The translations under genes were made by a program, and so were the position numbers. From contig CAZHHN010000003.1 in NCBI GenBank assembly GCA_964532415.1, positions 3,777-67,776 on the forward strand: a DNA stretch of 64,000 nucleotides. The letters run 5' to 3'. Source of the DNA: an uncultured Gammaproteobacteria bacterium (lineage in GTDB: Bacteria > Patescibacteriota > Patescibacteriia > SG8-24 > DYFX01). Numbering within the stretch: position 1 is the first letter of the stretch; each line of letters begins with the position of its first letter. Of this stretch, positions 1 through 64,000 are shown one piece after another. The notes beneath the pieces were generated by a model. It was not told the origin of the DNA and did not search any database. It worked only from the letters and a program-made list of their open reading frames with translations.

Positions 1-401
1 ATTCGATGGAGTTCGTTGCCAATCCGCGCAGGTCGACGGCGCCCGTCCGTCGTAAATTTCCGGGCAACACGACTACGTGCCAACGTCTTCGCAAAAGTGA
101 AGTCGGCGCTCGCTTCGGCGTTCGCGCCGTCCTTCGCTCCGGTCCTCGCCTAAGCGCGATTGACCCATCGCCCGGCAATATCTTCTAGCCGGATCCCGGT
201 GTCATAAGAAGGTCCGCCGCATGTTTCGCCCCGAGGCATGCGTTCCGGTTGGATCGGGGCGCGGACGCACGCCACTCGCCGCCTCTCTGCGTGTGCTCCG
301 GCCCGCGCCTTCGGGCGCGGCAAACCCGAGACGGCTATGCCTGTAGTGCGGAGTGTCCCATGAACCCCAGACGCGGGTGCGAATCCCGCCATCTCCACCA
401 G
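1..401 (+). ncRNA. ssrA: tmRNA (SsrA), 5' end cut by window edge
   Basis: 3' tRNA-like end at ~371-401: T-arm GCGGG-TGCGAAT-CCCGC, then acceptor strand CATCTCC, discriminator A, CCA (same layout as E. coli ssrA ...CCCCC-CGGCUCC-ACCA). Window starts ATTCGATGGAG, resembling the conserved AUUCGACGGG just 3' of the tmRNA 5' acceptor. ~400-nt length. Candidate tag reading frame ending ...FAPVLA-TAA near 92-154. Only junk ORFs otherwise. Confidence 0.55.
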
Positions 402-468
402 CAAAAATACCCATCGAAGATGGGTATTTTTGCCTGCACGATGGCTGCTCTCGCGACCATGATCTCCG

Positions 469-1101
469 TCATCGAACCGTTATTTTTCCCGTCGCCCGCT
501 CAGCGAAGACAACGAGCCGTTGGGAATACTGTCTGGCGCGCGTATCCCAGGTCCCGAAGCACGTGATCAGATTCAAACGCGCCTTGCCATCATTGGAAAG
601 AAAAACCTCCGTCGCATCGGCGGTGGCGGCGTACGTCCGTCTTTCGCGGACCGTGAAGGCCATGATCTTTCCCCGATCATCCTGCACGGAAATGACGTCG
701 CCCGGCCGCAACGCGTCCAGGCGTTTGAACACGGCATTCGCTCCATGCAGCCAATTCACGTGGCCGGCGAGCACGGCGCTCCCCTTCTCTCCCGGCTTGG
801 AACCCAACATGTACCAAGCGACGGCCCCGGGATCCTTAGGCACATCCATCGATCCGTCACCCGTCACCGTCACCTTCTCAATGGCCGCATCCACGCCGAC
901 AACGGGGATACTGAGGCGTGTGGGCATCCCGATGTCTTCCTGCGCGATGGATGCCGGCGGATTTTTGGCCGAGACGTGGAGCGGCGCCTCCATGCCGACC
1001 TCGACCCCGGAAACCGCTTTGCGGCGCAGAAAGAAACCAGAGAATATCAGGACGCCGCAGGCTGTCAGCATGCCGAGTACGACGGCTGTTTTTCGACGCA
1101 T
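469..1101 (-). CDS. sortase (Cys transpeptidase) with N-terminal membrane anchor
   Basis: 210 aa. N-terminal TM, conserved His (LAGHVNW), catalytic TLxTC motif (LNLITCFGTWD), downstream Arg (RLVVF). Last gene of a coupled surface-protein operon. Confidence 0.85.
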   Translation of the reverse strand: MRRKTAVVLGMLTACGVLIFSGFFLRRKAVSGVEVGMEAPLHVSAKNPPASIAQEDIGMPTRLSIPVVGVDAAIEKVTVTGDGSMDVPKDPGAVAWYMLGSKPGEKGSAVLAGHVNWLHGANAVFKRLDALRPGDVISVQDDRGKIMAFTVRERRTYAATADATEVFLSNDGKARLNLITCFGTWDTRARQYSQRLVVFAERATGKITVR

Positions 1102-1110
1102 CGGATCTTT

Positions 1111-3207
1111 TTACCGACGCGGCGCTTCCGTTTGTTCAGAAGCTTCGAGCTGATGTCGGCGTGACCGCAGCCGCGCCAGCGCATAGAGAAGGGCGGATAT
1201 CGAGATGAGGGGGAACGAAGTGATGAAAGCGTCCAGCGGTGTCGCGAACAGGCCGCGCGCGGCTTGCGCGAACGCCTGAAGGAACGTCGGCGGCCGTTCC
1301 GGTGCGGACGACGATCCGGCTTCCTCCCCGGTAGAGGTCGCGGGTTCCGTACCGGCCGTGGAAAGGGCCGGGAACGTCTTCGACGGGGGGATGAGCCTGG
1401 CCCGTGTCGTCAGGTCGAAAACGCCGCTCGACGGCAAGCCGACGCTTTTCTGATAGGCGGCGACAGCGAGACGCGTCAACGTCCCGAAATAACCCTTGGC
1501 GGCTCCGCGCGGCATTGTCAGTAAACCCTGCTGCTCAAGCGCCGTCTGAAGCTCGGTGACATCGCTGCCGGACGTACCGATGGCCAAAGACCGATGAGGC
1601 GCGGTGCCCACCCCAATCGTCCCATCATCTGTTAGGGCATCGGTGAAGACGACCCTCCGCAGGGGATAGACGCCGTTGACCTGGTTCCAGATGCCCTCGC
1701 ACGTGATGAGGTTCAGGTGCGCCAGCCCGTCATCAGAAGTGAAGACCGTCGTTGCGTCCGCATCGCGCTCGAACAGGGCAATCTTCCGTACCTTGAAGGC
1801 CAAGCGAGCGCCTTTGTCGTCGACGACGTACACCGCGTCGCCGATCTTGAGTTTATCCAAGTTGAAGAAGACGAAGGGTGTGCCGCTCTGGATCCCGAAA
1901 TGGCCGCCGATGACCGCGCTTCCTTCCTGCCCGGGATGGGGACCGAGCGCGAACCAAGCCACGTTCCTGGAACCTGCGGGCACGTCCATCCTCCCGTCCG
2001 GCGTCAACAGCGCGTCTTCGATCGCCGAATCCACGTTGATAGCCGGAATCCTGAGCCGCACCGGAAGTCCTTGAGGCAAGCCGCCGGGATCCCGTATATC
2101 GGAATAGGCAATGCTGTTCGGTCCGGTCATCGGGAACCTGGCGACCGGATATTTCCAGCCGGTTTCGAGGCTCAACCCGCCGTTTCGATGCAGCTCCGTC
2201 AGCGCCCGAGGATAAACTCCCGTAGCTAAAAGTCCGGCGCCGAGCAGCGCAAGGAACAGCCACTTCGCGCCGGTCATGCCTTTCTTCGGGGGAATACGCT
2301 TCGTCTTTTCCCGCGCCTCGAAGAAGCAGCCGAGCAGGAACGCCAGCATGACCGAAAGGATCCCCCAGATCACAATCTTCATACTCAGAACCTCGCCCGT
2401 TTCCGGGAATTTCGGACTGGCGGCGGCTGCAGTGGAAGTGGGAAAGGCGACCTTGACGGTGAGCGTGGCGCTGCCGATCGCCTTGAAGCCGTTGGCGTTA
2501 CCTCTGACGGTCACCGTGTTCGTCATGGTCCGTTTCAGGATCGTCGTACACGTGTAGATCCAGACTTCATGCGTGTCCAAAAGGCCGTTGCCGTTGACGT
2601 CGCCCAATTTACCCGACATGTCGCGACATTTATCGTCAATGACGGACACGTCCGCCAAGGGCACGTCGCCGGGATTACTGACCCGGTACGTAAACGTGAT
2701 CGGTCCGCCGTCGGTCGGCAGGGATAGGGGGTACGCGACTTTGGTGATGTTGATGATGCTGACCAGCGGCGGCGGGGTGTCCGAGCCAACGGCGACCGTT
2801 GTATAGGCCTCATGCTTCGCGACGATGCCGTTGGAGCTGCCCTTGGCCGTGGCCGTACTCCGCGTCGTCTCGGACAGCATGCTCGTGCAAACGTACCTCC
2901 AGGTTTCGCTCGATTCCAGCAGAGAGTTCCCGTTGTCGTCGCCGCCCGTGTAGACGAGCGGAGCGCAGGCGTTATCGACGACCTGCACGTCCGTCAAAGG
3001 CGCTTCTTCCAGAAAGCTTTTGACTGCGTAGTGATAAATGACTGCGCCCCCTTCCTTTGGCAACGCCAATGGTTCCGGCACTGACGTGATGCCTATCAGC
3101 GGAACGAACATGCCCGGACTCTCCTGGGCCAAAGCGCTTTTTGCGCCGAAGCACAGGATGATTGCGGCGATCAGGAGGAGAGCTCTGCCTTTGGTTTGAA
3201 TCGTCAT
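1111..3207 (-). CDS. DUF11-repeat surface protein with FPETG sorting signal, continuing in-frame into a sortase domain plus peptidoglycan-binding domain (possible fusion or missed stop)
   Basis: Start ATG at 3207 overlaps the upstream stop (ATGA). Signal peptide, two DUF11-type repeats (ITKVAYPLSLPTDGGPITFTYRVSNPGDVPL), then FPETG + hydrophobic stretch + REKTKR. With no stop it continues into a second TM, a sortase domain (LNLITCEGIWN), a PG_binding_1-like segment (GSDVTELQTALEQQGL...) and a C-terminal TM. Confidence 0.6.
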   Translation of the reverse strand: MTIQTKGRALLLIAAIILCFGAKSALAQESPGMFVPLIGITSVPEPLALPKEGGAVIYHYAVKSFLEEAPLTDVQVVDNACAPLVYTGGDDNGNSLLESSETWRYVCTSMLSETTRSTATAKGSSNGIVAKHEAYTTVAVGSDTPPPLVSIINITKVAYPLSLPTDGGPITFTYRVSNPGDVPLADVSVIDDKCRDMSGKLGDVNGNGLLDTHEVWIYTCTTILKRTMTNTVTVRGNANGFKAIGSATLTVKVAFPTSTAAAASPKFPETGEVLSMKIVIWGILSVMLAFLLGCFFEAREKTKRIPPKKGMTGAKWLFLALLGAGLLATGVYPRALTELHRNGGLSLETGWKYPVARFPMTGPNSIAYSDIRDPGGLPQGLPVRLRIPAINVDSAIEDALLTPDGRMDVPAGSRNVAWFALGPHPGQEGSAVIGGHFGIQSGTPFVFFNLDKLKIGDAVYVVDDKGARLAFKVRKIALFERDADATTVFTSDDGLAHLNLITCEGIWNQVNGVYPLRRVVFTDALTDDGTIGVGTAPHRSLAIGTSGSDVTELQTALEQQGLLTMPRGAAKGYFGTLTRLAVAAYQKSVGLPSSGVFDLTTRARLIPPSKTFPALSTAGTEPATSTGEEAGSSSAPERPPTFLQAFAQAARGLFATPLDAFITSFPLISISALLYALARLRSRRHQLEASEQTEAPRR

Positions 3208-5864
3208 ACGTGTGTCCGAAGAATGAAAGCGGACGCGAGCGCCGCAGCGAACGCTCCGAACATCGTCAGGAGCTTCCAAGTGGCGGCGCCCGGCTCGATG
3301 CCCGTATTCGGGAAGCCTGGGACGCTGCCGACCAAGACCCTGACAGTCGCGACATCGTACGCCCTCAGGAAGTTGCCCTCACCGCTGACCGAGATCGTGC
3401 TGGTCGTGCTCACTCGAAGCGTTTTGGTGCACGTATAGATCCAGGTCTCATCAATGCCGAGTTTCGCGTCGCCGTTAACGTCCCCGTTGACGTATTTCAC
3501 CGGACCGCAATCGTCATCGGAGACGCGCACGTTGCTCAGGGCCACGGCGCCAATGTTGGTGACGGCATGCGTATAGGTGACCGGTCCGCCACCGAAAGGC
3601 AGCGACAGGGGATCGGGTATCTTGGTGACGTGGATCAGCGGCGGGGGCAGGGCCGCGCCGACCACGACCGTGGCCTGAGCGCGATCAAGCGCCTTGAAGC
3701 CGTTGGCGACACCGGAGACGATGGCGACGTTCTGGGTCGTTTCCGACAGCATCGCATCGCATCGATACGTCCAGGTTTCGGCCGGATCGAGCTGCCCATC
3801 CGCATCGGCGTCGCCAGAGACCGGGCTTACGGCCGTGCATTTGTTGTCGACGAGCGTCACCCCGATCATCGGGATAGATCCCAGATTCTTGACGGTATAG
3901 GTGTAGGTCACCGGACCGGGTCCGGATGGCAAGGCTAATGGACTCGGAATCTTGGTCAGGCTGATCAAGGGCGATATAGACGCAGATCCCCCCCCGCCGC
4001 CTCCCCCACCCCCTCCGCCCGAAGATGGCGCAGGAACGGCGTTATCATTGTTAATAATCGTGCAGGTCTTGTGCTCGCCGATGGCCAGAGTGACGGTGCC
4101 GTTAGAATCGCAATCTCCGTCGATGCTCGAAGCGTAACCGGCGAAAAGATCTTCGCGAAGCGTATAGGCACCCGGAGCCAGGCCGTAGCTCGTTCCCGGA
4201 GCCAGTGCCCCTCCTGCCGGACTGCCGGCGACGTCGGCTCCGGCCAGCGTCACATGCACGATGAAACTCGGTGCCGTGGCGATGCCGCCGTCATCATTGA
4301 TGACAGCCGTGATGACCTTCAATGTGGCGGGGGGAGGCGTATCGATATCGGTAATCGTGCAGGTCTTGTGCTCGCCGGCGGCCAGCGTGACCGAGCCGCT
4401 CAGGTTGCAATCGCCGCTGACGCTTGAGGTATACCCCGGTAAGACGCTCTGGCTGACCGTATAGGTGCCCGGAACGAGTCCGAACGCCGTCCCGGGAGCC
4501 GGCGCTCCGGGACCCGGACTGCCGGCAATGTCCGCTCCGGAAAGTTTCACATGGACAGTGAAGCTTGAAGCTGTGGCGATGCCACCGTCATCATTGACGA
4601 CATTGGTGACGACATTCAAAGAGGCCGGGGATGGAGGCGTGGCTGGCGGACAAGCGGCACCGCCCACCGCACCGGTCATCTTATTGAAGCTCCATAGATA
4701 GCCGGCATCTCCCAAACCGTAGAAACATTCCCCGATCAGGGTATAGCCGTAGTCGAGCGTGTTGCCGCCGTTCACCGTCGGCCAAGTCTTAGGGCCGGTG
4801 AAATCCCGGCATTGGCTTTGCAGGGCGAAATCGTAACAGAATACGGCATTCTGCGTGGCGAAATACGTCCGCGTGCCATCCTGTACCTCTTCCCTGACGG
4901 ATCCCTGCGATCCGGCGCCGGCAAAAAGGCCGGGTGGTGGCGGCATTGGCGCCCGGGTGCCGATCTTCCAGCATGTCGCGCCTCCGGTGACCGTCGCCGC
5001 GACGCAGATGCCGGAGAGCGTGCCGGACGCGTCATAATTCCCGAAGATGGACGTGAAGCGCCTGGCGGCATCATTCGCTCCCAGGCTCGTCCAGCCATCG
5101 CAACGGGCGTTCGTCAGCGGATCGAAGCATGTCACGCGCGCGTTGTCGGCGATGATCGGCGATTGACCGCCGTAATTGACCAAAAGATAGATGCGCCCCT
5201 CGAGCACCTCCCGGATGACCAGGAAGGACGAGCCGGTATAGGCCGGCATGCCTTCTGTGGCGCCGATGATCGCGTAAGGCTGTCCCGGGCAGGCGGCCTG
5301 CGTCGCGGTGTCGAAGCAATAGGCCCGAAGGTCACGGCCGATCTCGTACAGGCGCGTGCCGGACTGCTCAAGCCCGTCGATCGTGGCCGTAAAGGTCCCG
5401 CCGACGCTCGGCAGGCTTCCGAGCCGGAAATAGCCGCAGTTGGTGCCAGTTTCAAGATCAAAGCAGCTGATTCCGTTATCGGTGGGACGCTGCGCGGCGT
5501 AATACAGCCGTGACGTGACCTGCACGTACCTGGGATGCGTCGAGGTTGAGATATCCGTCGGCCCCGTGTTCGACGTACCGGGCGCGGAACTGAAATATTT
5601 GGGATAGCCCCCGCACAGCTGATCCGTATGCGCGATGACGCAATTGATGTTATAAACGGGGGTCGGCGTGCCGCTCGGAGATTGGTGATGATAAATGGAG
5701 TAGATCCGTTCCTCGCCGCTCTGCATCGTATAGATGATCGGCGTATAGCCGTCCCCTCCCGTTGGGCTGTTGATATTGAAAGCGCGGGCGCCAATGACGC
5801 CCATCAAGCTGAATGCGATCGCTAAGAATACGACCCCTCCCGCCAGCCTTTTGATATAACGCAT
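3204..5864 (-). CDS. large sortase-substrate surface protein (signal peptide, Cys-repeat propeller-like region, two prealbumin/SpaA-like domains, poly-Gly linker, two DUF11 repeats, FPNTG sorting signal)
   Basis: 886 aa. N-terminal signal peptide. Repeated CFD...C segments. Duplicated VINDDGGIATA...GEHKTCTI domains. G13 linker. LTKIPSPLALPSGPGPVTYTYTVKN DUF11 motifs. C-terminal FPNTG + TM + RTHV. Confidence 0.7.
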   Translation of the reverse strand: MRYIKRLAGGVVFLAIAFSLMGVIGARAFNINSPTGGDGYTPIIYTMQSGEERIYSIYHHQSPSGTPTPVYNINCVIAHTDQLCGGYPKYFSSAPGTSNTGPTDISTSTHPRYVQVTSRLYYAAQRPTDNGISCFDLETGTNCGYFRLGSLPSVGGTFTATIDGLEQSGTRLYEIGRDLRAYCFDTATQAACPGQPYAIIGATEGMPAYTGSSFLVIREVLEGRIYLLVNYGGQSPIIADNARVTCFDPLTNARCDGWTSLGANDAARRFTSIFGNYDASGTLSGICVAATVTGGATCWKIGTRAPMPPPPGLFAGAGSQGSVREEVQDGTRTYFATQNAVFCYDFALQSQCRDFTGPKTWPTVNGGNTLDYGYTLIGECFYGLGDAGYLWSFNKMTGAVGGAACPPATPPSPASLNVVTNVVNDDGGIATASSFTVHVKLSGADIAGSPGPGAPAPGTAFGLVPGTYTVSQSVLPGYTSSVSGDCNLSGSVTLAAGEHKTCTITDIDTPPPATLKVITAVINDDGGIATAPSFIVHVTLAGADVAGSPAGGALAPGTSYGLAPGAYTLREDLFAGYASSIDGDCDSNGTVTLAIGEHKTCTIINNDNAVPAPSSGGGGGGGGGGGSASISPLISLTKIPSPLALPSGPGPVTYTYTVKNLGSIPMIGVTLVDNKCTAVSPVSGDADADGQLDPAETWTYRCDAMLSETTQNVAIVSGVANGFKALDRAQATVVVGAALPPPLIHVTKIPDPLSLPFGGGPVTYTHAVTNIGAVALSNVRVSDDDCGPVKYVNGDVNGDAKLGIDETWIYTCTKTLRVSTTSTISVSGEGNFLRAYDVATVRVLVGSVPGFPNTGIEPGAATWKLLTMFGAFAAALASAFILRTHV
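4040..4650. repeat. intragenic ~300-bp tandem duplication (two prealbumin-like domains) preceded by a G13-coding C/G-rich tract
   Basis: atcgtgcaggtcttgtgctcgccg...ccgtcatcattga blocks repeated at ~4040-4340 and ~4340-4640. C-rich run 3985-4030 includes a C7 homopolymer. Confidence 0.6.
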
Positions 5865-6124
5865 GCACTTCTTTATGAAATGCCGGCGGGAAATTAAAGT
5901 CCTCGGGCCGCGACAGCAACGTGTCTAAATAAGATGTAGAAGGAACTGCCTCCTCAGTGTATCACCTCTCCTCTATATAGCATACACCGGACAAAAGTCC
6001 GTCACGACCGGCTAGCGATTGACTACGCATTCCCCTATCGGGTGCCAATGTCCCGGCGGCATCTCCACCATCAAAAGAATCGCTCAAACAAGCGGTGCTT
6101 TTGTATCTCTGCAGATCGGAAGAT

Positions 6125-6394
6125 ATGGACCTCTCCCCTCCCATCCATTACGCTTCAGCCATGGACCCCATCAAACTCTCGCACGAAGAAATGAAGAAGC
6201 TCCTCTATGGCATCAAAAGCCTGGACGAGCAGCAGCGCGCGCTGATCGGGGAAACGCTCGCCGGACTCCTCAGACAGCATGGCCACATCTGGCCCGAAGA
6301 CCTGCATCGCGAACTCCGGCGCCTGCACGACGCGCACCGGATTTCCGACCTGGACCGGGAGAGCGTGACCGAAGCGTTGTTCCCGGCAAGCTAA
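6125..6394 (+). CDS. small hypothetical protein (89 aa)
   Basis: ATG at 6125 preceded by GGAAG. Lower-GC promoter region upstream. Followed immediately by a perfect hairpin terminator. No recognisable family. Confidence 0.4.
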   Translation: MDLSPPIHYASAMDPIKLSHEEMKKLLYGIKSLDEQQRALIGETLAGLLRQHGHIWPEDLHRELRRLHDAHRISDLDRESVTEALFPAS

Positions 6395-6417
6395 AAAGCC
6401 CCTCGCGGGGCTTTTCC
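6393..6417. terminator. bidirectional intrinsic terminator shared by convergent genes
   Basis: aaaaaGCCCCTCGCGGGGCttttc: perfect GC stem with A-run on one side and T-run on the other. Confidence 0.7.
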
Positions 6418-6428
6418 CGTCCTTCGTC

Positions 6429-9188
6429 TCAATGCCCCATGGCCGTCAGGCCTTCGGCATTGGTCACGACGCGGATGCCGGTCGATTGGATGTAGGCGAG
6501 GATCTGGGCGAGGATTTCGGGCGTGGTGCTGTACTGCAGGCCGCTGTGATCGATGTCATGGAGTTCGAGGATCAGCCAGGTCCGATCGGCCAGGGCCTGA
6601 TCGATCCAGCCCTTGATCTGGTCGATGGTCGTGTTCGATTCGACGTGCTGGTCTTCGAGTTCGAACGGGTTGGTGTTCCTGCTGTTGAAACCCTGACGCA
6701 CGCTGCGAGCGCCGCGGTAACCGGCAACGACGACGGCCTGCTCGACGGCGTTGTTGAATTCGCCGTACGGATAGGCGAAGGTCGAAGGATCCATGCCGAG
6801 CGCCGCCAGATCGCTGCGCGCGCCCGCCACCTCGGAGGTCACCTCGGCCGGCGCAAGCTGCGTCAGGTGCGCGTGCGTGCGGGTGTGCGAGCCGATCTCG
6901 TGACCGGCGGAGCGCATGGCGGCCGTCTGGCTCTGGTCGACGTTGCCGCTCAGACCAAAGCTGCCGGTAATGATGTACTGCGTGCTGCGGATGCCGGCGG
7001 CGTCGAGCAGCGGAACGGCGTTCTGATAGACGCTCGTGAGGCCGTCATCGAAGTCCAGCGAGATCATGCCGGCGTCGAACCGGCCGTCGGGCAGTTTTTT
7101 GAGCGAGAAGCTGTCGGTCGTCAATGTGCCGACGCTCTTGATCAAATGAATGGCCGTCATCGACACGGCGTGCGCAGGGACGACGAAACGATCGGCGGCC
7201 TTGGTCCATCCGTCGGCGGACGCAAGGTCCAGGAGATCGAGATAGTCATAATGCCCGTCGTCGAACAGGAACTGCAGCGTGACGAGGCTCGGCGCGGTCG
7301 CCTTGTATTCATCGGAAAACTCGTAGCTCGCGCCGGGCGTGACCGGCACGGGCTGGAAATACCACTTGGCGCCGGAGCCCGAAACGTACGACGTGACGTT
7401 CACCTGCGCCGCGGCCGCGCCGGACTGCCCCGAAACGGGATACGCAAAGCCGGCCTGCGTGCCCGGCGAAGCGGTCCTGAACCAAAAGGCCGGCAGGCCG
7501 GATGCACCAGCAGCGGGCGTCTCAAACGAAGCGTTGACGACGAGGTTATCTGGATCGACGGGCGGCGGCACGTACTGAACGAGCCGGTGCGCGTCGGTCG
7601 CGATCCATCCGACCGATTTGATGAGATGGAAAACGGTCAGCGCGGCGACCGGCGCAGCGTACGACGTCGGGACGGTGAAGGTGCGCGATAGCTCCGTCCA
7701 GACGGATGCGGCCGGCAGGTGCAGCGCGATGTCGGCATACTTGTAGGTGCCGTCCTGCAGGCGATATTGGACCGTCAGGGAGCTCTCGACATTCGACGTG
7801 TAGGCGTCGGAGAACGTGTAGGACTGCCCGCCCGTCACAGCGACCGGCTGAAAGTACCATTTGGCGTCGCCGTTCGTGTAGCCGGTGATTTCCGTTCTTA
7901 TGGCCTTGGCGCCGTCGAAGCCGGCGACCGGATAGGTCAACAGGCGCGTGTTGGCGCCCGAACCGCCTTTCAACCAGCCGACCGGCACGCCGGGAACGGA
8001 CGAAGCTGATTCGACCGAGGGATTCGCGATCAGGTTGGCCGCGGGAGTCAGGAGAGGCGCGATGTCGTCATTGACGATCGTGCACTGTTTGACCGCGTCC
8101 ATGGCGACGGAGACCGAACCGTCCGACGCGCAGTCGCCGGTCACGGTCGATGCGTAGCCGGCATCGGTGATTTCCGAGACGACGTGAGTGCCGGCCTCGA
8201 CAGAGTTCGGCGCTCCGCTCACGACGTTGGCCGCATCGATGAAAGTCGGAAACTCGGCGGCCGTTTTCACACCGCCGTCGTCGTTGATGACGGACACCTG
8301 CACGATGAGCGTGCCGCCGGCATGGTTGCGCGTCTCGACCTGAATCGGCGTGGAAGTCGCGCTGTTCATGGCGGCATCATGCGCCACGACGAACACGCTA
8401 TGGAGGCCGTCGTCTTCCCCACCCGTATCCCAGGCAAAAGCGTAGGGAGCCGAGCCGATTTCATTGCCCGTTTTCAGGCCATCAACGTACAACTGCACGC
8501 CGGTCACGCCGACGTCGTCGCTCGCGGTCGCCGACAGGACGATCACGCCGGTGGCGGGCTGCGGACTGACCGGGGCAAGTGTCACCGTCGGCGAAATCGT
8601 GTCGACGGTTTGCAGGCGGTAATTGTCGGTGACGACCCAGCCGACGGATTTGATCGCGTGGAAAATCGACACGTTCACGACCGGCGAACCGTAATTCTTC
8701 GGCACCGTGAAAGTTTTGGCAGCCTGAGTCCAGTTCGAAGCCGGCGGCAGTCCGGCAAAAAGAACGGGATAACGGTAAGTACCGTCCTGCAGCTGGTATT
8801 GGATCGTCACGACGGTCGTGGCGCTTGAGGTATACCAATCGGAGAAGGCCAGTGTTTGGCCGCCCGACACGCTGACCGGCTGGAAGTACCACTTGGCATC
8901 GCCGTCGGTGTAGCTCGCGATCTCCGTTTTCATCGCTTTGGCCCCATCGATGCCGGCGACCGGATAGGTCAGCGAACGGTTATTGGAACCGAAGCCGCCC
9001 TTCAGCCATGCCAACGGCAGTCCCGCTTTCGATGATGCCGTTTCCGCCGAAGCGTTGGCGATCAGGTTGGCGTCGGCGGCGCGGGCGGGCAAAGCGACGA
9101 ACATCCAAAAAAGAAACAGCGGACCGATGAGCACGCCGAGCGGGATGGACTGCCTTGTATGCCGCCACAGAGACGATCGGTTGCGCAT
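6429..9188 (-). CDS. secreted polysaccharide deacetylase (CE4/NodB domain) with three tandem CBM-like modules and prealbumin-like/Ig-like domains
   Basis: C-terminal NodB-like region (ISLDFDDGLTSVY...GHEIGSHTRTHAHL...AYPYGEF). Three ~190-aa repeats (LIANASAE...WLKGGFG...KWYFQPV...). One VINDDGGVKTA...CTIVNDD domain. Probable start at MRNRSS (9188) with signal/TM. Confidence 0.7.
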   Translation of the reverse strand: MRNRSSLWRHTRQSIPLGVLIGPLFLFWMFVALPARAADANLIANASAETASSKAGLPLAWLKGGFGSNNRSLTYPVAGIDGAKAMKTEIASYTDGDAKWYFQPVSVSGGQTLAFSDWYTSSATTVVTIQYQLQDGTYRYPVLFAGLPPASNWTQAAKTFTVPKNYGSPVVNVSIFHAIKSVGWVVTDNYRLQTVDTISPTVTLAPVSPQPATGVIVLSATASDDVGVTGVQLYVDGLKTGNEIGSAPYAFAWDTGGEDDGLHSVFVVAHDAAMNSATSTPIQVETRNHAGGTLIVQVSVINDDGGVKTAAEFPTFIDAANVVSGAPNSVEAGTHVVSEITDAGYASTVTGDCASDGSVSVAMDAVKQCTIVNDDIAPLLTPAANLIANPSVESASSVPGVPVGWLKGGSGANTRLLTYPVAGFDGAKAIRTEITGYTNGDAKWYFQPVAVTGGQSYTFSDAYTSNVESSLTVQYRLQDGTYKYADIALHLPAASVWTELSRTFTVPTSYAAPVAALTVFHLIKSVGWIATDAHRLVQYVPPPVDPDNLVVNASFETPAAGASGLPAFWFRTASPGTQAGFAYPVSGQSGAAAAQVNVTSYVSGSGAKWYFQPVPVTPGASYEFSDEYKATAPSLVTLQFLFDDGHYDYLDLLDLASADGWTKAADRFVVPAHAVSMTAIHLIKSVGTLTTDSFSLKKLPDGRFDAGMISLDFDDGLTSVYQNAVPLLDAAGIRSTQYIITGSFGLSGNVDQSQTAAMRSAGHEIGSHTRTHAHLTQLAPAEVTSEVAGARSDLAALGMDPSTFAYPYGEFNNAVEQAVVVAGYRGARSVRQGFNSRNTNPFELEDQHVESNTTIDQIKGWIDQALADRTWLILELHDIDHSGLQYSTTPEILAQILAYIQSTGIRVVTNAEGLTAMGH

Positions 9189-9317
9189 CTTACTGATGAG
9201 GATAAGTACCGCGAGGATAGCCCGGAACGGCCCTCTCGTCAAGCGCGCAGACCCGCCCGCGCCGTCAACCGAAAAAGCCCGGGCCAAAGGCCCGGACCTT
9301 TTCCGTCCTTCCGGTGC

Positions 9318-10532
9318 TTACGGCGCAGTCGTGAAGCTCCAGGAGAAGTGGCCGCCGGAAACGGCCATCCCGTTCGCGTCCCGGACGGCGTCCGTGAGCG
9401 TCACCGTATAGGTCGCGGCGGGTTGCAGGCTGGCGGCGGGGGTGAACGTCACGGTATTGCCGGAGACGGCGACAGTACCCGGAACCGGCACGCCCCCAAG
9501 AGTGAGCGTGAAGCTGTCAGCCTTCAGCGTGGAATTCGACATCGGCCCGCTGAAGGTCAGGGAGATCGGCGTCGAGACGGCGATGTTGCTCCCGCTGTCC
9601 GGCGGCGAGATCGAGACGACGGAGGTCATGCCCGTACCGGTCGAACCGGCGGTCGTGAAGGTCCAGGTGTAGTTTGAGGCGAGACCGTGATGGTCCGCGT
9701 CCTGCGCGCCGGTGGTGACGGTGGCGGTGTACGTGGTGCTGGGATCGAGCGTGACATTCGGCGTGAAGACGGCCGTATGGTCGGAAAGCGCGACGGTACC
9801 ATAGATCGGCGTGGCGGAACCCGAAGCGGTCAGGGTGAAGGTCGCGCCGTTCAGCGAGGTGGCCGCCATGGCCGCGTTGAAGGTGGCGGAAACCGGGGTC
9901 GAAACGGACACGCCGGTCGCGCCGGTCGCCGGCACGGTCGCGGTCACCTTCGGAACGTTCCCGCCGTTTTCGGTCACGGCGCTCATGTCATCGTTGAACG
10001 AGACGCTGGCGTGCTGCTCGCCCGCCGGATCGAAATCGGCACAGGAAGCGAGCGGCGTCCCGATCTTGTAGTTGACGAAGAAGGCGTCGGAGATGTCGTC
10101 GATCAGCGTGTTCCAGTTCTGTCCGTAAAGCGAGGCGGCACAGGCTTCATCGGGCACGAGGCGCAGCGTGCCGCCATGGCTGACGACATAGGTTTTCGGA
10201 TCGGACTGGATTTTGAGCATCTTGACGCCCGGCCGGTAGGTGACGTTGCCGCCGATCGTGATGGACGCGAGCTCGTCATCGGTGACCTGCTGGACGCCGG
10301 AGAAATCCCCGTACCACGTCATGTAGGCCTTGTCGTTCGTGAAGACGTAACGCTTGCCGTCGGCGCCGCAATAATAGACGGCGGAGAGCGAGCCTTTGAT
10401 GAGCGTGCCGCTCGGGCAGCCGGCAGCCTGCGCGGGCTTCGCGAGGAAGAGCGCGGAAAGGGACCAGACGGCAGCCGCGATCGCGAGCAGAGCCGCCGCT
10501 GTCGCGCGGCGGTACGTGATGGCCTGAGTCAT
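9318..10532 (-). CDS. secreted protein with tandem bacterial Ig-like (SbsA/Big_5-type) domains
   Basis: 404 aa. Signal peptide (AIAAAVWSLSALFLAKPAQA). Repeated ...TVTTGAQDADHHGLASNYTWTFTTA / ...TVTLTDAVRDANGMAVSGGHFSWSFTTAP Ig-like motifs. Confidence 0.5.
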   Translation of the reverse strand: MTQAITYRRATAAALLAIAAAVWSLSALFLAKPAQAAGCPSGTLIKGSLSAVYYCGADGKRYVFTNDKAYMTWYGDFSGVQQVTDDELASITIGGNVTYRPGVKMLKIQSDPKTYVVSHGGTLRLVPDEACAASLYGQNWNTLIDDISDAFFVNYKIGTPLASCADFDPAGEQHASVSFNDDMSAVTENGGNVPKVTATVPATGATGVSVSTPVSATFNAAMAATSLNGATFTLTASGSATPIYGTVALSDHTAVFTPNVTLDPSTTYTATVTTGAQDADHHGLASNYTWTFTTAGSTGTGMTSVVSISPPDSGSNIAVSTPISLTFSGPMSNSTLKADSFTLTLGGVPVPGTVAVSGNTVTFTPAASLQPAATYTVTLTDAVRDANGMAVSGGHFSWSFTTAP

Positions 10533-10613
10533 GAAAGGAAACGAAAAGAATAAACGCGCGTGCCATCGCTACGACGGGAGCGCGCGCGTCTTCTTACATG
10601 CTATGATGCCCGC

Positions 10614-11240
10614 ATGCGCACGGAAGCTTTCACGCGCGAAGAACGCGCCGTCCTCCGGCGGCTCGGCACGCCGGCAAAAATCCAGGATTTCCTGAACGCC
10701 ATTCCGGCCAACCGCGAGCCGGAAGGCGATACCTGCCTGTCGCCGCGCAGGGTGCTGCGCGAACGGCGCGCCCATTGCATCGAAGGCGCCATGCTGGCGG
10801 CGGCCGCTTTCCGTTTCCATGGCCGTCCGCCTTTGATCGTCGACATGGAAGCTTCGCCGGCGGACGACGACCACGTCATTGCCGTCTTCCGGCAGCGCGG
10901 ACACTGGGGCGCGATTTCAAAAACCAACCATCCCGTGCTGCGCTATCGCGAGCCGGTCTATCGCACCGTTCGCGAGCTCGTCATGTCGTATTTCCACGAA
11001 TATACGCCGGTCGGTGGCCGTCGGAAGACACTGCGCACCTATTCGCGCCCGGTCGACCTGTCGCGCTTCGACCGCATCGGCTGGATGACGCGCGAAGGCA
11101 GCGTCTGGGAGGTGCCGGAGTATCTCTGCGAGATCGGGCACTATCCGATCGTGACGCGCGCCCAGATTGCCGGACTGCGCAGACTCGATCCGATCGAAGT
11201 CGCATCGAGCAACATCGAGGAGTGGCCAAAACACCGCTGA
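10614..11240 (+). CDS. transglutaminase-like superfamily protein (putative Cys peptidase fold)
   Basis: RRAHCIEGAMLAAAAFRFHGRPPLIVDM resembles the transglutaminase-core Cys segment, with downstream His (DDHVIAV) and Asp. Start chosen at ATG 10614 with TATGAT 6 nt upstream (near-leaderless). Confidence 0.45.
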   Translation: MRTEAFTREERAVLRRLGTPAKIQDFLNAIPANREPEGDTCLSPRRVLRERRAHCIEGAMLAAAAFRFHGRPPLIVDMEASPADDDHVIAVFRQRGHWGAISKTNHPVLRYREPVYRTVRELVMSYFHEYTPVGGRRKTLRTYSRPVDLSRFDRIGWMTREGSVWEVPEYLCEIGHYPIVTRAQIAGLRRLDPIEVASSNIEEWPKHR

Positions 11241-11277
11241 TCGGATAGGCTGGAGCCATAACTCTTTCCAAGCGCGT

Positions 11278-11469
11278 ATGAGCATGGAGATGCCTGAGCA
11301 ACCGAAGACTCCCAGACAGCAGCGGATCGCGGAGTTGAAGCAGTTAATTGCGGCCAATTCTGGAGATCTCGAGACCGCGGGCGGACAAGATGCGATCGAC
11401 CACAATTACGCCGTCCAAAGCTACGCGAAAGAACTGGAGCAACTGGAACGGGAAGAACAGGGCAACTAG
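11278..11469 (+). CDS. small hypothetical protein (63 aa, coiled-coil-like)
   Basis: ORF MSMEMPEQPKTPRQQRIAELKQLIAANSG...; no clear SD. Weak support. Confidence 0.25.
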   Translation: MSMEMPEQPKTPRQQRIAELKQLIAANSGDLETAGGQDAIDHNYAVQSYAKELEQLEREEQGN

Positions 11470-11490
11470 CCCTGTTTTCGTTTTTGTTGT

Positions 11491-12666
11491 TCAGCGCAGC
11501 CGTCGTTCGAGACCGCGGCGGAACTTCCAGTCATTGAAACGGTTGGCGAAGATGACCGTCGCTCCGGCGGCGATGCTTTCGGTCGAGCCGACCAAGGCGA
11601 GAATCCAGCCGTTGTGCAGCCCGCCGAGCGCGGCGGCCAGCATGCCGACGAAAGGAGCGAGCACCGAACCGAGCAGCAGCCCCATACGCGCGGGGTTGGT
11701 GAAATCCTGACGGATCGCCTCCCGAAGTTCGGAGCGGCCGCTGGCGTGCGCATGCCACTTCCCTTCCCGCTTCAGGGCGCGTACCGATCCGAGATACAAT
11801 CCGACGCTTTGAACGGCGGTGGTGAGCGAAAGCGCCACGGCCGAGAAACCGAAGAGGGCGCCGGCGGCGAGCGTCCAGCCGCGTTCGAGCAGGGCTTCGA
11901 CATGAAATGCCCCATAGGTCGCGAGAGCGAAGATCGGAATCAGAATCAGGAAACGCCTGCGCAGCGTCTTCCAGGAGAATCCCGATCCGCGCAGCGCCAT
12001 GAGTTCGGCGGCTTCCCCGAGCAGATCGTCGGTTGAAGCCGCGAAGACCTTGCCGATGCCGCTTACCCATTTTTCCAAAAAATGCGCGATCGGCCCGATG
12101 ATAAGCAAGGCCTTCAGGATATCCTGGGCAATTTCGGTGCGTTCGTTGGCGTTGTCGATCAGCAGGCGGTAGACGATGTAGTCGACCGAGAGCGGATAGA
12201 GCGTTTCGGAAAGTTCGTTCATCAGACGGCGTTCCCCGCTTCCGATGCCGACGTTCTCCTCGTCGATGAGCACCAGCACCTTGAAAGAGAGGCGCGTCTC
12301 GAGGATGCAGCGGATGTCGGCATCCAGATCGTGCCCCTGGGCGCGGGCGGCGGCCCGGTCGGCTTCGGAAATATTCGGAGCGTGCTTTTCCCGCAGCAGC
12401 TCCGGCAGCCAGGTCAGGACGCAATTGTGCTGCGACAGAACGCTGACGCGGCTCACGGCTTCGAGCAGCCGTTCAGGCGCGCGTTCGACCGTACGCACGC
12501 CGATGGCGCGCCCGGAAGCGAGCAGCCCGCGGACCTTTTCTTTCGCGCTGGGATCCCGGGCAAAAACGAAACGGAGCTCGACCGGCAGACGCGCCGCACG
12601 ATCGAGCTCTTCGGGCAGCGAAACGACCTGGACGGAATAGGAGCCGAGCGGGTGGGGCATTTTCAA
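11491..12666 (-). CDS. hypothetical membrane protein (N-terminal soluble domain, C-terminal multi-TM region)
   Basis: 391 aa with varied composition unlike the R/A-rich antisense ORFs. Several predicted TM helices in the C-terminal half. No family recognised. Confidence 0.45.
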   Translation of the reverse strand: MKMPHPLGSYSVQVVSLPEELDRAARLPVELRFVFARDPSAKEKVRGLLASGRAIGVRTVERAPERLLEAVSRVSVLSQHNCVLTWLPELLREKHAPNISEADRAAARAQGHDLDADIRCILETRLSFKVLVLIDEENVGIGSGERRLMNELSETLYPLSVDYIVYRLLIDNANERTEIAQDILKALLIIGPIAHFLEKWVSGIGKVFAASTDDLLGEAAELMALRGSGFSWKTLRRRFLILIPIFALATYGAFHVEALLERGWTLAAGALFGFSAVALSLTTAVQSVGLYLGSVRALKREGKWHAHASGRSELREAIRQDFTNPARMGLLLGSVLAPFVGMLAAALGGLHNGWILALVGSTESIAAGATVIFANRFNDWKFRRGLERRLR

Positions 12667-13253
12667 ACGCTAGGTTTGGCAGGGATCGCGCAGGCCTCCG
12701 GCTCGGTGATCTTTTTCGCGATGCCGAAAATTGATCCGGTCACGACCACGATGCCGAGCCAGGTGAACTCCTGTCCGTGCAGGGGCAGCCAGCTCAGCGC
12801 GCCGACGGTCGCGCCCACGCCCAGCAGGCTGGTAAGAAACACCGAACCGCACGACGCGCAGCCGACGCCGAGCAGCCCGATCATCACGCCGACGGCGCTG
12901 GCGCCGGCCATGCGGTTCAACCGCACTTGGCGGCCCATGTAGTGCGCGATCAGCGCCGCATCCAAGCCAAAGAGGCCCGCCATGATCAGCGTCAACCAGC
13001 CGCCTTCGTGCAGGAAGATCAGGTGTCCGTTCCATACCACCCGCGCAGCCGTCATGAATTTCAGACGCGCATCAAAGGCTGGCTCGCGAAGGATAAAATC
13101 GAGCAGATTCAGGTTCGGAAGCAGCGCCGCGAGCGCGATCACGAAGAACGCGCCGAGAGCGGCCGCCAACCATCCGCGGGAATCAGAAAAGGCTTCCTGA
13201 ATGGCGGCGCGAAGATGGGTCAGCCGTTTCGACATGCCGGCATTATACACCAA
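12663..13253 (-). CDS. membrane protein with intramembrane CxxC motif (possible thiol-disulfide/redox membrane protein)
   Basis: 196 aa, 4-5 TM helices, GVGCASCGS motif. Last gene of the suf-associated operon. Confidence 0.45.
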   Translation of the reverse strand: MVYNAGMSKRLTHLRAAIQEAFSDSRGWLAAALGAFFVIALAALLPNLNLLDFILREPAFDARLKFMTAARVVWNGHLIFLHEGGWLTLIMAGLFGLDAALIAHYMGRQVRLNRMAGASAVGVMIGLLGVGCASCGSVFLTSLLGVGATVGALSWLPLHGQEFTWLGIVVVTGSIFGIAKKITEPEACAIPAKPSV

Positions 13254-13533
13254 GCATGGCGCGCAATTCCTCGCTCGGCTGCCAGGGCGGATCGAAAGTG
13301 ATTTCGATATCGACGACGCGCAGGCCGAGTCCGAGCAAGCCGCGTTTCAGGTCGCCGACCAGCTGCGGCCCGAACGGGCAGAGCGGCGTGGTGAAGGTCA
13401 TCTTTACGTTCAGGATTTCCTCGTCGTCCGACAACTCGAAGCCGTAGATCAGCCCGAGCGTCCAAATGTCGATATGCAGCTCGGGATCCTGCGTATGCTT
13501 GAAGACCTCGACGATTTTTTCTTTCATGGTCAT
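13243..13533 (-). CDS. sufT: Fe-S cluster assembly protein SufT-like (DUF59/MIP18 family)
   Basis: 96 aa. DUF59 features (V.D.E.HIDIWTLGLIY.....L.V.MT.TTP.CP). Overlaps the neighbouring genes. Confidence 0.7.
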   Translation of the reverse strand: MTMKEKIVEVFKHTQDPELHIDIWTLGLIYGFELSDDEEILNVKMTFTTPLCPFGPQLVGDLKRGLLGLGLRVVDIEITFDPPWQPSEELRAMLGV

Positions 13534-14018
13534 AGCATGTGTTCAAGGGCGATATCGAGACAGGGTTGGAAATCAAACTTGAAAGTCCGGAACTCCTCGG
13601 GAGTGAAGAATGCCATTTCAACGGATTCAGAATGGTTTGGGATCGACCGCTGATCGATGACGCGTCCTGCATACCATAATCCGTAATTTGTCGGAAATGG
13701 GTAGGGACGGCCATCGCGTTCGTGCGGTTTCGCATGATCCACCCGATGCACGGCGATCATTTCCAGATCGCCGACGATCAGACCCGTTTCTTCATACGTC
13801 TCGCGGCGTATGGCTTCTTCCATGGATTCACCGCGTTCGGCGTGGCCGCCCGGAATGTCCCAACCGCGATGATGACGCGTGAGAGCGATTTTCCCATCTT
13901 TGAAGGCAAAACAAAAGGCGGTGCTGCACAATGCGCGCGCCGGAACGGGATGATCGGCATAGAGCCGCCAGCGCATCTCAGGCGACCATGGCTTGTCAGC
14001 GAGAAGGCGCGGCATCAT
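13530..14018 (-). CDS. NUDIX hydrolase
   Basis: Nudix box GGHAERGESMEEAIRRETYEETGL. Confidence 0.75.
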   Translation of the reverse strand: MMPRLLADKPWSPEMRWRLYADHPVPARALCSTAFCFAFKDGKIALTRHHRGWDIPGGHAERGESMEEAIRRETYEETGLIVGDLEMIAVHRVDHAKPHERDGRPYPFPTNYGLWYAGRVIDQRSIPNHSESVEMAFFTPEEFRTFKFDFQPCLDIALEHML

Positions 14019-14739
14019 AACCTTCTTTCCCGATGCGCGCGGCCAATTCTTTTCCGCCTTCGGCGACGATCTTCCCCTCTTTCATAACGTGCACGACGTC
14101 GGGAGCGAGCGCTTCCAGCATTTTGGGATTATGGCTGATAACGAGAATGCCGATGTCCGGCCCGCGCAGGCGCGAGAGACCGTCGGTCACGATTTTGAGC
14201 GCGTCGACGTCCAGGCCGGAATCGGTCTCGTCCAGCACGGCATAGGCCGGACTGAGCACTGAGAGTTGCAGCACCTCGGCGCGTTTCTTTTCGCCGCCGG
14301 AGAAGCCGGCGTTCAGGTGCCGACGCGCGAAGAGCGGATCGATCTTCAGGTCTTCCATGCGCGCCTGAAGCAGCGCCTGGAATTCCAGAACGCCGAGCGG
14401 CTCCGACTTCACCGCGTTGAAAGCCGTGCGCAGGAAGTTCGAAAGCGTCACGCCGGGAATTTCCGGAGTGGATTGCATCGAGAGGAAGAGGCCGGCCTTC
14501 GCGCGCTCATGCGGCGCGGCGCGGGTGATGTCGGCGCCATCGAGCGCGATCGTGCCGGAAGTGATTTCGCAGGACGGATGCCCGGCGAGCGCGTTGGCGA
14601 AGGTCGATTTGCCGGAACCGTTCGGCCCCATGAGCGCATGAACTTCGCCTTTTTCGATCTCGAGCGAAACGCCTTTGACGATTTCCTTGCCGCCACGCGC
14701 CACCTGCAGGTTGTGGATCTTGAGGGAATGCATAGTCAT
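13996..14739 (-). CDS. sufC: Fe-S cluster assembly ATPase SufC
   Basis: Walker A GPNGSGKST, ABC signature FSGGEKKR, SufC-like length. ATGA overlap with sufU stop. Confidence 0.9.
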   Translation of the reverse strand: MTMHSLKIHNLQVARGGKEIVKGVSLEIEKGEVHALMGPNGSGKSTFANALAGHPSCEITSGTIALDGADITRAAPHERAKAGLFLSMQSTPEIPGVTLSNFLRTAFNAVKSEPLGVLEFQALLQARMEDLKIDPLFARRHLNAGFSGGEKKRAEVLQLSVLSPAYAVLDETDSGLDVDALKIVTDGLSRLRGPDIGILVISHNPKMLEALAPDVVHVMKEGKIVAEGGKELAARIGKEGYDAAPSR

Positions 14740-15107
14740 TTTTTGTTTGCGAGCGCGGACCTGAGCGTCTTGAGCGGGAGCATCGCGCATTTCATGCGCA
14801 TCGGGCCGACCGCGATGCCGAGCAGTTCGAGCATCGCTTTTTCGTCAATCGCCATCGCTTCTGCCAGCGACCGGCCTTTGAGACGCTCGGTCAGCATCGA
14901 GACGCCGGCTTGGCTGATGGCGCAGCCACGACCTTCAAACTTCACGTCTTCCACACGGTCACAAGCATCAAGTTTCAAGAATATCTCAATCGCATCGCCG
15001 CAGGAAGGGTTGAGTTCCCTTGCCTGGAGCATAGCACCCTCAAGCCGACCCGCGTTGCGCGGGTGCCTGTAGTGGTCGAGGATGTTTTCCATGTAGAGGT
15101 CTTCCAT
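14736..15107 (-). CDS. sufU: Fe-S cluster scaffold SufU/IscU-like (NifU N-terminal domain)
   Basis: LNPSCGDAIEI ... GRGCAISQA ... MKCAMLPL conserved Cys motifs. Confidence 0.8.
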   Translation of the reverse strand: MEDLYMENILDHYRHPRNAGRLEGAMLQARELNPSCGDAIEIFLKLDACDRVEDVKFEGRGCAISQAGVSMLTERLKGRSLAEAMAIDEKAMLELLGIAVGPMRMKCAMLPLKTLRSALANKK

Positions 15108-15208
15108 ACTGTTTTGGCATCGTCTGAACGGGTCCTGTCACCTCTCGGCGACATCCCCGTTCGGCGCTGGCGCGCGCCTCAGGGGATATCGCCTGCGGTG
15201 CCACCCGT

Positions 15209-16429
15209 TCAGGCATTCAACCGCAAAGTTTTTTTCGCTTTTTCGATCCCTTCAACGAGCGCTTCAACATCGTGTTCATCATTATAGAGAGAGAAGCTGG
15301 CGCGCGTCGTGCCGGTCAGGCCCAGCCGCGCCATCAGCGGCATGGTGCAGTGATGGCCGCCGCGCACCGCCACTCCTTCGCGGTCGAGCAGCGTGGCGAG
15401 ATCGTGCGGATGCGCGCCGTCGATCGTGAAGGAAATCGCGCCGATGCGCTCTCCCGTTTTCGGTCCGATGATCATCAGCCCCTGAATCGCCGAAAGCCGT
15501 GCGATCGCATACGTCGCCAGCGTGCGATCATGCGCCGCGACGTTTTCCATGCCGATCGCCTGCAGGTACCCGATCGCCGCGCCGAGACCGATCACGCCGG
15601 CAATGTTGGGCGTGCCGGCTTCGAATTTCCACGGCAGATCGTTCCAGGTCGCGGATTCCGGCGTGACTTCGCGGATCATGTCGCCGCCGTACTGGACCGG
15701 CTCCATCTTTTCCAACAGCGCCTTCCTGCCCCAGAGCACGCCGACGCCGGTCGGTCCGAGCATCTTGTGCGCCGAGAAGGCCAGGAAATCGCAGTCGAGT
15801 TCCCGGACATCCACCTGCATGTGCGGAACCGACTGCGCCGCGTCGAGAATCAGGAGCGCCCCGGCGGCATGCGCCAGCACCGCGAATTCCCTGACGGGAT
15901 TGACCGTACCGAGCGCGTTGGAGGCGTGCGCAATCGAGACGATTTTCGTATGCGCTCCGATAAGCGCGCGGGCAGCATCCATGTCGAGCGTGAAATCATC
16001 CTTCATCGGAATGAACCTGAGCGCGAAGCCGTGACGTTTGGCGGCTTGCTGCCACGGCACCAGGTTGGCGTGATGTTCCATTTCGCTCAATACGACCTCA
16101 TCGCCGGGTTTCAGGTTCCGGCCCAGCGAGGCGGCCAGCAGGTTGAGGGCGGCGGTCGTCCCGGACGTGAAGACGACTTCTTCCGGCGCGGAAGCATTCA
16201 AAAAGCTCGCAGCCATCGCACGCACGGCCTCGTAGCGTGCGGTCGCTTCTCCCGCCGTCGCGTACATGCCGCGATGGACGTTGGCGCGACATTCCCGATA
16301 GTAGGCGTCCATGGCCTCGAGCACCGGCTCCGGCGTCAAAGATGACGCGGCCGAGTCCAAGTAGGCCCGCATGCCCATGGCATGGAGGGAGGGAAAATCT
16401 TTCAAGATGTCGGCCGGCAGTTTTTTCAT
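15209..16429 (-). CDS. sufS: cysteine desulfurase SufS (class V aminotransferase)
   Basis: PLP-lysine region SAHKMLGPTGVGVLWG, catalytic loop GHHCTMPL. Start at MKKLPADI. Confidence 0.9.
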   Translation of the reverse strand: MKKLPADILKDFPSLHAMGMRAYLDSAASSLTPEPVLEAMDAYYRECRANVHRGMYATAGEATARYEAVRAMAASFLNASAPEEVVFTSGTTAALNLLAASLGRNLKPGDEVVLSEMEHHANLVPWQQAAKRHGFALRFIPMKDDFTLDMDAARALIGAHTKIVSIAHASNALGTVNPVREFAVLAHAAGALLILDAAQSVPHMQVDVRELDCDFLAFSAHKMLGPTGVGVLWGRKALLEKMEPVQYGGDMIREVTPESATWNDLPWKFEAGTPNIAGVIGLGAAIGYLQAIGMENVAAHDRTLATYAIARLSAIQGLMIIGPKTGERIGAISFTIDGAHPHDLATLLDREGVAVRGGHHCTMPLMARLGLTGTTRASFSLYNDEHDVEALVEGIEKAKKTLRLNA

Positions 16430-16430
16430 A

Positions 16431-17315
16431 TCAGGAAAGTTTGGCGGCGATCGTTTCGGCCAGCGCAGCACGCAGCGTCTCGTCGGCAAGAGACGACAGG
16501 AACGGCTCGATGAACGCCCCGATCAGCATCCATTCGGCGGCGGCACGGTCGAGGCCGCGCGACATCAGGTAAAACATTTTTTCCCCGTCGATCCGCCCGA
16601 TCGAAGCGGCATGGCCGCAGCGCACGTCCGGGTTTTCTATCTCGAGATTCGGCACGGCGTCGATCTCGGCATGTTCCGAAAGCAGCAACGTCTCTTCGCG
16701 CTGGAAACCCGTGCATCCGGACGCCTCCTTCCCGACGCGTACCAAGCCGCGGACGATCGCCTTGGCTTCATCTTTCAGCAGCGCGCGAATGTTCAAATCC
16801 GAGACGGTGCGCGGAGCCGCGTGCCGGATCTCGTGCCAGGCGTCGTAGCGCTGGCGACCGGTTCCGATCAGGAGCGCGGTCGCGGCCACTTCGGCCTGCT
16901 CCCCTTCCAGATGCGTCACGAATGCCGCGCGCGCGAACTCCGGCGAAAGGCAGGCATCGATCCAGCGCAACTTGGCGTTCTTGGCGAGATGCGCTTCGCG
17001 CCGCACGGATTCATACCGGGTATCCCCGACGACGGAAAGGTATTCGACCTGCGCGCCTTCGCCGAGCGAAAGTTCCACCCGCAGCTCACGGGCACCGCGT
17101 GACATTTCAATGAAACGGGCGCGGCTGCCGGCGCCGAGAACGATGCGAAGAACGGCGCGTCCGCCCGGAGCCTCCAGCACGATCAATCCCGCATCCTCCC
17201 CGGCCGGGATATCGACCGACTTCGGCCCGACCTCAACCAAGCCGGAAGGATCGAAGCCTTCGGGCACCTCCGGCATGAAAATGCCGATGCCGTATTTGAG
17301 AAGTTTCTGGGTCAT
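16431..17315 (-). CDS. sufD: Fe-S cluster assembly protein SufD
   Basis: SufB/D family C-terminal region (EIDAVPNLEIENPDVRCGHAASIGRIDGEKMFYLMSRGL). Placed between sufB and sufS. Confidence 0.8.
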   Translation of the reverse strand: MTQKLLKYGIGIFMPEVPEGFDPSGLVEVGPKSVDIPAGEDAGLIVLEAPGGRAVLRIVLGAGSRARFIEMSRGARELRVELSLGEGAQVEYLSVVGDTRYESVRREAHLAKNAKLRWIDACLSPEFARAAFVTHLEGEQAEVAATALLIGTGRQRYDAWHEIRHAAPRTVSDLNIRALLKDEAKAIVRGLVRVGKEASGCTGFQREETLLLSEHAEIDAVPNLEIENPDVRCGHAASIGRIDGEKMFYLMSRGLDRAAAEWMLIGAFIEPFLSSLADETLRAALAETIAAKLS

Positions 17316-17316
17316 A

Positions 17317-18708
17317 TCAGCCGACGGAACCTTCCATTTCGAGTTCGATCAACTTGTTCAGCTCGACGGCGTATTCGAGCGGCAGCGCTTTCACGATCGG
17401 TTCGACGAAGCCGCTCACGATCAGGCGCGTCGCTTCTTCCCGTGAAAGTCCGCGCGACATCAGGTAGAAAAGTTCCTCTTCGCCGATCTTGCCGACGGTC
17501 GCCTCGTGCGCGATTTCGACGTCGTCGTTCGCGATCTTCATCGAAGGATAGGTGTTCGAAACGGAGCCGTCGTCGATCAGCAGCGCATCGCAGCTCACGC
17601 TCGATGTGGCGTGCGCGGCCGCCGGCGTCGCCGTGACGTAGCCGCGATAGGTAGAAACGCCGCCGCCTTTCGAAATGCTCTTGGCGCGGATCGTCGAGGT
17701 CGTGTGCGGCGCGGCATGGATGACTTTCGAGCCGGTGTCCTGATTCTGGCCGGGACCGGCGAAGGCCACGCCGAGCGCATGCGATTGCGCACGTTCGCCG
17801 CGCAAAATCGAACAGGGGTAGAGCATGGTCGTGCCCGAACCCATGTTGCCGTTGATCCATTCGACCACGCCCTTGGCGTCGACGACGGCGCGCTTGGTGT
17901 TGAGATTGTACGTGTTCTTGCTCCAGTTTTCGACGCTGGAATAACGGATGCGCGCGCCGGTCAGCACGTGCAGCTCGACGCAGCCGGCGTGGATCGAGCT
18001 GGCGTTGTAGCGCGGCGCCGAGCAGCCCTCGATGTACTGCACCTCGCTTCCTTCGTCGGCGATGATGAGCGTGTGTTCGAACTGGCCGCCGCGCTCGGCG
18101 TTCATGCGGAAATAGGCCTGGAGCGGCACGTTCACCTTCACGCCCCTGGGAACGTAGATGAAAGTGCCGCCGCTCCAGACCGCGGCGTGCAGCATGATGA
18201 ACTTGTGGTCGTGCGACGGGATGCAGTCCGTCATGAAGTATTTCTTCACGAGTTCCGGGTATTTCCGCACCGCCTCGTCCATGTTCTCGAAGATCACGCC
18301 CTTGTCTTCCCATTCCTTCTTCAGATTGTGATAGACGACTTCGGAATCGTACTGCGCGCCGACGCCCGAAAGCGCGTGGCGCTCCGCCTCCGGAATGCCG
18401 AGCTTCTCGAAGGTTTCGCGGATCTTGTCCGGCACGGTCGCCCACGACTGCGATTCTTCGGCGTCGGGCCGCACGAAATAGGTGATCTGATCAAGATCGA
18501 GCTTCGAGAGATCCGGACCCCATGACGGCATCGGCGTGCGTTTGAACATGGCGAACGCTTTGAGACGCAGATCGAGCATCCACTCCGGTTCCTGCTTGGA
18601 CGCCGAAATTTCCCGAACCACCCCTTCGGCAAGTCCGAGCCCGGCCGCATGGCGCGTCACGCCTTCGGCGGCTTTGTCGTAGACGTCACGAAACTTGGCG
18701 TCGTCCAT
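17317..18708 (-). CDS. sufB: Fe-S cluster assembly protein SufB
   Basis: Highly conserved SufB sequence (GTTMLYPCSILRGERAQSHALGVAFAG...EVEWINGNMGSG). Confidence 0.92.
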   Translation of the reverse strand: MDDAKFRDVYDKAAEGVTRHAAGLGLAEGVVREISASKQEPEWMLDLRLKAFAMFKRTPMPSWGPDLSKLDLDQITYFVRPDAEESQSWATVPDKIRETFEKLGIPEAERHALSGVGAQYDSEVVYHNLKKEWEDKGVIFENMDEAVRKYPELVKKYFMTDCIPSHDHKFIMLHAAVWSGGTFIYVPRGVKVNVPLQAYFRMNAERGGQFEHTLIIADEGSEVQYIEGCSAPRYNASSIHAGCVELHVLTGARIRYSSVENWSKNTYNLNTKRAVVDAKGVVEWINGNMGSGTTMLYPCSILRGERAQSHALGVAFAGPGQNQDTGSKVIHAAPHTTSTIRAKSISKGGGVSTYRGYVTATPAAAHATSSVSCDALLIDDGSVSNTYPSMKIANDDVEIAHEATVGKIGEEELFYLMSRGLSREEATRLIVSGFVEPIVKALPLEYAVELNKLIELEMEGSVG

Positions 18709-18709
18709 A

Positions 18710-19096
18710 TCAGGCGATTTCGGCAATCGAGGTATTCATGAGCGTCGCCATCACCTGGCCCTGCACCTTGGTGATGATGCCGGGGTGGGCGTGATCGTGC
18801 GCATGGGCCGTGCAAGCCCCGATTGCGATCGGGCCTTCGGCGGCATGCAGCACCTCGGCGACGGTGATCGACTTCGCCTCGCGTTTCAGGCGATAGCCGC
18901 CCACCGCGCCGCGCACACCTTCGATCAAGCCGGCTTTACGGAGCTCGCCAGCGACCTGTTCCAGGAACTTGCGGGAAGCGCCGGTCTTCCTGGAAATGAC
19001 CTCGAGCGAAACCAGCTCTCCTGTGTGGAGAGCCAATTCGGAAACGAGGAGCAAGCCGAGTTCGGCTTGGCGGGTGACCTTAAGGAGGGATTTCAT
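18710..19096 (-). CDS. Rrf2-family transcriptional regulator (IscR/SufR-like)
   Basis: 128 aa. Winged-HTH Rrf2 N-terminus, Cys cluster GACTAHAHDHAHP. AAGGAGG SD. First gene of the suf operon. Confidence 0.85.
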   Translation of the reverse strand: MKSLLKVTRQAELGLLLVSELALHTGELVSLEVISRKTGASRKFLEQVAGELRKAGLIEGVRGAVGGYRLKREAKSITVAEVLHAAEGPIAIGACTAHAHDHAHPGIITKVQGQVMATLMNTSIAEIA

Positions 19097-19125
19097 CCAA
19101 ATCCTAGTAGCTTACTGGGAATTGA
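19097..19125. promoter_or_regulatory. pseudo-palindromic candidate Rrf2 operator upstream of the suf operon
   Basis: AATCCTAGTAGCTTACTGGGAATT immediately upstream of the Rrf2 gene start. Imperfect dyad (AATCC/GGAATT, TAGTA/TACTG). Confidence 0.3.
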
Positions 19126-19295
19126 TATCACGATAATAAAATGAGGTCAAGGTCTGGGAATCCAGCTTGACAAAAATACTTTTTTCTGGTACCGTTATGC
19201 GTCCGATAATTCCTGCCTGTATGGGGAGGTCGGCCGCAAGGCTCAAGGGTCGTCTCTGCCCTACCAGAGATATGTTCCTGTTAAGGAGGCGACAC

Positions 19296-19595
19296 GTGGA
19301 CCCGCATAATGTTCCGGACTTGAGCGCTGAAATCATCGATGGACCTTCTCCGGATGCACTGTTCGAGGCACCCGAGGACGCCCGCGGCTCCGAATTGACA
19401 TTCACCCTGAAGTGCGATGCCACGGGCAAGGTTTACCAAGTGACGGGGATCGTCAATAGCATGAAGATCGAGGGCAAGAGCTGGACCATTGAAGGCAGCC
19501 TCACGGCCCCGATTCCGGGTGGCAAGCATGAACGACCGAAGTTCAAGGCATGGTATGACCCCACACCTCCCTCGGGGTGGCTCTCGACAAACTGA
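19296..19595 (+). CDS. small hypothetical protein (99 aa)
   Basis: GTG start 8 nt after AAGGAGG. Followed by a strong intrinsic terminator. No family recognised. Confidence 0.45.
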   Translation: MDPHNVPDLSAEIIDGPSPDALFEAPEDARGSELTFTLKCDATGKVYQVTGIVNSMKIEGKSWTIEGSLTAPIPGGKHERPKFKAWYDPTPPSGWLSTN

Positions 19596-19610
19596 CAGAC
19601 GCACCCGCGC

Positions 19611-19653
19611 AAAAGAGCACCCCTCGCTCTCGCATCCGGGTGCTCTTTATTTG
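19611..19653 (+). terminator. intrinsic terminator (copy A of repeated element)
   Basis: aaAGAGCACCCctcgctctcgcatccGGGTGCTCTttatttg. Confidence 0.65.
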
Positions 19654-19766
19654 CGGGCGATCAACGCGCGGCCGCATGAGTGATGCCCTCAGGCAGTTGA
19701 CAAGATCGCGTTCGGGACGTAAAGTTCCGGGCTCGAAACCGATGCCTATCCCCCAAGGAGCTTGCC

Positions 19767-20075
19767 ATGCTGTTGCACGCATTCGACCTTTCCCCCGTGG
19801 TACTGAAAGCCCTTCTCTGCCGTTGCGTCGATAATGCCGCGTCCGGCCAGGGGAAGACGGATCATCTGATCGTTCAAACGGCGCACTATGACGCACACGG
19901 GCGTCCGGATATGAAGACACGGGAGCCATTATTGATTGACTGCGGCCATATTGAAATCGGGCCCGACGGGAATAATGCGCTCATCATTCAAGGGGAAGCG
20001 ACGATAGCAGGGCGCCCGAGAGCCGTACGACTCAGCTACCGCCTCGCCGAAGAGGCCGGACAAATCAGTTACTGA
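19767..20075 (+). CDS. small hypothetical protein (102 aa)
   Basis: ATG 7 nt after AAGGAG. Followed by copy B of the same terminator element. Confidence 0.45.
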   Translation: MLLHAFDLSPVVLKALLCRCVDNAASGQGKTDHLIVQTAHYDAHGRPDMKTREPLLIDCGHIEIGPDGNNALIIQGEATIAGRPRAVRLSYRLAEEAGQISY

Positions 20076-20101
20076 AGAGTGCTTCAAGCACCCGCGACGC
20101 A

Positions 20102-20146
20102 AAGAGCACCCCTCGCTCTCGCGTCGCGGGTGTTCTTTGTTCTCGC
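20102..20146 (+). terminator. intrinsic terminator (copy B of repeated element)
   Basis: aaAGAGCACCCctcgctctcgcgtcgcGGGTGTTCTttgttctcg, ~90% identical to the element at 19611. Confidence 0.6.
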
Positions 20147-20148
20147 CA

Positions 20149-20430
20149 TCAGGAGGCCAGCGCGTTCGCCTCGCGCAGTTCCGCCCGCAGGTCCCCCACG
20201 GCTTTATTGACCGTCCGGTCGGTGTGGTCCATCAGTTCGTGCCGCATGCTTCGCATTTCCCCGCGGAGTTCGGCACCCAAGGCGGCCGCCTCCGCTTTGC
20301 CGGCCGTCATTTCGAAACCTTCCCGTATCGCTTCAAGAACCGGTTCAAGCTTCTCGTCGAATGCATTGTCGATCTTCTCATCCACGATCGCACCGATGGC
20401 GTGCAGGTCGGCTTCGGAGAGCATAGGCAT
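20149..20430 (-). CDS. small helical hypothetical protein (93 aa)
   Basis: ORF with plausible composition (E/A/L-rich helices). Convergent with the small + strand genes. Confidence 0.4.
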   Translation of the reverse strand: MPMLSEADLHAIGAIVDEKIDNAFDEKLEPVLEAIREGFEMTAGKAEAAALGAELRGEMRSMRHELMDHTDRTVNKAVGDLRAELREANALAS

Positions 20431-20535
20431 ATCTTTTTAAGAATACGCCGACGGCTTGCCGGAAGTCGAACCGAGATGTCAAGCGCGGATGGTCATACCC
20501 CCGACCGCGCCGTCCCATTACGGCGTCTGGAAGGA

Positions 20536-20577
20536 TTTTGAGGGCGTAAAAATGCAGCGCCCGCGACCATGAGAAGG
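20536..20577 (-). terminator. intrinsic terminator downstream of the His-rich peptide gene
   Basis: minus strand CGCCCGCGgcccttctcatggtCGCGGGCG followed by ctgcatttttac. Confidence 0.45.
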
Positions 20578-20696
20578 GCCGCGGGCGATGAGTTGAGGGT
20601 GAGATAGTGCAGTCGATAGGCTAGAGCGTCCACCGCGCGAGTCGCCGGTCCGAACGACCGGTCGGCCCGACGCAAGCGAGCGCCGGTGCGTCAGGG

Positions 20697-20864
20697 CTAG
20701 CCGCCGCTGCCGCCGTTGAGTGGAACGAGGTTGCCGGTGTTCGTGGAGATATGGTTGCTCGTCCCGGACGCGCTTCCGGGGTTGTCGAGCGGGCCGCTCG
20801 CATGGTGGGTGTGGTGCGTCGCGGTGATGCTGCCGAACGTGGTGCTCTGACTCGGATCCTTCAT
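20697..20864 (-). CDS. 55-aa His/Thr/Ser/Gly-rich peptide (below ORF-track size cutoff)
   Basis: Hand translation: MKDPSQSTTFGSITATHHTHHASGPLDNPGSASGTSNHISTNTGNLVPLNGGSGG. GGGAGAAG SD 8 nt upstream of ATG (20864). Own terminator downstream. Confidence 0.4.
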   Translation of the reverse strand: MKDPSQSTTFGSITATHHTHHASGPLDNPGSASGTSNHISTNTGNLVPLNGGSGG

Positions 20865-21053
20865 CTTTCGCTTCTCCCGTTGTTGTGTGTCCCGTGCTCT
20901 CGCCCGCGAACGGGCGAATCAGATCGACGACCTGACCGCAGCCAACGTAACATGCGCCAAGAAGTCGCGTCAAACGCGGCCTGAATCTTGCCTGTTTTAA
21001 GCGATTCGGCTATAGTGGCTCCCGTAATCCATCTTCCCGCGATCCGACCCAAA

Positions 21054-21605
21054 ATGCGCATTCACCCCAAGAAGTTCCGCCGCCCCGTCGAGACCGCCCC
21101 GCTCTACCGGGCCAATCAGCAGATCCTGTCTCCGGACGTCCGCGTCATCGACGAAAACGGCGTGAACCTTGGCGTCATATCCACCCTGCAGGCCGTCGGT
21201 ATCGCCCAGGAACGCGGCTACGACCTGGTGGAGGTCGACCCGCGCCCGCAGCCGCCTATCTGCAAGATCCTGAATCTCGGCCAGTTCAAGTACGAACGCG
21301 AACGCGAGATGCGCAAGCAGAAGGCCAAAGCCAAACAGGTCGAGGTCAAGGGCATCCGGCTCTCCCCCCGTATCGGCGCGCACGACCGGGAGACCCGCCT
21401 GCGCCTGGCCGAACGTTTCCTGGAAGAGGGCGACAAGCTCCGGATCGAAATCATCCTGCGAGGCCGGGAAAAAGCCCATGCCGAGCTGGCCAAGGGCGTG
21501 ATCGCGGGCTTCGTCAGCCAGCTTTCGCAGAAATTCCCACTGACGACCGAGCAGCCGATCCAAGTCCAGGGCGGACAGTTGACAACCATCGTCGGAAAGA
21601 AGTAA
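21054..21605 (+). CDS. infC: translation initiation factor IF-3
   Basis: Conserved IF-3 N- and C-domains (VRVIDENGVNLGVIS...YDLVEVDPRPQPPICKILNLGQFKYE...IEIILRGREKAH). Confidence 0.9.
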   Translation: MRIHPKKFRRPVETAPLYRANQQILSPDVRVIDENGVNLGVISTLQAVGIAQERGYDLVEVDPRPQPPICKILNLGQFKYEREREMRKQKAKAKQVEVKGIRLSPRIGAHDRETRLRLAERFLEEGDKLRIEIILRGREKAHAELAKGVIAGFVSQLSQKFPLTTEQPIQVQGGQLTTIVGKK

Positions 21606-21617
21606 TCTACGCGCACT

Positions 21618-21818
21618 ATGAAAGCCAAGACGAAGAAGGCCTTCGCTAAGCGCATCAAAGTGACCAAAAACGGCAAGCTGCTCAAGCGCCATGCCGGCCA
21701 GGACCACTTCAACGCGCGCGACACCGGCAAGGTCACCAAAAAGAAACGCCGGGACACGAGCATGTCGGAATCCTACCGGCATTCGCTGAAGTCCCTGCTG
21801 CCTAACCACACCGTCTGA
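21618..21818 (+). CDS. rpmI: 50S ribosomal protein L35
   Basis: MKAKTKKAFAKRIKVTKNGKLLKRHAG, typical bL35. Confidence 0.9.
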   Translation: MKAKTKKAFAKRIKVTKNGKLLKRHAGQDHFNARDTGKVTKKKRRDTSMSESYRHSLKSLLPNHTV

Positions 21819-21819
21819 T

Positions 21820-22179
21820 ATGCCGCGCGTCAAACGAGGCAAAGTCCGCGCCCGCAAGCGCGCCCGTGTCCTGAAACGGACGAAGGGCATGATGTGGGGC
21901 CGCAAGAACAAGATCAAGTTGGCCAAAACCGCCGCCACCAAGGCCGGCGCCTATGCCTATCGCGACCGTCGCACCAAAAAACGCAACTTCCGCAGCCTCT
22001 GGCTGATCCGCCTGAACGCCGCTCTGCGTGAAAATGGCCTCTCCTATAGCAAGTTCGCCGGGATGCTGGGCAAGGCCAAAATCGGACTGGATCGCAAAGT
22101 ACTGGCCGAACTGGCTATGAACCACCCGGCGGTGTTCAAAGCCCTGGTCGAGACGGCCTCAAAAATGGCCCAGAAATAA
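21820..22179 (+). CDS. rplT: 50S ribosomal protein L20
   Basis: MPRVKRGKVRARKRARVLKRTKG...FRSLWLIRLNAA, typical bL20. Overlaps the rpmI stop (TGATATG). Confidence 0.92.
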   Translation: MPRVKRGKVRARKRARVLKRTKGMMWGRKNKIKLAKTAATKAGAYAYRDRRTKKRNFRSLWLIRLNAALRENGLSYSKFAGMLGKAKIGLDRKVLAELAMNHPAVFKALVETASKMAQK

Positions 22180-22209
22180 GGCGGAAAAACCGGTCAAAAA
22201 GAAGGTCGA

Positions 22210-22254
22210 GGATTTGTCAAAAATCCTTGACTTTTTTAGTTTTTCATGCTACGC
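22210..22254 (+). promoter_or_regulatory. operator palindrome overlapping a sigma70-like promoter
   Basis: GGATTTgtcaaAAATCC perfect dyad (22210-22226) abutting TTGACT. 17-nt spacer. TACGCT at 22249-22254. ~100-nt leader with CCCCTgaagtgAGGGG hairpin before the ATG at 22356. Confidence 0.4.
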
Positions 22255-22355
22255 TGTGGCGTCCCCTGAAGTGAGGGGGATTCCGTCCGATTCCGGCCGG
22301 AGACCGCCCCTTGACAATTCCATCAACCCGTTTGCCCCGCTTGAGGAGGACCGTC

Positions 22356-23375
22356 ATGATTACCCATGAACAGTGTGTCGCTGCGGTTGCAGCGATCTGC
22401 GAACAGACGTGCGCGCAATGTAATGGGCCCCTGATTTCGGTGCACCACAGGCTCGTCGATGACGAAGGCCATGTCGGTTGCTGTCATCCCGATCCGCTGC
22501 CGGAGACAGATCTGAAACTAATAGAGTTTCTCGTAAGAGAGCAGCTCGACAATCTGAGCATCGATCCCCCGCCGCCACCAGCCGACGCAGTCTCGCCCAA
22601 CCGGAGCCTGCCGGGCCAGGCGGGCGACGATGTCATCCGAGGCCAAGCTCTGGCGAGGGATCTGGCCAGAAAGATCGGCGAGATTGAGGACGCCCACCGG
22701 AGGGCTTTGTCCGAAATGGAGGCCGCTCACAGAGAGGCTCTGGCCGTCGCGCGCGCCGAAGGCGTCGCCGCGGGCATGCAAGCCCGGGAAGATCGCGCCG
22801 CGGAGGTCGAGCGTCTGCTGCAAGATGCGGCGGCACAACGGGAGCATGACCGGGAGCGCGTGCGGGAAGCTGATCTCGCCGCCGCGGGCCATAAGGCCGG
22901 GGTGCTTCTCGCAGAGCAGCAGGTCGAAATGCTCAACCAAACCCTGAACACGCTGCGCACGCTGGTGAGCACGCTGCCGACGCTCCAAGGGAGCGACGCT
23001 CAGACGGTACTGCTCGCCATACTGAACATGGCACCGCCGCCTCAACCGGCAGTGCCTCCCGTCACACCGCCCGTACCCGATCCGCCCACGACACCGCCGT
23101 CGGCGCCAGCTCAGACCGTGGATACCGCTCCGGCTCATCAGAAGTGCCGGGCTAAGTGCCCGAGGATGGCCCACCTGACGCAGCAGTATGTCTGGAAAGA
23201 CGGCAAGCCGCCGTTGGAGCTGTACGCCTGCGGGCCCGGGCATGACGAACTGTTCTTCAGGGCCCTGACAACCAATCCGAAGTACGTCGGCAAGCTCGAG
23301 ACCCCACCAACCAGCGTTGATGATCTCACCGCCAGATGGGTGTCCATCGCTCCGGCCACAACCACCAACCCATAA
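22356..23375 (+). CDS. hypothetical protein: N-terminal Cys/His cluster, coiled-coil, Pro-rich linker, C-terminal Cys cluster
   Basis: GAGGAGG SD 6 nt before ATG 22356. CAQCNGPLISVHHRLVDDEGHVGCCHPD N-term. KCRAKCPRMAH...YACGPGHDE C-term. Mixed (less GC3-biased) codon usage. Confidence 0.5.
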   Translation: MITHEQCVAAVAAICEQTCAQCNGPLISVHHRLVDDEGHVGCCHPDPLPETDLKLIEFLVREQLDNLSIDPPPPPADAVSPNRSLPGQAGDDVIRGQALARDLARKIGEIEDAHRRALSEMEAAHREALAVARAEGVAAGMQAREDRAAEVERLLQDAAAQREHDRERVREADLAAAGHKAGVLLAEQQVEMLNQTLNTLRTLVSTLPTLQGSDAQTVLLAILNMAPPPQPAVPPVTPPVPDPPTTPPSAPAQTVDTAPAHQKCRAKCPRMAHLTQQYVWKDGKPPLELYACGPGHDELFFRALTTNPKYVGKLETPPTSVDDLTARWVSIAPATTTNP

Positions 23376-23382
23376 GGGGGAA

Positions 23383-23913
23383 ATGATGTCCGCAACGAGA
23401 CGCGTAGTCAGGCATACGATCGCCGTACCACCGCCGGTGGTCGATGACCCATCGAAGATGATGACCATCACCCCACAAACGCCCCGCCGATCGCGGCTGC
23501 CGTGGATCATCCTGGCATGTGTCATCCTGCTCGGCGCCGGCGCGGCGGCGGTCTTCCTCCCGATGGGAGGAGATCGCTCCAAGCTGCGCCGGAACGCAGT
23601 CGCCGGACTGGCGAGCGCAGCGGGCGATGCCGTGCAGGTCGTGCCCGCTGCCGATCCGGCAGCAACGGCCGGCCAGCCGGACGTGCTGACCGCATGGTAT
23701 CAGGCACGGATTGCACCGCTGGTCACGGCGGTGAATGAAAAAGCCAGGCTGCAGGATGCAGCAATCGCCGAGCTCAGGCGACAGAACGAAGCGCAGGCAC
23801 GGGAGATTGAGTTCCTGCAGGCGCCGTACGGCGTGCCCAACTGGGCATGGCTGGCGTCCGGGTGCCTCCTCAGCCTGGTCGCGATCGCGCTGGCGCTTCG
23901 ACGACGCCCTTAG
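23383..23913 (+). CDS. hypothetical bitopic membrane protein with central coiled-coil
   Basis: AAGGGGG SD then ATGATG. N-terminal TM (WIILACVILLGAGAAAVFL), coiled-coil (QDAAIAELRRQNEAQAREIEFLQ), C-terminal TM. Followed by terminator. Confidence 0.5.
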   Translation: MMSATRRVVRHTIAVPPPVVDDPSKMMTITPQTPRRSRLPWIILACVILLGAGAAAVFLPMGGDRSKLRRNAVAGLASAAGDAVQVVPAADPAATAGQPDVLTAWYQARIAPLVTAVNEKARLQDAAIAELRRQNEAQAREIEFLQAPYGVPNWAWLASGCLLSLVAIALALRRRP

Positions 23914-23934
23914 CCGTTCCTCTGTACTCCGCAC

Positions 23935-23987
23935 GGGATCCGACCGGTGTCAGTTCATGACACTGCCGGATCCCTTTCTTTTTTTAC
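23935..23987 (+). terminator. intrinsic terminator
   Basis: GGGATCCGaccggtgtcagttcatgacactgCCGGATCCC followed by tttctttttttac. Confidence 0.6.
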
Positions 23988-25387
23988 ACCTGGACCGGCG
24001 GCAACGCCTCGGGAACGGTCACGAAGCCCTGCAGTGGCGCGCCCGCACGGCCGTAGGCCGGCGTTTCGTCGGCCCAGGCATATCCGGCACGGCGGCCGTC
24101 GAGCCCGTAGGCGGCGAAAAGCGGGCGCCCGCCGAATTCGCGGCTGAGCGGATCGAACGCCAGGTAGCCGACCAGCGCACCGGACGCGTCCGCGACCGCC
24201 CGGCAGCGGACCGACCGTCCATGTTTGCCCCGGCAGATCCGCGGGGCACTCCAGCGGCCTTTCGGCGCGGCATCGAACAGGCGTCCGGGAGCGAATACGG
24301 CCGTACGCAGCGGGCCCGGGTCAAAGCCGAGCGCATCGGCGAAAGAAATGCGGCGCGCGCCCGCACGATGCCCGGCGAGCTGGGCGGCTCCGATAGCCAA
24401 GGCGCGCTCCGTCTCATCGATGCGCGGATCGGCGGAATGCCGGTGAAGCTCGGCGGCCACGGCCGCGGCCGTCAGATGGCCGTAGCGTTCTTTCCAGGCT
24501 TCCGGTAGGAGTTCGGATGAAAACCAGGCGGGTGCAGCGGAAGATTCCCGGAAACGCAGATTCCCTTTCCCGAAGGCGGCGCACGCCGAAGCGGCGCCGA
24601 GCAGGCGTGCTTCCCCGGAAGTCAGCTCATACATCGACAAGCGCAGCGCGTTGCCGGAGACAGCGTCCGCAGCCAGACGCAGCGCCGCAGATGTCTGGCG
24701 GGAAACGGCCGGAATCGATCCCTGCTTCAGCAGGACCGAAGCAGCCGCGCCGAGCATATGCGACAGCGCGACCCTGTCCGCGGCACGCCCGGTCAGCGCG
24801 GCGGCGGCAACAAGCGACGCGCGCGCGGCGGCCTCGCGTTCCAACCCATGATTCCGGGCATTCCGCGCGAATTCCGGAAGCAGCGGACGAAGCGCCCGCT
24901 CCCAGATGGCGACGCCGTGACGTTCCCGAGCGAACGCAACCTGTGCCTCCCCTCCCAGTCTGGATTGGGCTTCCGAGATGCCCGGTATCGTGATCTCGCG
25001 GATGGCGACGCAGAGCGCCTGGGCAACGGCATGACCATCCGTCAGATCGACGGGTGGAAGTGCCTTTCTTTCCTGCCGATGGAATGCGAGGCTGCCCGCC
25101 GCGCGCAGGCATCCGGCATGCGCAAGCCACTCGGCATGGGCCCGACCACGGCGATACCACGCCGCATCGGCCGCGGCCGCGTGCAGAGGCGCGGGAAACG
25201 TTTCGGTCGGCGCGAGCAGACGCGCCGAGCGGACGGCGATCCGATCGCGCACGTCTTTTGAAAATTTGGGCAGCGTTCCTTCCCGGCCGAGCCGATCGAG
25301 GAGCGCGCGGAATCCGGCATCGGCATCGTGCATCAGCGCCGCGAGGTCGGCGTCGGTAAAATGCCTGCGCAGTTCCCGCGCGTTCAT
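23984..25387 (-). CDS. hypothetical protein (467 aa, Ala/Arg-rich, soluble)
   Basis: Start ATG 25387 overlaps upstream stop (ATGA). Long ORF with no recognisable domain. Confidence 0.4.
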   Translation of the reverse strand: MNARELRRHFTDADLAALMHDADAGFRALLDRLGREGTLPKFSKDVRDRIAVRSARLLAPTETFPAPLHAAAADAAWYRRGRAHAEWLAHAGCLRAAGSLAFHRQERKALPPVDLTDGHAVAQALCVAIREITIPGISEAQSRLGGEAQVAFARERHGVAIWERALRPLLPEFARNARNHGLEREAAARASLVAAAALTGRAADRVALSHMLGAAASVLLKQGSIPAVSRQTSAALRLAADAVSGNALRLSMYELTSGEARLLGAASACAAFGKGNLRFRESSAAPAWFSSELLPEAWKERYGHLTAAAVAAELHRHSADPRIDETERALAIGAAQLAGHRAGARRISFADALGFDPGPLRTAVFAPGRLFDAAPKGRWSAPRICRGKHGRSVRCRAVADASGALVGYLAFDPLSREFGGRPLFAAYGLDGRRAGYAWADETPAYGRAGAPLQGFVTVPEALPPVQV

Positions 25388-25743
25388 AGGCCGAGCTCGG
25401 CGCGAAGTGCAACGGCCCGTTCGAGACATTCCCGACCGAAGGCGTCGAGCGCCGTCCGGACGCGCGTTTCGGCATCGGGCAGGCGCACGTCGAAGAAAGC
25501 CGCCAGCTCCTCTTCAGAAGCTTCGTCCGCCGCCAGCTGCCGAAATGCCCGGAGCGAATGCGGATCGAGCGCCCCGGCCAGCTCCAGACCGACGCGGCGC
25601 TCGGCTTCAGCCGTGAGCGTCGTGACCGCCTCGGCGCGCTCCAGTTCCGGCGCGTGCGCGAAGCCGGCCCTGGCCAGCAAAGCTTCGACATAGGCGCGGA
25701 CCGGATCGTGCGCGAGCGTCGGGATCGGCGGGAGGCTCTCCAT
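25384..25743 (-). CDS. small acidic helical hypothetical protein (119 aa)
   Basis: ATG 25743 lies 9 nt downstream of a TATACT -10-like box (near-leaderless). Coupled to the downstream 467-aa gene. Confidence 0.4.
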   Translation of the reverse strand: MESLPPIPTLAHDPVRAYVEALLARAGFAHAPELERAEAVTTLTAEAERRVGLELAGALDPHSLRAFRQLAADEASEEELAAFFDVRLPDAETRVRTALDAFGRECLERAVALRAELGL

Positions 25744-25757
25744 GCCCTGACAGTATA

Positions 25758-25796
25758 AGAGAAAAAGAAAAGCCCGTCATCCAGAGGAGGACGGGC
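25758..25796 (-). terminator. intrinsic terminator after the 1104-aa lipoprotein gene
   Basis: minus strand GCCCGTCctcctctggatGACGGGC followed by ttttctttttctc. Confidence 0.65.
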
Positions 25797-25818
25797 CGTG
25801 ACAGAGTTCTGGAACGGA

Positions 25819-28800
25819 CTACGGGCAGGCCGGCGGACCGATTGGAGTTGTCATATCCACGGAAACTTGGTTCCCCGTCAGAGCGGCATAGTACACCCGG
25901 ACGTTGTCGATCAGGCCCCAGAACATGAATCCCGACGAGTCGCGTCCGATATTGAAGGCCGTGCCGGCGGCCGGTTCCGCGAACGACGCCGGAATGACGG
26001 TCGTTTCGCCCGTCATCGTGCCGTTACTCAGAAGGCCGTCGACGTAGATATCGAGCCTCCTGGGCACGGACGTCCCGTCGTAGACGCAGGTGACATGATG
26101 CGATTCGCCCAGATGGCGAATGGCCACGCTGTTTATCTGGATCGTGCCGCTGTTGCCCAACAGCAGCTCGCAGGCGTAATGCGGCTGGGTCGGATCGTGC
26201 CCGACGTCCGGGCTGGTCTTGATGCGCCACCCCTTCGTACTCGTCGCCCGCGCGGCAATCACCCCGTCCTCGCCGCCGGCCGGATTCGTCGTCGCATTGG
26301 TCCATGCGCTCAATGTCAGTTTCGACCGGTTCGTCGAGGTCGGGAAGGTATTGCTTTGAACGCTGTCCTTCTTGCCGTCCCGGAACCTCAGCGCCTTGCC
26401 GAACGAGGAACCGGCCGGCGACGACGTGACCCACTGTGCACCGTTGATCGTGCCGTTGTGATGGCACGTACTGTCGGCCGCGACGCTGCCGCTGCCGGCA
26501 TCGAAGGCGTAGGCCGCTTCCGCAGCCGGAAGCGTCACGACTTCGCAGGCGTCGCCGATGCCGTTGCCGTTCGAATCCTGTTGGCCGGGATTCGGGACCG
26601 TCGGACAGTTGTCCACACAGTTTGGTACGCCATCTCCGTCCCCATCCGTATCCGCTACCCCGCAACCACACGTACCTGGCGCCGTCTTGTTGGGATCGCT
26701 GGCGCAGGCGTCATGACAGTCGGCCGTACCATCGCCGTCAGTATCCGTATCGGCCACACCGCAGCCACACTGGCCTGGTGCAGTCTTATTCGGATCCACA
26801 GGGCAGGCGTCATGACAATTCGGCGTCCCGTCATTGTCACTGTCCGTATCCGCCACGCCGCAACCGCACTGACCGGGAACGGTCTTCGCGGGGTCGGCGG
26901 GACAGGCATCAATGCAATCGGGGAATCCGTCGCCATCGCCGTCGAGATCGGCCGTGCCGCAGCCGCAAACGCCTGGAGCGATCTTGAATGGATCGAGCGG
27001 GCAGGTATCATGGCAATCCGCAGTCCCATCGCCATCCGTATCGACATCGGAAACGCCGCAGCCGCATTGGCCCGGCACGGTCTTAGCCGGATCGATTGGA
27101 CACGCGTCGATGCAATTCGGAAATCCATCGCCATCCGTATCGGTATCCGCTACGCCGCAACCACACGTGCCTGGAGCCGTCTTATTGGGATCGCTGGCGC
27201 AGGCGTCATGACAGTCGGCCGTACCGTCGCCGTCAGTATCCGTATCGGCCACACCGCAGCCACACTGGCCTGGTGCAGTCTTATTCGGATCGGTGGCACA
27301 CGCATCGTGGCAATCGGGAGTCCCATCGCCATCGCCGTCGGCATCCGAAACGTCGCAGCCGCAGACGCCAGGAACCGTCTTGCCCGGATCTGTGTCGCAC
27401 TCGTCATTGCAGTCCGCGGTTCCGTCCGCATCCGTATCGACATCGGAAACGCCGCAGCCACATTGGCCCGCGCTGACCGACTTGGCCGGATCGAGCGGAC
27501 AGGCATCGACCCCATCCCTGACGCCATCGCCGTCGCTGTCGGCGGTATAGAGGCCATCCTTCACCAAGCAAACCTGTGCCGGCGTGAGCGCGACTCTGAA
27601 GAATGACATATCCTGCAGCTGGCTGGCCGGTCCGGTCGTAAAGACCATGCCGTTCAGGTTCGTGACGTTGGCGGCGACATGCACGAGCGATGCCACCTGG
27701 ACGCAATCAAGGTAGAGACGAAGCGTTCCGTCGGCTTCGCGGACGGCGGCGACATGCTTCCAGCCGGCACCGACGAGCGTCGGGACGGTGGCATGCACTT
27801 CATCCGTGCCCGCCAAGCCTGCCAAGAAACCGATGTCGGTCCCAGATGCACCCAGGCTGATCTTGATGCTGTTCCCCAACGGAAGGAGGCCGGTCTTGGA
27901 AAACCAGTCCCGCCCGTTGGACGTTCCGACATTGGCGCGAAAGGCGATCGAGAAAGCTCCCTGACCGACATGGTTTTCGCGCCGATCCGGAATGCCGGGC
28001 GGCCCGACGACGGTCGTCCAAGTGGGACTGCCCGAAACCATCGAACCGGCCGCGCCGGTGAAACCGGGAGAACCCGGTCCCCACGGGCTACCCGGCAAGG
28101 CGGCGCCGTTCGGTCCCAGAGAGGAACCGGTGGGCGTATCCCGATCATGCAGGACGTTCGTGGTGTTCCCACTTGACGCTTCGTCGAGCCGCCAACGATT
28201 GACCAAGCCATCGATGCCCGGCCGTTCGATCTGGCAGACGGAGTTGCATCCGTCGCCGTCCACGAGATTACCATCGTCGCACTCCTCGGAAGCGCCGATG
28301 CTGGTCGCTGTGACGACACCATCGCCGCATTGGTTCATGGTCGAAAGCCGGCACATACCATGTTCGGCCGACGTCCAGATGTCATCGATCTTTGCAACCG
28401 TCAGCGCGCGGCCGACGGTTGGTTCGTCGATATCGATGCCGGGACTCGAACGGCGGTTGCAGGCGAGGCTGTCGACGTCCGATGCTTGCGTATTGGACTG
28501 GTACTCGACCAGGTCGGCGTGGGCATCCACCGCATTGTCGACATACACGTCAACCGGACCGGCTGCGTTCCCGTTGACCATGCCCAGCTTGTTGGGCAGG
28601 TTCAGAACCACGAAGTGCCATGCGCCGTCGGCGACATTGGTCGCGCCCTCGACGGTGACGACCGGTACCGAGTTGACCCGGTAGACCAGGTGACCGGCCG
28701 CGTTGACATAGAACTCGAAGTGCCGATTGGCACCGTGGAATTCCATGATGCTTTGGTCTCCGGTACCTCCCGGCATCCGCCGAACCCAAGCCATCAACGA

Positions 28801-29133
28801 GCAATCGCTCGTATTGGCACAGGTGGCGGAATCGCCTCCGGCGGCAAGTGCGTAGTTACGGCCATCGAAGTGGAATGCTTGGATGGCCTTGCCGGCGACG
28901 TAATCGCCGCCGTCATAGACCAGGTCCATCGATCCACTCGAGTGCCCGGGGAAACCGTCGCCGGTCCACCAGACCTTGGTACCGAGCGGCACCGTCGCGC
29001 AGGAACCGGCCAAGTATGTATTGGTGATGCCGGGCGCCGGAGCGGTGCCGACGGAAGCGTCCGGGGCTTCGGCCGATCCGGGCCCGACGTCTCCCGCACA
29101 GGCCATGGCGCCCAAGGCGAAGGCGAAAGCCAT
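25819..29133 (-). CDS. giant secreted lipoprotein: LamG/ConA-like domain, Myxococcus-type Cys-rich repeat, ~9 thrombospondin type-3 Ca-binding repeats, C-terminal LamG-like domain
   Basis: Start at MAFAFALGAMAC (lipobox-like). QCGDGVVTATSIGASEECDDGNLVDGDGCNSVC repeat. Repeated DxDxDGxxDCxDACxxDPxKTxPGxCGCGVxD units ending in CVDNCPTVPNPGQQDSNGNGIGDACE. Confidence 0.75.
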   Translation of the reverse strand: MAFAFALGAMACAGDVGPGSAEAPDASVGTAPAPGITNTYLAGSCATVPLGTKVWWTGDGFPGHSSGSMDLVYDGGDYVAGKAIQAFHFDGRNYALAAGGDSATCANTSDCSLMAWVRRMPGGTGDQSIMEFHGANRHFEFYVNAAGHLVYRVNSVPVVTVEGATNVADGAWHFVVLNLPNKLGMVNGNAAGPVDVYVDNAVDAHADLVEYQSNTQASDVDSLACNRRSSPGIDIDEPTVGRALTVAKIDDIWTSAEHGMCRLSTMNQCGDGVVTATSIGASEECDDGNLVDGDGCNSVCQIERPGIDGLVNRWRLDEASSGNTTNVLHDRDTPTGSSLGPNGAALPGSPWGPGSPGFTGAAGSMVSGSPTWTTVVGPPGIPDRRENHVGQGAFSIAFRANVGTSNGRDWFSKTGLLPLGNSIKISLGASGTDIGFLAGLAGTDEVHATVPTLVGAGWKHVAAVREADGTLRLYLDCVQVASLVHVAANVTNLNGMVFTTGPASQLQDMSFFRVALTPAQVCLVKDGLYTADSDGDGVRDGVDACPLDPAKSVSAGQCGCGVSDVDTDADGTADCNDECDTDPGKTVPGVCGCDVSDADGDGDGTPDCHDACATDPNKTAPGQCGCGVADTDTDGDGTADCHDACASDPNKTAPGTCGCGVADTDTDGDGFPNCIDACPIDPAKTVPGQCGCGVSDVDTDGDGTADCHDTCPLDPFKIAPGVCGCGTADLDGDGDGFPDCIDACPADPAKTVPGQCGCGVADTDSDNDGTPNCHDACPVDPNKTAPGQCGCGVADTDTDGDGTADCHDACASDPNKTAPGTCGCGVADTDGDGDGVPNCVDNCPTVPNPGQQDSNGNGIGDACEVVTLPAAEAAYAFDAGSGSVAADSTCHHNGTINGAQWVTSSPAGSSFGKALRFRDGKKDSVQSNTFPTSTNRSKLTLSAWTNATTNPAGGEDGVIAARATSTKGWRIKTSPDVGHDPTQPHYACELLLGNSGTIQINSVAIRHLGESHHVTCVYDGTSVPRRLDIYVDGLLSNGTMTGETTVIPASFAEPAAGTAFNIGRDSSGFMFWGLIDNVRVYYAALTGNQVSVDMTTPIGPPACP
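26590..27550. repeat. intragenic tandem DNA repeats (~114-nt units) encoding the TSP3 array
   Basis: Near-identical blocks, e.g. 26690-26800 vs 27170-27290 (ggcgcaggcgtcatgacagtcggccgtacc...cacactggcctggtgcagtcttattcggatc). Confidence 0.7.
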
Positions 29134-29391
29134 CGCCGTCAGGCATGGACGTAATAATCGCTTGCAGTTTCGCAGATGTAACACGAGAATCTCCTTTTTC
29201 TTGCGACGTTCCTGGGGAATACGACGAGAGATAAGCCAGACGATGTCAATGTACGGTGCAGCTTTGCCAGAAGGGTGTTTCGCACCCTTATTGCCTCCTG
29301 GCGACATGAAGTCCCGCGAACCTGAAGCCCGCGGGACGTTCAAAAAATACGCTGATTCGGACGGCGCGTCAAGCGGTCGTGGATGGGTCGC

Positions 29392-29685
29392 TCAAACTGT
29401 TTTGGTGGCCGTGCCGATGCTGTCCGAAACGGTGATCGAGACGGTCGAATCGGGCTTCACGTCCACGCGCGCATAGATGTCCCACGGATAGAAGGTGAAA
29501 GTCTTCGATCCGGTGAACGAACCCGACCAGTAGGGCGGAATGGCGACGCCATACCGGCGATATTTGATCCGGACGGACGGGTTCGCGGCGGTCAATGTCA
29601 TCGTCCAGCTGACGCCGATCGCGACACGCCAATAGGCGTTGGTCCACGTTCCTCCTGCGGCCATACAGAAGCTTGCGTGAGTCAA
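29392..29685 (-). CDS. small hypothetical protein (97 aa), possibly secreted
   Basis: ORF with high GC3 and W/Y-rich composition between two minus-strand genes. No family recognised. Confidence 0.3.
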   Translation of the reverse strand: MTHASFCMAAGGTWTNAYWRVAIGVSWTMTLTAANPSVRIKYRRYGVAIPPYWSGSFTGSKTFTFYPWDIYARVDVKPDSTVSITVSDSIGTATKTV

Positions 29686-29703
29686 TTCAGGGAGCCTCGA
29701 AGT

Positions 29704-30558
29704 TCAACCGGCAATCTCAGAGGGAGCGGGTTGCCACCAAGGCAACGAATTCCCGCTCGACAAAGCGACGACTTCCTGCGGGCTCTTCGGCAAAAACCAA
29801 TCCCGCAACTTCAGAGGGCGTCCGATCACGACCAAGAGGGCGAGCGGAGCGGCGATGTTGCCGAATCGCTCCACGAACTCCCAGACCGGCTCACTGACCA
29901 ACAGGCGGGCGAACGGATCGAAACACAGGAAAATAAGCGCGAGCAGGACCGGACCCCGGGCCGGCCGGAGCAGAATGATGGCTCCGAGCGCCATTTCAAT
30001 CCAGCCGAAGGTCTTGATCATATGATAGGCATCGACGAAGGCATGGTCGAAGCCGTAGGCGGCCATGTAGGTGTACCACAGCTTTTTGGCAACGATGGCA
30101 CCATAGGCCCCGTGCCCGAGAAAATGGACGGCGGTTCCGAGCACCAGGCACCAGGAAATGAAGCGCAATCTCTTTGACTTATCGATCGCCGTTTTCAGAT
30201 AGAAGGGGCTCGGGAATTGCATGAACAGGAACGCCAACGGGACGATCCAGTTCGGAAACCGCTCGAAGAATTCGGCCCAGCCCTCGCCGGCGAGCGGACG
30301 AAGCAAGGCGGTCCAAAACCCCCAGCTGACCATGTAATACAAGGCGGGCCGCGAAGGCCTGAGAAGGATGGAGATGGCGATGCTGACATCGAAAATGCCG
30401 ATGGCACGCATGAGCGGCCAGGCAATGGCCGGCGTGATGCCGACGGCCGCAAAATACGGAAGCCAGCCGACTTTTCCTCCGATCACCCCGAACATGCCGT
30501 GCCCGATGAAGATACCCGCGGTCCCGATCCGAAGGATCCAATGAAGGGTTTTGTGCAT
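29704..30558 (-). CDS. polytopic membrane protein with internally duplicated DoxX-like halves
   Basis: 284 aa, ~8 TM helices. Repeated (I/L)GTAxxFxGHGxxG motif (RIGTAGIFIGHGMFGV / VLGTAVHFLGHGAYGA). Confidence 0.45.
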   Translation of the reverse strand: MHKTLHWILRIGTAGIFIGHGMFGVIGGKVGWLPYFAAVGITPAIAWPLMRAIGIFDVSIAISILLRPSRPALYYMVSWGFWTALLRPLAGEGWAEFFERFPNWIVPLAFLFMQFPSPFYLKTAIDKSKRLRFISWCLVLGTAVHFLGHGAYGAIVAKKLWYTYMAAYGFDHAFVDAYHMIKTFGWIEMALGAIILLRPARGPVLLALIFLCFDPFARLLVSEPVWEFVERFGNIAAPLALLVVIGRPLKLRDWFLPKSPQEVVALSSGNSLPWWQPAPSEIAG

Positions 30559-30650
30559 AGTATCTTCATGATACTACATACGCGCGCAAATGCATAAAGA
30601 CGCCCGGATCGGGTTAATCTTACAATATTCCCTGGTCACAAACCGCGTCT

Positions 30651-30686
30651 ATGGAAAATCCCCCAGCGCAAGGCTGGAGGATTTTC
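30651..30686. repeat. perfect nested inverted repeat (15-bp stem hairpin) abutting direct repeat L
   Basis: GGAAAATCC-CCCAGC-gcaag-GCTGG-a-GGATTTTCC. No flanking T-run. Confidence 0.6.
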
Positions 30687-30761
30687 CATGGCGGCCCTTG
30701 GCGTACGAACTTCGAACCTTCTTTACGGCCAATAGAGTCTTTGTACCGGCCTTTGCCTAGC
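30682..30761. repeat. direct repeat L (~80 bp) flanking the copper cassette
   Basis: ttccatggcggcccttggcGtaCgaacttcgaaccttctttacggccaaTagAgtctttgtaccGGcctttgcctagc. ~92% identical to 35026-35105. Confidence 0.8.
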
Positions 30762-30772
30762 CGTTTATGGCG

Positions 30773-31162
30773 TTATCCCTGTACGTCTAAGGCAAACCGA
30801 TACATCCCCATCCCGCAGGTTCCTTGGAGTGACCCCTCTTGGAGTGTCCCGAGCGCGATATCAGTCGTGCCGGTGGGCGGAAGCATCTTGTCCACACCGA
30901 GGCTCGGAATGCGGACTTGCGACGAGCAGTCATACGTGGCATTCGTCTCGAACCTCAAGACGGTCGGCATGCCCGCTTTCACCGTGCTCGTTCCCGGCTG
31001 GTAGCCGCCTTTCACCTTGATGCGCACGATCTGTGTTGCATCGACGACCGACACGTTCGTTCCGGTCGGTGCAGTGACGGCGGGCTGGGACGGTCCGCCA
31101 CGGAAAAGGACGAAAGCGCCAATGACGATGACTGCCGCAGCGAGAATCGTAGTTGGTTTCAT
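30773..31162 (-). CDS. cupredoxin-like (Cupredoxin_1/EfeO-N-like) secreted protein, putative Cu-binding
   Basis: 129 aa. Signal/TM anchor, then VKGGYQPGTSTVKAGMPTVLRFETNATYDCSSQ...GTCGMGMY, a beta-sandwich cupredoxin-like pattern with Cys/Met ligand candidates. Last gene of the cop operon. Confidence 0.5.
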   Translation of the reverse strand: MKPTTILAAAVIVIGAFVLFRGGPSQPAVTAPTGTNVSVVDATQIVRIKVKGGYQPGTSTVKAGMPTVLRFETNATYDCSSQVRIPSLGVDKMLPPTGTTDIALGTLQEGSLQGTCGMGMYRFALDVQG

Positions 31163-31166
31163 GGGG

Positions 31167-32189
31167 TTAGATGTTGAAGAAGGGAGGGATGTAACCGGCC
31201 GCGACGAGGGCGTTCAGGATAGTGAACAGGGCGAATAGGATCACGATGATTCCGGCCGTCTTGAAGAAGACGCCCTTGTTGCGGCTTTTCTCGACGCTGA
31301 ACGAGCTGAAGCTGATGAGCGCGAGGACCGGGAACGTCCCAAGCGCGAACGCCAGCATCGTCAGGCCGCCTTTCAGAAAGCTGCCGGTCGTGAGGGCATA
31401 GAGCTGCATCGACTGCGTGAAACCGCACGGCAGGAAGAACGTGGCGACGCCGACCAAGAGCGGCGTGAGCGTGTGGTTGAGCTTCGAGATGCCGAACGCA
31501 TGCTTGGAGAAAGCCCTGGGCATCGCGGGCTGGAACCTCTTGGTCCAATCGAAGACGTCCAGCAGATTGATGCCGAGGATGAACATGACGATGCCGACGA
31601 TGACGCCCAAGACGAGAGTGGCGGAAGCGTTCAGCCGGAACGCCGAGCCCGCCACGCCGATTGCTCCCCCGAGCACGAAGAACGAGACGATCCGCCCGGC
31701 GTGGAACATCATCTGCGGCCTCGTCCTGTCGCCTTCCTTGGCGAAGGTAGCCGACATCGAGAGCACCAATCCGCCCACGACCGCCAGGCAGGTGGACAGC
31801 GAGGCGACGGCGCCGATCACGAAGGCGGTGCCATACGTAACATTGCTGCCCGTAATGAGGTTGACCAAGCCCGCCTTTTGGAGGGCGAGGAACCCGATCA
31901 TGATCGCCGCCGCGATCGGAAGTGCGTACTGGAACTCTCTCCAGTTCTTTTTCCGCAGCGGCTTGTCGACCGAGAGCGTGTAGCTGTATTTTTCAAGGAT
32001 GGCAGTCAGGTCGCCCGCAATCGCCACGGTTTCTTTGCCTCCAAAATCCCCGGTCACTTCGACGGTATGCGTCTTCAGGCTCGATTTCGCCCGGATAATA
32101 TACGGCACGTCCTGCAATTCGCTCTCGGTCATAAGAATGCAGGCGTCGCAGTGCATCCCCGTAATGTGGAAGAGAAGTGTCTTTTCCAT
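31167..32189 (-). CDS. HMA-domain (MxCxxC) fused to DsbD_2/TauE-like polytopic membrane protein
   Basis: N-terminal HITGMHCDACI heavy-metal-associated motif. ~8 TM helices with conserved Cys (LSTCLAV, FFLPCGF). Confidence 0.65.
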   Translation of the reverse strand: MEKTLLFHITGMHCDACILMTESELQDVPYIIRAKSSLKTHTVEVTGDFGGKETVAIAGDLTAILEKYSYTLSVDKPLRKKNWREFQYALPIAAAIMIGFLALQKAGLVNLITGSNVTYGTAFVIGAVASLSTCLAVVGGLVLSMSATFAKEGDRTRPQMMFHAGRIVSFFVLGGAIGVAGSAFRLNASATLVLGVIVGIVMFILGINLLDVFDWTKRFQPAMPRAFSKHAFGISKLNHTLTPLLVGVATFFLPCGFTQSMQLYALTTGSFLKGGLTMLAFALGTFPVLALISFSSFSVEKSRNKGVFFKTAGIIVILFALFTILNALVAAGYIPPFFNI

Positions 32190-32192
32190 ACG

Positions 32193-34460
32193 TCATAGCT
32201 TCTTCGTCTTCAGCCGGAGCGAATTGCCGACGACCGAAAAACTGGAGAAAGCCATCGCCAGCCCCGCGAAGACAGGGCTCAGCAGCCAGCCGAAGATCGG
32301 ATAGAACAGCCCGGCCGCGAGCGGGATACCCACCGTGTTATAGATGAAGGCCCAGAACAGGTTTTGCCTGATCCCGCGCATGGTCATCTTCGAGAGCCGG
32401 ATCGCTTTCACGAGGCGGGAGATGTCGCCGTGGAGCAGCGTGATCCCGGCCGATTCGATGGCGACGTCCGTGCCGGTCGCCATGGCGATGCCGACGTCTG
32501 CTTTGGCGAGCGCCGGAGCGTCGTTCACACCGTCTCCGGCCATGGCGACGACGCGACCGTCCGACTGCAAGCTCTTGATCTTGTCGAGCTTGCCCTCGGG
32601 CAGGACTTCCGCGACGATCTCGTCCACGCCCGCCTGTCTGCCGATGAACTCGGCCGTGTTTCTGTCGTCGCCGGTCAGCATGACGACCTTGATGCCAAGC
32701 GCGTGGAGGCTTGAGACGGCTTCCGCCGCCCCTTCCCGCAGCGCATCAGCAACCATGACGACCGCCAGTACGCCCCGCGCTGTCGCAAGCAGCACCGGCG
32801 TCTTACCTTCCGAGGTTTCTGCTTGAAGGCAGGCGGCGTCGAATCGCAGCTTGAGCGCTGTAATGAGCTTAGCATTGCCTGCGTAGTATTCAGTGCCGTT
32901 CACGGTTCCTTTCACGCCTTGACCCTTGATCGCCTCGAAACTATCGACGGGCAGAAGAGCAATCTTCTTGCCTTCGGCATACGCCTCGATCGCGTGCGCG
33001 ATGGGATGTTCCGATTTCTTCTCCAACGAGGCCAGAATCGCAACGAGCTCCCGCTCGTCCGTATCGACGAAGCGGCGAAGAGAGACGAGTTCCGGCTTGC
33101 CCTTGGTCAGGGTGCCCGTCTTGTCGATTACGACCGTATCGACCTCGTGCAGCCGTTCGAGCGTCGCCGCATCTTTAATAAGGATGCCTTCCTTCGCGCC
33201 CTTGCCGACGCCCACAATGATGGCCGTCGGCGTAGCGAGGCCGAGCGCGCACGGGCAGGCGATAACGAGCACGCCCACGAAGGAGACGAGGCCGTTCGAA
33301 AGCGCCTGCGAGAAGCCGAGGGGCTGCGTGCCGAAAACGAGCCAAGCGGCCAAGGTCACGAATGCCACGACAAGGACGCCCGGCACGAAAACGGCCGAAA
33401 TCCTGTCCGCAAGGGCCTGGATCGGCGCGCGGCTCCCTTGGGCTTCCTCCACCATCTTGATGATGCGCGAAAGCATCGTTTCCGCCCCGACTTTGGTTGC
33501 CTTGAACGTGAAGGAGCCGGTCGTATTCATGGTTCCCGAAACGACCGCATCTCCGGCCGATTTCTTCACGGGCATCGGCTCCCCTGTGACGACGGCCTCA
33601 TCCACGTAGGACGATCCTTCAACGACGGTGCCGTCGACGGGAAGGCGTCCTGCAGGTTTCACGACGATCAGATCGCCGTGCACGACCCGATCAACAGACA
33701 GTTCCTGCTCCTTGCCGTCACGGACGACGAGCGCGGTCTTCACCTGGAGGTTCAGCAGCTTCTCAATGGCGTCGCCGGTCCTGAGCTTCGAGCGGGCTTC
33801 AAGATACTTGCCGAGCGCGATGAAGGTGATGACGACGATCGTGACGTCGTAGTAGGTGTGCTCGACGTTCATGAAGGGCTTGAGCACATCCTCGAACGCC
33901 GACACGGCGAAACTGTAGAGATACGCAGCCGCGGTGCCGAGGCCGATCAGCGTATCCATGTTCGCCTTGCCATAGCGCAGGAAGCGGTACAGGCCGAGCA
34001 GATACGGTTTGCCGACGACGAAGAGGGTGTAGGTCGCCATCAGCGGGAGCAGGTGGTGAGAGAACTCGTCCCAAAGATACGGAATCGCCGGGACAGCGCC
34101 GAGCTGCGTGGCGATCTCCCAGCCCATGACGAAAACACTGAACGCGGCGAGCGGGATGATTGAAAGCACCTGGCCCCGCATTTCGGCGATCTCCGCGAGC
34201 TTCTCGTTTTTTGACTGGTTCGTACCTGCGTGTCTGGAGTGGTCCTCCGGCATCATCAATTTGTATCCGAGATGTTCGATGTGTTTCGAAAGCTGTTCCG
34301 GGCTGGTTTTCGAGGCGTCGAAAGCGAGCTTGGCGGTCTCGGTACCATAGTTCACCTCGGCCGAGACGACGCCTACCGTTTTCTTGAGCGTCTTTTCGAT
34401 GATGCCCGCGCAGGAAGCGCAGTGCATACCCTTGATCTTGTAGATTGTTGTTCCATCCAT
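32193..34460 (-). CDS. copA: copper-translocating P1B-type ATPase CopA
   Basis: N-terminal GMHCASC HMA. CPC (ACPCALGLATP). Phosphorylation DKTGTLT. HP and GDGVNDAPAL motifs. 755 aa. Confidence 0.92.
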   Translation of the reverse strand: MDGTTIYKIKGMHCASCAGIIEKTLKKTVGVVSAEVNYGTETAKLAFDASKTSPEQLSKHIEHLGYKLMMPEDHSRHAGTNQSKNEKLAEIAEMRGQVLSIIPLAAFSVFVMGWEIATQLGAVPAIPYLWDEFSHHLLPLMATYTLFVVGKPYLLGLYRFLRYGKANMDTLIGLGTAAAYLYSFAVSAFEDVLKPFMNVEHTYYDVTIVVITFIALGKYLEARSKLRTGDAIEKLLNLQVKTALVVRDGKEQELSVDRVVHGDLIVVKPAGRLPVDGTVVEGSSYVDEAVVTGEPMPVKKSAGDAVVSGTMNTTGSFTFKATKVGAETMLSRIIKMVEEAQGSRAPIQALADRISAVFVPGVLVVAFVTLAAWLVFGTQPLGFSQALSNGLVSFVGVLVIACPCALGLATPTAIIVGVGKGAKEGILIKDAATLERLHEVDTVVIDKTGTLTKGKPELVSLRRFVDTDERELVAILASLEKKSEHPIAHAIEAYAEGKKIALLPVDSFEAIKGQGVKGTVNGTEYYAGNAKLITALKLRFDAACLQAETSEGKTPVLLATARGVLAVVMVADALREGAAEAVSSLHALGIKVVMLTGDDRNTAEFIGRQAGVDEIVAEVLPEGKLDKIKSLQSDGRVVAMAGDGVNDAPALAKADVGIAMATGTDVAIESAGITLLHGDISRLVKAIRLSKMTMRGIRQNLFWAFIYNTVGIPLAAGLFYPIFGWLLSPVFAGLAMAFSSFSVVGNSLRLKTKKL

Positions 34461-34509
34461 ATGTTCAGGTAAATGAAAACCAAGCGGGGGCCAAAGCCGA
34501 CGCTTGGTT

Positions 34510-34884
34510 TCAATTACGCAAGATGATGGTGGAGAGATTTTGATGCAAAAGGAGTTTTCCTATGCCCGAACGCCAGCGAGGATGAACGCGCTCAACGCGA
34601 CCGACTTCCGCAAGCCGCTCGTGGAGAAAGAGGATGAGCAGCGCCAACACGAAAACGGCGAAGGGAAAAAGCGGCGCGGGACTTGAGGCCGGGATAGCGG
34701 AGAGGCAGTGGCTCAGGCATTCCATGCCAGACATGTCGCCGGGCATCGAATCGCAGACGGAGCCGATGCAGGTGCCGTGATCCGTGGCCATTCCAGAACC
34801 CATGCCGAAAAATGCCAGTCCCGCGAACGTCGTGACGAAGAGGACAAGCGAGGCGATCAGGAATGAAAGGAGGGTGCGGCGCAT
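34510..34884 (-). CDS. small membrane protein with Met/Cys/His-rich periplasmic segment (putative Cu-binding)
   Basis: 124 aa. TM, then GMGSGMATDHGTCIGSVCDSMPGDMSGMECLSHC, then TM. First gene of the cop operon. Confidence 0.45.
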   Translation of the reverse strand: MRRTLLSFLIASLVLFVTTFAGLAFFGMGSGMATDHGTCIGSVCDSMPGDMSGMECLSHCLSAIPASSPAPLFPFAVFVLALLILFLHERLAEVGRVERVHPRWRSGIGKLLLHQNLSTIILRN

Positions 34885-34912
34885 ACCAATTAGAACGATA
34901 GCACCGAAGATG

Positions 34913-34927
34913 TCTCTTGGAAAGAGA
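34913..34927. promoter_or_regulatory. palindrome TCTCTTggaAAGAGA upstream of the cop operon (candidate operator)
   Basis: Perfect 6-bp arms, 3-bp spacer, ~30-45 nt upstream of ATG 34884. Confidence 0.3.
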
Positions 34928-35025
34928 GACCAGTATTTCTGCTGCTCCCTCTGTGCACGCTGGCCTCAATACTTCGGCGCCACAAGCGTGACCTGAATGC
35001 AAAACGCCCAGGACTTGCCTGAGCG

Positions 35026-35105
35026 TTCCACATGGCGGCCCTTGGCTTATGAACTTCGAACCTTCTTTACGGCCAACAGGGTCTTTGTACCAACCTTTGC
35101 CTAGC
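35026..35105. repeat. direct repeat R (~80 bp) flanking the copper cassette
   Basis: Same sequence as 30682-30761 with 6 substitutions. Contains GGTTCGAAG and GGGCCGCCA (minus-strand sense), reminiscent of a tRNA T-loop and 3' end. Confidence 0.8.
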
Positions 35106-35174
35106 TCCGCCTCATACTTTGGCCATTCGGGTCTGCCGGTACGGAGTTGTAGCTGCAGGGCATTTGCGAGGATG

Positions 35175-36221
35175 TTAGAACTTGTGCGCTTCCAGCCATG
35201 CGAAAAGCTCAATCCAAACTTGGAGAAGCGCTGCCTTTTCTTTTTCTTCCCCCTTCTTCCATTCGCTCGCGCCCAAATCCAGCATGACGGTGTTCATCGC
35301 GAAGTTCAGCAGATTGAACCAATATTGCTGATCTTCGGAAGGATCACGACCAAGTACTCCCGTACTCCACAGATTTGTCCACTCTTCAATGCGCCGCACG
35401 ATGGAAGCCAGAGTAACATGCTCATCGCGGGTATGCATGATATCGACCCACATCGGAAAAGCGAGTTCATAGTGCCGTGGGCGATACGACCAATACAGAT
35501 TCGCAAGGAGGGTGAAGCCGTCGATTGTCTCGTCGTATTTGACGTCGAATCCCGAGAGATGCCCGTGGGTGAAGTGAATATCGCCTAGCTGGCATCGATC
35601 AAGAACGGCGAAGTAGCGTGACCGCAAATCCTCAACGATATACCTTTCGACATGTTGATTGGCTGACGCCGCGGCAATCTCCGAAAAGTGCGCGTGGGCT
35701 TCCCGATACCTTTCCTGCATTGTCCCCTTTGGCATCGGAAGCCACGGATCGGCCGGGAGCATGAGATCGAAGAACTCTTTGAGAAAATCGGCGTGACGTT
35801 CTTGCTCACGAGAAGTTGGTCGCTGACCCTCCCAGAGATTAGGAAGTCCTGACAGATCTTCAAAAATGATGAAACCGTACCCATCCTTTTCGTTCCATGC
35901 CTTGTCAATCAGCATTCCCGGCAGCCTAATACGCGCACTACGGTTGTGCTCGCTCACGTGTCGGATAATAAAACCTTCATCGAACGGCAACGGCCGAAGT
36001 TGAAGTTTTACCACCGCGCGAGTTTCGCCTTTCTGCGCTCGAACGATAAAACTCCCTACCTTTTGGCTGTCGTAATAGACGCCAGAAAAAAGACGGTTGT
36101 TGACGTCGGTTTTCCATCCATACTGCGATTCAATTTCGCTTAACGCGCGTGCCATCAACTCCTTGCCATCATTGGCAGAAAGCGCATTATCCGTAATTCT
36201 ATTGCCGTATTCCTTTGCCAT
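35175..36221 (-). CDS. phosphotransferase-family kinase (APH/choline-kinase-like fold)
   Basis: 348 aa. Brenner-like motif IHFTHGHLSGFDVKYD. Lower-GC codon usage than the surrounding core genes. Confidence 0.4.
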   Translation of the reverse strand: MAKEYGNRITDNALSANDGKELMARALSEIESQYGWKTDVNNRLFSGVYYDSQKVGSFIVRAQKGETRAVVKLQLRPLPFDEGFIIRHVSEHNRSARIRLPGMLIDKAWNEKDGYGFIIFEDLSGLPNLWEGQRPTSREQERHADFLKEFFDLMLPADPWLPMPKGTMQERYREAHAHFSEIAAASANQHVERYIVEDLRSRYFAVLDRCQLGDIHFTHGHLSGFDVKYDETIDGFTLLANLYWSYRPRHYELAFPMWVDIMHTRDEHVTLASIVRRIEEWTNLWSTGVLGRDPSEDQQYWFNLLNFAMNTVMLDLGASEWKKGEEKEKAALLQVWIELFAWLEAHKF

Positions 36222-36313
36222 TTTTACATGGTGGCATAGTCCGCTTCCTTATGAAAGGACGGCGATTCCAAGCATCCCGACAAAAACACCTCTCGTTTGA
36301 GAGGTGTTCTTGC

Positions 36314-36391
36314 TGGCGGGCCGGACGGGATTCGAACCCGCGATTTCCTCCGTGACAGGGAGGCGCGATAACCGGGCTTCGCTACCGGCCC
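36314..36391 (-). tRNA. tRNA-Asp (anticodon GTC)
   Basis: Minus-strand sequence GGGCCGGTAGCGAAGCCCGGTTATCGCGCCTCCCTGTCACGGAGGAAATCGCGGGTTCGAATCCCGTCCGGCCCGCCA. 7-bp acceptor, anticodon loop CTGTCAC, T-loop GGTTCGAATCC, encoded CCA. Confidence 0.85.
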
Positions 36392-36451
36392 AGATTGGAC
36401 TGCCCCAATGTAGCAGAAGAGCCCGGGCCTGGCAAGACCGGCCGGCCGGAT

Positions 36452-37327
36452 TCATGCGGTGAAGATTTCCCCGGGAAACCCGGGGGATTTCCGGACGCTG
36501 CGATCGGGGAAAAGCAGCAGGTAGTCGAAATCGAAATGCGGCAGCAGCGCTTCGGGCGCCGTGAAATACAGAGCGGTCGCCATGGCGTCGGCCAAGAGCG
36601 TCGTCCCGGCCACCGCCCAGACGGCTGCCAAATGCCGAGGCGATTCAAGCGTCCGCGGATCCATGATGTGGTGGAAGCGGCTCCAAGCGCGGCGATTGCC
36701 GGCCGATCCGCAAATGCTGCGGTTGGCGATCCCGGCCACGCCGATCGCCTTGGACGCGTCGGCCGGATCTTCCAAGCCGACCCGAAGCTCCGCGCCGGAC
36801 GGATCGCGTTCGCGGATGTCCCCGCCCGCGTCGATGCAATAAGATCGCACGCCCCGCGCCTCCAAAAGTTCGCCGATAAGATCGATCAGATACCCCTTGC
36901 CGAGCGCGCCGAAATCGAGCAGAGCCGGCTGCCTGAGCCGAAGTTTCGGATACGTATATTCAAGCGCATCCTCCCAGCGCGGAGGCGTTTTCAACCGGCC
37001 CGGCTGCAGCGAATACTCCGCATCGTACCCGGCATCCGAAAGTAGCTGCCCGATGAGCGGCGTCATGGCGCCGTTCGTCAAATCGTACAGCCGTCTGTAG
37101 AGATCGAGCATCGGCTTGGCGTCCGCGGGCAGATCGAATTCCTCCGCGCGCCGCGCCATCTCGGCCACGAGCGAATCTTCCCGGAAACGGGAGTAGTGCC
37201 GGTCGAAAACGCCGATGCGATCCGAAACGAGACGAAGGAGAAGCTCCTTCGTCTCGTCGGCCAGCGTTTCCCGGATGTCGATCTGCCATCGCGTGCCGAT
37301 GGCTTCGAAGGCCAGGGACGTCCCCAT
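36452..37327 (-). CDS. apbE: FAD:protein FMN transferase ApbE
   Basis: ApbE family signature regions (GAMTPLIGQ...FGALGKGYLIDL...IDAGGDI...SICGSAGN...HHIMDPRT). Start at MGTSLAFEAIGTRWQ. Confidence 0.8.
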   Translation of the reverse strand: MGTSLAFEAIGTRWQIDIRETLADETKELLLRLVSDRIGVFDRHYSRFREDSLVAEMARRAEEFDLPADAKPMLDLYRRLYDLTNGAMTPLIGQLLSDAGYDAEYSLQPGRLKTPPRWEDALEYTYPKLRLRQPALLDFGALGKGYLIDLIGELLEARGVRSYCIDAGGDIRERDPSGAELRVGLEDPADASKAIGVAGIANRSICGSAGNRRAWSRFHHIMDPRTLESPRHLAAVWAVAGTTLLADAMATALYFTAPEALLPHFDFDYLLLFPDRSVRKSPGFPGEIFTA

Positions 37328-37331
37328 GCCT

Positions 37332-37853
37332 TCAGGCCCTGGCCTGCGCCTTGATCTTGGCGACGGCGTCGTTGAAACCCATCGGGGTGCGCGAGGAGCC
37401 GGAGACCTTTCCCAGATTGAGTTCGTCGAGGTTCTTGCCGATGACAAGCGGCTTGTAGTTATCGGCGAACATCTTCATGAAGTTGCCGGAGATGGCGACT
37501 TTCGGGGTTCCCACGAACTGGCTGTCGACGACGACACCGTTCTTGAGCGTCAGCGTGACGGTCACCTCCTCGGAGCCGCTGTGATAGGTGTAGTCCCCCT
37601 TGGCGGTGTAGGTGCCGTCCCTGTAGGACGATTTCCCGTCGGGCGGCATGGTGGCGGGAGTCGGCGGCTCGGGCGGCGGCGTGGACGGCGCGGGAGTCGG
37701 CACGACCTGAACGTCGACCTTGGCGCCGGTATCGGTTTGAACGCTCACGGGCGGCTGCTGGGTGCAGCCGGCGCCGAGCGCGATCAGCGTAGCGGCGGCT
37801 CCGATCAAGCCAGTCATGAACAAGGAGGCACGTTTCGTTTCGTGTTGCGGCAT
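37332..37853 (-). CDS. FMN-binding-domain lipoprotein (extracytoplasmic flavoprotein, ApbE substrate candidate)
   Basis: Signal peptide with lipobox LGAGC. Pro/Thr-rich linker. C-terminal FMN_bind-like segment (KVSGSSRTPMGFNDAVAKIKAQ) with Ser/Thr flavinylation candidates. Confidence 0.6.
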   Translation of the reverse strand: MPQHETKRASLFMTGLIGAAATLIALGAGCTQQPPVSVQTDTGAKVDVQVVPTPAPSTPPPEPPTPATMPPDGKSSYRDGTYTAKGDYTYHSGSEEVTVTLTLKNGVVVDSQFVGTPKVAISGNFMKMFADNYKPLVIGKNLDELNLGKVSGSSRTPMGFNDAVAKIKAQARA

Positions 37854-37998
37854 AGAAAATGAGGTAATGATCATTGAATTTTAATACCGGCGACAGGAGC
37901 TGTCAAACCGCCAAGCGATCCGAGATAATACGATGCTGCGCGCGTCTTTGGTGCATCATGCGTGGTCCATCAAAAAAGACCGCCCAGCGCCTGAACGG

Positions 37999-38946
37999 TC
38001 AATCGTCCCAGTCTCCCCCGCCCGTCCATGCCTGCACCTGACCGACTCTCTCAGCTTCACCATGCAACCAGCGCTGTCCGGTAACCACATCAATGATCTC
38101 GGAACGCGCCCCGCGCCTCACTTCGAATCGCATATTGTTCGGATGGTGACGCCCGTGGAGAGAGATCCAGTCGAAGCCCTCATCCGGCGTGCAGATGCCG
38201 TCTGCGCGACGAACAATGTACCAATTTTCTCCCTTCATCGCGATCGAAAACGGATGCCGCAACCGATCGTCCAAATCGTCGTAGACGCCGTTTCCAATAC
38301 GCCGACCTCCGGTATCGACCAGCATCCAGCCCTCCGACATCCGAACCCAGGCGCGCTGCGCATAGAAATCCAGAGCCTCCAGGCACGTTCCGCTCCAAGC
38401 CTGCTCGCCTGCCGGCGTCAGGAACAGGAACTGATCGGCTGTCTGGATCAAGGCAAGACCATCGGAAAAATCGTAGGCTTCGGTAATTCCGGGCGGCCCG
38501 ATCAGCTCTCCGGCGGCATTCAGAAGGCGCCAATGCCCCATCTCGAATGTGCTGCCCAGTCGGCGTACCCAACGGACCTCTCCGTAGGCACGATGGGCAA
38601 TCTCTGAGAATTCGCCGAGCACTTTGCCGTCGGGCAGAATCGCCGTACCGCCCCGGTCATCCTTGTCCAGCGGACCGGCCCAAACGATCCCGCCCGGTCC
38701 ATCCTCATGCTTTTTCCGGTGGCCTTTGAGAAACGCATCGCCGATCTTCACGCCACACACGTCAATGAGCCAGTTTGAGCCGCTCCATGGTTCTTCAACC
38801 TCGGCAACGAGCGGTTTCTCGCAGACCCAGATCCAGCTGTACGGTTGGCCGATCTGCGTTCCTTTGGCATCAAGGTGATGCCACCAGCGGCCGCGCCTGA
38901 CGAATCGAGTCGTGCCGAACGGCACATCTTCTTCATTCCGATTCAT
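37999..38946 (-). CDS. WG/KWG-like beta-repeat protein
   Basis: Repeated ...AYDFSDGLALIQ..., ...WRLLNAAGELIGP... motifs typical of WG-containing repeat proteins. 315 aa. Confidence 0.4.
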   Translation of the reverse strand: MNRNEEDVPFGTTRFVRRGRWWHHLDAKGTQIGQPYSWIWVCEKPLVAEVEEPWSGSNWLIDVCGVKIGDAFLKGHRKKHEDGPGGIVWAGPLDKDDRGGTAILPDGKVLGEFSEIAHRAYGEVRWVRRLGSTFEMGHWRLLNAAGELIGPPGITEAYDFSDGLALIQTADQFLFLTPAGEQAWSGTCLEALDFYAQRAWVRMSEGWMLVDTGGRRIGNGVYDDLDDRLRHPFSIAMKGENWYIVRRADGICTPDEGFDWISLHGRHHPNNMRFEVRRGARSEIIDVVTGQRWLHGEAERVGQVQAWTGGGDWDD

Positions 38947-39046
38947 GAAAAGATCCGCCTTTCTGGAGACAGCACAAACCTAGCAGAAACCGCCGTCCGA
39001 GGCAAGGTTGGTGGAACAAAAAACGGGGTTGCGCCCCGTTTGTCTT

Positions 39047-39310
39047 TCATTTTGCGGTCGCCCAGCTTTTGAGCTTCTCGTAATCGACCGCGCCGCAGAT
39101 TTTCGCTCCGGTCTCCTCGTTCACGAAGAACGGCACGCCGCCGCAGGCCCCGCCTGCGTCTTTTTCGGCACGTAGCTTTTCGTTGGCCTCGTCGTGCCAC
39201 GTTTCGAATTTCTTCACTTCAACGCCGAGCTCCTTCTCCAGCTGTTCGATCAAGGGGGCCATCCGGACGCAATGCGGGCATTCCTTGCCGTAGAATTCAA
39301 GCAGGGCCAT
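39047..39310 (-). CDS. thioredoxin/glutaredoxin-like small redox protein
   Basis: 87 aa. CPHC active-site motif in FYGKECPHCVRMAP. Confidence 0.75.
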   Translation of the reverse strand: MALLEFYGKECPHCVRMAPLIEQLEKELGVEVKKFETWHDEANEKLRAEKDAGGACGGVPFFVNEETGAKICGAVDYEKLKSWATAK

Positions 39311-39439
39311 GAGCGTCGTTTATGAATCAAGACTGGCCTGAATGTACCACGCATGGCCGGGACGTTCCAACCGCGTCGGCCATTGGACAGGGCCGCGCGG
39401 CACCGATAGAGTGAAGGCAGGCCCACCAGGAGATGTCAG

Positions 39440-39892
39440 ATGACCGAGGAGTCCCTTCAACACCCGACGATCGCCGAAGCAAGCAGCAAAGGCGCCTTCA
39501 TCATGAGCTCGCTCTTTTCGATCTTCCATCTCGCCATGATGGGAGATGCCTTCTGGAACGGGGGTCCCGCGCCGCCGCGCGAAATGATCGCCATGCATTC
39601 GGCCCTGGTCGGGCTGCTGTATGTCGTACCCAAGGAATTGGCGCGCTGGACCAACGGCCCCAAATTTCTCTCGAGCCGTCCGGGCCATGCGCTGGTCTGG
39701 ATGTGGATCGCGGCCTTCACGGGCATGTGCGGCATCCAGCACTTCGGCCGGGAAGCGCATACGTTGCCCGACGGCATGCTCAAAATGACGCTCATCCTGG
39801 CGGGCACGCTCACCGCCACGGCCGTCTCCAAAGCGATCCAGGCACGCAAGGCTCACGCCGCCAAGCCCCCTTTCGAAAAGACGTCCCCCTGA
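39440..39892 (+). CDS. hypothetical 4-TM membrane protein
   Basis: 150 aa with 4 hydrophobic helices. Antisense ORF 39320-39856 is Arg-rich junk. Confidence 0.4.
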   Translation: MTEESLQHPTIAEASSKGAFIMSSLFSIFHLAMMGDAFWNGGPAPPREMIAMHSALVGLLYVVPKELARWTNGPKFLSSRPGHALVWMWIAAFTGMCGIQHFGREAHTLPDGMLKMTLILAGTLTATAVSKAIQARKAHAAKPPFEKTSP

Positions 39893-39904
39893 CAGGGACG
39901 CTTT

Positions 39905-41053
39905 TTATGACCGGGCCGCCGGCAGCCTGACGGTGAAGACAGTCGGCGCGCCGGGAGCGCTCTCGAAAGAGATCGCGCCGCTCATGCCTTCGACCAGGCG
40001 CTTGGTGATGAACAGCCCCAGCCCGCTGCCTTCGATGCCGGTGACGTTCTTGGAGCGCCAGAATTTCTCGAAGAGATGGCCCTGTTCTTCGGGCGGGATG
40101 CCGGGACCGTCGTCGATCACGTCGTAGCGCAGGTACGGGTCTTCCCGGCCGATTTTAACGGTGACGTGTCCGCCGACCCGGTTGTATTTGACGGCGTTGG
40201 CGATCAGGTTGACCAGCACTTCGTTGACGCGGCGTCCGTCGGCCAGCGCAATGGCGATCAGCGCCTCGGGCGCCTCGACCCGTATGTCGATCCGCTTTTT
40301 CTGGGCGATCGATGCGACCTGCTGGATGGCCGTCTGGGCCGCCTCGATCAGATTGACAAACTCCTTCTTGAACGGAATGCGCTTGGCGTCGAGCCGGGCC
40401 ATGTTGAGGAGATCTTCAACGAGCGTTCCCAGGCTCCTGCCGGCGTTCATGGCATCTTCAAAAGCCTGATGGATTTCGGGGGACATTTTCCGGTCGGCCA
40501 CCGATTCCAGGCTCCAGCGGATCGAGGTGACCGGGGTGCGCAGTTCGTGCGCGGCCACGAACAGGAATTCGTCCTTGAGGCGCAGCACTTCATTTTGGCG
40601 TTCGAGTTCCTTCCGCTGGGCGGCCTCCAGGTCGCGGGTGCGTTCACGGACCTTGTTTTCAAGCGACTGGCGTTCGGCTTTGATCGTCGCCGCCATCGAA
40701 GCGAAGCGGTCGGCGAGGACTTCGAGCTCGTCGCCCGTTTTGACCTGCAGCCGCACGTCCAGGTTGCCGCGCATGATCTCCTCGGTCCCCTTCGTCAGGA
40801 TCGAGACGGGATTAAAGATGCGGGTGATGATCATGTAGGTCAGATAACCGGCCAGGACGAGCGTCGAGATGAGCACGACCGCGACCAGATACTGATGCCG
40901 CAGGTTGATGGCGCGCAGGAACGACTGCTCGTCGAGCAGGAAATTCGTGACGAGGCTGTAGGCCAACAGCATCAAAAGCTCGAAGAAGATGACCATGGCG
41001 GCCACCTTGAGCCCGACGTTCAGCCTGAATTTCAGGAACCTCCGCGCGCCCAT
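39905..41053 (-). CDS. sensor histidine kinase (2 TM, HAMP-like, HisKA, HATPase_c)
   Basis: H-box FVAAHELRTPVTSI. N, G1, G2 boxes (NLIANAVKYN, DDGPGI, GSGLGL). No response regulator adjacent. Confidence 0.85.
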   Translation of the reverse strand: MGARRFLKFRLNVGLKVAAMVIFFELLMLLAYSLVTNFLLDEQSFLRAINLRHQYLVAVVLISTLVLAGYLTYMIITRIFNPVSILTKGTEEIMRGNLDVRLQVKTGDELEVLADRFASMAATIKAERQSLENKVRERTRDLEAAQRKELERQNEVLRLKDEFLFVAAHELRTPVTSIRWSLESVADRKMSPEIHQAFEDAMNAGRSLGTLVEDLLNMARLDAKRIPFKKEFVNLIEAAQTAIQQVASIAQKKRIDIRVEAPEALIAIALADGRRVNEVLVNLIANAVKYNRVGGHVTVKIGREDPYLRYDVIDDGPGIPPEEQGHLFEKFWRSKNVTGIEGSGLGLFITKRLVEGMSGAISFESAPGAPTVFTVRLPAARS

Positions 41054-41091
41054 ACTCCATCACTATACACTTTCGGCGGAAGCTTGGCAGC

Positions 41092-42486
41092 TCAATGAAG
41101 CTCGCGGATATCGAAAGGGGCGTCCGTCGACGGATCGCCGGCGATCGCCAGACGATCGCCGGGCGCGAGCAGCCGTTCGGTTGTGAGCCGCCCGATCGCG
41201 CGATCGCGATACACCGCCGCGTCACCGGAAGGTTCGAGCAGGAACGGCCGGATACCCCATGACACGCTAAGCTGCCGGCACGCACGCGCGTCGGCGACGG
41301 CCGCGTAGACGGGCCGTTCGGTCCGGGCCTGACTGAGGCGCGATGCGGCTTCGACGGAAAGGGCCAGAAACGCCTTGATCCGCGGATCGCGGGCGAGCAC
41401 CTCGGCTACGGCACCTTCCGGGCCGACGTCATCGTAAGCGGAGCGCTCGGTCTCGCGGATGACCTCCGCCATGACCGCCGCGGCCGCGACGGGATGCCGG
41501 CCGCCGGCCGTTTCGCCCGAGAGCATGACGGCGTCGGCGTGATCGATGACGGCGTTGGCCACGTCCGACACTTCGGCGCGGGTCGGGCGCGGATTGCGGA
41601 TCATCGAATCGAGCATCTGGGTGGCGACGATGACCGGCTTGCCGGCCGCGCGGCAGGCGGCGATCAGGTCCTTCTGGATGACCGGCACGCGCGCGGCCAC
41701 CATTTCGATGCCGAGATCGCCGCGGGCGACCATGATGGCGTCGACGGCCTCGAGAATCTCCGTGATCGCTCCAACCGCTTCGGCCTTCTCGATCTTGGCG
41801 ATCGTGCGGATCGCCGTCGCCGGTCGGTCGGCGCCGAGCGCCCGTTCATGTTCTTCGATCAGTTCACGCAGCTCATGCGCCTCCCGGCCCGTGCGGACGA
41901 ACGAAAGCGCCACCCAATCGACCCGCTGCGCCACGCCAAATGCCAGATCGGCTTTGTCCTTTTCGGTGATGGGAGAGACGCCGAGGCGGGATTCCGGGAA
42001 GTTCACGCCTTTATGCGACGTGAGCGTTCCTCCGTCCACGACTTCGCAGACGACATCGCGGCCTTCGACGCTTAAAATCTTGGCGGAAAGCAGGCCGTCA
42101 TCGAGCAAAATGCGTTCGCCGGGTTTCACGTCCTGCGACAGCCGGTCATAGGTCACGTGCAGCCGCCGTGTCGCGGGATCGCCCGCATCGGCCGTGAAAA
42201 CGACGCGCGCACCCGCCTCCAATGTGACGCCGGCGTCGGGCAGGACGCCGACGCGGATTTTCGGACCTTGGAGATCCTGCAGGATGGCCACCTGGCGACC
42301 GGCAGCGTCGGCGGCCGAACGGATCCGGCGGATCAATTCGGCGTGCTCGTCGTAGGTACCGTGCGAAAAATTCAGCCGGGCGACGTCCATCCCGGCTTCG
42401 ATCAACGCGGCGATCGTTTCACTGGAAGCGGAGGCCGGCCCGATCGTGCAGACGATCTTGGTGCGCTTGGCGTCGAAAGAAAGCAT
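41092..42486 (-). CDS. pyk: pyruvate kinase
   Basis: TKIVCTIGPAS...MDVARLNFSHG...ILQDLQGPKIRVG...MVARGDLGIE. Start at MLSFDAK (ATG 42486). The longer ORF-track N-terminus overlaps htrA and is rejected. Confidence 0.9.
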   Translation of the reverse strand: MLSFDAKRTKIVCTIGPASASSETIAALIEAGMDVARLNFSHGTYDEHAELIRRIRSAADAAGRQVAILQDLQGPKIRVGVLPDAGVTLEAGARVVFTADAGDPATRRLHVTYDRLSQDVKPGERILLDDGLLSAKILSVEGRDVVCEVVDGGTLTSHKGVNFPESRLGVSPITEKDKADLAFGVAQRVDWVALSFVRTGREAHELRELIEEHERALGADRPATAIRTIAKIEKAEAVGAITEILEAVDAIMVARGDLGIEMVAARVPVIQKDLIAACRAAGKPVIVATQMLDSMIRNPRPTRAEVSDVANAVIDHADAVMLSGETAGGRHPVAAAAVMAEVIRETERSAYDDVGPEGAVAEVLARDPRIKAFLALSVEAASRLSQARTERPVYAAVADARACRQLSVSWGIRPFLLEPSGDAAVYRDRAIGRLTTERLLAPGDRLAIAGDPSTDAPFDIRELH

Positions 42487-42496
42487 GGTGCGCGGA

Positions 42497-43741
42497 TTAC
42501 GGAGCCGCCGGCAATTCTTCCAACAGGACCTGCGCGGTGTGGCGCGCCTTGTCGCGCAGGTAGACGACGGTGACGCCCTGTCCGGCCCGCTTCTTGGCCA
42601 CAAGGCTGGAGAGCGCATGTGCGTCGTCGATCGGCACGCCGTCGACCTCGAGCAGCACGTCACCGGCTTTGAGACCGGCCTTGTCGGCCGGGGAATTCCT
42701 GACGACGGCCGGACCGCCATCACCGGCAGCGATCAGCGCGCCGGCCGAAACGTCCAGACCGCCCGCCTTGGCCGACTCGGGCGTCAGCATCACGTAGCGC
42801 ACGCCCAGCCACGGTCGGACGATGCGTCCCTGGGATTTGACGCTGTCAATCACGACCTTGGCGGCATCGATCGGGATGGCGAAACCGATCGACTGGCCGG
42901 AGCGGTTGACCGCCGTGTTCATTCCGATCACCTTGCCGTTCAAATCGATGAGCGGTCCTCCGGAATTGCCGGGATTGATGGCAGCATCGGTCTGGAGCGC
43001 TTCTTCGAGCACCTCGGACGTTCCGGCGCCGTCGCCGGCCACCACGTGGCGGTTGATGCCGGAGATGACGCCTTTCGTGACGGTGTTGCGGTATTCGGAG
43101 AGCGCGTTGCCGATGGCGATGACCGTCTCTCCCGCCTCGAGCGTGTCGGAATCGCCGAGCGTCGGCACGGGAAGATTGGTGGCATCGATCCTGAGGACGG
43201 CGACATCGAGGATCGAATCGGTCGCGAGGACTTTGGCGGCATACGATTTGCCGTCGTTCATCACCACCTGATACTCGGCGTCGGCATCGGCCACCACGTG
43301 GCGGTTGGTCAGGATCAACCCGTCCGAAGAGATGACGAAGCCCGTGCCGCCGCCGATGACTTCCTTCTGGCCCGGTTGGGCCGGCTGGCGCTGCAAATTT
43401 GGCGGCGCGATGCCAAAATACTCCTCGAACGGGAAGGCGCCCGTGGCGTTGTAGAGCCTTGAAACGTCCTTGGAAATGACGACGCTGACGACCGACGGCG
43501 AGACCTTGCGGACGGCCTCGATCACCTGGCGATCGTCCTGTGAAACGGGCCGCGGGGCCGTGGCCGCATCCGGCTGGCCGCGCCACGGATAATATTTTTG
43601 ATTGAGCGAGATCGCGAACAGCACGCCGAAGGCGGCGCCCGAAAAGCTTCCGAGCAGGAAACTTACGAGAATGGCATACGCGAGCGGTTTGCGCGTTTTT
43701 CCGGCAACGGCGACGGGCAGGTCCTCCATAGCGGCGTTCAA
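42497..43741 (-). CDS. htrA: HtrA/DegP-family serine protease with PDZ domain
   Basis: Catalytic triad context (TNRHVV, DVAVLRI, GNSGGPL). C-terminal PDZ. N-terminal TM. TTG 43741 overlapping nrdR stop, or ATG 43729. Confidence 0.88.
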   Translation of the reverse strand: MNAAMEDLPVAVAGKTRKPLAYAILVSFLLGSFSGAAFGVLFAISLNQKYYPWRGQPDAATAPRPVSQDDRQVIEAVRKVSPSVVSVVISKDVSRLYNATGAFPFEEYFGIAPPNLQRQPAQPGQKEVIGGGTGFVISSDGLILTNRHVVADADAEYQVVMNDGKSYAAKVLATDSILDVAVLRIDATNLPVPTLGDSDTLEAGETVIAIGNALSEYRNTVTKGVISGINRHVVAGDGAGTSEVLEEALQTDAAINPGNSGGPLIDLNGKVIGMNTAVNRSGQSIGFAIPIDAAKVVIDSVKSQGRIVRPWLGVRYVMLTPESAKAGGLDVSAGALIAAGDGGPAVVRNSPADKAGLKAGDVLLEVDGVPIDDAHALSSLVAKKRAGQGVTVVYLRDKARHTAQVLLEELPAAP

Positions 43742-44253
43742 AGTTTTTTCTTGGCAAGGCGTTCCCTGCGACGCGGGCGCGCCACAGGCTTGGCCGGCCG
43801 GGTGGAGGACGTGAGATGCGCCAGCGCTTCCTGAAACGTCCTGACGTCCTCAAAGGCGCGGTAGACCGAAGCGAAGCGGATATAGGCCACCGTATCGACG
43901 TGTTTCAGGCGGTTCATGACGATCTCGCCGACCTCGCGGGTGGTCACCTCGCTTTTGCGGCGCTTCTGCAGGTCGCGTTCGACCTGATTGACCAGATCCT
44001 TGAAAGCCTCGGCGGTGATCGGACGCTTTTGCAGCGCCTTGCGCAGTCCGACTTCAAGCTTCTCGCGCATATAGGCCTCACGGCGTCCATCGCGCTTGAC
44101 GACCGTCAGGTCAAGGATTTCGCTCTCCTCCACCGTCGAAAAACGGAAATGGCATTTCAGGCACTGGCGGCGCCGGCGGATGCTCATCCCTCCCTGCGAA
44201 AGGCGCGAGTCGACGACCTTGGTGTCCTTATGGTTGCAGGCGGCGCACCTCAC
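43738..44253 (-). CDS. nrdR: transcriptional repressor NrdR
   Basis: Zn-ribbon [17 protein letters not shown]...CLKC plus ATP-cone. GTG start overlapping the ftsZ stop. Confidence 0.88.
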
Positions 44254-45494
44254 AGCATCTTCTTGCGGATGAAGGCCGGGATGTCGAGCTCCTCCTCTTC
44301 CGCCCGCGGTTGGACCGGCGCCGTCGCGGCCGGACGGAAGCGCTGCGGCTCGGTGTCGATCGATTTGACGCGCTTCGGCAGAACCGGAGCTTTGGACGCT
44401 TCGAACGCGTCGCGCTCGGCCGGTTCGTCCTGATGTTCCTGTTTCGCTTCGGTCGGACGGGCAAACGGCGCGCTCCGGGGCGACGAAACGGCGCCGGCCG
44501 ACAGGATGCTCTTCATCGAAGCGCTCATCTGCGAACGCTCCTGCCCGTCAAAGCCGGTCGCCACGACCGTCACCTTGATTTCGTCTTTCATCGTTTCGTC
44601 GATCACGGTGCCGAAGATGACCGTGGCGCCTTCGTCGGCCTTTTCGGTCACGACCTTGGCGGCTTCGGCGACCTCGAGCATGCCCAGATTCGGTCCGCCG
44701 GTGACGTTCATCAGGATGCCGCGGGCGCCCTCGATCGAAACTTCCAGGAGCGGGCTGGCGATCGCCTGCTTGGCGGCGGCGGCGGCACGACTTTCTCCGG
44801 ACGCCCGGCCGATGCCCATGAGCGCCGAGCCCTGGCCGTGCATGATTTTCTTGACGTCGGCGAAGTCGACGTTGACCAAGCCGGGCACGGTGATGAGTTC
44901 GCTGATGCCCTGCACGCCCTGACGCAGCACGTCGTCGACAATCTTGAAGGCATCCAGCAGCGAGGTGCTCTTGTCGATCAGGCCGAGCACACGGTCGTTC
45001 GGAATGGTGACGATCGTGTCGAGCTGTTCTTTGAGATTGCGATAGCCGGTCTCGGCGATCTCGCGGCGCTTGGCGCCCTCGAAGCCGAAAGGCCGCGTGA
45101 CGACGGCGACCGTCAGCGCGCCGAGGTCACGGGCGATCTGCGCCACGATCGGCGCCGCGCCGGTGCCGGTGCCGCCGCCCAAGCCGCAGGTCACGAAGAC
45201 CATGTCGGCGTCCTTGAGCGCTTCGCGCAACTCGTTGGCGCTTTCTTCGGCCGCGTGCTTGCCGACTTCCGGGTCCATGCCGGCGCCGAGGCCGCGCGTG
45301 ACGGTTTTGCCGATGTGGATTTTCACCGGCGCGTGCGAATGATGAAGCGCCTGCACGTCGGTGTTGACCGCGATGAACTCGACCCCCCGGATTTTGGAGA
45401 GGATCATGCGGTTGATCGCCGAGTTGCCGGAGCCGCCGACGCCCACGACTTTGATTTTGGCGAACGTTTCGACGGCCGGTTTCACTTCGCCCAT
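44250..45494 (-). CDS. ftsZ: cell division GTPase FtsZ
   Basis: GGGTGTG tubulin signature. NTD (T7 loop) motifs. C-terminal conserved peptide DIPAFIRKK. Confidence 0.95.
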
Positions 45495-45536
45495 AGGTGA
45501 TGAATTCCGTTTAGCGCTTTAAAGCTTTCATCCACC

Positions 45537-45569
45537 GTACAAAAAAAAGAAAACCGTATCAAGGGTTTT
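45537..45569 (-). terminator. weak AT-rich hairpin + T-run between ftsA and ftsZ (attenuator/terminator; ftsZ promoter region)
   Basis: minus strand AAAACCcttgatacGGTTTT followed by cttttttttgt. Intergenic region is markedly AT-rich with TTGAAC-like box. Confidence 0.3.
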
Positions 45570-45602
45570 TGAACATAAAAATTGTTCAATTTATGCCCAC
45601 GT

Positions 45603-46853
45603 TCAGGGCAGCAGCGAACGCAGCAATTTTTTGAGCTTGCCGGCGACCTGAAGCTGTCCGAGCTTGCCGCCCTGAGCCCGCGCCGTTTCCGACACATGAT
45701 GACCCCAGAGCACCAGCCCGACCGCCGTCGAAAAAGCGATGTCGTTGGTGCGGTCCGTGATGCTTGAAACGTTGACTGGATAGCCGAGCGCGGCCGGCAG
45801 CCGCAGCTGCGTCTTGGCCATGTCGACCAGGCCGTTCAGCTTGGCTCCCCCGCCGGTCAGGATGACGCCGGCCGGCAGCCGCCCGCTGCGATCGATCCTT
45901 TTCAGCTCCTTGTCGATCCTCGAAAAAATTTCCTCGATGCGTGCCTCGATGATTTCGGCGACGAACTTTTTGCTGACGACCTCGTCTTCCTCCGCACCCA
46001 GGTCGGCCAGACGAATGTCTTCCTTCCTGACATCGCGGGTCGAGGCGATGCCGTGTTCGATCTTGACGCGTTCGGCGACGTCGATTGAAGTGCGCAGCCC
46101 GATAGCCACGTCGGAGGTGATATGCTCGCTGCCGATCGGCAGGACGACCGTACGGAGCACGTCGCCTTCTTCATACACGGCCAGCGAAGTCGTTGACGCG
46201 CCAATCGAAACGACCGCCACGCCCAGGTCCTTTTGACGCGGGCTGGCGACCGCCTCGGCGGCGGCGAGGATGCCGAGCACGACGTCGTCGATTTCGATGC
46301 CGGTGCGATAGACGCACTTCGACAGGTTCTTGAGCTGGGAAGAGAGGCTCTGGATGATCTGGGCGTCGACCTCCAGGCGGATGCCGGTCATGCCGACCGG
46401 ATCCTTGATGCCCGACTGCCCGTCGACGATGAAGCTTTTGGGCAGCACGTGCAGGATCTCGTAATTGAGCGGCGTCGCCACGGTCCGGGCGGCCTCGAGC
46501 GCGCGTTCGACGTCCTCTTCCCGGATTTCGCCGTCGGAACGGGAGACCGCCACCACGCCTTTGGATTCCTGGGACACGACATGGCTGCCGGAAATGCCGA
46601 TGAAGGCCCGGTCAATCTGGACGCCCGTCATCCGCTCGACCTTTTCAAGGCAGGTGGAAACGGACGAGATGGCGTCTTCGATCGAAGTAATGATGCCCTT
46701 GCTGACGCCGGCGGAAGGCGTTTCGGCGGCCCCGATGATCTGGATCGATTCGCGACCGGATCCTGGGGCGGAACGCTGGCCGACGACAGCACGCACCGAC
46801 GAAGAGCCGATGTCGAGTCCGGTGATAATGTCACTCTGGGTGGATTTCGCCAT
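45603..46853 (-). CDS. ftsA: cell division protein FtsA (actin-like ATPase)
   Basis: N-term MAKSTQSDIITGLDIGSSSVRAVVG matches FtsA. Full-length actin-fold domains. Confidence 0.9.
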   Translation of the reverse strand: MAKSTQSDIITGLDIGSSSVRAVVGQRSAPGSGRESIQIIGAAETPSAGVSKGIITSIEDAISSVSTCLEKVERMTGVQIDRAFIGISGSHVVSQESKGVVAVSRSDGEIREEDVERALEAARTVATPLNYEILHVLPKSFIVDGQSGIKDPVGMTGIRLEVDAQIIQSLSSQLKNLSKCVYRTGIEIDDVVLGILAAAEAVASPRQKDLGVAVVSIGASTTSLAVYEEGDVLRTVVLPIGSEHITSDVAIGLRTSIDVAERVKIEHGIASTRDVRKEDIRLADLGAEEDEVVSKKFVAEIIEARIEEIFSRIDKELKRIDRSGRLPAGVILTGGGAKLNGLVDMAKTQLRLPAALGYPVNVSSITDRTNDIAFSTAVGLVLWGHHVSETARAQGGKLGQLQVAGKLKKLLRSLLP

Positions 46854-46858
46854 GAAAG

Positions 46859-47227
46859 TCACGTGAACGCGGAAAAGACGTGCGGCCAGAACACCAAGAT
46901 GCCCACGATGGCGGCGCCGACGGAACTGACCAAGACCGCGGCGGCCATCATGTCCTTGATCTGCTCCGCGTAGGCATGCATGCGCGGCTTGAAGAGATCG
47001 ACCAGCCGCTCGACCGCGCCGTTTAGCAATTCTAGCACGAGCGTGAAGGCCGCGACAACGACAAGAAGCGCCGTTTCGCCGCGTGACAGGCGGAAGACGG
47101 CGATCAGGACCGCGAGCAGCGCCGCGGCCATGAGCTGGATACGAAAACTCTGCTCCTCGCGGGCCAGCGTGGCGATGCCGTTCCAGGCGAAGCGCAGGCT
47201 GCGGAAAAAACGGCGGATATCAAGCAT
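46859..47227 (-). CDS. dgkA: diacylglycerol kinase (DgkA family)
   Basis: 121 aa, 3 TM. Conserved EExxxR / AAxxLV..E..NxAxE-like motifs (LLNGAVERLVDL). Confidence 0.7.
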   Translation of the reverse strand: MLDIRRFFRSLRFAWNGIATLAREEQSFRIQLMAAALLAVLIAVFRLSRGETALLVVVAAFTLVLELLNGAVERLVDLFKPRMHAYAEQIKDMMAAAVLVSSVGAAIVGILVFWPHVFSAFT

Positions 47228-47663
47228 AGCCGAGCCGTTTCAAGACGCGGGACTGGAGCGCGAACATCGCCTTTTCCTCCCGCGGAGAGACATGATCGTA
47301 GCCGAGCAGATGAAGCGTGCCATGGACGAGCATCAGGGCGATCTCGCGACGGACGGGCTTGGCGGCCGCCTTGGCCTGACGGGTCACCTGTGGCATCGAG
47401 ATTACGAGATCCCCCAGAAGGTTCGGACTCTCATCGCCCACCCAGACGCCGTCGTTGCCGAACGACAGGACGTCCGTCGTTGCAGGCTTGCCGCGCCAGG
47501 CGGCGTTCAGACGCGTCATTTCGGCGTCGCCGACGAAGACGACACCGACTTCTTCGACGCTGTGCACCTTTACGGCCCTCAGCGTCGCCACAACGACGCG
47601 CTTTACCCACGCATCGCCGACCGGCGCCTCGACGCGGCGGACGACGGATACGCCGGTGTTCAT
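47220..47663 (-). CDS. ybeY: rRNA maturation endoribonuclease YbeY
   Basis: HGTLHLLGYDH metal-binding motif. Confidence 0.9.
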   Translation of the reverse strand: MNTGVSVVRRVEAPVGDAWVKRVVVATLRAVKVHSVEEVGVVFVGDAEMTRLNAAWRGKPATTDVLSFGNDGVWVGDESPNLLGDLVISMPQVTRQAKAAAKPVRREIALMLVHGTLHLLGYDHVSPREEKAMFALQSRVLKRLGYA

Positions 47664-48607
47664 GGCTTTGCGCCAAAGCTGTTCAGGACCATCGTGAAGG
47701 TTGTGGAGAACAGCGTTTTATAGGTGGGATTGGCCTGAAGCTGCGGTCCGATCGCGATCACATACATCTTTCCGCCCAACGGAATATCGGCGGACAGGCC
47801 GTCTTGGGCAAGAACGCCTTCCAAGCCGGATTTGGTCATGAAGGTTTGGATCGGCAGGCCCGCAAGCTGGGAATGGCCGCTGAGATAGAAGTCGGAAGCG
47901 GACTTCCCTCCCGGGTTATCCTGTACCTGCACCGACAGCACCTCCTGGCCCTGGTTCGAGACGAACGCCGTCTGCCCGGGCAGCTGCGTCCATTGGGTCG
48001 GGATCAGGATCTGCCACTGTCCATCGGCCGGACTGAACGTTTTGACCAAGCCGGCTTCGACCAGTTTGGTGGGTTTGAAGCCGGCTGGGTTGTAGAGATT
48101 CGTGACTTCGAGCGCATCCGAATAGCCGTCGGAGTCGGAGTCGGCGATGGACGGCGAAGTGCCGTAGAGCGCTTCCTCGGCGTTCGTCAGGCCGTCGGCA
48201 TCGTTATCGGCTTCCGGTCCCGGGGTCGGAGGCGTCTCGGTTGTCGTCGTGGCCGATGCCGGTTCGGGCACGGAGCCCGGTGCAGACGGCGGTGCTTCGG
48301 GCTGCGGCGCAGGCAATGTCACGGACGGGGCAGGAGGCACGGGCGTGGTTTTCGGCAGCAGGAAACGCCAGGCGATGAAGCCAAGGCCGACCAAAAGCAG
48401 CAGCGCGAAGACGGGGATCAGCAGCCATTTCCTGCTTTGGGCGGTTTGCGGATGCGGAGCCGGTCCGGCCACAGCGGACACGGGCGGCGATCCTTCCTTC
48501 GGGAGATTCGCCCGCGCCGCCAAGCCGTAAAACTGCTCGGGGATCGTGTAGATCACCGGCTCCTGCGTTTTGATCGGCGCGGTCGTTTGTACGGGCTGTT
48601 CCGACAT
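47660..48607 (-). CDS. bitopic membrane protein with thrombospondin type-3-like Ca-binding repeats (paralog 1 of 3)
   Basis: N-terminal TM (WLLIPVFALLLLVGLGFIAW). Pro-rich linker. DNDADGLTNAEE / DSDSDGYSD motifs. C-terminal beta-rich domain. Confidence 0.6.
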   Translation of the reverse strand: MSEQPVQTTAPIKTQEPVIYTIPEQFYGLAARANLPKEGSPPVSAVAGPAPHPQTAQSRKWLLIPVFALLLLVGLGFIAWRFLLPKTTPVPPAPSVTLPAPQPEAPPSAPGSVPEPASATTTTETPPTPGPEADNDADGLTNAEEALYGTSPSIADSDSDGYSDALEVTNLYNPAGFKPTKLVEAGLVKTFSPADGQWQILIPTQWTQLPGQTAFVSNQGQEVLSVQVQDNPGGKSASDFYLSGHSQLAGLPIQTFMTKSGLEGVLAQDGLSADIPLGGKMYVIAIGPQLQANPTYKTLFSTTFTMVLNSFGAKP

Positions 48608-48621
48608 GCAGCAATCGTGAT

Positions 48622-49266
48622 TTATGGATTCGTGGGAAGTTGGAGCAGTTTGCCCGGTCCATTGGGATTGTAGCCGTTCTTGACTTCGTCCCCATCCTTG
48701 AAAGAATCGCCGTCGGTGTCGGCACGCAGAGGATCGGTCTTGTAGACTTCGACTTCCTCCCGGTCGGTCAGGCCGTCACCGTCGGTGTCGACTTTGGTGG
48801 GGTCGGTTCCGGCAGAAATTTCCTGCGCTTCAGTCAGACCGTCACCATCCCTATCCTCATCGGCTCCTATGGTGGGACCGCCTCCACCGCGATCGGCACC
48901 GGAATCATCCGTGGTCGATGGCACGACCGGCGTGGCAGGGGCGACGGGTTCGGTGGGAACCTGCGGCTGGGGCGTTTCGGGCGTCGACGTGGCGGCAGGG
49001 ACGGGAGCGACCGAGCCCTTGGCACGGAAAAAGAGGAGATACGCCGCCGTACCGGCGCCTCCCACGAACAGGACGATCAACAGGATGAAGACCCATTTCT
49101 TCCCGAACGGCGCCCGTTCGAGAATGACCCCCGATTCCCCGACTGGCAGCGGCGTCGTGCCGGCCGTCGGAGAAACAGGAGAAGAAGGCGCTCCGGGCGC
49201 TTTTTCGGACGGAATCTCAGCGAAGATGTCGGCCGGCTCGTTTTTGTCGTCGAAGAGGAAAATCAT
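48622..49266 (-). CDS. bitopic membrane protein with TSP3-like Ca-binding repeats (paralog 2 of 3)
   Basis: TM (WVFILLIVLFVGGAG). DEDRDGDGLTEAQE, DTDGDGLTDREE, DTDGDSFKDGDE motifs. Confidence 0.6.
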   Translation of the reverse strand: MIFLFDDKNEPADIFAEIPSEKAPGAPSSPVSPTAGTTPLPVGESGVILERAPFGKKWVFILLIVLFVGGAGTAAYLLFFRAKGSVAPVPAATSTPETPQPQVPTEPVAPATPVVPSTTDDSGADRGGGGPTIGADEDRDGDGLTEAQEISAGTDPTKVDTDGDGLTDREEVEVYKTDPLRADTDGDSFKDGDEVKNGYNPNGPGKLLQLPTNP

Positions 49267-49709
49267 AGATTGAACTTTTCATGACCCTCGATAGTCGCGG
49301 GCGTGCTGGCTTTATTCTTCGGATCTGAACCGTATTTCAGGACTTCGTCGCCGTCGCTATAGCCGTCCCCGTCCGTGTCTTTTTTGTCGGGATCGGTTCG
49401 GTAGACCGTCTCGGCGGCATCCGTGAGGCCATCGCCGTCCCGATCCTTGCCTTTGGTAAAGTCCGGCGTCGCGTTTTTGACGCCGCTCACGCCGGAGGGC
49501 GGCGGCGTCGTCTCACCTTTCCCGCCGGTTCCCGCACGCGTGGTGGAAGTTCCGGTGGCGCTGGTCGCAGTCGGCGGTGGAGCGTTACCCGATTCAGGCG
49601 ATGGAAAAGCGAAGCGGGCACGCCAGGCAAGGATGGCGACAAGGATCAATCCTACCAGAACCGCGCCGATGCTTCCAGCGATAACGAGTTGTTTGAAGCG
49701 CTGGTCCAT
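49263..49709 (-). CDS. bitopic membrane protein with TSP3-like Ca-binding repeats (paralog 3 of 3)
   Basis: TM (LVIAGSIGAVLVGLILVAIL). DRDGDGLTDAAE, DTDGDGYSDGDE motifs. Confidence 0.6.
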   Translation of the reverse strand: MDQRFKQLVIAGSIGAVLVGLILVAILAWRARFAFPSPESGNAPPPTATSATGTSTTRAGTGGKGETTPPPSGVSGVKNATPDFTKGKDRDGDGLTDAAETVYRTDPDKKDTDGDGYSDGDEVLKYGSDPKNKASTPATIEGHEKFNL

Positions 49710-49712
49710 AGG

Positions 49713-52700
49713 CTAGGGCGAGATGGGGGTGAAGGTATTGACGTTCACGATCGTCGGAGCCGCGTCCGCACCGCCGTAGAAGTCGAAGACATGCCAATAC
49801 GCATTGTTGCCGTTTGATCCGGCCGTGAAGGTCCGGCCGCAGTCGGCGTTGTTCGGTTTGGTGGCATCGTACGTGCAAATCGTGACCTTCGTACCGACCA
49901 TGCCGCTCACGCCACTGCTGAATTGATGGACGAAGAACTTGTACGGGTCGCCGGCGCTGCTCGGCCAGTACGCTCCATCGGTGCGCCAGTTGATCGTCAT
50001 GATTTCAAGGCCGTACGGGACCGGGAAGCCGTCACGCCCCGAGTTGTCGCCCAGCTGGGCATTCGTATCATCCCACGACAGCCAGACATGCGGATCCTGG
50101 GTGGCGGAACCCTTGTTGAGATAATAGATTTGCTGACTTGAACCGTAGACCGGCAGTTTGACGTGCGCATCGATATCCCGCGTGTCCGGCGGATTCTTCC
50201 AGGCAATGCGGATGCGCACGTCGCCGGGACTGAGCGGGCCGTCCGAACAGCCACCGCCGTAAAGCGTACAGCTCTTGGCGCAGGCGACCGCACCGGCCGT
50301 GCCCCAACCCATGCTGGTGCAGGATGGCGCGCCGCCGTTGCCGGTGTCCGCTGTGTAATCAGACCCGTCGCAAGCTTCGACTGTGCCGCCCTGCATGATG
50401 CCATCGCCGCAGTAGCCGCTGGCGGCGTCGTACGAACAGTCGCCGGAGCAGCCGTAATACGATCCGCTGCCGGACGGACCGGTGGCATTGGGATCGCCGA
50501 CGACTTCGCACTGCTCGCCGAACTGCGGCTGGACGGTTTTGTCGCCGCAATAATTCGGGCTCTTATTGGTCAGGCCAACGCAGGCATTCGAACAGGACGT
50601 GCAGCTGCCGTCGAAATAATGTGCCGAACCCGGAGCGCCCTGGGTGTCGCTGTACGGTTCCGGCCGGCACTGAATATTGTAGGAGAGGCACTGTCCTTCC
50701 CCGCCCTGGCAAAACTGCGACGCGGTGCAATCCGAAGAGCTGTGACAGGGCGTGGCGGTCACGACCCCGCCGACATACTCGCGGCAGACGCCCGGCAGGC
50801 AGTCGGAGTTGGAAGCGCAGCTCTTCACATGGCTGCTGTCGTTCGGATTCGTGTACGTGCGGCTGCACCACGACGAGACCGGACCCGGATCGCAGCTTTC
50901 GGGAGGCGACTGGACGGTCTTGTCGCCGCAGAAGGCGCCGGACACGGTTTCGATCGAGCAATCGGTTTTGCAGTAGTTGCAGGTCAGGCCGTACTGGGGC
51001 GAGCAGCGTACGCCGTCGGCAGCCCCGTTGTCGCACTGTTCGACACCGGGCAGAAGGAAGCCGTCATTGCAGACATTCTTCCTGCAGGTCGTCAGACAGG
51101 CACCGGTCGTCGAATTGGCGGTGCCGTTGTCGCATTCTTCCGATCCTTCAACCTTGCCGTTGCCGCAGGCTCCCGAAGGCTTGCAGGCGGACCAGGCATC
51201 GAAGGTACAGGCCTGCCCAGCCGGGGCGGTGGCCGGGAAACAGCCCTTGATGCGCGTCTGCGGCAAGCCGCCCGTCGCGACGGCGCAGAGCGCGCAGGTC
51301 ATGCCGGAACCGCAATCCGAATTTTTCGCGCAGGACTGTGTGGCGCCGGCGATGGTCGCGGAATCGGCCAGGGTCGAGCCCGAAGGCACGCAAACGCCCG
51401 GAGCGTCCTGACGATCGCCGTCGCAGGCTTCGGCACCGTTCACGAGGTTGTCGCCGCAGCGCGGTCCCGCTCCGCGGCAATCCCAGGCGCAGAAACCGTA
51501 TTCGCCGTTCCTGGCGCCGTCATCGCAAAGTTCGGGTCCGTTCTTCACGCCGTCGCCGCAGAAATTCATGCGGTCGGTGCAGACGGACAACGCGCCGAAA
51601 CCGGCGCAATCGGCGTTGGTGCTGCAGATCGGACCGAGGTCGCAGCTGCCGTCGGCGCAATTGCCGTCGAAGCTGGCGCGCGGCGTCGTGTTGACGCAGC
51701 GTGCGACACAGCCATAACTGCCGCTCCGGCAGCGTCCATACTGGCCGGTCTGGGAACCGTCATCGCAGGTTTCGCCGGCGTAGCTTTCAAGCGCGCCGTT
51801 GCCGCAGGCCGCCGCCCCGGGACAGGCCTGCACGACTTCCCATTGACAGGAAGAACCGCAGCGTTCCCCGTCCTGACCGCCCGATGCGCAGGCGACATTG
51901 TGCTCCTGGCCGATTTCGCAGGTTTCGCCGCTTTCGATCAGGCCGTTACCGCAGGCCGGCGATGCGGCCGGACCGACGAGCGGAACGCCCGCGGGGACGC
52001 ATTGATCCCTGACGCCGCAGTGGGCCGAATCGGTGCAGGCCGCTCCGGTCGCCAGGCATTTGTCGGTTCCGTCGGTGAACAGTCCGGCACAGACCGGCGT
52101 GACGCTGACGCGGGTCTGGCAGACGCCGGAAACGGGTCCGTTCGGCAACCACGAGCAGCCGATGCCGGTCCGGCAGGAGGCTTCGCTCGTGCGCGCGGCA
52201 CAGCTGGAACCGAGCCAGGAATACGCGGTGTATTCGAGATCGACCGACAGGCGGTAATCGACGCCGCCGAGCGAACGGTACTGATACACATGGGAGGCGG
52301 CCGGGCAGGCGAAAACGCCGGCACGGTCGTCGTAGCAGGTTTCGGCCTCAAACTTCGTTCGGCAGACGTCTCCCGATCCGTTGCAATCGGTGTCGGAAGC
52401 GCAGACCTTGCCGCTCAGGCTGCATTCGGAACCGAAGGCGTCGCAGCGGTTGAACGCGTTGAGCGGATCGACGATCATTCCAGCCGGCCCGAGCTGCTGA
52501 CTCCACGACGGCCATTTTGAGGTCGAGAAGCCGCGCACGAACGTTCCCGACTCGAGCTTCGGATAGAAACCGGTGCTGTCGTGAATGGTTTCGAGCGCCT
52601 GGGCGATGCCGCGGACGTCCTGCCAGCGATGCAGGTCGCGCCGGATTTTGTCTTTGTCGGCATCGCAGTGCAGCCCGGTCGGCGGAGCGGCGAAGGTATG

Positions 52701-55700
52701 GAAGCAGTCGAGGTCGCTACTGCAGGCCGCCAGCGCGTTCTTTCCCGCGAGCATCAACACGGCGCCCGTTCCGTCCTTGCAGACGCCAACCGCCTGGTCG
52801 GAAGCGGCCAGATTGGTATTGAAACGCACGTTCTTGATCAGGCGATTGAAGATTTCAGCAGTACGCGCGTCAGCCTTGTCGTTGAATGCGAAGACGTAGA
52901 CGTACGACTGCAACCCCGGGTCGCCGTATTTATCGGCGGCCGTCACGTAGACAGTGCGTTCATCCTTGATGGCGGCATACCCGTCGACCGTCGCGGCCTG
53001 GATCGATCCGGAAAAGTGCTGCGCCTGGAACCAGTCGGCGGGCGCCAGGCGTTCGGGGTTGGCGTAGACGCGCACGCCGATCGCATCGCTCAGTTTTTCT
53101 TCCGGAGCGAACTGGAAGAACAGGTCTTTCGAGAGGCAGCCGTCGCCGGCGCGGCAGTCAGCCGAAGTGAAGCAGGCCTTGGGCTGGCTGCCGTCGAGCG
53201 TGGCGGCGCAGAAGCGCAGCAGGTTTCCGCCCGGACCGGACTGTCCCTGAACCGGCAGCGCCTGCAGTTCCGGCAGCGGTGCCTTATCGTTGTCGCGGCA
53301 ATAGAAGAATTCGAAATGCGTGGACGGATCGACATACGGCGCCCAGGCGCCCGTGACCGTATCGCGCTCCGGCCAGGGCCGTTCGCACAGCAGGATCGTG
53401 AGATCGGAGCGCCCGGTCTTTTGATGCCCGACCGTCGATGGCGAAAATTGCGTATCGGCCGTGATGGTGGCGATCGCCAATACCTGTTCTGTCCCGTTCT
53501 GCCCTTTGTTGGCCTGCACGCTGGCGGACGGGGTGTTCGAAGCCGTCAGCGTCAGCAGCGAACCGGGTGGCGTCGCTTCCGGCACGGTCGACCAGTTCCA
53601 GCTCCAGTCGTAGACCCCCGGCAACGGGGCGATCGGCTCGAGTTGACCGGCGCGGTTGGTCATGGGCGTGGCGACGATCGTGAGCGGCGTGGCGGAATCC
53701 TGAATAAGATCGGCGGCCGGATTCATCTGCACCGTATCGAAGCTGCAGATGTCATTGCCGGTGCTGAATTCCTGGATGAAATCTGGCCCGGCCGGATACC
53801 CCACACCCTTCACGCTCTTGACGCCGCCCGGCCCGACCTTGACCGTCACGCGATATTTCCGCTTGGCATCGAACGCCTGCCTGGGAGTGAAGACCGAAGT
53901 CGTGCGGGCGCCGCCTGCCATCTGATCTTTCAGGTGCGTGAAATTCCCTTCGACCGGAGCGCAGGGACCGGCCGCCGTGGCCCGTCGTCCAATGAGCGAG
54001 CGCAGAAACTCTCCAGTCCGCGCCAACCAACTGGCTGGTCCGGATTTCACGGCCACCGCGCCACAGGCTTCGACAATCAGCCCACCTTGGAGCGAACCGG
54101 GCTCCATCTCTTCGCCGAAGGTCACGCTGATCTGGGCATTCCGGCATTCGTTGCCGCCTTTCGGCTGGATGTCCGGGGGGGCGGGGCGCGGGTAGCAGCA
54201 GGCGCCGGCGCCGCATGAGAGACTGAGGCCGGACGCCGCGCCGAAAGCCGCGCAATCGGCGTCCGTGCGGCAGGAACATTCGACACTGACGCCCGCCTGG
54301 CCGGAAACCGGACCGACGGCGGCAGCGACCGAGGCCGTGCAGCTGTTCTTCGCATCGCATTGATTCTGCGCCTCAAGCACCTGCGTTGCATCGATGTTCG
54401 CATCGAGCGTCAGCGCTTCGCATTCCTCTCCTCCCCCGTTCTGGACGCCGTTCAGCGGATCCATCGGCTTGACGGTCACGACGGTGTCGCCGCAGAAAGC
54501 GCGCAAAGCCGGATCGGAACCGGTCTTGGTGCACGCCGACGAGCAGCCCGAACCGGGCTGACCGTTGTCGGAACCGGCATCGCACCCTTCGCCTTTGCCG
54601 TAATCGATGACGCCGTTGCCGCAGCAAGAGCTGCCGGAGGCGCACGAGACATGATTGCCGCGCAGGAGACACGACGGGGAACAGGCGAAGCCGGGCTTGG
54701 TCGGGTTCTGCTCATCGCCCGGTCCGAACGTGATCGGCGCGTGATTCGGCAGAAGCAGGCGCGTCGCAAGGCCGCCGGCCCCCAGTTGATACTCGCATTC
54801 TTCTCCCAGCTCGAGCCTGCCGTTGCCGCAGACGTAGACATTCTGTCCCGAACCTTCGAGCAGGCAGCGGGAACCGCAGCCGTCGCCATCGGTCGTGTTG
54901 CCGTCATCACAGGCTTCGCCGACGCCGACCGATCCGTTGCCGCAGGCCGAAACGCCCGGCGTGGATCTGGAAAAAAGGCAGGCGGTCGTGCAGCCGGAAA
55001 CCGCTTTTCCATTGTCGGGCCCGGCATCGCATTCTTCGCCGCGGTCGGGTTGGACCGTGCCGTCGCCGCAACCGTTGGTCACGGTATTGCCGGTCCGCTG
55101 GCAATTCTGATTGCAGCCGTTCAATCCGGGCGTGTCGCAGGCTTCGCCGTGCTCGAGCACGCCGTTGCCGCAGGCCGGGGTACCCGCCGGCTTGCTGCCG
55201 GTCATGAGACAGGACGAGGAACAACCCGGCGGCAGGGCCGGATTCGTGTTGAGCAACGCTCCCGGAGGAACATCCGGCAGGAAATGGAAGGCGGAAGGGC
55301 TGGCCGGCGCCTGGGTGCGCGCCCATGACCAGTTGAAGCTGTCCGCGTTCAAGATCTGTCCACCGGCCGCACACTTGTCCGGCGAGCTGAGCGGCAGCGC
55401 CGAAACCGAAGCGACCTGCCCGATGTATCGGAGCGTCGTCTGTCCCGGCTGGACTGTCACCGTCTGCGGGCCGCAGGGATTGGCGCTGGTGCGGGTACGG
55501 AACGTCCAGCTGAAGGCCGTATCGTTATAGTTCAAACCGGTCAGCGGAGCCTGGCTGGTGCTGCGTGCCGTTCCGAAAATCACCGCGCGGTAATACGTGT
55601 CCGGCACCAGATCGGGGTTACCGAACGTCAGCAGGTTGCTCGACGGCTGATAAACGGGCGTGATCGGTACTTCCCCGTCGAAGGCCAGGCAGGACTCGTT

Positions 55701-58700
55701 GCGGCAACGGTACAATTTGACGTTCGCAAGCAGACTGTCGGCGCCGGAAACCGACATCGGAGTGTTGAAAGAAGCGAAGGCGACCGCGTTGATGCAGGCT
55801 TCGGTGCAATCATGCGGGCCATACCCCGTCACGCGGGGATTGGCGTAATCGATCGTCAGGTCGCCCTGATCGTTCTTGCCGTCAACGATGACGCGAATAT
55901 GGACCGGGGGACCCGGATCCGTTTCGGAGACCGGTGAGGCCAATGCCTGACAGTTGTCGCCGGCCGGCACCGTCCCGACGGTGGCCTTAGACATGTCGGA
56001 GGAGTTCCAATCGACGATCCGGCCGGCGCACGAAAGGATGATACAGCGGTCGGAAAGCGGGAAAGCCTGATACGGCTCCTGCTGATCGGCGGCGGAAATC
56101 AGGCCCTGAGCCGGATCGACATGCACGCCCGCCAGGACGCACGATCCCGCTCCGGTCTTGAACGTCGTGACATAGTCGCCGCCGGCACGGCCGTCGAAAT
56201 TCCCGTCGAGCGGCTGCGCGGCGAGATTCGCCACACGGAGGCTCTTGATCTGGTCTCTGAGCGTCAGCCGATACCACGTATTCGGCTGGAGACTGCCGAC
56301 GGGCAGCGTCATCAGGCTGTGATCCTGAGGATTGTACGGCACGATCGTCGGCGCGCCGGTTCCGGCCACGGCCGTGCAGTTCGCGGAGGCGGAAGCGCCG
56401 GTGCCGCAGGCTTCAAGCTTCACCGATCCGGCGTTGAACGTCGAGGAATCCATCGCCAGGCTGAAGCGCACGGCGATCGCCCCGGTGTCGGTACAGACGT
56501 TTTGCGCGCCCTTGTACGGGTTCGGGCTCGGCATCGAGGTCGGCGGCGAAAGCTGGCAGGTGGCATTTTCGATGACGACCGGGAAAACCGGAATCGGACC
56601 GGTCGAGAACTGCCAGGCAAAGCCTCCGGCGCCAACCGATCCGCCGCAGTTTGCACGGCAGGCGCCGTCGCCGCAGCAGGCGCGGCCACTTCCGCAGGCG
56701 GCGTCTCCCCCGTTCTGGCGACAGTCGCTCACGCGGAAACTCACCCCGTTCGAGGAGAGAGGCGCGGGACCGGAGAACGTTTTGATTGCGACCGGACCGG
56801 TCACGGCGGCATCGGGCACGGTGGCCGTGATGCCGGAGGCGCGCCACTGGCCGATCGAAGCGGCATTCTTACCGTCATGGAAGACGACCGCGTCGGGATG
56901 CTGCGCCGTGAAGGCCGGCAAATCGCCTGAAGCGATGTCGCCGAAGCCTTCACCGTAGAGCGATACGGCGGTGCCGGCCGGACCGTTGTCGGGATCGACG
57001 CGGCACAGACCGGGAGCGAGCGGCGAGGTGTCGGCGGCGAACGACTGCGCGTTCGACGTGCGTCCGTCCGAGCGCACGACCGTGACGGCATAGGTACCGA
57101 GCTGGATGGCGGTGTTGGCGGGCGTGGTAAAGCGGGCGGGCACTTTGACCGTCACGCTCGCGTCCGTCCAATAGCCGGCCGCGCACTGCGCCGGGAAACT
57201 GATGTCGCCGATCGCCTCGCCGGCGGCATTCTTGAAACGCACCGTTCCGCCCGCGCCGAAGTTGGCGCCGAAGACGGAAAGATAGGTGCCGACCGAACCG
57301 GACGTCGGCGTCACGAAATCGATGCGCGGATCGGTGCCGGCCGCCGGCGGCTCGACCCGCACACAGGCGGTATTCGATGGCTGGCCGCCGACCAAAACCC
57401 GCATCAGATATTCCGCGCCGTCGGCGCCGGTTTCCACATTGGGCACGACCGGCTGCAGACTGGTGTCGCCCCACGGCGAAACCTGAGGCGCATCGGCGGC
57501 CGACGACCAATCCTGCACCTGCGTGCAGTCGGCGGCGGAGTGCGCGAACTGCACGCGCGAATCGCCCTGGGCGGCGCCGAAGGCGTTGCCGGTGACGGTG
57601 AGCGACTGCCCGGTTTTGACGGAAACCGGAGAAACGCCGCAGATGCCCGGACGCGCCGTATCATTGATTTGGAAATCCGTGACGATCGGACCGAAGGCAT
57701 CGTTGGTGGCGTCTTTCTTGCCAGCGGAGGTGGTGACCTGGACCGGGCCGGTGGCGGCGCCGGCCGGCACGACGATCACGATGCGGCTGTCCGACCAGGC
57801 GCCGCCACAGGAAGCCAGAGCGGCGTCTTTTTCGTCGCCGGAGGCGGCCGCGCCGAGAAACGTCACCTTGCCGGGATTCGTGCCGAAATGCGTACCGGTG
57901 ACCGTGACGAGATTGCCGGGCTTGCCGTCGCGCAACTGGACGTCGACGATGCGCGGCGCCTCGACGCAGACGCCGTTCTGGCATTCGCCGGAGCTGCAAT
58001 CGGCGTTGTTCGTGCAGGTCGCGCCCGTGCAGGCCCCGCAGGAGCCGCCGCAGTCGACGCCGACTTCATCGCCGTCCTTCACGTGGTTAAAACAGGCGGC
58101 CGGGCGAACGGTCACGCGCACCGGCGCCGAAGACGCCACATCGCCGTCGATATTGGTGGCACGCGCCGTGAGCGTGACCGTTTTGACCGGCACGACGGGG
58201 GCGTTATCCCAAACCGCCTGACTCGAATAGGTATTGGCGGCGATCGGCTGCGCAGCGCCGTCGGCGGCGAAAAACGCGCCGTCGGCCGAATATTCGACGC
58301 TGGCGATGCCGTTCTTATCGCCGGCCACGGCCTGTAGCGCCACCAGGCTTCCGGCCGGGACGGAGGCGCCGTCCGATGGCGCGGTCAGGCTGACGGTCGG
58401 CGCCGCCGTGTCGACCGTTGCGCCGGTCCGGAAGGTCTGCGAACAGCTGGCGCCGATCCCGCAATTGACCGTACGGGGGTCGGTTGTCGAAGCGTTCTTC
58501 AGCCCAGAACGGACGGTGACCTGATAGTCTTGGTTCGGCTCAAGGCAGTGCCGGTCATCGTTCGGCGGCGGGCAGGTCTGCACCGGCTGGAGGCGGATGG
58601 TGGCGTTCTGGACGACGGGATCGTAATCGACCGGCGTCCGCGCAGAGCCGGCCACCTTTTCAAGCAGGAGGTTGGCTTTGATGTTGGCCGCGTCGTCGGT

Positions 58701-59252
58701 CGGAGCGATGTTGAAAGTGACGGCGGCGACCACGTCGACCTTCGCCAACGAGCCGCGCGGCTGGATGGCTGTGGGACGGAAGCTTCCGCCCGGTCCGCCT
58801 CCCAAGCCACCGCCGCCCGGTCCACCACCGCCGCCCGGTCCACCGGCTCCTCCACCCGTCGTGGCATTCAGCAGAGCGCTCAGGATGAAGGAGACGATCG
58901 CGAAGGATGTCAGAATGATGATGAGTCCGATGACCGCCGCCGTGATGGTCTGCTTGGCGCGCTCGATCTTTCTTTCTTCACCCGCCGCCGTCATCCAGAC
59001 GAAGCCGCCGTAGAGAATGAGCAGCAGGGCGATCGTACCGAGAACGCCAAGCGCGATCCGCACGATGCGGGCGATGGTGATGCGGACGTCGGTCGTGCCG
59101 GTGCCGATGGCGGTGCCGACTTGGCTCGGCAACAGCTCATTGGCGGTTACGCCCTGGGCATGGACGCCGTGCGCCGACGCCAACCACAGACAGGGCGCGA
59201 CGAGCGCCAGGGTGAGAAGCAGGAAGCGGTGGCGGCGGAAAAACATCCTCAT
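49713..59252 (-). CDS. giant (3179 aa) Cys-rich extracellular protein with VirB2/TrbC-pilin-like N-terminal hairpin anchor, IPT/TIG-like and Ig-like domains and many Myxococcus-type Cys-rich repeats
   Basis: Signal peptide ...ASAHGVHAQ. Then TANELLPSQVGTAIGTGTTDVRITIARIVRIALGVLGTIALLLILYGGFVWMTAAGEERKIERAKQTITAAVIGLIIILTSFAIVSFILSALL (TM1, basic loop, TM2) and a Gly-rich linker. CGNGxxExGEACDxG...C repeats throughout. ~8% Cys. Confidence 0.8.
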   Translation of the reverse strand: MRMFFRRHRFLLLTLALVAPCLWLASAHGVHAQGVTANELLPSQVGTAIGTGTTDVRITIARIVRIALGVLGTIALLLILYGGFVWMTAAGEERKIERAKQTITAAVIGLIIILTSFAIVSFILSALLNATTGGGAGGPGGGGGPGGGGLGGGPGGSFRPTAIQPRGSLAKVDVVAAVTFNIAPTDDAANIKANLLLEKVAGSARTPVDYDPVVQNATIRLQPVQTCPPPNDDRHCLEPNQDYQVTVRSGLKNASTTDPRTVNCGIGASCSQTFRTGATVDTAAPTVSLTAPSDGASVPAGSLVALQAVAGDKNGIASVEYSADGAFFAADGAAQPIAANTYSSQAVWDNAPVVPVKTVTLTARATNIDGDVASSAPVRVTVRPAACFNHVKDGDEVGVDCGGSCGACTGATCTNNADCSSGECQNGVCVEAPRIVDVQLRDGKPGNLVTVTGTHFGTNPGKVTFLGAAASGDEKDAALASCGGAWSDSRIVIVVPAGAATGPVQVTTSAGKKDATNDAFGPIVTDFQINDTARPGICGVSPVSVKTGQSLTVTGNAFGAAQGDSRVQFAHSAADCTQVQDWSSAADAPQVSPWGDTSLQPVVPNVETGADGAEYLMRVLVGGQPSNTACVRVEPPAAGTDPRIDFVTPTSGSVGTYLSVFGANFGAGGTVRFKNAAGEAIGDISFPAQCAAGYWTDASVTVKVPARFTTPANTAIQLGTYAVTVVRSDGRTSNAQSFAADTSPLAPGLCRVDPDNGPAGTAVSLYGEGFGDIASGDLPAFTAQHPDAVVFHDGKNAASIGQWRASGITATVPDAAVTGPVAIKTFSGPAPLSSNGVSFRVSDCRQNGGDAACGSGRACCGDGACRANCGGSVGAGGFAWQFSTGPIPVFPVVIENATCQLSPPTSMPSPNPYKGAQNVCTDTGAIAVRFSLAMDSSTFNAGSVKLEACGTGASASANCTAVAGTGAPTIVPYNPQDHSLMTLPVGSLQPNTWYRLTLRDQIKSLRVANLAAQPLDGNFDGRAGGDYVTTFKTGAGSCVLAGVHVDPAQGLISAADQQEPYQAFPLSDRCIILSCAGRIVDWNSSDMSKATVGTVPAGDNCQALASPVSETDPGPPVHIRVIVDGKNDQGDLTIDYANPRVTGYGPHDCTEACINAVAFASFNTPMSVSGADSLLANVKLYRCRNESCLAFDGEVPITPVYQPSSNLLTFGNPDLVPDTYYRAVIFGTARSTSQAPLTGLNYNDTAFSWTFRTRTSANPCGPQTVTVQPGQTTLRYIGQVASVSALPLSSPDKCAAGGQILNADSFNWSWARTQAPASPSAFHFLPDVPPGALLNTNPALPPGCSSSCLMTGSKPAGTPACGNGVLEHGEACDTPGLNGCNQNCQRTGNTVTNGCGDGTVQPDRGEECDAGPDNGKAVSGCTTACLFSRSTPGVSACGNGSVGVGEACDDGNTTDGDGCGSRCLLEGSGQNVYVCGNGRLELGEECEYQLGAGGLATRLLLPNHAPITFGPGDEQNPTKPGFACSPSCLLRGNHVSCASGSSCCGNGVIDYGKGEGCDAGSDNGQPGSGCSSACTKTGSDPALRAFCGDTVVTVKPMDPLNGVQNGGGEECEALTLDANIDATQVLEAQNQCDAKNSCTASVAAAVGPVSGQAGVSVECSCRTDADCAAFGAASGLSLSCGAGACCYPRPAPPDIQPKGGNECRNAQISVTFGEEMEPGSLQGGLIVEACGAVAVKSGPASWLARTGEFLRSLIGRRATAAGPCAPVEGNFTHLKDQMAGGARTTSVFTPRQAFDAKRKYRVTVKVGPGGVKSVKGVGYPAGPDFIQEFSTGNDICSFDTVQMNPAADLIQDSATPLTIVATPMTNRAGQLEPIAPLPGVYDWSWNWSTVPEATPPGSLLTLTASNTPSASVQANKGQNGTEQVLAIATITADTQFSPSTVGHQKTGRSDLTILLCERPWPERDTVTGAWAPYVDPSTHFEFFYCRDNDKAPLPELQALPVQGQSGPGGNLLRFCAATLDGSQPKACFTSADCRAGDGCLSKDLFFQFAPEEKLSDAIGVRVYANPERLAPADWFQAQHFSGSIQAATVDGYAAIKDERTVYVTAADKYGDPGLQSYVYVFAFNDKADARTAEIFNRLIKNVRFNTNLAASDQAVGVCKDGTGAVLMLAGKNALAACSSDLDCFHTFAAPPTGLHCDADKDKIRRDLHRWQDVRGIAQALETIHDSTGFYPKLESGTFVRGFSTSKWPSWSQQLGPAGMIVDPLNAFNRCDAFGSECSLSGKVCASDTDCNGSGDVCRTKFEAETCYDDRAGVFACPAASHVYQYRSLGGVDYRLSVDLEYTAYSWLGSSCAARTSEASCRTGIGCSWLPNGPVSGVCQTRVSVTPVCAGLFTDGTDKCLATGAACTDSAHCGVRDQCVPAGVPLVGPAASPACGNGLIESGETCEIGQEHNVACASGGQDGERCGSSCQWEVVQACPGAAACGNGALESYAGETCDDGSQTGQYGRCRSGSYGCVARCVNTTPRASFDGNCADGSCDLGPICSTNADCAGFGALSVCTDRMNFCGDGVKNGPELCDDGARNGEYGFCAWDCRGAGPRCGDNLVNGAEACDGDRQDAPGVCVPSGSTLADSATIAGATQSCAKNSDCGSGMTCALCAVATGGLPQTRIKGCFPATAPAGQACTFDAWSACKPSGACGNGKVEGSEECDNGTANSTTGACLTTCRKNVCNDGFLLPGVEQCDNGAADGVRCSPQYGLTCNYCKTDCSIETVSGAFCGDKTVQSPPESCDPGPVSSWCSRTYTNPNDSSHVKSCASNSDCLPGVCREYVGGVVTATPCHSSSDCTASQFCQGGEGQCLSYNIQCRPEPYSDTQGAPGSAHYFDGSCTSCSNACVGLTNKSPNYCGDKTVQPQFGEQCEVVGDPNATGPSGSGSYYGCSGDCSYDAASGYCGDGIMQGGTVEACDGSDYTADTGNGGAPSCTSMGWGTAGAVACAKSCTLYGGGCSDGPLSPGDVRIRIAWKNPPDTRDIDAHVKLPVYGSSQQIYYLNKGSATQDPHVWLSWDDTNAQLGDNSGRDGFPVPYGLEIMTINWRTDGAYWPSSAGDPYKFFVHQFSSGVSGMVGTKVTICTYDATKPNNADCGRTFTAGSNGNNAYWHVFDFYGGADAAPTIVNVNTFTPISP

Positions 59253-59253
59253 A

Positions 59254-61035
59254 TCACGGCTGGAGGAAACCGCAGGCGGTTTGCGACGGCAGGCCGTTGC
59301 AGCAGAACGGCTCGCTGCCGGTGCAGACGGCCTGACCGTTGGCCGGCGCGAAGCAGTTCTGGTGCAAATCGCGGAGCGCCGGCGTCAGGTCGGCGGCGTA
59401 GCCCTGATTGACGCTGAACAGATCGTGATTGAAGAACGCCTGGGTCTGGTCTGGCGTGCCGCCGGAGGTCGAGGAAACTTCCTGGCTGCTCACCGCGTAG
59501 TTGGTGGGTGCGCCCTGCGGACCGGGCAGCAGGCGCATAGCATCCGTCGTGATACTGGTCGCGCTCATCAGTTTCGAGAACGTCACCGACATCCGGGCAT
59601 CGCGCGGGATATCGCCCTGGAGAATGGCGGGATCCTGCGAAACGACCTTGGGCGGCGTGAGATCGATCTGGTTGCCGGTCGAAAACGCGAACCCGTAATC
59701 GTCGGCGGGGCCGCCTTGGGCAGTGCCGTTGCCGTTGCCGTCAAGCGAGTTGCCGGCCATGTCCGTCACGCCGTTGGCCGGAAAAACGCCGGCCGGCGGA
59801 GCGGTCGTGAGCGCATCGGCCCTGATCTTCACGGAGATGTCCTGATTGGCAGGCAGGCAATACACCTGTTCGCCGCAGGAATTGGTGCCGCAGACCTGAC
59901 TCGTGCGGAATTCGACCGTACGATAGGCGTTGCCGATCGTCTGCGTGCCCTGCACGACGTTGCCGCCGGTACGCGTCACCGAAAGGCCGGCATTCAGACT
60001 GACCGGATCGACCGGCTCGCTGAACGTCGCCTGGATGAGCGAATTGCGCGCCACGCCGTTGGCGCCGTCGGGGGGCTGCACCGATTCGACCGTCGGCGGC
60101 GTGACGTCGAGCTGCGTTGACACTTGGAATTCCCAAAGGTAGCCGGAGCTGAACGTGCCGGAAAACGCGGCGGCGCCGCCTTCTTTTTTAACGCCGCCCG
60201 ACCCTCCACGAAGCACCACGGTATAAAAGACGTTCTCCGACGGGCTTCCGAAACAGTCGGTCGGGCAGTTCTTCTGCAGGAAGACGAAGGTCTTTCCGTC
60301 GCCCGCCGGCGCGATGTCGATGGCGGCCGATGTCAGGCTCTGGGCGAATTTTTGCGGGAACTGATTGGAATTTCCGGCGATCTGCGAGGATTTCAGGATG
60401 GCGACGGACCCGTCGGGCCCCACCGCCAGCGAGGCCGGATCGATCTTCTCTTTGAAGGTGACGGCGATGCGGGTGTTGCGCGGGACGCCGGTGGCATTGC
60501 GGGCGGGATAATGGCTTTCGACGATGCCATTGCCGAGCGCGCCGGCCGGACAGGTGGCCGAGAGACCGATGCAGGCCTGATCGTCGCCGGCGCTGCCGCC
60601 GCCCGTTCCCGGCCCCCCGCCTTCGCTCGCGCCGAGCAGCCGGCTGATGATGAACGAGGTGATGCCGAAAGCCGCCAAGATGATCACCAAGCCGATGATG
60701 GCGCTCGCCAGCGTGCTTTTGGCGCGCCGGACTTTTTCCTCATCGCCGGCGGCCGTCATCCAGAGGAAACCGGCGTAGAGAACGAGGAGCAGCGCAATCG
60801 TGCCGAGGAGCCCGAACGCGATCCGCACGATGCGGGCGACGGTGATGCGGATGTCAGTCGTGCCGGTGCCGATCTCCGCGCCGAGCTGATCCGGCAGAAG
60901 TTCGTTGGTCGTCACCGCCTGGGCATGCGCCAGATGAACGAAGCCCAGGCACGCAAAAGCCGCCAGCACGAAACCCATGGCCGTGCAGGCGGCTTTTGCG
61001 AACCGTCGGGAACGTGGCGCTCTTCCTGAAAGCAT
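59254..61035 (-). CDS. 593-aa surface protein with the same VirB2/TrbC-pilin-like N-terminal anchor plus SbsA/Big_5-like Ig domains
   Basis: N-terminal ~135 aa ~70% identical to the giant protein N-terminus (TTNELLPDQLGAEIGTGTTDIRITVARIVRIAFGLLGTIALLLVLYAGFLWMTAAGDEEKVRRAKSTL...). Gly-rich linker. Repeated ...TPPTVESVQPPDGANGV... Ig-like units. Confidence 0.8.
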   Translation of the reverse strand: MLSGRAPRSRRFAKAACTAMGFVLAAFACLGFVHLAHAQAVTTNELLPDQLGAEIGTGTTDIRITVARIVRIAFGLLGTIALLLVLYAGFLWMTAAGDEEKVRRAKSTLASAIIGLVIILAAFGITSFIISRLLGASEGGGPGTGGGSAGDDQACIGLSATCPAGALGNGIVESHYPARNATGVPRNTRIAVTFKEKIDPASLAVGPDGSVAILKSSQIAGNSNQFPQKFAQSLTSAAIDIAPAGDGKTFVFLQKNCPTDCFGSPSENVFYTVVLRGGSGGVKKEGGAAAFSGTFSSGYLWEFQVSTQLDVTPPTVESVQPPDGANGVARNSLIQATFSEPVDPVSLNAGLSVTRTGGNVVQGTQTIGNAYRTVEFRTSQVCGTNSCGEQVYCLPANQDISVKIRADALTTAPPAGVFPANGVTDMAGNSLDGNGNGTAQGGPADDYGFAFSTGNQIDLTPPKVVSQDPAILQGDIPRDARMSVTFSKLMSATSITTDAMRLLPGPQGAPTNYAVSSQEVSSTSGGTPDQTQAFFNHDLFSVNQGYAADLTPALRDLHQNCFAPANGQAVCTGSEPFCCNGLPSQTACGFLQP

Positions 61036-61059
61036 GGGACAGGATGAGGTTTCTCCGAG

Positions 61060-61512
61060 CTAGGATTTTTGCAGGAACGTCTTGACCGCCTTGCCGACCG
61101 CTCCCCCGTCGGCTTTGCCTTTCAGCTCTTTCATCATCTCGCCCATCAGGCGTCCGTAGGCCGCTTCGCCGGACAGGCCCAGCGCGGCGGCCTTGACGGC
61201 GACGGCAGAATCGATTTCCATCTCCGACATCTGCACGGGCAGGAAGCGTGAGAGCAGCGCGACTTCGGAGGCGGTCTGGGTGGCGAGGTCCTGACGTCCG
61301 GCCTTCTCGAAGTCGGCCAGGGCGTCTTTCAGTTTCTTGACCTCGCGCCCGACGACTTCGAGCGTCCGTGCGTCGTCCATCTCTTCGCCGCGCCGCTCGA
61401 TCTCGGCGTTCTTGAGCGCCGCCCGGAGCATGCGCAGCGCGGAAATCGCCGGGGCGTCCTTGGCCTTCATCGCCTCCAGGTACGTGGATTCGATCTCGTT
61501 TCTGAGGGGCAT
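61060..61512 (-). CDS. yqeY: GatB/YqeY-domain protein
   Basis: N-terminal LRNEIESTYLEAMKAKD and C-terminal GatB_Yqey-like helical region. Confidence 0.75.
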   Translation of the reverse strand: MPLRNEIESTYLEAMKAKDAPAISALRMLRAALKNAEIERRGEEMDDARTLEVVGREVKKLKDALADFEKAGRQDLATQTASEVALLSRFLPVQMSEMEIDSAVAVKAAALGLSGEAAYGRLMGEMMKELKGKADGGAVGKAVKTFLQKS

Positions 61513-61541
61513 GGGAGATGCGGGCTTCCCCGCCACAAGAC

Positions 61542-61793
61542 TTATCCGCGCGGGCTCCTGCGCTTGCCGAACTCTTCTTCCTTCAACTTGCCGCTCTTGA
61601 GCAGGTATTCGCGGCGGGCGCTCAGGAACTGGCGGCGGAGCGCGGCGTCACGCTGGGCGTTCTTGTTCTTCTCGGCATGATGGAAACGGACTTTCTTCGC
61701 CTGAAGCACGCGTCCGCTCTGCTGGATGCGTCGGCTGAAGCGCCGGAGCAGGGCTTCGAAGCTTTCCCCTTTTTTGCGCTTGACTTCAACCAC
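61542..61793 (-). CDS. rpsU: 30S ribosomal protein S21
   Basis: MVEVKRKKGESFEALLRRFSRRIQQSG...; basic, 83 aa. Confidence 0.85.
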   Translation of the reverse strand: MVEVKRKKGESFEALLRRFSRRIQQSGRVLQAKKVRFHHAEKNKNAQRDAALRRQFLSARREYLLKSGKLKEEEFGKRRSPRG

Positions 61794-61968
61794 AACAGGT
61801 CACCTTCCTTTCTACTTAAAAATTTTGAGACGATGGTCTCATCGGCAGGATAGCAGGCCTTTCCGGCAGGGTCAACTGCCCCAGGGACCGTTTCGGAAGA
61901 TAGAGAAAAGCGCCGGACTGTCAGTGCGACAGGCGGCGCGGAGTGCTGGGGTGGGGGCGGTCGGGCGG

Positions 61969-63045
61969 TCAGCGGATCTTGAGCAGGTTCTCGGCGGTGC
62001 CGACGGTCACCGTCTGCCATGAAGCACCGTTCCAATGGAGGACGGCGCCTTCGGCGCCAACCGCCCAGACGGAACTGGACGAACGGACCGAGACGGCCGC
62101 CAGTCTGGCGCTGACCATCGAGGCCGGCATTGTTACAGGAGCCCAGGCGCTTCCGTTCCAATGCATGACTGCGGCGGTCGAGGTGGAGCCCGACTGGGAA
62201 TTGCCGACGATCCAGGCGTCTTCGCCGCCGCCGATCCCTGCGTAGGTGAACGGCGTCGAGACCGAGACCGACATCCATCCGCCCGCCATCCGCTGCAACA
62301 GCAGCGGTGACCGGTGGAAGCTGTCGTAGGCGATGGCCCAAGCGTGGGCCGATCCGCCGGTGAAGCCGGTCGTCGTGATGTTGTCCATGTGGAAGTCGCG
62401 GGTGACCGTGTTGCCGTCGAAACGCAGAATGCTGTTCTGCGCGCCGAAGTAGACTTCGGTGGACGAGCGTGCCCAGATCGAGGTGATGGAAAAGATCTCG
62501 TTCCGGGCGGCAGTCGCCTCGGTCCAAGCCGTGCCGTTCCAGTGGAACAGGCGCGCCTTGGCGCTGAGCCCGAGGCCGTCGTCGCCACCGACCCAGAAGT
62601 CGGAAGCGCTCGTCCCGCCGACCACCCAGAGATTGACGTCGGGGAAGGTCTGCATCATCGTCCAGTGGCCGTCTTTCCACTGCAGGACGGCCGACAACAC
62701 GCCGGTGCCGTCGAACGAGGGCGAAACGGCGAAGGCGCCGTCGCCGGCGGGGAAGACATCCCGTACTTGGGCGAAACTTCTGGTCGTGCCGGAGTCGACA
62801 ACCGGGAGACCCTCGGTCTCCGCGTGCCAGCTACCGTTCGGCGTCTGGTGATGCGTGAGATCGGTGCCGACGATCCAGAGCGAATCCGCGTTACCGGAAC
62901 CGGAGCCAGAACCAGATCCGCTACCCGATCCCGAACCCGACCCGGACCCGTCGTCATCGCCGCCGGGCGGCGACATGCTGCCACCCGAACAGGCAAGCAA
63001 CATGGACATGAAGGAAATACCGATGAAATGAGCGTGCGTGCGCAT
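61969..63045 (-). CDS. lipoprotein with (GS)n linker and WNG-repeat beta-propeller-like domain
   Basis: Start MRTHAHFIGISFMSMLLACSG (lipobox) with GAGGAG SD. GSGSGSGSGSGSGSGSG linker. Repeated LHWNGTAWT / MHWNGSAWAPV / LHWNGASWQTV blades. Confidence 0.6.
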   Translation of the reverse strand: MRTHAHFIGISFMSMLLACSGGSMSPPGGDDDGSGSGSGSGSGSGSGSGSGNADSLWIVGTDLTHHQTPNGSWHAETEGLPVVDSGTTRSFAQVRDVFPAGDGAFAVSPSFDGTGVLSAVLQWKDGHWTMMQTFPDVNLWVVGGTSASDFWVGGDDGLGLSAKARLFHWNGTAWTEATAARNEIFSITSIWARSSTEVYFGAQNSILRFDGNTVTRDFHMDNITTTGFTGGSAHAWAIAYDSFHRSPLLLQRMAGGWMSVSVSTPFTYAGIGGGEDAWIVGNSQSGSTSTAAVMHWNGSAWAPVTMPASMVSARLAAVSVRSSSSVWAVGAEGAVLHWNGASWQTVTVGTAENLLKIR

Positions 63046-63109
63046 TGCGATTCTCCTCGGAAGCTCCATGCCTTTCGGCGTGGAAGGTGGTGGAAGTTCA
63101 ACCTTTTGC

Positions 63110-63145
63110 CTCCTTATAATACACGAAAAGGGGTATTTTGTCAAG
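63110..63145 (-). promoter_or_regulatory. near-consensus sigma70-type promoter for the lipoprotein gene
   Basis: minus strand TTGACA (63144-63139), 17 nt, TATTAT (~63121-63116). Confidence 0.5.
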
Positions 63146-63156
63146 ACCCCCGCCCC

Positions 63157-63192
63157 TAAAACGAAACATCCGCCCCATGAAGGAGCGGATGT
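63157..63192 (-). terminator. intrinsic terminator after hisS
   Basis: minus strand AACATCCGCtccttcatggggGCGGATGTT followed by tcgtttta. Confidence 0.6.
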
Positions 63193-63199
63193 TCTTTAT

Positions 63200-64000
63200 T
63201 CAGCCGCGATGTTTCTTTTTCGGCTCCTCGGTCGGCGGTTCTTCCTCATTCTCCGCCGCCAAAGGCGGTTCGGCCAAGAGCGGATCATCTTCGGCCGGCG
63301 GGGCCGGCGCGGGCGGAGCGACCTTGGGCGGGGCCGGCTGGGAGAGTTTTTTGCGGAGTTCGGCCGCGCACTTCTTGAAGTCGACGATCTCCTGGATACC
63401 GGAGTCCATGTCGCGGATCAGGGCGGTGCCGTCGAGCACTTCCTTTTGGCCGAGGATGACGGTATAGCGCACGCCCAGCCGGTTGGCGATTTCGAGCTGT
63501 TGCTTAAGGGCGTCGCGCGAGAAACTTTCGGCCACGTGCACGCCGTCCTTGCGCAGGCTGTTGAAAAGCGCGAGCGTCTTGCGACGGGCCGGTTCGCCGA
63601 GCTGCGCGACGAAGACCTCGGCCGCGGGCAATTCCGGCACGACGACGCCTTTATCTTTGAGGCAGAGGATGATGCGCTCCACGCCCCAGGCGAAACCGAC
63701 GGCCGGCGTCGGCATGCCGCCCAGAATTTCGACCAAACCGTCGTAGCGGCCGCCGGCCGCCAGGGCGGAATGCTTGTCGGCTTCATCGGCTGGCACGATC
63801 TCAAAGACGGTGTGGCTGTAGTAATCCAGACCGCGCACCAGATGCGGCTGGAGCTGGTACGGCACCTCGAGTTCATCGAGATATTCCAGGACGCGGATGA
63901 AGTGGTTTTTCGATTCCTCGTTCAGGAAGTCGACGATCTGCGGCGCTTCGGCTTTGACGGCCTGGCAGCCTTCCTCTTTGCAGTCGAGGACGCGCAGCGG
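63200..64000 (-). CDS. hisS: histidyl-tRNA synthetase, C-terminal part (continues past window end)
   Basis: Reading frame runs to the window edge (PLRVLDCKEEGCQ... class II HisRS motifs, GGRYDGL, anticodon-binding domain). C-terminal Pro/Ala/Glu-rich ~50-aa extension. Confidence 0.85.
   Translation of the reverse strand, partial: PLRVLDCKEEGCQAVKAEAPQIVDFLNEESKNHFIRVLEYLDELEVPYQLQPHLVRGLDYYSHTVFEIVPADEADKHSALAAGGRYDGLVEILGGMPTPAVGFAWGVERIILCLKDKGVVVPELPAAEVFVAQLGEPARRKTLALFNSLRKDGVHVAESFSRDALKQQLEIANRLGVRYTVILGQKEVLDGTALIRDMDSGIQEIVDFKKCAAELRKKLSQPAPPKVAPPAPAPPAEDDPLLAEPPLAAENEEEPPTEEPKKKHRG

What the first reader, a model, noticed from the sequence alone, without database searches (positions are those of the whole stretch)
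1111..3279. In-frame substrate-sortase fusion: FPETG sorting signal reads straight into a second sortase with a peptidoglycan-binding domain
The ORF encodes a DUF11-repeat surface protein ending in a complete cell-wall sorting signal (FPETG, hydrophobic helix, REKTKR). Without any stop codon it continues into a second TM helix, a full sortase catalytic domain (TLITC), a PG_binding_1-like domain and a final TM. Either this is a genuine single-chain substrate+sortase fusion, or a stop codon/frameshift was lost in assembly. A true fusion could self-process in cis, or the polypeptide could be cleaved at FPETG by the neighbouring standalone sortase.
Basis: seen in the sequence. Interest (0 to 1): 0.55.

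Follow-up and report, generated by a model that had tools for sequence, protein, structure and literature searches.

The report
Natural surface-protein–sortase fusion gene
A candidate-phyla-radiation (Patescibacteria) bacterium encodes, as one real and evolutionarily recurrent polypeptide, a pilin-like surface protein with its cell-wall sorting signal joined through a two-helix membrane hairpin to the sortase enzyme that normally sits in the next gene, an arrangement I could not find described in the literature I searched.

Summary
A 698-aa ORF (minus strand, ATG 3207 to stop 1111) reads without a stop. It runs signal peptide, two CLIPPER_2/DUF7507 domains, FPETG, TM, a basic loop, a second TM, a sortase domain, PG_binding_1 and a C-terminal TM.

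It is not an assembly error. The identical ORF occurs in independent assemblies of three listed sequencing runs. Twenty-seven other fused homologues (49-61% identity) exist in independent metagenomes.

In three unfused relatives examined, the two halves are adjacent, sometimes overlapping, genes: a 327-362-aa FPxTG substrate, then a 385-413-aa sortase. So this is a gene fusion. Parsimony on NJ trees suggests it arose or reverted at least nine times.

The membrane topology of both halves is preserved. The most likely mechanism, not shown, is sortase cleavage at FPET|G, which would separate the halves again. Seven of 28 fused proteins have lost the motif, against 1 of 112 unfused substrates, so some lineages probably keep the module tethered.

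The catalytic domain is class-F-like by sequence and nearest to class C pilus sortases by fold. It carries a second, better-conserved FPxTG at the position of the class C "lid".

Related TM-less adhesin-LPxTG-sortase proteins also exist. Verdict: a new variant of a known kind, of moderate to high interest.

The parts
1111..3207 (-). Fusion CDS: 698 aa plus stop. The maximal ORF extends to 3279.
   Evidence: The identical product is called in independent assemblies.
3127..3207 (-). Signal peptide (aa 1-27, ...KSALA|QE). The ATG overlaps the TGA of the upstream gene as ATGA.
   Evidence: Read from the sequence. Helix 6-20 in the model.
2773..3111 (-). First CLIPPER_2-like beta-sandwich domain (aa ~33-145). 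It has no isopeptide-type Lys at the position of K156.
   Evidence: pLDDT 91-97 across aa 41-140, all beta strands. Conserved C81/C107.
2443..2766 (-). Second CLIPPER_2 (DUF7507) domain (aa ~148-255), with invariant K156, D191 and N230 (candidate intramolecular isopeptide triad) and invariant C194/C220.
   Evidence: Pfam PF24346, 25 bits over aa 152-237. Invariant columns. Family description in PMC12617251. The triad assignment is inference.
2395..2409 (-). Sorting motif FPETG (aa 267-271), in a predicted disordered linker.
   Evidence: pLDDT below 50 for aa 259-273. The same motif ends the unfused substrates.
2320..2376 (-). TM1 (aa 278-296), the hydrophobic part of the sorting signal.
   Evidence: Hydropathy. 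Lies within helix 274-302.
2263..2319 (-). Basic cytoplasmic loop EAREKTKRIPPKKGMTGAK (aa 297-315). It combines the charged tail of the substrate with the N-terminus of the sortase, and includes M311 (ATG 2275-2277).
   Evidence: In the alignment of fused homologues the Met is not conserved.
2212..2262 (-). TM2 (aa 316-332), the signal-anchor of the sortase half.
   Evidence: Lies within helix 313-341. Corresponds to the hydrophobic N-terminus of the unfused sortases, by inspection of their translations.
2080..2160 (-). Conserved but predicted-disordered pre-catalytic segment GWKYPVARFPMTGPNSIAYSDIRDPGG (aa 350-376). It holds a second sorting-motif-like FPMTG (aa 358-362, nt 2122-2136) at the position of the class C lid.
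   Evidence: W351, P354, P359, G362, Y368, S369, I371 and P374-G376 are invariant. The motif is present in 78 of 81 family members. pLDDT is below 50 in two models. The alignment to A. oris SrtC2 starts at its residue D118, right after its lid sequence HVPTG 108-112.
1645..2055 (-). Sortase catalytic domain (aa 385-521): H436, C503 (LNLITCEG; Cys codon 1699-1701) and R517.
   Evidence: Pfam 65.8 bits. Invariant or near-invariant catalytic residues. Foldseek top hits are class C sortases.
1393..1572 (-). PG_binding_1 domain (aa 546-605).
   Evidence: Pfam 47.3 bits. pLDDT ~90. Profile hits to SleB and endolysin PG-binding domains.
1174..1230 (-). C-terminal TM helix (aa 660-678), followed by the basic tail RLRSRRHQ...
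3204..5864 (-). Upstream operon gene: an 886-aa adhesin-like sortase substrate (SpaA_2 x2, CLIPPER/CLIPPER_2 x2, FPNTG + TM + RTHV). Its C-terminal stalk (aa 632-868) is 42% identical to the N-terminal half of the fusion.
469..1101 (-). Downstream operon gene: a stand-alone 200-210-aa class-F-like sortase. It is 42% identical to the fused catalytic domain and lacks the FPxTG/DPGG segment.

Best explanation
This is a genuine, heritable fusion of two neighbouring operon genes of a Patescibacteria surface-fibre/adhesin cluster. The first is a small two-domain CLIPPER_2 (isopeptide-type, pilin-like) protein ending in an [FL]Px[TVA]G + TM + basic-tail sorting signal. The second is the sortase encoded immediately downstream, which carries an N-terminal signal-anchor, a class-C-like catalytic domain, a PG_binding_1 domain and a C-terminal TM.

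Shown:
- The fusion is real.
- It recurs and is inherited in clades.
- Both halves stay under purifying selection, including the catalytic His/Cys/Arg and the K/D/N/Cys residues of the CLIPPER_2 domain.
- In most fused homologues no Met marks the sortase start, so the enzyme can only be made as part of the fusion.

Inferred:
- The substrate's TM runs out-to-in and the sortase anchor runs in-to-out, joined by a cytoplasmic loop with a net charge of about +5. The fusion therefore forms a neutral TM hairpin that leaves every ectodomain outside.
- After export, a sortase active site attacks FPET|G. This could be its own site, reaching back on a ~50-residue flexible tether, or that of another copy or the neighbouring stand-alone sortase.
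- Cleavage would release the CLIPPER_2 module as an acyl-enzyme. The module would then be transferred to peptidoglycan/lipid II, or to a lysine of another fibre subunit.
- The sortase would stay in the membrane with an extra N-terminal hairpin. The fusion would thus be undone post-translationally, which would explain why it is tolerated and arises repeatedly.

The window protein keeps the commonest canonical motif (FPETG), so it is probably of the cleavable kind.
For: - The continuous ORF with all elements is present.
- The identical ORF is in independent assemblies.
- Twenty-seven fused homologues at 49-61% identity come from four data sources.
- In unfused loci L001, L002 and L009 the upstream gene (327-362 aa) ends in a sorting-type motif (FPETG in L001 and L002; a variant, LSNAG, in L009) + TM + basic tail + stop. 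It overlaps the sortase-PG_binding gene by 4 nt or lies 11-15 nt before it, in the same synteny with a large adhesin and a small sortase.
- Fused loci share this synteny.
- By parsimony the fused/unfused state changes at least 9 times in every one of 100 bootstrap NJ trees (median 14.5). It is still more clustered than shuffled labels (median 23, minimum 17), and there are all-fused clades of up to 5 members.
- 21 of 28 fused proteins keep an [FL]Px[TVA]G motif 4-19 residues before TM1. The same grammar is used by 108 of 112 unfused substrates.
- AF2 predicts the FPETG linker and the 335-380 tether as disordered, and predicts two consecutive helices at 274-302 and 313-341.
- The catalytic residues are invariant or near-invariant.
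Against: - No experimental or proteomic evidence of cleavage is available.
- Seven of 28 fused homologues have no recognisable motif, against 1 of 112 unfused substrates (Fisher p = 4.5e-5, not corrected for phylogeny). Cleavage is therefore not obligatory for the fused state.
- The NJ trees are star-like, so the number of fusion and fission events is uncertain.
- Which sortase, if any, recognises FPETG is unknown.
- AF2 gives no information on docking.
Confidence: 0.6

Rival explanations
1. Uncleaved, permanently tethered module. The CLIPPER_2 domains have become an N-terminal ectodomain of the sortase, for example a spacer, scaffold or acceptor-presenting module held next to the active site. 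FPETG would then be a relic, or used only occasionally.
For: - 25% of fused homologues have lost the motif, yet they keep the CLIPPER_2 invariant residues K156, D191, C194, C220 and N230.
- The motif is lost about 28 times more often in fused than in unfused proteins.
Against: - The window protein retains FPETG, the commonest canonical form among unfused substrates (24 of 120), 4 residues before the TM as in free substrates.
- 75% of fused proteins retain a motif despite about 45% overall divergence and a poorly conserved surrounding linker.
Confidence: 0.25
2. Sequencing or assembly artefact, or a very recent inactivating mutation that removed the stop codon between two genes.
For: - In unfused relatives the genes overlap by 4 nt or are 11-15 nt apart, so a single indel or stop mutation could join them.
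- Fused and unfused forms are interleaved in the tree.
Against: - The identical fused ORF was assembled independently from three listed runs.
- The fused state is inherited in clades whose members are only about 55-60% identical.
- Fused forms make up roughly a third of the sortase-containing hits, far above any error rate.
- Both halves are conserved like their free counterparts.
Confidence: 0.03
3. Two products from one ORF. The full-length fusion is made, and an independent sortase is also translated from the internal ATG at M311 (nt 2277-2275). The fusion would then be functionally irrelevant.
For: M311 lies at the position where the unfused sortases start (compare). A weak purine-rich stretch (GAAGAAAGG) precedes it.
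Against: - The purine stretch ends 1 nt before the ATG, which is poor spacing.
- None of the other fused homologues has a conserved Met at this column, so in the family the sortase must be made as a fusion.
Confidence: 0.1

Closest known systems
Gram-positive pilus islands and dedicated sortase-substrate gene pairs (class C sortase plus pilins; sortase with an adjacent single target, as described for the Gram-negative sortase TIGR03784 in PMC3237569)
   Same: - An operon of isopeptide-domain surface proteins with LPxTG-type signals plus two sortases, one of them small and 'housekeeping-like'.
- The enzyme has a C-terminal TM, as class C sortases do (my own knowledge).
- Foldseek's best PDB matches are class C sortases.
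- In unfused relatives the substrate and the enzyme are adjacent genes.
   Different: - Here substrate and enzyme are one polypeptide joined by a TM hairpin.
- The host is a Patescibacteria bacterium.
- The motif is [FL]Px[TVA]G.
- The enzyme carries a PG_binding_1 domain.
- By sequence it scores best, but below threshold, as class F.
Lid of class C sortases, in particular Actinomyces oris SrtC2 (PDB 8T28), whose lid (residues 97-122) contains HVPTG at 108-112 (PMC11131087)
   Same: - A flexible segment immediately N-terminal to the catalytic barrel.
- The phmmer alignment of the window sortase to SrtC2 begins at D118, so FPMTG falls within 0-5 residues of the position of HVPTG.
- It is conserved in sequence but predicted disordered.
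   Different: - The family motif obeys the same grammar as its real substrates (position 4: T 57, V 9, A 9, L 3). It is a much closer substrate mimic.
- There is no DP[WFY] motif; instead there is an invariant DPGG.
- Occlusion of the active site is not shown.
Engineered self-cleaving sortase-LPETG fusion tags for protein purification (my own knowledge, not retrieved here; PMC4658790, which surfaced, is a related application)
   Same: Enzyme and its recognition motif sit in one chain. Cleavage in cis or in trans releases the cargo.
   Different: - Those constructs are artificial, soluble and ordered sortase-LPETG-cargo.
- This one is natural, membrane-embedded and ordered cargo-FPETG-TM-TM-sortase.
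C-terminal autoprocessing/transfer domains such as Hedgehog Hint domains (conceptual analogue, my own knowledge)
   Same: A C-terminal catalytic domain that could cleave the bond just upstream and hand the N-terminal domain to a nucleophile via a (thio)ester. The TM-less relatives (P0096 and others) fit this logic best.
   Different: There is no homology, and no evidence yet that the reaction occurs in cis.

Membership tests
Sortase superfamily (PF04203, cysteine transpeptidase) | Profile match above the curated threshold | tested here: met
   65.8 bits against a cut-off of 26.6, aa 385-521.
Sortase superfamily (PF04203, cysteine transpeptidase) | Catalytic His, Cys (TLxTC-type motif) and Arg | tested here: met
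   H436 (GGHFG) and C503 (NLITCEG) are invariant or near-invariant, and R517 is near-invariant, in 29 fused and 52 unfused homologues.
Class F sortase (NCBIfam NF033748) | Score at or above the curated subfamily cut-off | tested here: not met
   This is the best-scoring class, but at 99.1 bits against a cut-off of 166. The stand-alone neighbour scores 125 against 166.
Class C (pilus-specific) sortase | Score at or above the NF033745 cut-off | tested here: not met
   25.1 bits against 160.
Class C (pilus-specific) sortase | Fold closest to class C structures | tested here: inconclusive
   The top 19 Foldseek PDB hits are class C sortases (E 1e-8 to 2.5e-7, TM-score normalised to target 0.51-0.60). 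Class A hits follow at about 1e-6. The best PDB sequence hit is A. oris SrtC2.
Class C (pilus-specific) sortase | N-terminal lid with a DP[W/F/Y] motif covering the active site | tested here: inconclusive
   A conserved segment lies at the lid position (FPxTG ... DPGG) but has no aromatic residue after DP. AF2 leaves it undocked, with pLDDT below 50.
Class C (pilus-specific) sortase | C-terminal membrane anchor and genomic linkage to pilin-like substrates | tested here: met
   A C-terminal TM plus basic tail is found in nearly all members. Neighbouring genes encode SpaA_2/CLIPPER proteins with sorting signals.
LPXTG-type cell-wall sorting signal | Tripartite motif + hydrophobic helix + basic cluster | tested here: met
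   FPETG, then 6 residues, then IVIWGILSVMLAFLLGCFF, then EAREKTKRIPPKK. Homologous to the C-termini of free substrates.
LPXTG-type cell-wall sorting signal | Located at the extreme C-terminus of the protein | tested here: not met
   427 residues follow the motif.
LPXTG-type cell-wall sorting signal | Cleaved between T and G and transferred to a nucleophile | not testable with these tools
   Requires biochemistry or proteomics.
CLIPPER_2 / DUF7507 (PF24346) isopeptide domain | Profile match above threshold | tested here: inconclusive
   25.0 bits against a cut-off of 27 for the window protein. Most homologues carry PF24346 in the precomputed annotation. The paralogous stalk of the upstream gene scores 49.6.
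CLIPPER_2 / DUF7507 (PF24346) isopeptide domain | Lys-Asp/Glu-Asn isopeptide triad | tested here: inconclusive
   K156, D191 and N230 are invariant in domain 2. Their spacing is similar to K715/D748/N806 of the solved CLIPPER domain (PMC12617251). No coordinates were available to check the geometry. Domain 1 lacks the Lys.
PG_binding_1 (PF01471) | Profile match above threshold | tested here: met
   47.3 bits against 23, aa 546-605. Profile hits to SleB and endolysin PG-binding domains.

The most novel reading that the evidence does not exclude
These Patescibacteria sortases may act on motifs in their own chain. On this reading the fusion is an 'auto-sorting' polyprotein in which each enzyme molecule arrives pre-loaded with one substrate. 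The invariant FPxTG at the lid position would be a true cis substrate or pseudosubstrate that gates the active site. The related TM-less proteins (signal peptide, adhesin domains, LPxTG, 12-45 aa, C-terminal sortase; P0096, P0346, P0352, P0355, P0361, P0269, P0092) would be self-contained, single-turnover adhesins. They would cleave themselves and covalently attach their adhesin part to an amine nucleophile, conceivably on the cell wall of the host bacterium of these episymbionts. This would be a Hedgehog-like autoprocessing use of the sortase fold.
Probability: 0.25. Interest if true: 0.85.

Novelty: new variant of a known kind. Interest (0 to 1): 0.58.

Why it matters
Sortases and their substrates have, as far as I know, been treated as separate proteins that meet in the membrane. 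A natural, recurrent and conserved single-chain version has several uses.

1. It pairs one sortase with one substrate and one motif grammar ([FL]Px[TVA]G) in an uncultivated phylum where no sortase specificity is known.
2. It offers a natural experiment on whether sortases can work in cis, and on what happens when the motif is lost.
3. It points to a literal substrate-mimicking lid, and to TM-less adhesin-sortase proteins that could be self-attaching adhesins. This is relevant to how ultrasmall episymbiotic bacteria build their surface and hold on to hosts.
4. It may supply new self-processing ligase modules for protein engineering.

Tried and rejected
- **Mutational event.** I tried to reconstruct the event that joined the genes by aligning the junction DNA of a fused locus (L010, P0017) with its nearest unfused relative (L009, P0032). 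The linker is too diverged to tell whether it was stop loss or a frameshift.
- **Lid alignment.** A family profile searched against PDB sequences, meant to extend the alignment into the class C lid, matched mainly PG-binding domains and did not cover the lid.
- **Lid docking.** Two AlphaFold2 runs (full length with 149 sequences; sortase half with 52 sequences) both left aa 335-380 at pLDDT below 50. No docking of FPMTG into the active site can be claimed. The tool returns no coordinates, so cis reach, contacts and isopeptide geometry could not be measured.
- **Lysine nucleophile.** I considered the WKFPVAKFP segment as a pilin-motif lysine nucleophile. I rejected this because the Lys before FP is R, Q or D in several members, including this window.
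- **Conserved YN of SrtC2.** I first assumed that AYS 367-369 matched the conserved 'YN' of SrtC2. The paper places YN at Y93/N94, upstream of the lid, so I dropped that claim.
- **Literature.** Searches for natural substrate-sortase fusions, CPR sortases, class F sortases and sortase domain architectures returned nothing describing this architecture. Absence from this library is not proof of novelty.
Full report
**1. What is in the sequence**

On the minus strand an ORF runs from 3279 to 1111. The likely start is the ATG at 3207-3205. It overlaps the TGA (3206-3204) of the upstream gene as ATGA. The same boundaries were called in an independent assembly (L004: 344..3004 and 3001..5097), and homologues begin at the equivalent position. 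The product has 698 aa.

Reading along it:
- signal peptide, aa 1-27
- two beta-sandwich domains, aa ~33-145 and ~148-255 (pLDDT above 90); the second matches CLIPPER_2/DUF7507 at 25 bits against a cut-off of 27
- a disordered linker carrying FPETG (aa 267-271)
- a hydrophobic helix (aa 278-296)
- the basic loop EAREKTKRIPPKKGMTGAK
- a second hydrophobic helix (aa 316-332)
- a ~50-residue disordered tether
- a sortase domain (Pfam 65.8 bits, aa 385-521; H436, C503 in LNLITCEG, R517)
- a PG_binding_1 domain (47.3 bits, aa 546-605)
- a disordered stretch, then a C-terminal helix (aa 660-678) with a basic tail

There is no stop in the frame. In a six-frame scan of the window this is the only internal 'motif + TM + basic cluster'. 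The only other sorting signal is the C-terminal FPNTG of the upstream gene.

**2. The fusion is real, not an artefact**

The identical 698-aa product is encoded on contigs assembled separately from three listed sequencing runs (SRR8931230, SRR8931232, SRR8931233). Four contigs were read, and the collection also records an NCBI source. A search of 5.8 billion proteins returned 27 further proteins of 618-731 aa with 49-61% identity and the same uninterrupted architecture. They come from NCBI, JGI, ENA and Logan, and the named ones are Patescibacteria.

The same search returned about 50 proteins of 383-475 aa that correspond to the C-terminal half only (sortase + PG_binding_1). A search with the N-terminal half returned 316 hits, and the best 120 were all free proteins of 286-348 aa.

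I inspected three unfused loci (L001, L002, L009). In each, the free substrate gene (327-362 aa) lies immediately upstream of the free sortase gene. It ends in FPETG (L001, L002) or a variant, LSNAG (L009), then a TM, a basic tail and a stop. It overlaps the sortase gene by 4 nt or is separated from it by 11-15 nt. Fused and unfused loci share synteny with a large adhesin (Ice_binding/SpaA_2/CLIPPER_2) and, in most, a small stand-alone sortase. So the window protein is the product of a gene fusion between a dedicated substrate and its neighbouring enzyme.

**3. Evolutionary behaviour**

I built an NJ tree of the catalytic + PG-binding region from 80 family members. On it the fused/unfused character needs 11 changes by parsimony. 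Across 100 bootstrap trees it needs at least 9 (median 14.5). That is fewer than with shuffled labels (median 23, minimum 17), and there are all-fused clades of up to five members that are only about 55-60% identical. The trees are star-like, so the exact number is soft. Still, the pattern indicates several independent fusions or fissions, each then inherited for a long time.

Both halves of fused proteins are as conserved as their free counterparts. The catalytic residues, and K156/D191/N230/C194/C220 of the second CLIPPER_2 domain, are invariant in all 29 aligned fused sequences. The Met at the junction of the window protein (M311) is not conserved in other fused proteins. In the family, therefore, the enzyme can only be made as part of the fusion.

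**4. The sorting motif**

Free substrates use [FL]Px[TVA]G. By the rule applied, position 4 is T in 77 of 112 and V or A in 31 of 112, with L/M/S in 3 and no motif in 1. FPETG is the commonest single form. Among 28 fused proteins, 15 have T, 6 have V or A, and 7 have no recognisable motif. The excess of motif loss gives Fisher p = 4.5e-5, though this is not corrected for shared ancestry.

I read this as follows. The fused state is usually still cleavable, but it relaxes the requirement for cleavage. In some lineages the CLIPPER_2 module has probably become a permanently tethered ectodomain. The window protein has the canonical FPETG, 4 residues before the hydrophobic segment detected, like free substrates.

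**5. How it most likely works**

*Shown.* The architecture, the conservation and the topological elements are established.

*Inferred from the established sortase pathway* (signal-peptide export, retention by the TM and basic tail, Cys attack on the T-G bond, and transfer of the acyl-enzyme to an amine). The substrate's TM crosses the membrane out-to-in, the basic loop (net charge about +5) stays cytoplasmic, and the sortase's own anchor crosses in-to-out. A head-to-tail fusion therefore keeps every domain on its native side. The catalytic domain hangs on a ~50-residue disordered tether (aa 335-380), long enough to reach the membrane-proximal FPETG of its own chain or of a neighbour.

Cleavage at FPET|G would release the two-domain module as an acyl-enzyme. 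The module would then be transferred to the wall or to another subunit. The enzyme would be left with an extra N-terminal hairpin. Because processing restores two separate proteins, the fusion would be nearly neutral, which fits its recurrence.

The locus looks like a small fibre or adhesin system. The N-terminal half of the fusion is 42% identical to the C-terminal stalk (aa 632-868) of the upstream 886-aa FPNTG adhesin, so it is a 'stalk-only' paralogue reminiscent of a minor or basal pilin. The two sortases are 42% identical. Which sortase handles which substrate, and whether cleavage is in cis, cannot be decided here.

**6. What kind of sortase**

By sequence the best NCBIfam class is F, but below the cut-off (99 against 166 bits); class C scores 25 against 160. 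By predicted fold, the 19 best PDB matches are all class C pilus sortases: GBS SrtC1 and SrtC2, A. oris SrtC1 and SrtC2, and S. pneumoniae SrtC-1 (E 1e-8 to 2.5e-7). Class A follows at about 1e-6. The best PDB sequence hit is A. oris SrtC2. The C-terminal TM and the linkage to isopeptide-domain substrates are also class-C-like. I therefore describe it as a class-F-like sequence with class-C-like features, and I do not file it in either class.

**7.

Between TM2 and the catalytic barrel lies GWKYPVARFPMTGPNSIAYSDIRDPGG. W351, P354, P359, G362, Y368, S369, I371 and P374-G376 are invariant in fused proteins. An [FL]Px[TVAL]G motif occurs at this place in 78 of 81 family members, fused or not. Its position-4 usage (T 57, V 9, A 9, L 3) mirrors that of the real substrates. 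The stand-alone sortase lacks this segment.

The segment is strongly conserved yet predicted disordered in both models, which is the behaviour of a linear motif. The phmmer alignment to A. oris SrtC2 starts at its residue D118. That is immediately after the SrtC2 lid sequence HVPTG (108-112), which lies within the lid (residues 97-122) that partly covers the active site (PMC11131087). FPMTG is thus at the lid-equivalent position. A pseudosubstrate lid is my preferred reading. A genuine cis cleavage site is the alternative. Neither is shown.

**8. Related things found on the way**

Most family members also carry an [LIF]PxT[GA] after the PG-binding domain, about 45 residues before the C-terminal TM and basic tail. 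This element is degenerate in the window protein, which reads FPALS. It could make the sortase itself a sortase substrate.

The 50%-representative search and the first search also surfaced at least seven proteins from different clusters: P0096 from a 1.6-Mb Gracilibacteria contig, plus P0092, P0269, P0346, P0352, P0355 and P0361. In these, a signal peptide and adhesin domains are followed by an LPxTG-like motif ([FLT]Px[TAS]G across the seven). After only 12-45 residues comes a C-terminal sortase domain that ends the protein, with no TM anywhere after the signal peptide. These are a second, more radical kind of natural substrate-sortase fusion, and the best candidates for cis autoprocessing.

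**9. Novelty and verdict**

Databases label these proteins simply 'sortase' or 'LPXTG-site transpeptidase family protein'. I found no paper describing a natural substrate-sortase fusion, CPR sortase specificity or a sorting-motif lid of this kind. The library lacks many subscription papers, so this is weak evidence of novelty.

All the components are known: sortase, sorting signal, CLIPPER_2, PG_binding_1 and pilus-island logic. The single-chain arrangement, its recurrence, the motif decay after fusion and the substrate-like lid are new variants.

My confidence:
- genuine fusion: about 0.95
- processed at FPETG in this organism: about 0.6
- motif 2 is a lid or pseudosubstrate: about 0.4

Interest: 0.58.

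Noticed in passing
window 2122-2136 (aa 358-362), within 2080-2160: A second sorting-motif-like FPMTG lies between TM2 and the catalytic domain. It is present in 78 of 81 family members, with the same position-4 usage (T, then V or A, then L) as real substrates, followed by invariant AYSDIRDPGG. It is predicted disordered. It sits at the position of the class C sortase lid; the A. oris SrtC2 lid contains HVPTG.
   Followed up: partly
window ~1300-1390 (aa ~607-637); homologues P0002-P0089: Most sortase-PG_binding family members carry an [LIF]PxT[GA] motif after the PG-binding domain, about 45 residues before the C-terminal TM and basic tail. This is a possible third sorting signal that would make the sortase itself a substrate. 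The window protein has only a degenerate FPALS there.
   Followed up: partly
P0096 (Gracilibacteria, 1.6-Mb contig), P0092, P0269, P0346, P0352, P0355, P0361: A second class of natural fusions: signal peptide, adhesin domains (Ice_binding, SpaA_2, CLIPPER_2), an LPxTG-like motif ([FLT]Px[TAS]G across the seven), 12-45 residues, then a C-terminal sortase domain ending the protein. There is no TM after the signal peptide. These are candidates for self-cleaving, self-attaching adhesins.
   Followed up: partly
homologues P0004, P0013, P0014, P0021, P0023, P0026, P0027: Seven fused homologues have lost the junction sorting motif while keeping all invariant CLIPPER_2 and sortase residues. Only 1 of 112 free substrates has lost it.
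   Followed up: yes
window 3204-5864 (-): The upstream 886-aa FPNTG protein has a ~400-aa N-terminal region with no Pfam match. It continues with two SpaA_2 domains and a run of 13 glycines (SSGGGGGGGGGGGGGSAS). Its two-CLIPPER stalk is 42% identical to the N-terminal half of the fusion, so the fused substrate is a stalk-only paralogue.
   Followed up: partly
unfused substrates P0121-P0240: The sorting-motif grammar of this Patescibacteria family is [FL]Px[TVA]G. By the rule, about 28% of the free substrates with a detectable TM (31 of 112) carry Val or Ala instead of the usual Thr at the scissile position, and a few carry Leu, Met or Ser. This is unusual for sortase substrates.
   Followed up: partly
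window 6429-9287 (-) and 9318-10532 (-): Further cell-surface genes sit next to the cluster. One is a 952-aa protein with three similar N-terminal repeats (CBM_4_9-like), a Big_7 domain and a C-terminal polysaccharide deacetylase. The other is a 404-aa Big_5 protein. Neither has a sorting signal.
   Followed up: no
L002 4617-5018; L003 1171-1578: In some unfused loci two tiny ORFs (55-57 aa and 74 aa, no Pfam match) sit between the large adhesin and the substrate gene. The window has no equivalent.
   Followed up: no

Follow-up and report, generated by a model that had tools for sequence, protein, structure and literature searches.

A copper-resistance operon of four genes in the 64,000-nt stretch of DNA analysed here (the window, with positions counted from its first letter) is bracketed by two near-identical direct repeats and lies close to a tRNA-Asp gene, which raises the questions of what the repeats are and of how the operon came to lie between them. 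A preliminary description had taken the repeats for attL/attR-like derivatives of a tRNA 3′ end and the operon for a horizontally acquired islet. The features of the locus are as follows:

29704–30558, minus strand: 284-aa membrane protein, weakly matching DoxX_3; the first gene beyond copy A and hairpin hpA
30590–30760, plus strand: longest open reading frame (ORF) containing the copy A module, 56 aa
30651–30689, minus strand: hairpin hpA, 17-bp stem, about −36 kcal/mol with extension
30687–30761, plus strand: repeat copy A, with its putative coding module at 30689–30760 (WRPLAYELRTFFTANRVFVPAFA plus TAG)
30773–31162, minus strand: cupredoxin-like protein, 129 aa, last gene of the cassette
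31167–32189, minus strand: HMA+DsbD_2 membrane protein, 340 aa
32193–34460, minus strand: CopA-type copper-exporting P1B ATPase, 755 aa
34510–34884, minus strand: Met/Cys-rich membrane protein, 124 aa, no family, first gene of the cassette
34997–35033, minus strand: hairpin hpB, 16-bp stem, −29 kcal/mol in the minus sense and −16 in the plus sense
34997–35104, plus strand: longest ORF containing the copy B module, 35 aa
35031–35105, plus strand: repeat copy B, with its putative coding module at 35033–35104 (WRPLAYELRTFFTANRVFVPTFA plus TAG)
35175–36221, minus strand: 348-aa ORF, lying between copy B and tRNA-Asp
36280–36313, minus strand: native terminator of tRNA-Asp (ACACCTCTC..GAGAGGTGTTTTT), also found after tRNA-Asp in the related locus L013
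36314–36391, minus strand: tRNA-Asp(GTC) with encoded CCA

Profile searches bore out the four-gene minus-strand operon as it had been described, in families and ORFs alike, the 124-aa ORF excepted as one that belongs to no family; the single known homologue of its product (68% identity) lies on the related locus L007. CopA scored 593.6 bits against TIGR01511 (cut-off 397), with the Pfam families E1-E2_ATPase, Hydrolase, and HMA also present. Just as had been noted, the cassette contained no family match to CsoR, CopY, or CueR, and no integrase or recombinase occurred among the 25 of 31 matched families listed for the 40 other ORFs of the window or among the genes of the locus. The lower GC content attributed to the region held for the 348-aa ORF and for intergenic DNA but not for the copper genes, whose GC3 (0.70–0.84, z −1.1 to +1.4) and CAI (z −1.8 to +0.4) fell inside the range of the 26 other window genes used as the reference for composition. 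The 348-aa ORF (GC 0.507, z −5.9; GC3 0.56, z −3.5) was the sole compositionally foreign gene of the region; it had been called an APH-like kinase, a label that the searches could not verify, since they gave no match in Pfam, NCBIfam, PHROGs, or PDB, and its single-sequence AlphaFold model was unusable (pLDDT 39.7). The 284-aa gene is probably resident flank.

The repeats, given before as about 80 bp at 30682–30761 and 35026–35105 with about 92% identity, are a real pair, but of 75 nt each. Copies A and B stand in direct orientation at a spacing of 4344 nt and agree at 69 of 75 positions, with a longest exact run of 26 nt and the mismatches G/T, C/T, T/C, A/G, G/A, and G/A. Read on the minus strand, both carry GGTTCGAAG and finish ...GGGCCGCCA followed by TG, as previously reported. 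Copy A lies 11 nt past the stop codon of the cupredoxin gene, with which it is convergent, and copy B 69 nt past that of the 348-aa ORF. Each copy adjoins a hairpin: hpA begins inside the CCATGG end of copy A and looks like the intrinsic terminator of the copper operon on the minus strand, and hpB begins at the CCATG end of copy B. In the window, terminators usually take the form of long hairpins with an A-tract and a T-tract. Continuation of the A–B homology through the hairpins was marginal (p about 0.055).

Codon-phased variation in the repeats

A third copy, together with the phase of the substitutions, indicated the nature of the repeat. On the plus strand, 72 nt of each copy can be read as 23 codons and a TAG stop, with the peptide WRPLAYELRT[F/Y]FTANRVFVP[A/T/V]FA*, antisense to the copper operon. 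The third copy (C), which is P0123 on locus L020 from another metagenome assembly, shows homology over precisely the stretch that opens with the Trp codon and closes with the TAG stop, and its flanks are unrelated; A, B, and C are all the copies known. Third codon positions accounted for 11 of the 15 variable columns among the three copies and for five of the six differences between A and B, these five being synonymous, and an AGA>CGG change in the module retained Arg. Summed over the three pairs, frame +3 gave 5 amino-acid differences, compared with 22–27 in four other frames and with 9 in frame −3, which is interrupted by stop codons, and when the same substitutions were placed at random 20,000 times, no placement did as well. 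The dN/dS of the module was about 0.05 (A–B, dS 0.36 and dN 0.02; A–C, dS 0.85 and dN 0.04), values which indicate that it is under strong purifying selection at the level of the peptide.

Variation was unevenly spread along the module, with 2 of 9 third positions variable in the first 10 codons and 9 of 13 later (one-sided p about 0.04). The invariance of the early third positions hints at an extra constraint at the nucleotide level, outside the coding model.

We put at about even the probability that the repeats are paralogous copies of a protein-coding module and that the cassette was inserted or exchanged at it by the history given below; this judgement applies to the two parts taken together. 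The module itself may be a complete micro-gene, with codon 4, a TTG, as its possible start, or it may be the conserved 3′ part of a gene that served as a target.

Boundaries of the copper module and its proposed history

The limits of the copper module were set independently of the repeats by comparison with L007, which matches the window at 85% nucleotide identity over 34885–30772 and at 93% over hpB (35041–34996), the counterpart there being the hairpin that follows tRNA-Asp and that forms the left end of the shared module. So delimited, the copper module comprises the terminator hairpin hpB, the 124-aa gene, copA, the HMA-DsbD_2 gene, and the cupredoxin gene. Homology with L007 halts at copy B on one side and 11 nt short of copy A on the other, with nothing beyond, and the flanks differ wholly between the two loci. 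The bracketing of the cassette by the repeats was thereby upheld, as A and B coincide with both ends of a discrete module. By a rough estimate over some 55 intergenic gaps, two copies would fall in exactly both boundary gaps about once in 1,500 cases, and coincidence by chance is unlikely.

In L007 the module directly follows the CCA of a genuine tRNA-Asp, and a different direct repeat (55 nt, 80%), which takes in the tRNA tail, stands on either side of the cassette. L007 is thus a relative that has the same genes without the repeats, an observation that the preliminary description had named in advance as one that would count against its reading.

We favour, at the even probability already stated, a history in which a conserved mini-ORF long ago served as the site of a Campbell-type event that inserted or exchanged the copper module. 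Incoming DNA would have brought the copper genes together with one copy of the module and would have recombined with a resident copy lying between the 348-aa ORF and hpA, leaving one copy on each side of the copper genes; the six differences between A and B would then mostly represent divergence between donor and recipient that predated the event. The repeat, its coding signature, the limits of the copper module, and its different setting in L007 are observed; the recombination mechanism and the identity of the resident copy are the parts of this history that we infer. An old event is suggested by the A–B dS of about 0.36, which is of the same order as the 0.4–0.6 between the cassettes of the window and L007, and it fits the native-looking codon usage of the copper genes; the 55-nt direct repeat around the L007 cassette likewise suggests Campbell-type insertion. 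Against this history, no recombinase was present in the window among the matches listed, and L007 carries the cassette without the 72-nt module, with no significant remnant of it at its right junction or after its cupredoxin gene. The small number of known module copies, three, and their lack of a shared start codon or N-terminal region count against the reading too.

An empty-site search covered the nearest ApbE homologues (67–70% identity), around which the neighbourhoods were rearranged, and relatives of the 284-aa protein, whose neighbourhoods were rearranged or too distant. Fifteen Logan contigs of the same population were all 100% identical to the window and included no excised or empty-site form, a further point against the proposed history. 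At the protein level, the neighbouring ApbE gene had its best matches in Patescibacteria/Saccharimonadia-like organisms, which have small genomes where classical mobile elements are thought to be scarce.

If the proposed history holds, a copper-resistance operon was gained or exchanged at a tiny conserved coding sequence and not at a tRNA gene. Practical consequences are modest, in that homologous recombination between the repeats could today delete the cassette or amplify it in tandem.

Competing readings of the repeats

A possible but on the whole unlikely alternative is that A and B are two independent functional copies of a micro-gene for a putative peptide of about 20–30 aa, which might be regulatory, toxic, or of the arrest type, or whose mRNA might be complementary to the converging operon's 3′ UTR; their position on both sides of the copper genes would then be due to duplication in place, or to a preference for gaps that contain terminators, rather than to the mechanism of insertion. 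The strong purifying selection and the intactness of both window copies speak for it, as do the invariant TTG codon 4 and TAG stop, the lack of any larger protein sharing the C-terminus of the module among 1.84 billion representatives, and a micro-context common to all three copies, each of which sits in an intergenic gap between two same-strand genes, converges on the stop codon of the upstream gene at 11–69 nt, and has a terminator hairpin on its other side. Conversely, the three copies share no conserved start codon or N-terminal region: in-frame ATGs occur upstream at −33, −12, and −35 codons, where the copies are unrelated in sequence, and a Shine-Dalgarno sequence was not evident. Since the upstream “coding” sequence of B and C is simply terminator hairpin, expression of the peptide is putative. 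No promoter-like site was found for the module, hpA would terminate or block plus-strand transcripts just ahead of it, and no family, structure, or precedent for its peptide was found in the libraries and literature searched. The placement of A and B at both independently defined boundaries would also be improbable by chance under this alternative. As a micro-ORF with no homologue in current family libraries, the module is nevertheless a candidate for small-protein or ribosome-profiling work.

The tRNA-based reading, in which a tyrosine-integrase island that targeted tRNA-Asp, and that was mobilised in trans or has since lost its integrase, left A and B behind as attL/attR-like pieces of a tRNA 3′ end, is improbable in our judgement and mostly not supported. 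It is not without appeal. The DNA downstream of tRNA-Asp varies among relatives, and the module on the minus strand runs for 73 nt to a terminal CCA, with GGTTCGAA about 30 nt from the end, all of these features being invariant in the three copies. In L007, the hairpin and cassette follow a real tRNA-Asp CCA at the same nucleotide that closes copy B in the window, eight of the final 9 nt agree (GGCCCGCCA at the L007 tRNA end, GGGCCGCCA at the module end), and the 55-nt bracketing repeat takes in the tRNA tail. Given this context and the position of the repeats at the module ends, it is reasonable to give them an att-like or Campbell-type origin and not absurd to connect them with tRNA-Asp. The exact coincidence between the module end (...GGGCCGCCA, then TG and hpB) and the L007 junction (...GGCCCGCCA, then TG and hpB) could reflect microhomology or use of a pseudo-site.

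Derivation of the repeats from a tRNA was not borne out by direct comparison. ARAGORN, run at thresholds of 70–100%, detected the control tRNA-Asp but no tRNA or tmRNA in A, B, or C, and Rfam returned nothing at E up to 1 on 10 kb or up to 10 on 171 nt. Alignments to tRNA-Asp did not convincingly exceed shuffles (global p 0.02 for A and 0.13 for B; local p 0.1 and 0.4, respectively), the repeats contained no cloverleaf or covarying helix, and they shared with tRNA-Asp just GGTTCGAA and 8 of the last 9 nt. The tRNA-Asp of the window is intact and is followed by its terminator and then by the 348-aa ORF, with copy B 1.2 kb away, as the preliminary description had placed it, and because it retains the native terminator seen in L013, nothing has been inserted into the tRNA here and the variable DNA starts after the terminator rather than inside the gene. 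The window also contained no detected integrase, and the codon usage of the copper genes was native-like. Codon-phased, amino-acid-preserving changes on the opposite strand are unexpected for a decaying tRNA fragment, and purifying selection at the protein level on that strand disfavours a non-coding tRNA remnant. For genome scans, the lesson is that a tRNA-like look (GGTTCGAA...CCA) misled, and that the phase of six, and later of fifteen, substitutions revealed the nature of the repeat. An SSV-type split integrase, or the 348-aa ORF as cargo integrated at tRNA-Asp, was ruled out by the intact native terminator of the tRNA.

A more speculative combination, to which we likewise assign a low probability, is that the module is a dual-coded recombination site, with a micro-peptide on one strand and a mimic of the tRNA-Asp 3′ tail (GGTTCGAA...GGSCCGCCA) on the other, at which, in a Patescibacteria-like lineage, a host or trans-acting recombinase would shuffle recombinase-less cassettes (the copper operon, the 348-aa ORF, and “gene X”) from the module to genuine tRNA-Asp genes and back. 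If true, this would amount to a type of cassette system hitherto undescribed in such reduced genomes.

Largely refuted, and very improbable, is a structured RNA on the minus strand, acting as a 3′-UTR element or riboswitch-like leader that controls the copper operon and the 284-aa gene. A conserved block does precede a terminator hairpin overlapping its 3′ end, upstream of genes for metal-related membrane proteins, the cassette has no regulator gene, and a predicted helix survives three of the A/B differences through G-U pairs. Copy C, however, loses 5 of the 8 pairs of that helix, RNAalifold gave 0 compensatory pairs (covariation term +0.12), and the 75-nt block folded no better than shuffles (z +0.09 and +1.48). 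Against it stand also the 3-nt periodicity of the variable columns, the lack of an Rfam match, and the presence of the same operon without the element in L007.

It is highly improbable that A and B belong to a dispersed, multi-copy REP- or MITE-like family, or that they match by chance, with no relation to the cassette. Two of the Logan contigs from the same population are broken within copy B, which could hint at more genomic copies. A search with the 24-nt core of the repeat at up to 3 mismatches, however, recovered just A and B in 64 kb (0 expected), which excludes chance, the repeat was absent from 1.7 kb beyond the window start and from about 100 kb of relatives' loci, and A, B, and C had no terminal inverted repeats or target-site duplications. 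Further searches agreed. No window copies other than A and B were found by blastn, tblastn, or nhmmer, and a codon-degenerate pattern had 0 matches in one genome per GTDB species, a scan made with a Phe-only pattern that C-type copies would escape. The codon-degenerate or F/Y-tolerant pattern had 0 matches in JGI metagenomes and IMG/VR, and tblastn against plasmids and phages yielded no module match. A word-index protein search with the 56-aa ORF returned nothing, a weak negative in that it missed P0123 as well.

Several other candidates were tried and rejected. A readthrough extension of the cupredoxin gene fits the frame of copy A and fails for copy B. A DGR TR/VR pair is contradicted by mismatches that are not confined to adenines of one copy and that lie at codon position 3 in five of six cases, with no RVT family among those listed. 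Inspection of A/hpA and B/hpB for an integron attC revealed no R″/R′ boxes, and no IntI was found. An Xer/dif-like site was dismissed on the palindromes, which are strand-asymmetric terminators and do not have the 11-6-11 form.

Resemblance to known systems

The locus shares traits with several kinds of mobile element. Like islands integrated at tRNA genes by tyrosine integrases, it has metal-resistance cargo beside a tRNA, direct repeats, and a variable downstream region, and the L007 cassette begins exactly at the tRNA CCA. The window differs from such islands in that no integrase was found, tRNA-Asp stands 1.2 kb off with both the gene and its terminator intact, the repeats are not recognisably tRNA and have a coding signature on the opposite strand, and the cargo is not compositionally foreign.

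SCCmec integrates into the 3′ end of rlmH/orfX and duplicates it, and ccr-less SCC-like cassettes and tandem composites exist. The repeats described here similarly consist of last codons plus a stop, differ mostly at synonymous sites, and delimit a cassette without a recombinase. Unlike in SCCmec-type elements, no full-length target gene is visible, and conservation is limited to 23 codons, upstream of which the three copies are unrelated. Neither a Ccr-like nor any other recombinase was found, and the SCC integration-site sequence is much shorter than the repeat.

Host Xer recombinases move modules that have no recombinase of their own, as in IMEX elements and the pdif modules of Acinetobacter plasmids. 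With these the locus has in common a sharp-ended resistance module lacking its own recombinase, different contexts in relatives, and palindromes at the junctions, but hpA and hpB are asymmetric terminators with 16–17-bp stems rather than 11-6-11 dif-like sites, and it is a putative coding module, not the palindrome, that is repeated.

As in integron cassettes, an element of about 75 nt and a hairpin come after each cargo unit (the 348-aa ORF and the copper operon) at its 3′ end, and the structure of the hairpin is more conserved than its sequence. The differences are that the element is not palindromic and has no RYYYAAC...GTTRRRY boxes, that there is no IntI, and that the copper cassette comprises four genes with a promoter region of their own.

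Among CopA operons, the cassette resembles others in pairing a CopA that has an N-terminal HMA domain with metal-binding or redox accessory proteins; it is set apart by having no CsoR, CopY, or CueR and by the HMA-DsbD_2 fusion, the cupredoxin, and the orphan Met/Cys-rich membrane protein of 124 aa that it encodes.

The direct repeat and its surroundings

A search of window positions 29000-37500 returned one outstanding direct repeat, 75 nt in length, whose copies A (30687-30761) and B (35031-35105) are identical at 69 of 75 positions and are spaced 4344 nt apart. Matches to the 24-nt core of the repeat with up to three mismatches occur at two places only in the 64 kb, A and B (expected, 0), and the repeat pair that had been described around the copper operon is thus real. 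On the minus strand both copies read GCTAGGCAAAGG..GGTTCGAAGTTC..GCCAAGGGCCGCCA, followed by TG. No further copies were added by blastn, tblastn, or nhmmer, nor by scanning GTDB species representatives, JGI metagenomes, and IMG/VR with degenerate patterns, and the repeated module had no family, structure, plasmid, or phage match. Family searches found the same four genes between the repeats as the preliminary description had listed.

Features of the locus
30651-30689, minus strand: hpA, hairpin adjoining copy A, about -36 kcal/mol
Between the repeats: cupredoxin gene
Between the repeats: gene for an HMA+DsbD_2 membrane protein
Between the repeats: gene for a CopA-type P1B ATPase (TIGR01511, 594 bits versus a cut-off of 397)
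34510-34884, minus strand: 124-aa ORF, Met/Cys-rich membrane protein, no family
34997-35033, minus strand: hpB, hairpin adjoining copy B, -29 kcal/mol
35175-36221, minus strand: 348-aa ORF, between the tRNA-Asp terminator and copy B
36314-36391, minus strand: tRNA-Asp(GTC)

The 348-aa ORF is a strong composition outlier (GC 0.507 versus 0.635, z -5.9; GC3 z -3.5) and the only clearly foreign-looking gene at the locus. The lower GC reported for this segment therefore holds for that ORF but does not extend to the four copper genes, which have GC3 values of 0.70-0.84 and CAI within the spread of 26 other window genes. The label of the 348-aa ORF as an APH-like kinase could not be confirmed, there being no match to the ORF in Pfam, NCBIfam, PHROGs, or PDB; its single-sequence AlphaFold model has a pLDDT of 39.7. 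A 5.8-billion-protein index contains one homologue of the 124-aa protein, located on L007, a contig of a relative that carries the same cassette; at 68% amino acid identity, this protein is diverging much more quickly than the other cassette proteins (dN 0.17 versus 0.065-0.074).

Immediately after each copy of the repeat, in minus-strand sense, comes a strong hairpin, and the two hairpins differ in sequence. Folding of hpB in the plus sense is much weaker (-16 kcal/mol) because of G-U pairs. Given that terminators elsewhere in the window usually consist of a long hairpin accompanied by an A-tract and a T-tract, we read hpA and hpB as putative terminators of the copper operon and the 348-aa ORF, respectively. 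Among sigma-70-like promoter matches in the region, the best one (36407-36435, minus strand; TTGCCA, 17 nt, TACATT, extended TG) lies just upstream of tRNA-Asp, and none was detected on the plus strand before copy A or B.

Coding character of the repeat

The six differences between A and B fall at plus-strand repeat positions 17, 20, 47, 50, 62, and 63, five of them in one codon phase, in which the repeat translates as WRPLAYELRTFFTANRVFVP[A/T]FA* and five of the six differences are synonymous. A HMMER search with the 35-aa ORF of copy B against 1.84 billion representative proteins produced one real match, P0123 (58 aa, E 4.8e-7), which is encoded on L020, a 743-nt contig from the same assembly as L007, and which provides a third copy, C, with the C-terminus WRPLAYELRTYFTANRVFVPVFA*. 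Homology of C with A and B runs exactly from a Trp codon to the TAG stop, and the flanks on both sides are unrelated. Of the 15 columns that vary across the three copies, 11 are third codon positions, and an arginine is kept through two changes (AGA>CGG). Summed over the three pairs, amino acid differences number 5 in frame +3 versus 22-27 in four other frames; the sixth, frame -3, has 9 but is broken by stops, and random placement of the same substitutions did as well in 0 of 20,000 trials. Nei-Gojobori estimates are dS 0.36 and dN 0.02 for A-B and dS 0.85 and dN 0.04 for A-C. Taken together, the copies diverge in the manner of coding sequence. Along with the lack of RNA covariation among them, this codon phasing marks the repeat as a protein-coding module, or one that was coding throughout the divergence of the copies, antisense to the copper operon.

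Neither a start codon nor any N-terminal sequence has been conserved across the copies, and B and C have their in-frame ATGs within terminator hairpins. All three carry the TAG stop and a TTG at codon 4, located at 30698 in A and at 35042 in B, which makes a 20-aa micro-peptide possible. Alternatively, recombination may target a gene of which the module is the conserved 3′ end; the 1.84 billion representatives include no gene ending in the module, but each stands for a cluster at 50% identity, in which a divergent C-terminal tail could hide. A word-index protein search with a 56-aa ORF returned no match, although P0123 is in that collection and has eleven 5-residue words in common with the query, and negatives from this search are thus unreliable for very short proteins.

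The preliminary description had derived the repeats from the 3′ end of a tRNA, and the half of the module spanning codons 2-10 does look like a tRNA tail on the opposite strand. This half varies at 2 of 9 third positions versus 9 of 13 in the later codons (one-sided p about 0.04, counted by hand), a low variability that may reflect added nucleotide-level constraint. Nothing was found in support of a tRNA-like or otherwise structured RNA, nor of the proposed tRNA origin: ARAGORN, run down to 70% thresholds, recovered the control tRNA-Asp and found nothing in A, B, or C; Rfam gave no match to the 171-nt region up to E=10; shuffle-controlled alignment to tRNA-Asp gave p values that are marginal at best, 0.02 (A) and 0.13 (B) for global and 0.1 (A) and 0.4 (B) for local alignment; and the 75-nt block has no more stable a fold than shuffled sequence. 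Among the three copies RNAalifold found 0 compensatory pairs (covariation term +0.12), and the helix of A and B loses 5 of its 8 pairs in C. A riboswitch leader, an integron attC, DGR TR/VR, and Xer/dif modules were each rejected on sequence features.

The copper module in other contexts

L007 (JACCDN010506671.1, assembly GCA_013558295.1) is a 5.8-kb contig bearing the same four genes at amino acid identities of 68, 88, 87, and 85%, and window positions 34885-30772 align to it at 85% nucleotide identity. The homology ends at the cupredoxin stop codon, vanishes upstream of the 124-aa gene, in its promoter region, and returns at 93% over hpB and the preceding GCCGCCA (window 35041-34996). In place of the repeat, hpB in L007 is preceded by the 3′ half of a genuine tRNA-Asp, ...GGTTCGAATCCCGTCTGGCCCGCCA|TGTGGAACGC..., so that B ends exactly at the nucleotide where the L007 tRNA-Asp ends. 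The 75-nt repeat has no copy in L007. The L007 cassette and a 223-aa gene that comes after it are flanked by another direct repeat (55 nt, 80% identity; within L007 1-95 and at 5315-5369) made up of the last 8 nt of tRNA-Asp and the hpB hairpin, the right-hand copy of which is decaying through stem mismatches. An independent Campbell-type insertion at tRNA-Asp would seem to have produced this arrangement. The hairpin itself (window 34996-35041, L007 39-84) is 93% identical with unchanged stem arms, beside a promoter and 5′ UTR of the 124-aa gene that are unalignable and coding regions that are 85% identical, and its sequence seems to be either constrained or recently exchanged.

The tRNA-Asp of the window is followed by a different terminator, ACACCTCTC..GAGAGGTGTTTTT, and the same terminator follows tRNA-Asp in the more distant relative L013 (ApbE 67% identity), which indicates that the window tRNA-Asp and its terminator are native and undisturbed. 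These comparisons show the copper module to be a discrete, sharp-ended unit that stands in different contexts in two lineages, with the window repeats 0 nt and 11 nt away from its ends. On L020 the repeat module lies between 'gene X' and a homologue of the L007 223-aa gene (84% amino acid identity over 38 residues). Judged by eye, collinearity of L007 with L020 begins about 125 nt beyond C, and before that point the two are unrelated, which places C, too, near a synteny breakpoint. The order common to A, B, and C is cargo gene(s), module, terminator, and next gene.

Proposed origin and other features of the window

The most economical account would have the module as a short coding sequence under selection and incoming DNA, with its own module copy and the copper module, undergoing Campbell-type recombination with the resident copy; the copper module would thereby have been inserted or exchanged, leaving one module copy per side. 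The mostly synonymous differences between A and B fit orthologous divergence of a donor and a recipient copy, and their dS, of the same order as that between the window and L007 cassettes (0.41-0.62), fits an old event and ameliorated composition. Recombination may have been either homologous or site-specific, with the ...GGSCCGCCA|TG-hpB junction, shared with the L007 tRNA-Asp, as the strongest pointer to a specific core. Among the 25 listed of the 31 Pfam families matched by window ORFs there is no recombinase, and no excised or empty variant occurs in the 15 population contigs, each of them 100% identical to the window.

In its workings the locus comes closest to islands or cassettes that have direct repeats of a target sequence at their ends. 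Four defining features of the tRNA-island class were tested, and the locus lacks them all: its repeats are not tRNA sequence, the island is set apart from the tRNA, no integrase was found in the listed window families, and the copper cargo is not compositionally foreign. What survives of the earlier island reading is a relocatable copper module with junction repeats near tRNA-Asp; the nature of the repeat, its tRNA origin, and the composition do not. These conclusions are drawn from a thin base of three module copies and one relative with the cassette. SCCmec-like elements, recombinase-less cassettes among them, integrate at the 3′ end of a coding sequence and offer the closest analogy.

Going only by the source names attached to its best ApbE homologues, the organism appears to be a Patescibacteria/Saccharimonadia-like bacterium. 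Elsewhere, an SmpB gene (L021 11761-12210) lies about 170-600 nt outside the window start, and ARAGORN found no tmRNA gene in either the window or L021. The longest ORFs at 13220-13735, 42846-43853, and 47390-48673 have very low GC3 (0.43-0.57, z -3.3 to -5.8) and represent either real genes called in the wrong frame or additional foreign DNA. ORF 25819-29343, a 1174-aa Laminin_G_3/TSP_3 surface-protein gene, contains an 80-nt internal repeat (27034-27110 and about 27430-27510, 86% identity), and several Logan contigs end inside it at 27430; a 42%-identical homologue of its product is encoded downstream of tRNA-Asp in L013. A giant ORF of 3179 aa occupies 49713-59252 on the minus strand, and the presence of Big_5, SpaA_2, sortase, and T4SS-pilin-type families in other parts of the window and in the adjoining DNA suggests that its area is a surface-protein-rich region.

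Follow-up and report, generated by a model that had tools for sequence, protein, structure and literature searches.

The stretch of DNA analysed here, a 64-kb segment that we call the window, contains a two-gene, stripped-down variant of the already described NQR/RNF-like electron-export system, which proves to be very common among the ultra-small CPR/Patescibacteria. The first gene encodes a small lipoprotein with an FMN_bind-like domain (FMNb), and the second encodes a member of the ApbE family of FAD:protein FMN transferases. We propose, at a probability of roughly 0.55 for the explanation as a whole, that the FMNb-ApbE operon is an NQR/RNF-like core making a one-flavin carrier for the cell surface, and that this carrier is flavinylated before export. 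The relatives of the window are reduced-genome Patescibacteria, in agreement with the kind of organism assumed in a preliminary description of this DNA.

Organization of the FMNb-apbE operon

The two genes are co-directional ORFs, both on the minus strand. FMNb occupies 37332..37853 (173 aa, counted from Met8) and apbE occupies 36452..37327 (291 aa). The TGA stop codon of the lipoprotein gene (37334-37332) is followed by aggc and then by the apbE ATG at 37327, a spacer of exactly 4 nt; the order of a lipobox protein and then ApbE across such a spacer is as first described. Directly 5′ of the lipoprotein gene lies a promoter-like site on the minus strand, TTGACA-17 nt-TAAAAT (37878..37906), with 11/12 matches. 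The region has four promoter-like sites, where shuffled sequences would lead one to expect 0.5. Further upstream, a terminator-like hairpin on the minus strand (37978..38000), with a 10-bp stem that includes six GC pairs and is followed by TTTTTTGATG, ends the upstream gene and overlaps the stop of a 315-aa ORF (37999..38946). This hairpin marks off the two-gene unit at its 5′ end. The 3′ boundary is a minus-strand tRNA-Asp(GTC) gene found by ARAGORN (36314..36391), which is outside the unit and has a promoter-like site of its own at 36435-36407. The tRNA sits where most relatives have the gene for an RnfD-FNR fusion protein. Between these limits, the lipoprotein gene and apbE form a self-contained two-gene operon with its own promoter-like site.

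The start codon of FMNb is uncertain, Met8 and Met20 being the candidates. The ORF extends to 37874 and is 180 aa long; the preliminary description placed the start at 37853, which is Met8, and the NCBI gene call places it at Met20, for a protein of 161 aa. The -10 element ends 4 nt upstream of the first ATG (37874) and 25 nt upstream of the Met8 ATG (37853), a position that favours Met8. A Met is invariant at the Met8 position in the family alignment, and a start at Met20 would leave the signal peptide without a charged n-region.

FMNb: export signal, globular domain and predicted acceptor serine

The N-terminus of FMNb reads MPQHETKRASLFMTGLIGAAATLIALGAG-C. The segment 37764..37853 (minus strand) has the elements of a signal peptide with a lipobox, namely an n-region containing K and R, then a hydrophobic core and L-G-A-G-C, as read directly from the sequence; the lipobox-like G-A-G-C ends in the Cys at ORF residue 37 and is kept in the closest relatives. 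Across the family, 114 of 120 members have an N-terminal hydrophobic segment, and the positive-inside rule is followed, K/R being richer before the segment in 69 and after it in 13. Next comes a disordered tether rich in Pro, Thr, Ser and Ala (37635..37763, minus strand; ORF residues 38-80), with a pLDDT of 51-78 in the AF2 model. In the family as a whole, the linker is rich in T/P/A/S and its length has a median of 42 aa. The predictions for FMNb are export and tethering to the membrane, and therefore a surface flavoprotein, as originally suggested, is the best reading of it. Tat export of a pre-folded flavoprotein was considered and rejected, since an RR motif is present in only 1 of the 114 members.

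The C-terminal 100 aa (ORF residues 81-180; 37335..37634, minus strand) form a globular β1-β2-β3-α domain that we take to be a divergent FMN_bind domain of the NqrC/RnfG-like type, an assignment that holds only at the level of the family. That family is a large one in the Patescibacteria, with 638 homologues at 90% clustering, 3,410 representatives of 50%-identity clusters at E ≤ 1e-3, and members in at least 535 species-level genomes. FMNb itself, whether as the full protein or as the isolated domain, has no match to Pfam FMN_bind (PF04205) at E ≤ 1. Weak matches (E ≤ 1) are found in 16 of 32 relatives, and only 6 of 120 members match at E ≤ 2e-4, which is roughly Pfam's threshold. Two relatives with 42-45% identity to the window protein supply the connection: the curated cutoff of 22 bits is exceeded by P0053 (42% identical and E = 3.4e-27 to FMNb; 26.6 bits) and by P0087 (28.5 bits), with profile positions 5-74 of 77 covered. 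By sequence comparison through these intermediates, FMNb is homologous to the FMN_bind family. The FMN_bind-like domain of the preliminary description accordingly stands for the family and fails as a direct match of FMNb.

An AF2 model of the domain alone has a mean pLDDT of 95.9 and a pTM of 0.88. In the model, a β1-β2-β3 sheet is followed by helices, with the V-S-G-S-S segment discussed below placed before the C-terminal helix; the topology is the β3-α arrangement described for FMN-bind1 (PMC11334425). Foldseek matches include RnfG 8rb8_G (TMq 0.54), 3o6u (0.56), 8p2a (0.44) and NqrC 3lwx (0.48), none of them significant. Over runs with the full-length and the domain-only models, the RnfG, NqrC, 3O6U and 8P2A matches have TM scores of 0.44-0.57 and best E-values of about 3e-3 to 3e-2; IscU/SufU score equally, so that the FMN_bind and IscU folds are inseparable with either model. 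An IscU-type function is ruled out because the domain contains no Cys. Searched against all PDB chains, the family sequence profile found no solved FMN_bind structure, only TM/low-complexity noise.

The predicted flavinylation site is V-S-G-S-S (37392..37406, minus strand; residues 157-161), with Ser161 as the predicted FMN acceptor, and it occupies the place where FMN_bind domains have [ST]-G-A-[ST]. The canonical motif is D-x-x-[ST]-G-A-[ST] (PMC12052999). The window site, G-K-V-S-G-S-S (residues 155-161), departs from it twice, in having Ser for Ala and in lacking the Asp, and it has the S-G and, at its end, the putative acceptor Ser. The consensus of the family reads [GTDS]-K-V-S-G-S-S, with Ser at the Ala position in 110 of 120 members and the Asp in only a minority. 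VSGSS itself is present in 106 of the 120, with Ser161 invariant and Ser160 nearly so. The version of the motif put forward for checking, [DS]xx[ST]GA[ST], is absent from FMNb, which has G at the first position and Ser in place of Ala. The preliminary reading had been made to depend on a motif or an FMN_bind match in the lipoprotein; by the Pfam and motif tests FMNb itself formally has neither, and the match is found in its relatives. Mutational data cited in PMC12052999 indicate that some motif changes reduce flavinylation and that Thr is preferred over Ser. We strongly infer that Ser161 would carry covalent FMN.

ApbE and the proposed place of flavinylation

The assignment of the second protein to the ApbE family is solid at the sequence level, and the flavin transferase named in the preliminary description is borne out. 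The protein matches PF02424 at E = 2.6e-39 (135.8 bits; cutoff 25.6), with residues 11-260 covering profile positions 2-250 of 266. It also matches 13 solved ApbE structures, with E-values down to 2.5e-15, and aligns with 5mgy, 4xgw and 2o18. Its HHIMDP aligns to SHVIDP/SHTLDP of the solved ApbEs (H-x-x-D-P, catalytic His), and its LLADAMAT aligns to LEADAWDT/LRADGLST (A-D-x-x-x-T, Mg-binding Asp/Thr). Among 120 homologues, conservation reaches at least 90% in the segments FxAIGTxW, YSRFRxDSLV, GKGY, AGGD, CGSAGNRR, HH and AD..T; the usual T-S-G of ApbE is G-S-A in the window's clade.

ApbE is encoded immediately downstream of FMNb in 79 of 80 related loci. This adjacency is far beyond chance, and the proposed pair of substrate and transferase is a conserved module. 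The junctions are tight or overlapping, and their spacing and frame vary among loci, from -23 to +200 nt; an FMNb-ApbE fusion made by frameshift or readthrough was rejected on this account. The coupling bears on the idea that ApbE has some other, cytoplasmic target and that the lipoprotein is unrelated to it. In Klebsiella pneumoniae, an ApbE that, like the window protein, has no signal peptide is cytoplasmic and flavinylates a soluble fumarate reductase, so that cytoplasmic ApbE paralogues with cytoplasmic substrates do exist (PMC12052999); the lack of a direct Pfam FMN_bind match in FMNb would also fit. We regard such a target as very improbable here, given the adjacency and the tight junctions, the match of FMNb relatives to FMN_bind, and the fact that FMNb has the module's only conserved [ST]-G-x-[ST] site. 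The Klebsiella substrate is cytoplasmic, whereas the window's only plausible substrate has an export signal and a lipobox. As judged from these sequence features, FMNb is most likely flavinylated by the window ApbE.

The arrangement poses a topological problem, as follows. In the window ApbE, 6 residues precede the first conserved strand, and 2-10 do so across homologues and syntenic copies. No signal peptide, lipobox or hydrophobic leader was found in the window ApbE, in 120 homologues or in 78 syntenic copies. The maximum Kyte-Doolittle hydropathy of a 15-aa segment in the first 45 aa is ≤1.45 in all 120 homologues, and the open frame upstream of apbE is too short for a leader in 78/78 syntenic loci. 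An upstream start was tried and rejected: extension by 40 codons to a TTG would run into gene 1 and add a stretch rich in Arg, Pro and Ser that is not hydrophobic. The family numbers more than 3,800 proteins, and faulty gene calling is an unlikely cause of a lack of leaders so uniform within it. An ApbE at work outside the cytoplasm, as the preliminary description had claimed, is not supported by these sequences. That description had counted a cytoplasmic ApbE with a different neighbour in relatives against its reading; the enzyme does look cytoplasmic, but the same neighbour is kept.

A classical extracytoplasmic flavinylation could still be imagined if ApbE reached the outside by non-classical secretion or piggy-backing and used exported FAD, much as in the Listeria FmnB-PplA pair. 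Characterised ApbEs that act on exported FMN_bind proteins are all exported themselves (PMC12052999, PMC8238504), and FMNb is clearly of the exported kind. Like the window, Listeria combines in a monoderm a surface lipoprotein with FMN_bind domain(s) and an ApbE-family transferase, although PplA has two canonical FMN_bind domains. According to PMC9973259, FmnB is an exported lipoprotein that receives FAD from a dedicated ECF exporter. Pfam and NCBIfam scans of the genes at 29.7-43.7 kb of the window found none of Ndh2, EetA/EetB, DmkA/DmkB, RibU, FmnA and a FAD-exporting ECF. This result, together with the uniformly missing leader and the lack of room for one, makes the classical route rather improbable in our view.

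We favour flavinylation before export. Because ApbE and all its relatives lack an export signal, we infer with moderate confidence that FMNb would be flavinylated on the cytoplasmic side, before or during Sec passage. ApbE is able to modify a 7-residue tag (PMC12052999), so a folded substrate is unnecessary. Flavinylation of an exported ApbE substrate ahead of its export did not turn up in our literature search, and a cytosolic ApbE failed to complement in Salmonella (PMC12052999). It is tempting to extend the proposal to the Patescibacteria at large, although we hold the extension only tentatively. A cytoplasmic leaderless ApbE, using cytoplasmic FAD, would flavinylate the unfolded V-S-G-S-S loop; the FMN-bearing chain would then pass through Sec and be lipid-anchored; and the outcome would be an extracellular reductase that is NAD(P)H-driven and Pfam-invisible.

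Relatives, known systems and biological meaning

In 44 of the 80 related loci, the gene next to the pair encodes an NqrB/RnfD-like-FNR fusion (505 aa; PF03116+PF00970+PF00175). A match to PF03116 is absent in about half of the fusions, and the best 120 matches of a homologue search with the fusion are all CPR-type. The possibility that the RnfD-like protein offers a second site for flavinylation was rejected: [ST]G[AS][ST] is present in only 1 of 43 fusion sequences, which leaves FMNb as the sole substrate. The fusion is absent from the 64-kb window, where tblastn gave a best E of 7.7 and a profile HMM of the 43 fusions, run at maximum sensitivity over six frames, found nothing (best E = 8).

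The missing fusion and the tRNA-Asp directly 3′ of apbE would suit a decaying remnant, in which RnfD-FNR was lost, the tRNA took its place and the remaining pair is functionless. We consider decay improbable. Neither ORF is disrupted, GC3 is high in both (0.74 and 0.84), all the family and catalytic motifs are retained, and the promoter-like site is strong. Identical copies are present in several independent assemblies. Moreover, about 35 of the 80 related loci likewise keep the pair without an adjacent fusion, 8 of them with DoxX instead.

CPR bacteria are commonly flavin auxotrophs, and FMNb might bind free flavin non-covalently at the surface for uptake, ApbE being a cytoplasmic FAD pyrophosphatase like Ftp or another flavin-handling enzyme. 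In T. pallidum, the ApbE homologue Ftp acts as an FAD pyrophosphatase (PMC4767422); the leaderless ApbE and the non-canonical motif of FMNb would be at home in such a scheme. The acceptor Ser is invariant, though, the frequent third gene encodes the redox protein RnfD-FNR and not a transporter, and no flavin transporter is conserved beside the pair, so we think scavenging or trafficking of flavin unlikely.

Other neighbours vary. An Nramp gene adjoins the module in loci L005 and L080, and VIT1 adjoins it in L015. In the window, a copper island lies 2-7 kb from the pair. The CPHC thioredoxin-like neighbour pointed out in the preliminary description is present at 39047..39310 (PF00085, 25.6 bits), but its relevance to the pair was rejected: it has no signal peptide and is common to only 2-3 of the 80 loci, which indicates synteny with close relatives and no functional link.

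The NQR/RNF-like system has been described by Meheust et al. 2021, eLife (PMC8238504) and Huang et al. 2024, mSystems (PMC11334425), and Meheust et al. defined it operationally by a cluster gene encoding a fusion of NqrB/RnfD (PF03116) with the NqrF NAD-binding domain (PF00175). The relatives point to this system, through the defining PF03116-PF00175 fusion as third gene in the 44 loci, and not to the Gram-positive extracellular electron transfer with NDH-2/DmkA to which the pair had been likened. The system likewise has a membrane-anchored, extracytosolic NqrC/RnfG-like subunit with a single FMN, encoded with apbE; it is known in the candidate phyla radiation, and its fusion is published as having no flavinylation site of its own (PMC8238504, PMC11334425). 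The window has the subunit and apbE but no fusion gene in 64 kb. It differs further in that its anchor is a lipobox instead of a TM helix, its site is V-S-G-S-S instead of [ST]GA[ST], and its ApbE is leaderless, a point undiscussed in PMC8238504 and PMC11334425. With NqrC/RnfG of Na+-NQR and RNF, FMNb shares an N-terminal membrane anchor, an ApbE encoded alongside, and an S-G-x-S/T loop that immediately precedes the C-terminal helix and contains the Ser/Thr acceptor, a predicted one in FMNb; its extracytoplasmic domain would have the FMN_bind fold as well. In contrast, the window locus has no NqrA/B/D/E/F or RnfA/B/C/D/E genes, and FMNb is much smaller, with a 100-aa domain below Pfam detection and a motif without Asp and Ala. 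The ApbE that serves Na+-NQR and RNF is periplasmic, whereas that of the window has no signal peptide or lipobox.

We propose that the module works as follows. FMNb would be exported by Sec and lipid-anchored, its NqrC/RnfG-type domain being kept off the membrane by the Pro/Thr-rich tether. With FAD and Mg2+, ApbE would link FMN to Ser161 in the V-S-G-S-S loop by a phosphoester bond; this would happen on the cytoplasmic side, either ahead of the passage of the pre-protein's C-terminal part through Sec or in its course. The product would be a surface-tethered one-flavin electron carrier. In the relatives, the NqrB/RnfD-like membrane domain with its FAD/NAD(P)H-binding reductase would pass electrons from cytoplasmic NAD(P)H outward to the FMNb flavin. 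The window organism would have only the two-gene core at this locus; as the window has no RnfD-FNR, electron input must be encoded elsewhere or come from a different membrane protein. Donor and acceptor can be suggested only weakly, with metal ions (Fe3+ or Cu2+) as the best guess for the acceptor, a guess for which the Nramp and VIT1 neighbours and the copper island give a hint.

To our knowledge, hardly any respiratory or redox machinery can be recognised in the CPR/Patescibacteria. The FMNb family is very large and mostly unannotated, and it escapes surveys based on Pfam and on signal peptides because only about 5% of the substrates reach the FMN_bind threshold, the ApbEs are leaderless and about half of the fusions have no PF03116 match. 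The published work lists 127 clusters and calls the CPR 'strikingly underrepresented' (PMC8238504, PMC11334425), whereas we find FMNb in at least 535 species-level genomes, with about 3,400 clusters at 50% identity. The published picture of a CPR largely without protein flavinylation is probably a detection artefact.

For the window itself the message is modest: a real two-gene flavinylation core whose electron donor and acceptor lie outside the view. We regard the pair as a moderately interesting case, a real variant of a known system with a topology puzzle. With the substrate consistently exported and the transferase not, one may ask in concrete terms at what place and time FMN is covalently attached. 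If flavinylation does precede export, this would be the first such case for ApbE, and it would explain extracellular covalent flavoproteins in cells without a known FAD exporter. An NAD(P)H-driven, Pfam-invisible extracellular reductase would then rank with the most common redox modules found in the candidate phyla radiation.

The pair as a self-contained unit

Both genes of the pair lie on the minus strand. The lipoprotein gene (gene 1, family FMNb) is an open reading frame of 180 aa (37874..37332), and the ApbE gene (gene 2, 291 aa) runs from a first ATG at 37327 to a stop at 36452. The spacer between them is exactly 4 nt, as first reported (junction ...GCC TGA aggc ATG GGG...). The candidate starts of gene 1 are at 37853, 37874, and 37817, and public gene calls disagree; the database protein P0361 begins at Met8 of the frame (173 aa), and the NCBI call begins at Met20 (161 aa). 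Met8, at 37853, the start originally assigned, is favored by the former call, by the family alignment, in which a Met at this position is invariant, and by a strong promoter-like site, TTGACA-17-TAAAAT (37906-37878, minus strand, 11/12 matches), which ends shortly 5′ of the gene 1 start. Four promoter-like sites were observed in the region versus 0.5 expected.

The gene preceding gene 1 ends in a terminator-like hairpin and T-run (38000-37978, minus strand), and a tRNA-Asp (36314-36391) lies 61 nt beyond ApbE. Because of the promoter-like site at its 5′ side, the hairpin before it, and the tRNA after it, the pair is a self-contained bicistronic operon. The flanking minus-strand genes (35175-36221, 348 aa, and 37999-38946, 315 aa) belong to no significant Pfam or NCBIfam family, a WG_beta_rep match being sub-threshold only, and are not kept beside the pair in relatives. 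The neighboring gene for a CPHC thioredoxin-fold protein, noted in the preliminary description, is real, but its product is leaderless, a gene and a terminator-like hairpin split it off from the pair, and it is found in only two or three loci.

A leaderless ApbE and an exported substrate

Gene 2 encodes a bona fide ApbE, as proposed (Pfam ApbE E = 2.6e-39; residues 11-260 span profile positions 2-250 of 266). Its alignment with the solved ApbE structures 5mgy, 4xgw, and 2o18 covers both the histidine of H-x-x-D-P and the metal site A-D-x-x-x-T; across 120 homologues, these and further family motifs are conserved at 90% or more. Its N-terminus, MGTSLAFEAIGTRW, places only six residues ahead of the first conserved strand. 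An upstream start was rejected; the 40-codon extension overlaps gene 1 and is Arg/Pro/Ser-rich and non-hydrophobic. Upstream of the conserved FEAIGT motif, the open frames of 78 syntenic loci leave no room for a signal peptide, and none of the 120 ApbE homologues (285-337 aa) has a hydrophobic leader, the maximum 15-residue hydropathy within the first 45 residues being ≤1.45 (median 0.48). The leaderless state is a property of the ApbE clade.

Export signals are instead carried by the substrate. The N-terminus of gene 1, MPQHETKRASLFMTGLIGAAATLIALGAG-C, is a lipoprotein-type signal, in agreement with the lipobox described earlier, and its G-A-G-C box is found again in the closest relatives. 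A strongly hydrophobic N-terminal segment is present in 114/120 FMNb proteins and is followed by a T/P/A/S-rich linker (median 42 aa). K/R residues are richer before the segment than after it (69 versus 13 proteins), and a Tat-like RR motif occurs once in the family.

Pfam, at E ≤ 1, finds no FMN_bind match in the window protein, so that the FMN_bind-like domain claimed for it is not detectable directly; it is nevertheless reached through intermediates. PF04205 matches occur in 16/32 aligned relatives, and two of the homologues, P0053 and P0087, which share 42-45% identity with the window protein, exceed the curated PF04205 cutoff over nearly the whole model. FMN_bind homology is established through these intermediates, and the domain is read as a divergent FMN_bind domain on a tether. 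The C-terminal 100 residues have a confident predicted fold (pLDDT 95.9, pTM 0.88), and the modeled order, β1-β2-β3, helices, loop, and C-terminal helix, matches the published topology of FMN-bind1 (PMC11334425). Profile searches found no solved homologue. The model's top Foldseek matches include RnfG, NqrC, 3O6U, and 8P2A (TM 0.44-0.57), with no significant E-value and with IscU/SufU scoring equally; an IscU-like role is excluded by the lack of any cysteine in the domain.

Residues 156-170, K-V-S-G-S-S-R-T-P-M-G-F-N-D-A, form the candidate site of modification. VSGSS is found in 106/120 homologues, and Ser161 is invariant. Relative to the published flavinylation motif, D-x-x-[S/T]-G-A-[S/T] (PMC12052999), the Asp position is G/T/D/S and Ala is Ser, with S-G and the acceptor hydroxyl kept; because of these two substitutions, the regular expression suggested in the preliminary description does not match. 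Some homologues, P0365 (440 aa), P0447 (283 aa), and P0433 (285 aa), have two or three tandem V-S-G-S-S domains and would be multi-flavin versions of this divergent subfamily.

Conserved coupling and membrane partners

Scanning 185,579 species genomes for the pattern yielded at least 600 candidate stretches, of which at least 535 encode relatives. Nearly all of the best 80 loci, which were analyzed, are labeled Patescibacteria (Uhr-, Parcu-, Sacchari-, Levy-, Roizman-, Gracili-, and Peribacteria). The pairing is conserved: ApbE lies directly downstream of FMNb in 79/80 loci, co-directionally in 78 of the 79, with junctions of -23 to about +200 nt. The sole locus with ApbE on the opposite strand, L052 of a Peribacteria MAG (5356-6324), encodes a 322-aa ApbE with an N-terminal extension and only 40% identity to the window ApbE.

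In 44/80 loci, the next gene encodes a ~505-aa RnfD-FNR fusion with NQR2_RnfD_RnfE, FAD_binding_6, and NAD_binding_1 domains. This trio corresponds exactly to the "NQR/RNF-like" system that Meheust et al. described (PMC8238504), and systems of this kind are already published. Huang et al. 2024 modeled a two-subunit complex in which NAD(P)H electrons pass to an extracytosolic flavinylated subunit, the membrane subunit lacking a flavinylation site (PMC11334425); in agreement, [ST]G[AS][ST] occurs once in total in an alignment of 43 fusions.

No RnfD-FNR homologue was found in the 64-kb window in any reading frame (best tblastn E 7.7; best maximum-sensitivity profile HMM E 8), and an adjacent fusion is likewise absent in about 35/80 related loci. 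Nor were any genes of a Listeria-type EET system seen from 29.7 to 43.7 kb. The window locus is a genuine yet incomplete variant of the known module. By rough motif calls on the 80 loci and the window, lipobox-type FMNbs number 11 without an adjacent fusion versus 4 with one, and TM-anchored FMNbs 22 versus 40, so that the lipobox type is enriched among fusion-less loci (Fisher's test p = 0.01).

In eight fusion-less loci (L010, L020, L022, L047, L056, L058, L078, and L080), a DoxX-family membrane protein (~135 aa, PF07681, E = 2.7e-12; for example, L078:6289-6696) directly adjoins the pair as a possible alternative membrane partner; no orthologue of this protein occurs in the window.

A copper/redox island lies 2-7 kb from the pair (29704-34884, minus strand). 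It encodes a weak DoxX_3-like membrane protein (29704-30558), a secreted cupredoxin-like protein (30773-31162), an HMA+DsbD_2 fusion (31167-32189), a Cu P-type ATPase (32193-34460), and a Cys/Met-rich membrane protein of 124 aa (34510-34884). Its closeness to the pair is not conserved, P-type ATPases being near the pair in only 5-6/80 loci. Elsewhere, an Nramp gene directly follows RnfD-FNR in L005 (8105-9391, E = 3e-79), another is close to the pair in L080 (1867-3384), and a VIT1 gene is close to an FMNb gene without adjacent ApbE in L015 (6759-7478, E = 2.4e-69); these neighbors echo a suggested role in iron assimilation (PMC8238504). Also on the minus strand of the window are a 3,179-aa ORF with a signal-like N-terminal segment (49713-59252) and a gene (25819-29343) for a secreted protein of 1,174 aa, which combines Laminin_G_3, TSP_3, and DUF4215 domains; a related Laminin_G_3/TSP_3 protein is close to the pair in L001.

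Proposed mechanism and extent of the family

There is strong reason to propose that ApbE moves FMN from FAD onto Ser161 of the predicted site. ApbE had been described as acting extracytoplasmically, for which no clade member has an export signal; export by an unrecognised route is the alternative. Since the clade is without such signals and an unstructured tag of 7 residues can serve as an ApbE substrate (PMC12052999), we infer, with moderate confidence, that FMN is attached on the cytoplasmic side. The leaderless ApbE would modify the C-terminal site before or during Sec translocation of FMNb, and lipidation would follow translocation. More tentatively, the electron source might be an unlinked membrane partner, of RnfD-FNR type or another kind, and the electrons would go on to an external acceptor.

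In the literature searched, we found no discussion of a uniformly leaderless ApbE with an exported substrate, of the S-G-S-S site, or of the scale of the FMNb family, which comprises 3,410 clusters at 50% identity (2,744 at E ≤ 1e-10). At 90% clustering, ApbE relatives exceed 3,800 and RnfD-FNR relatives number at least 7,450. The 2021 survey, which needed Pfam matches and signal peptides, judged CPR "strikingly underrepresented" (PMC8238504). Only 6/120 FMNb substrates match PF04205 at E ≤ 2e-4, roughly Pfam's threshold, and a stored PF03116 match is missing in about half of the RnfD-FNR fusions. Part of this underrepresentation probably reflects missed detection, and surveys demanding PF04205 or PF03116 matches will under-count CPR flavinylation.
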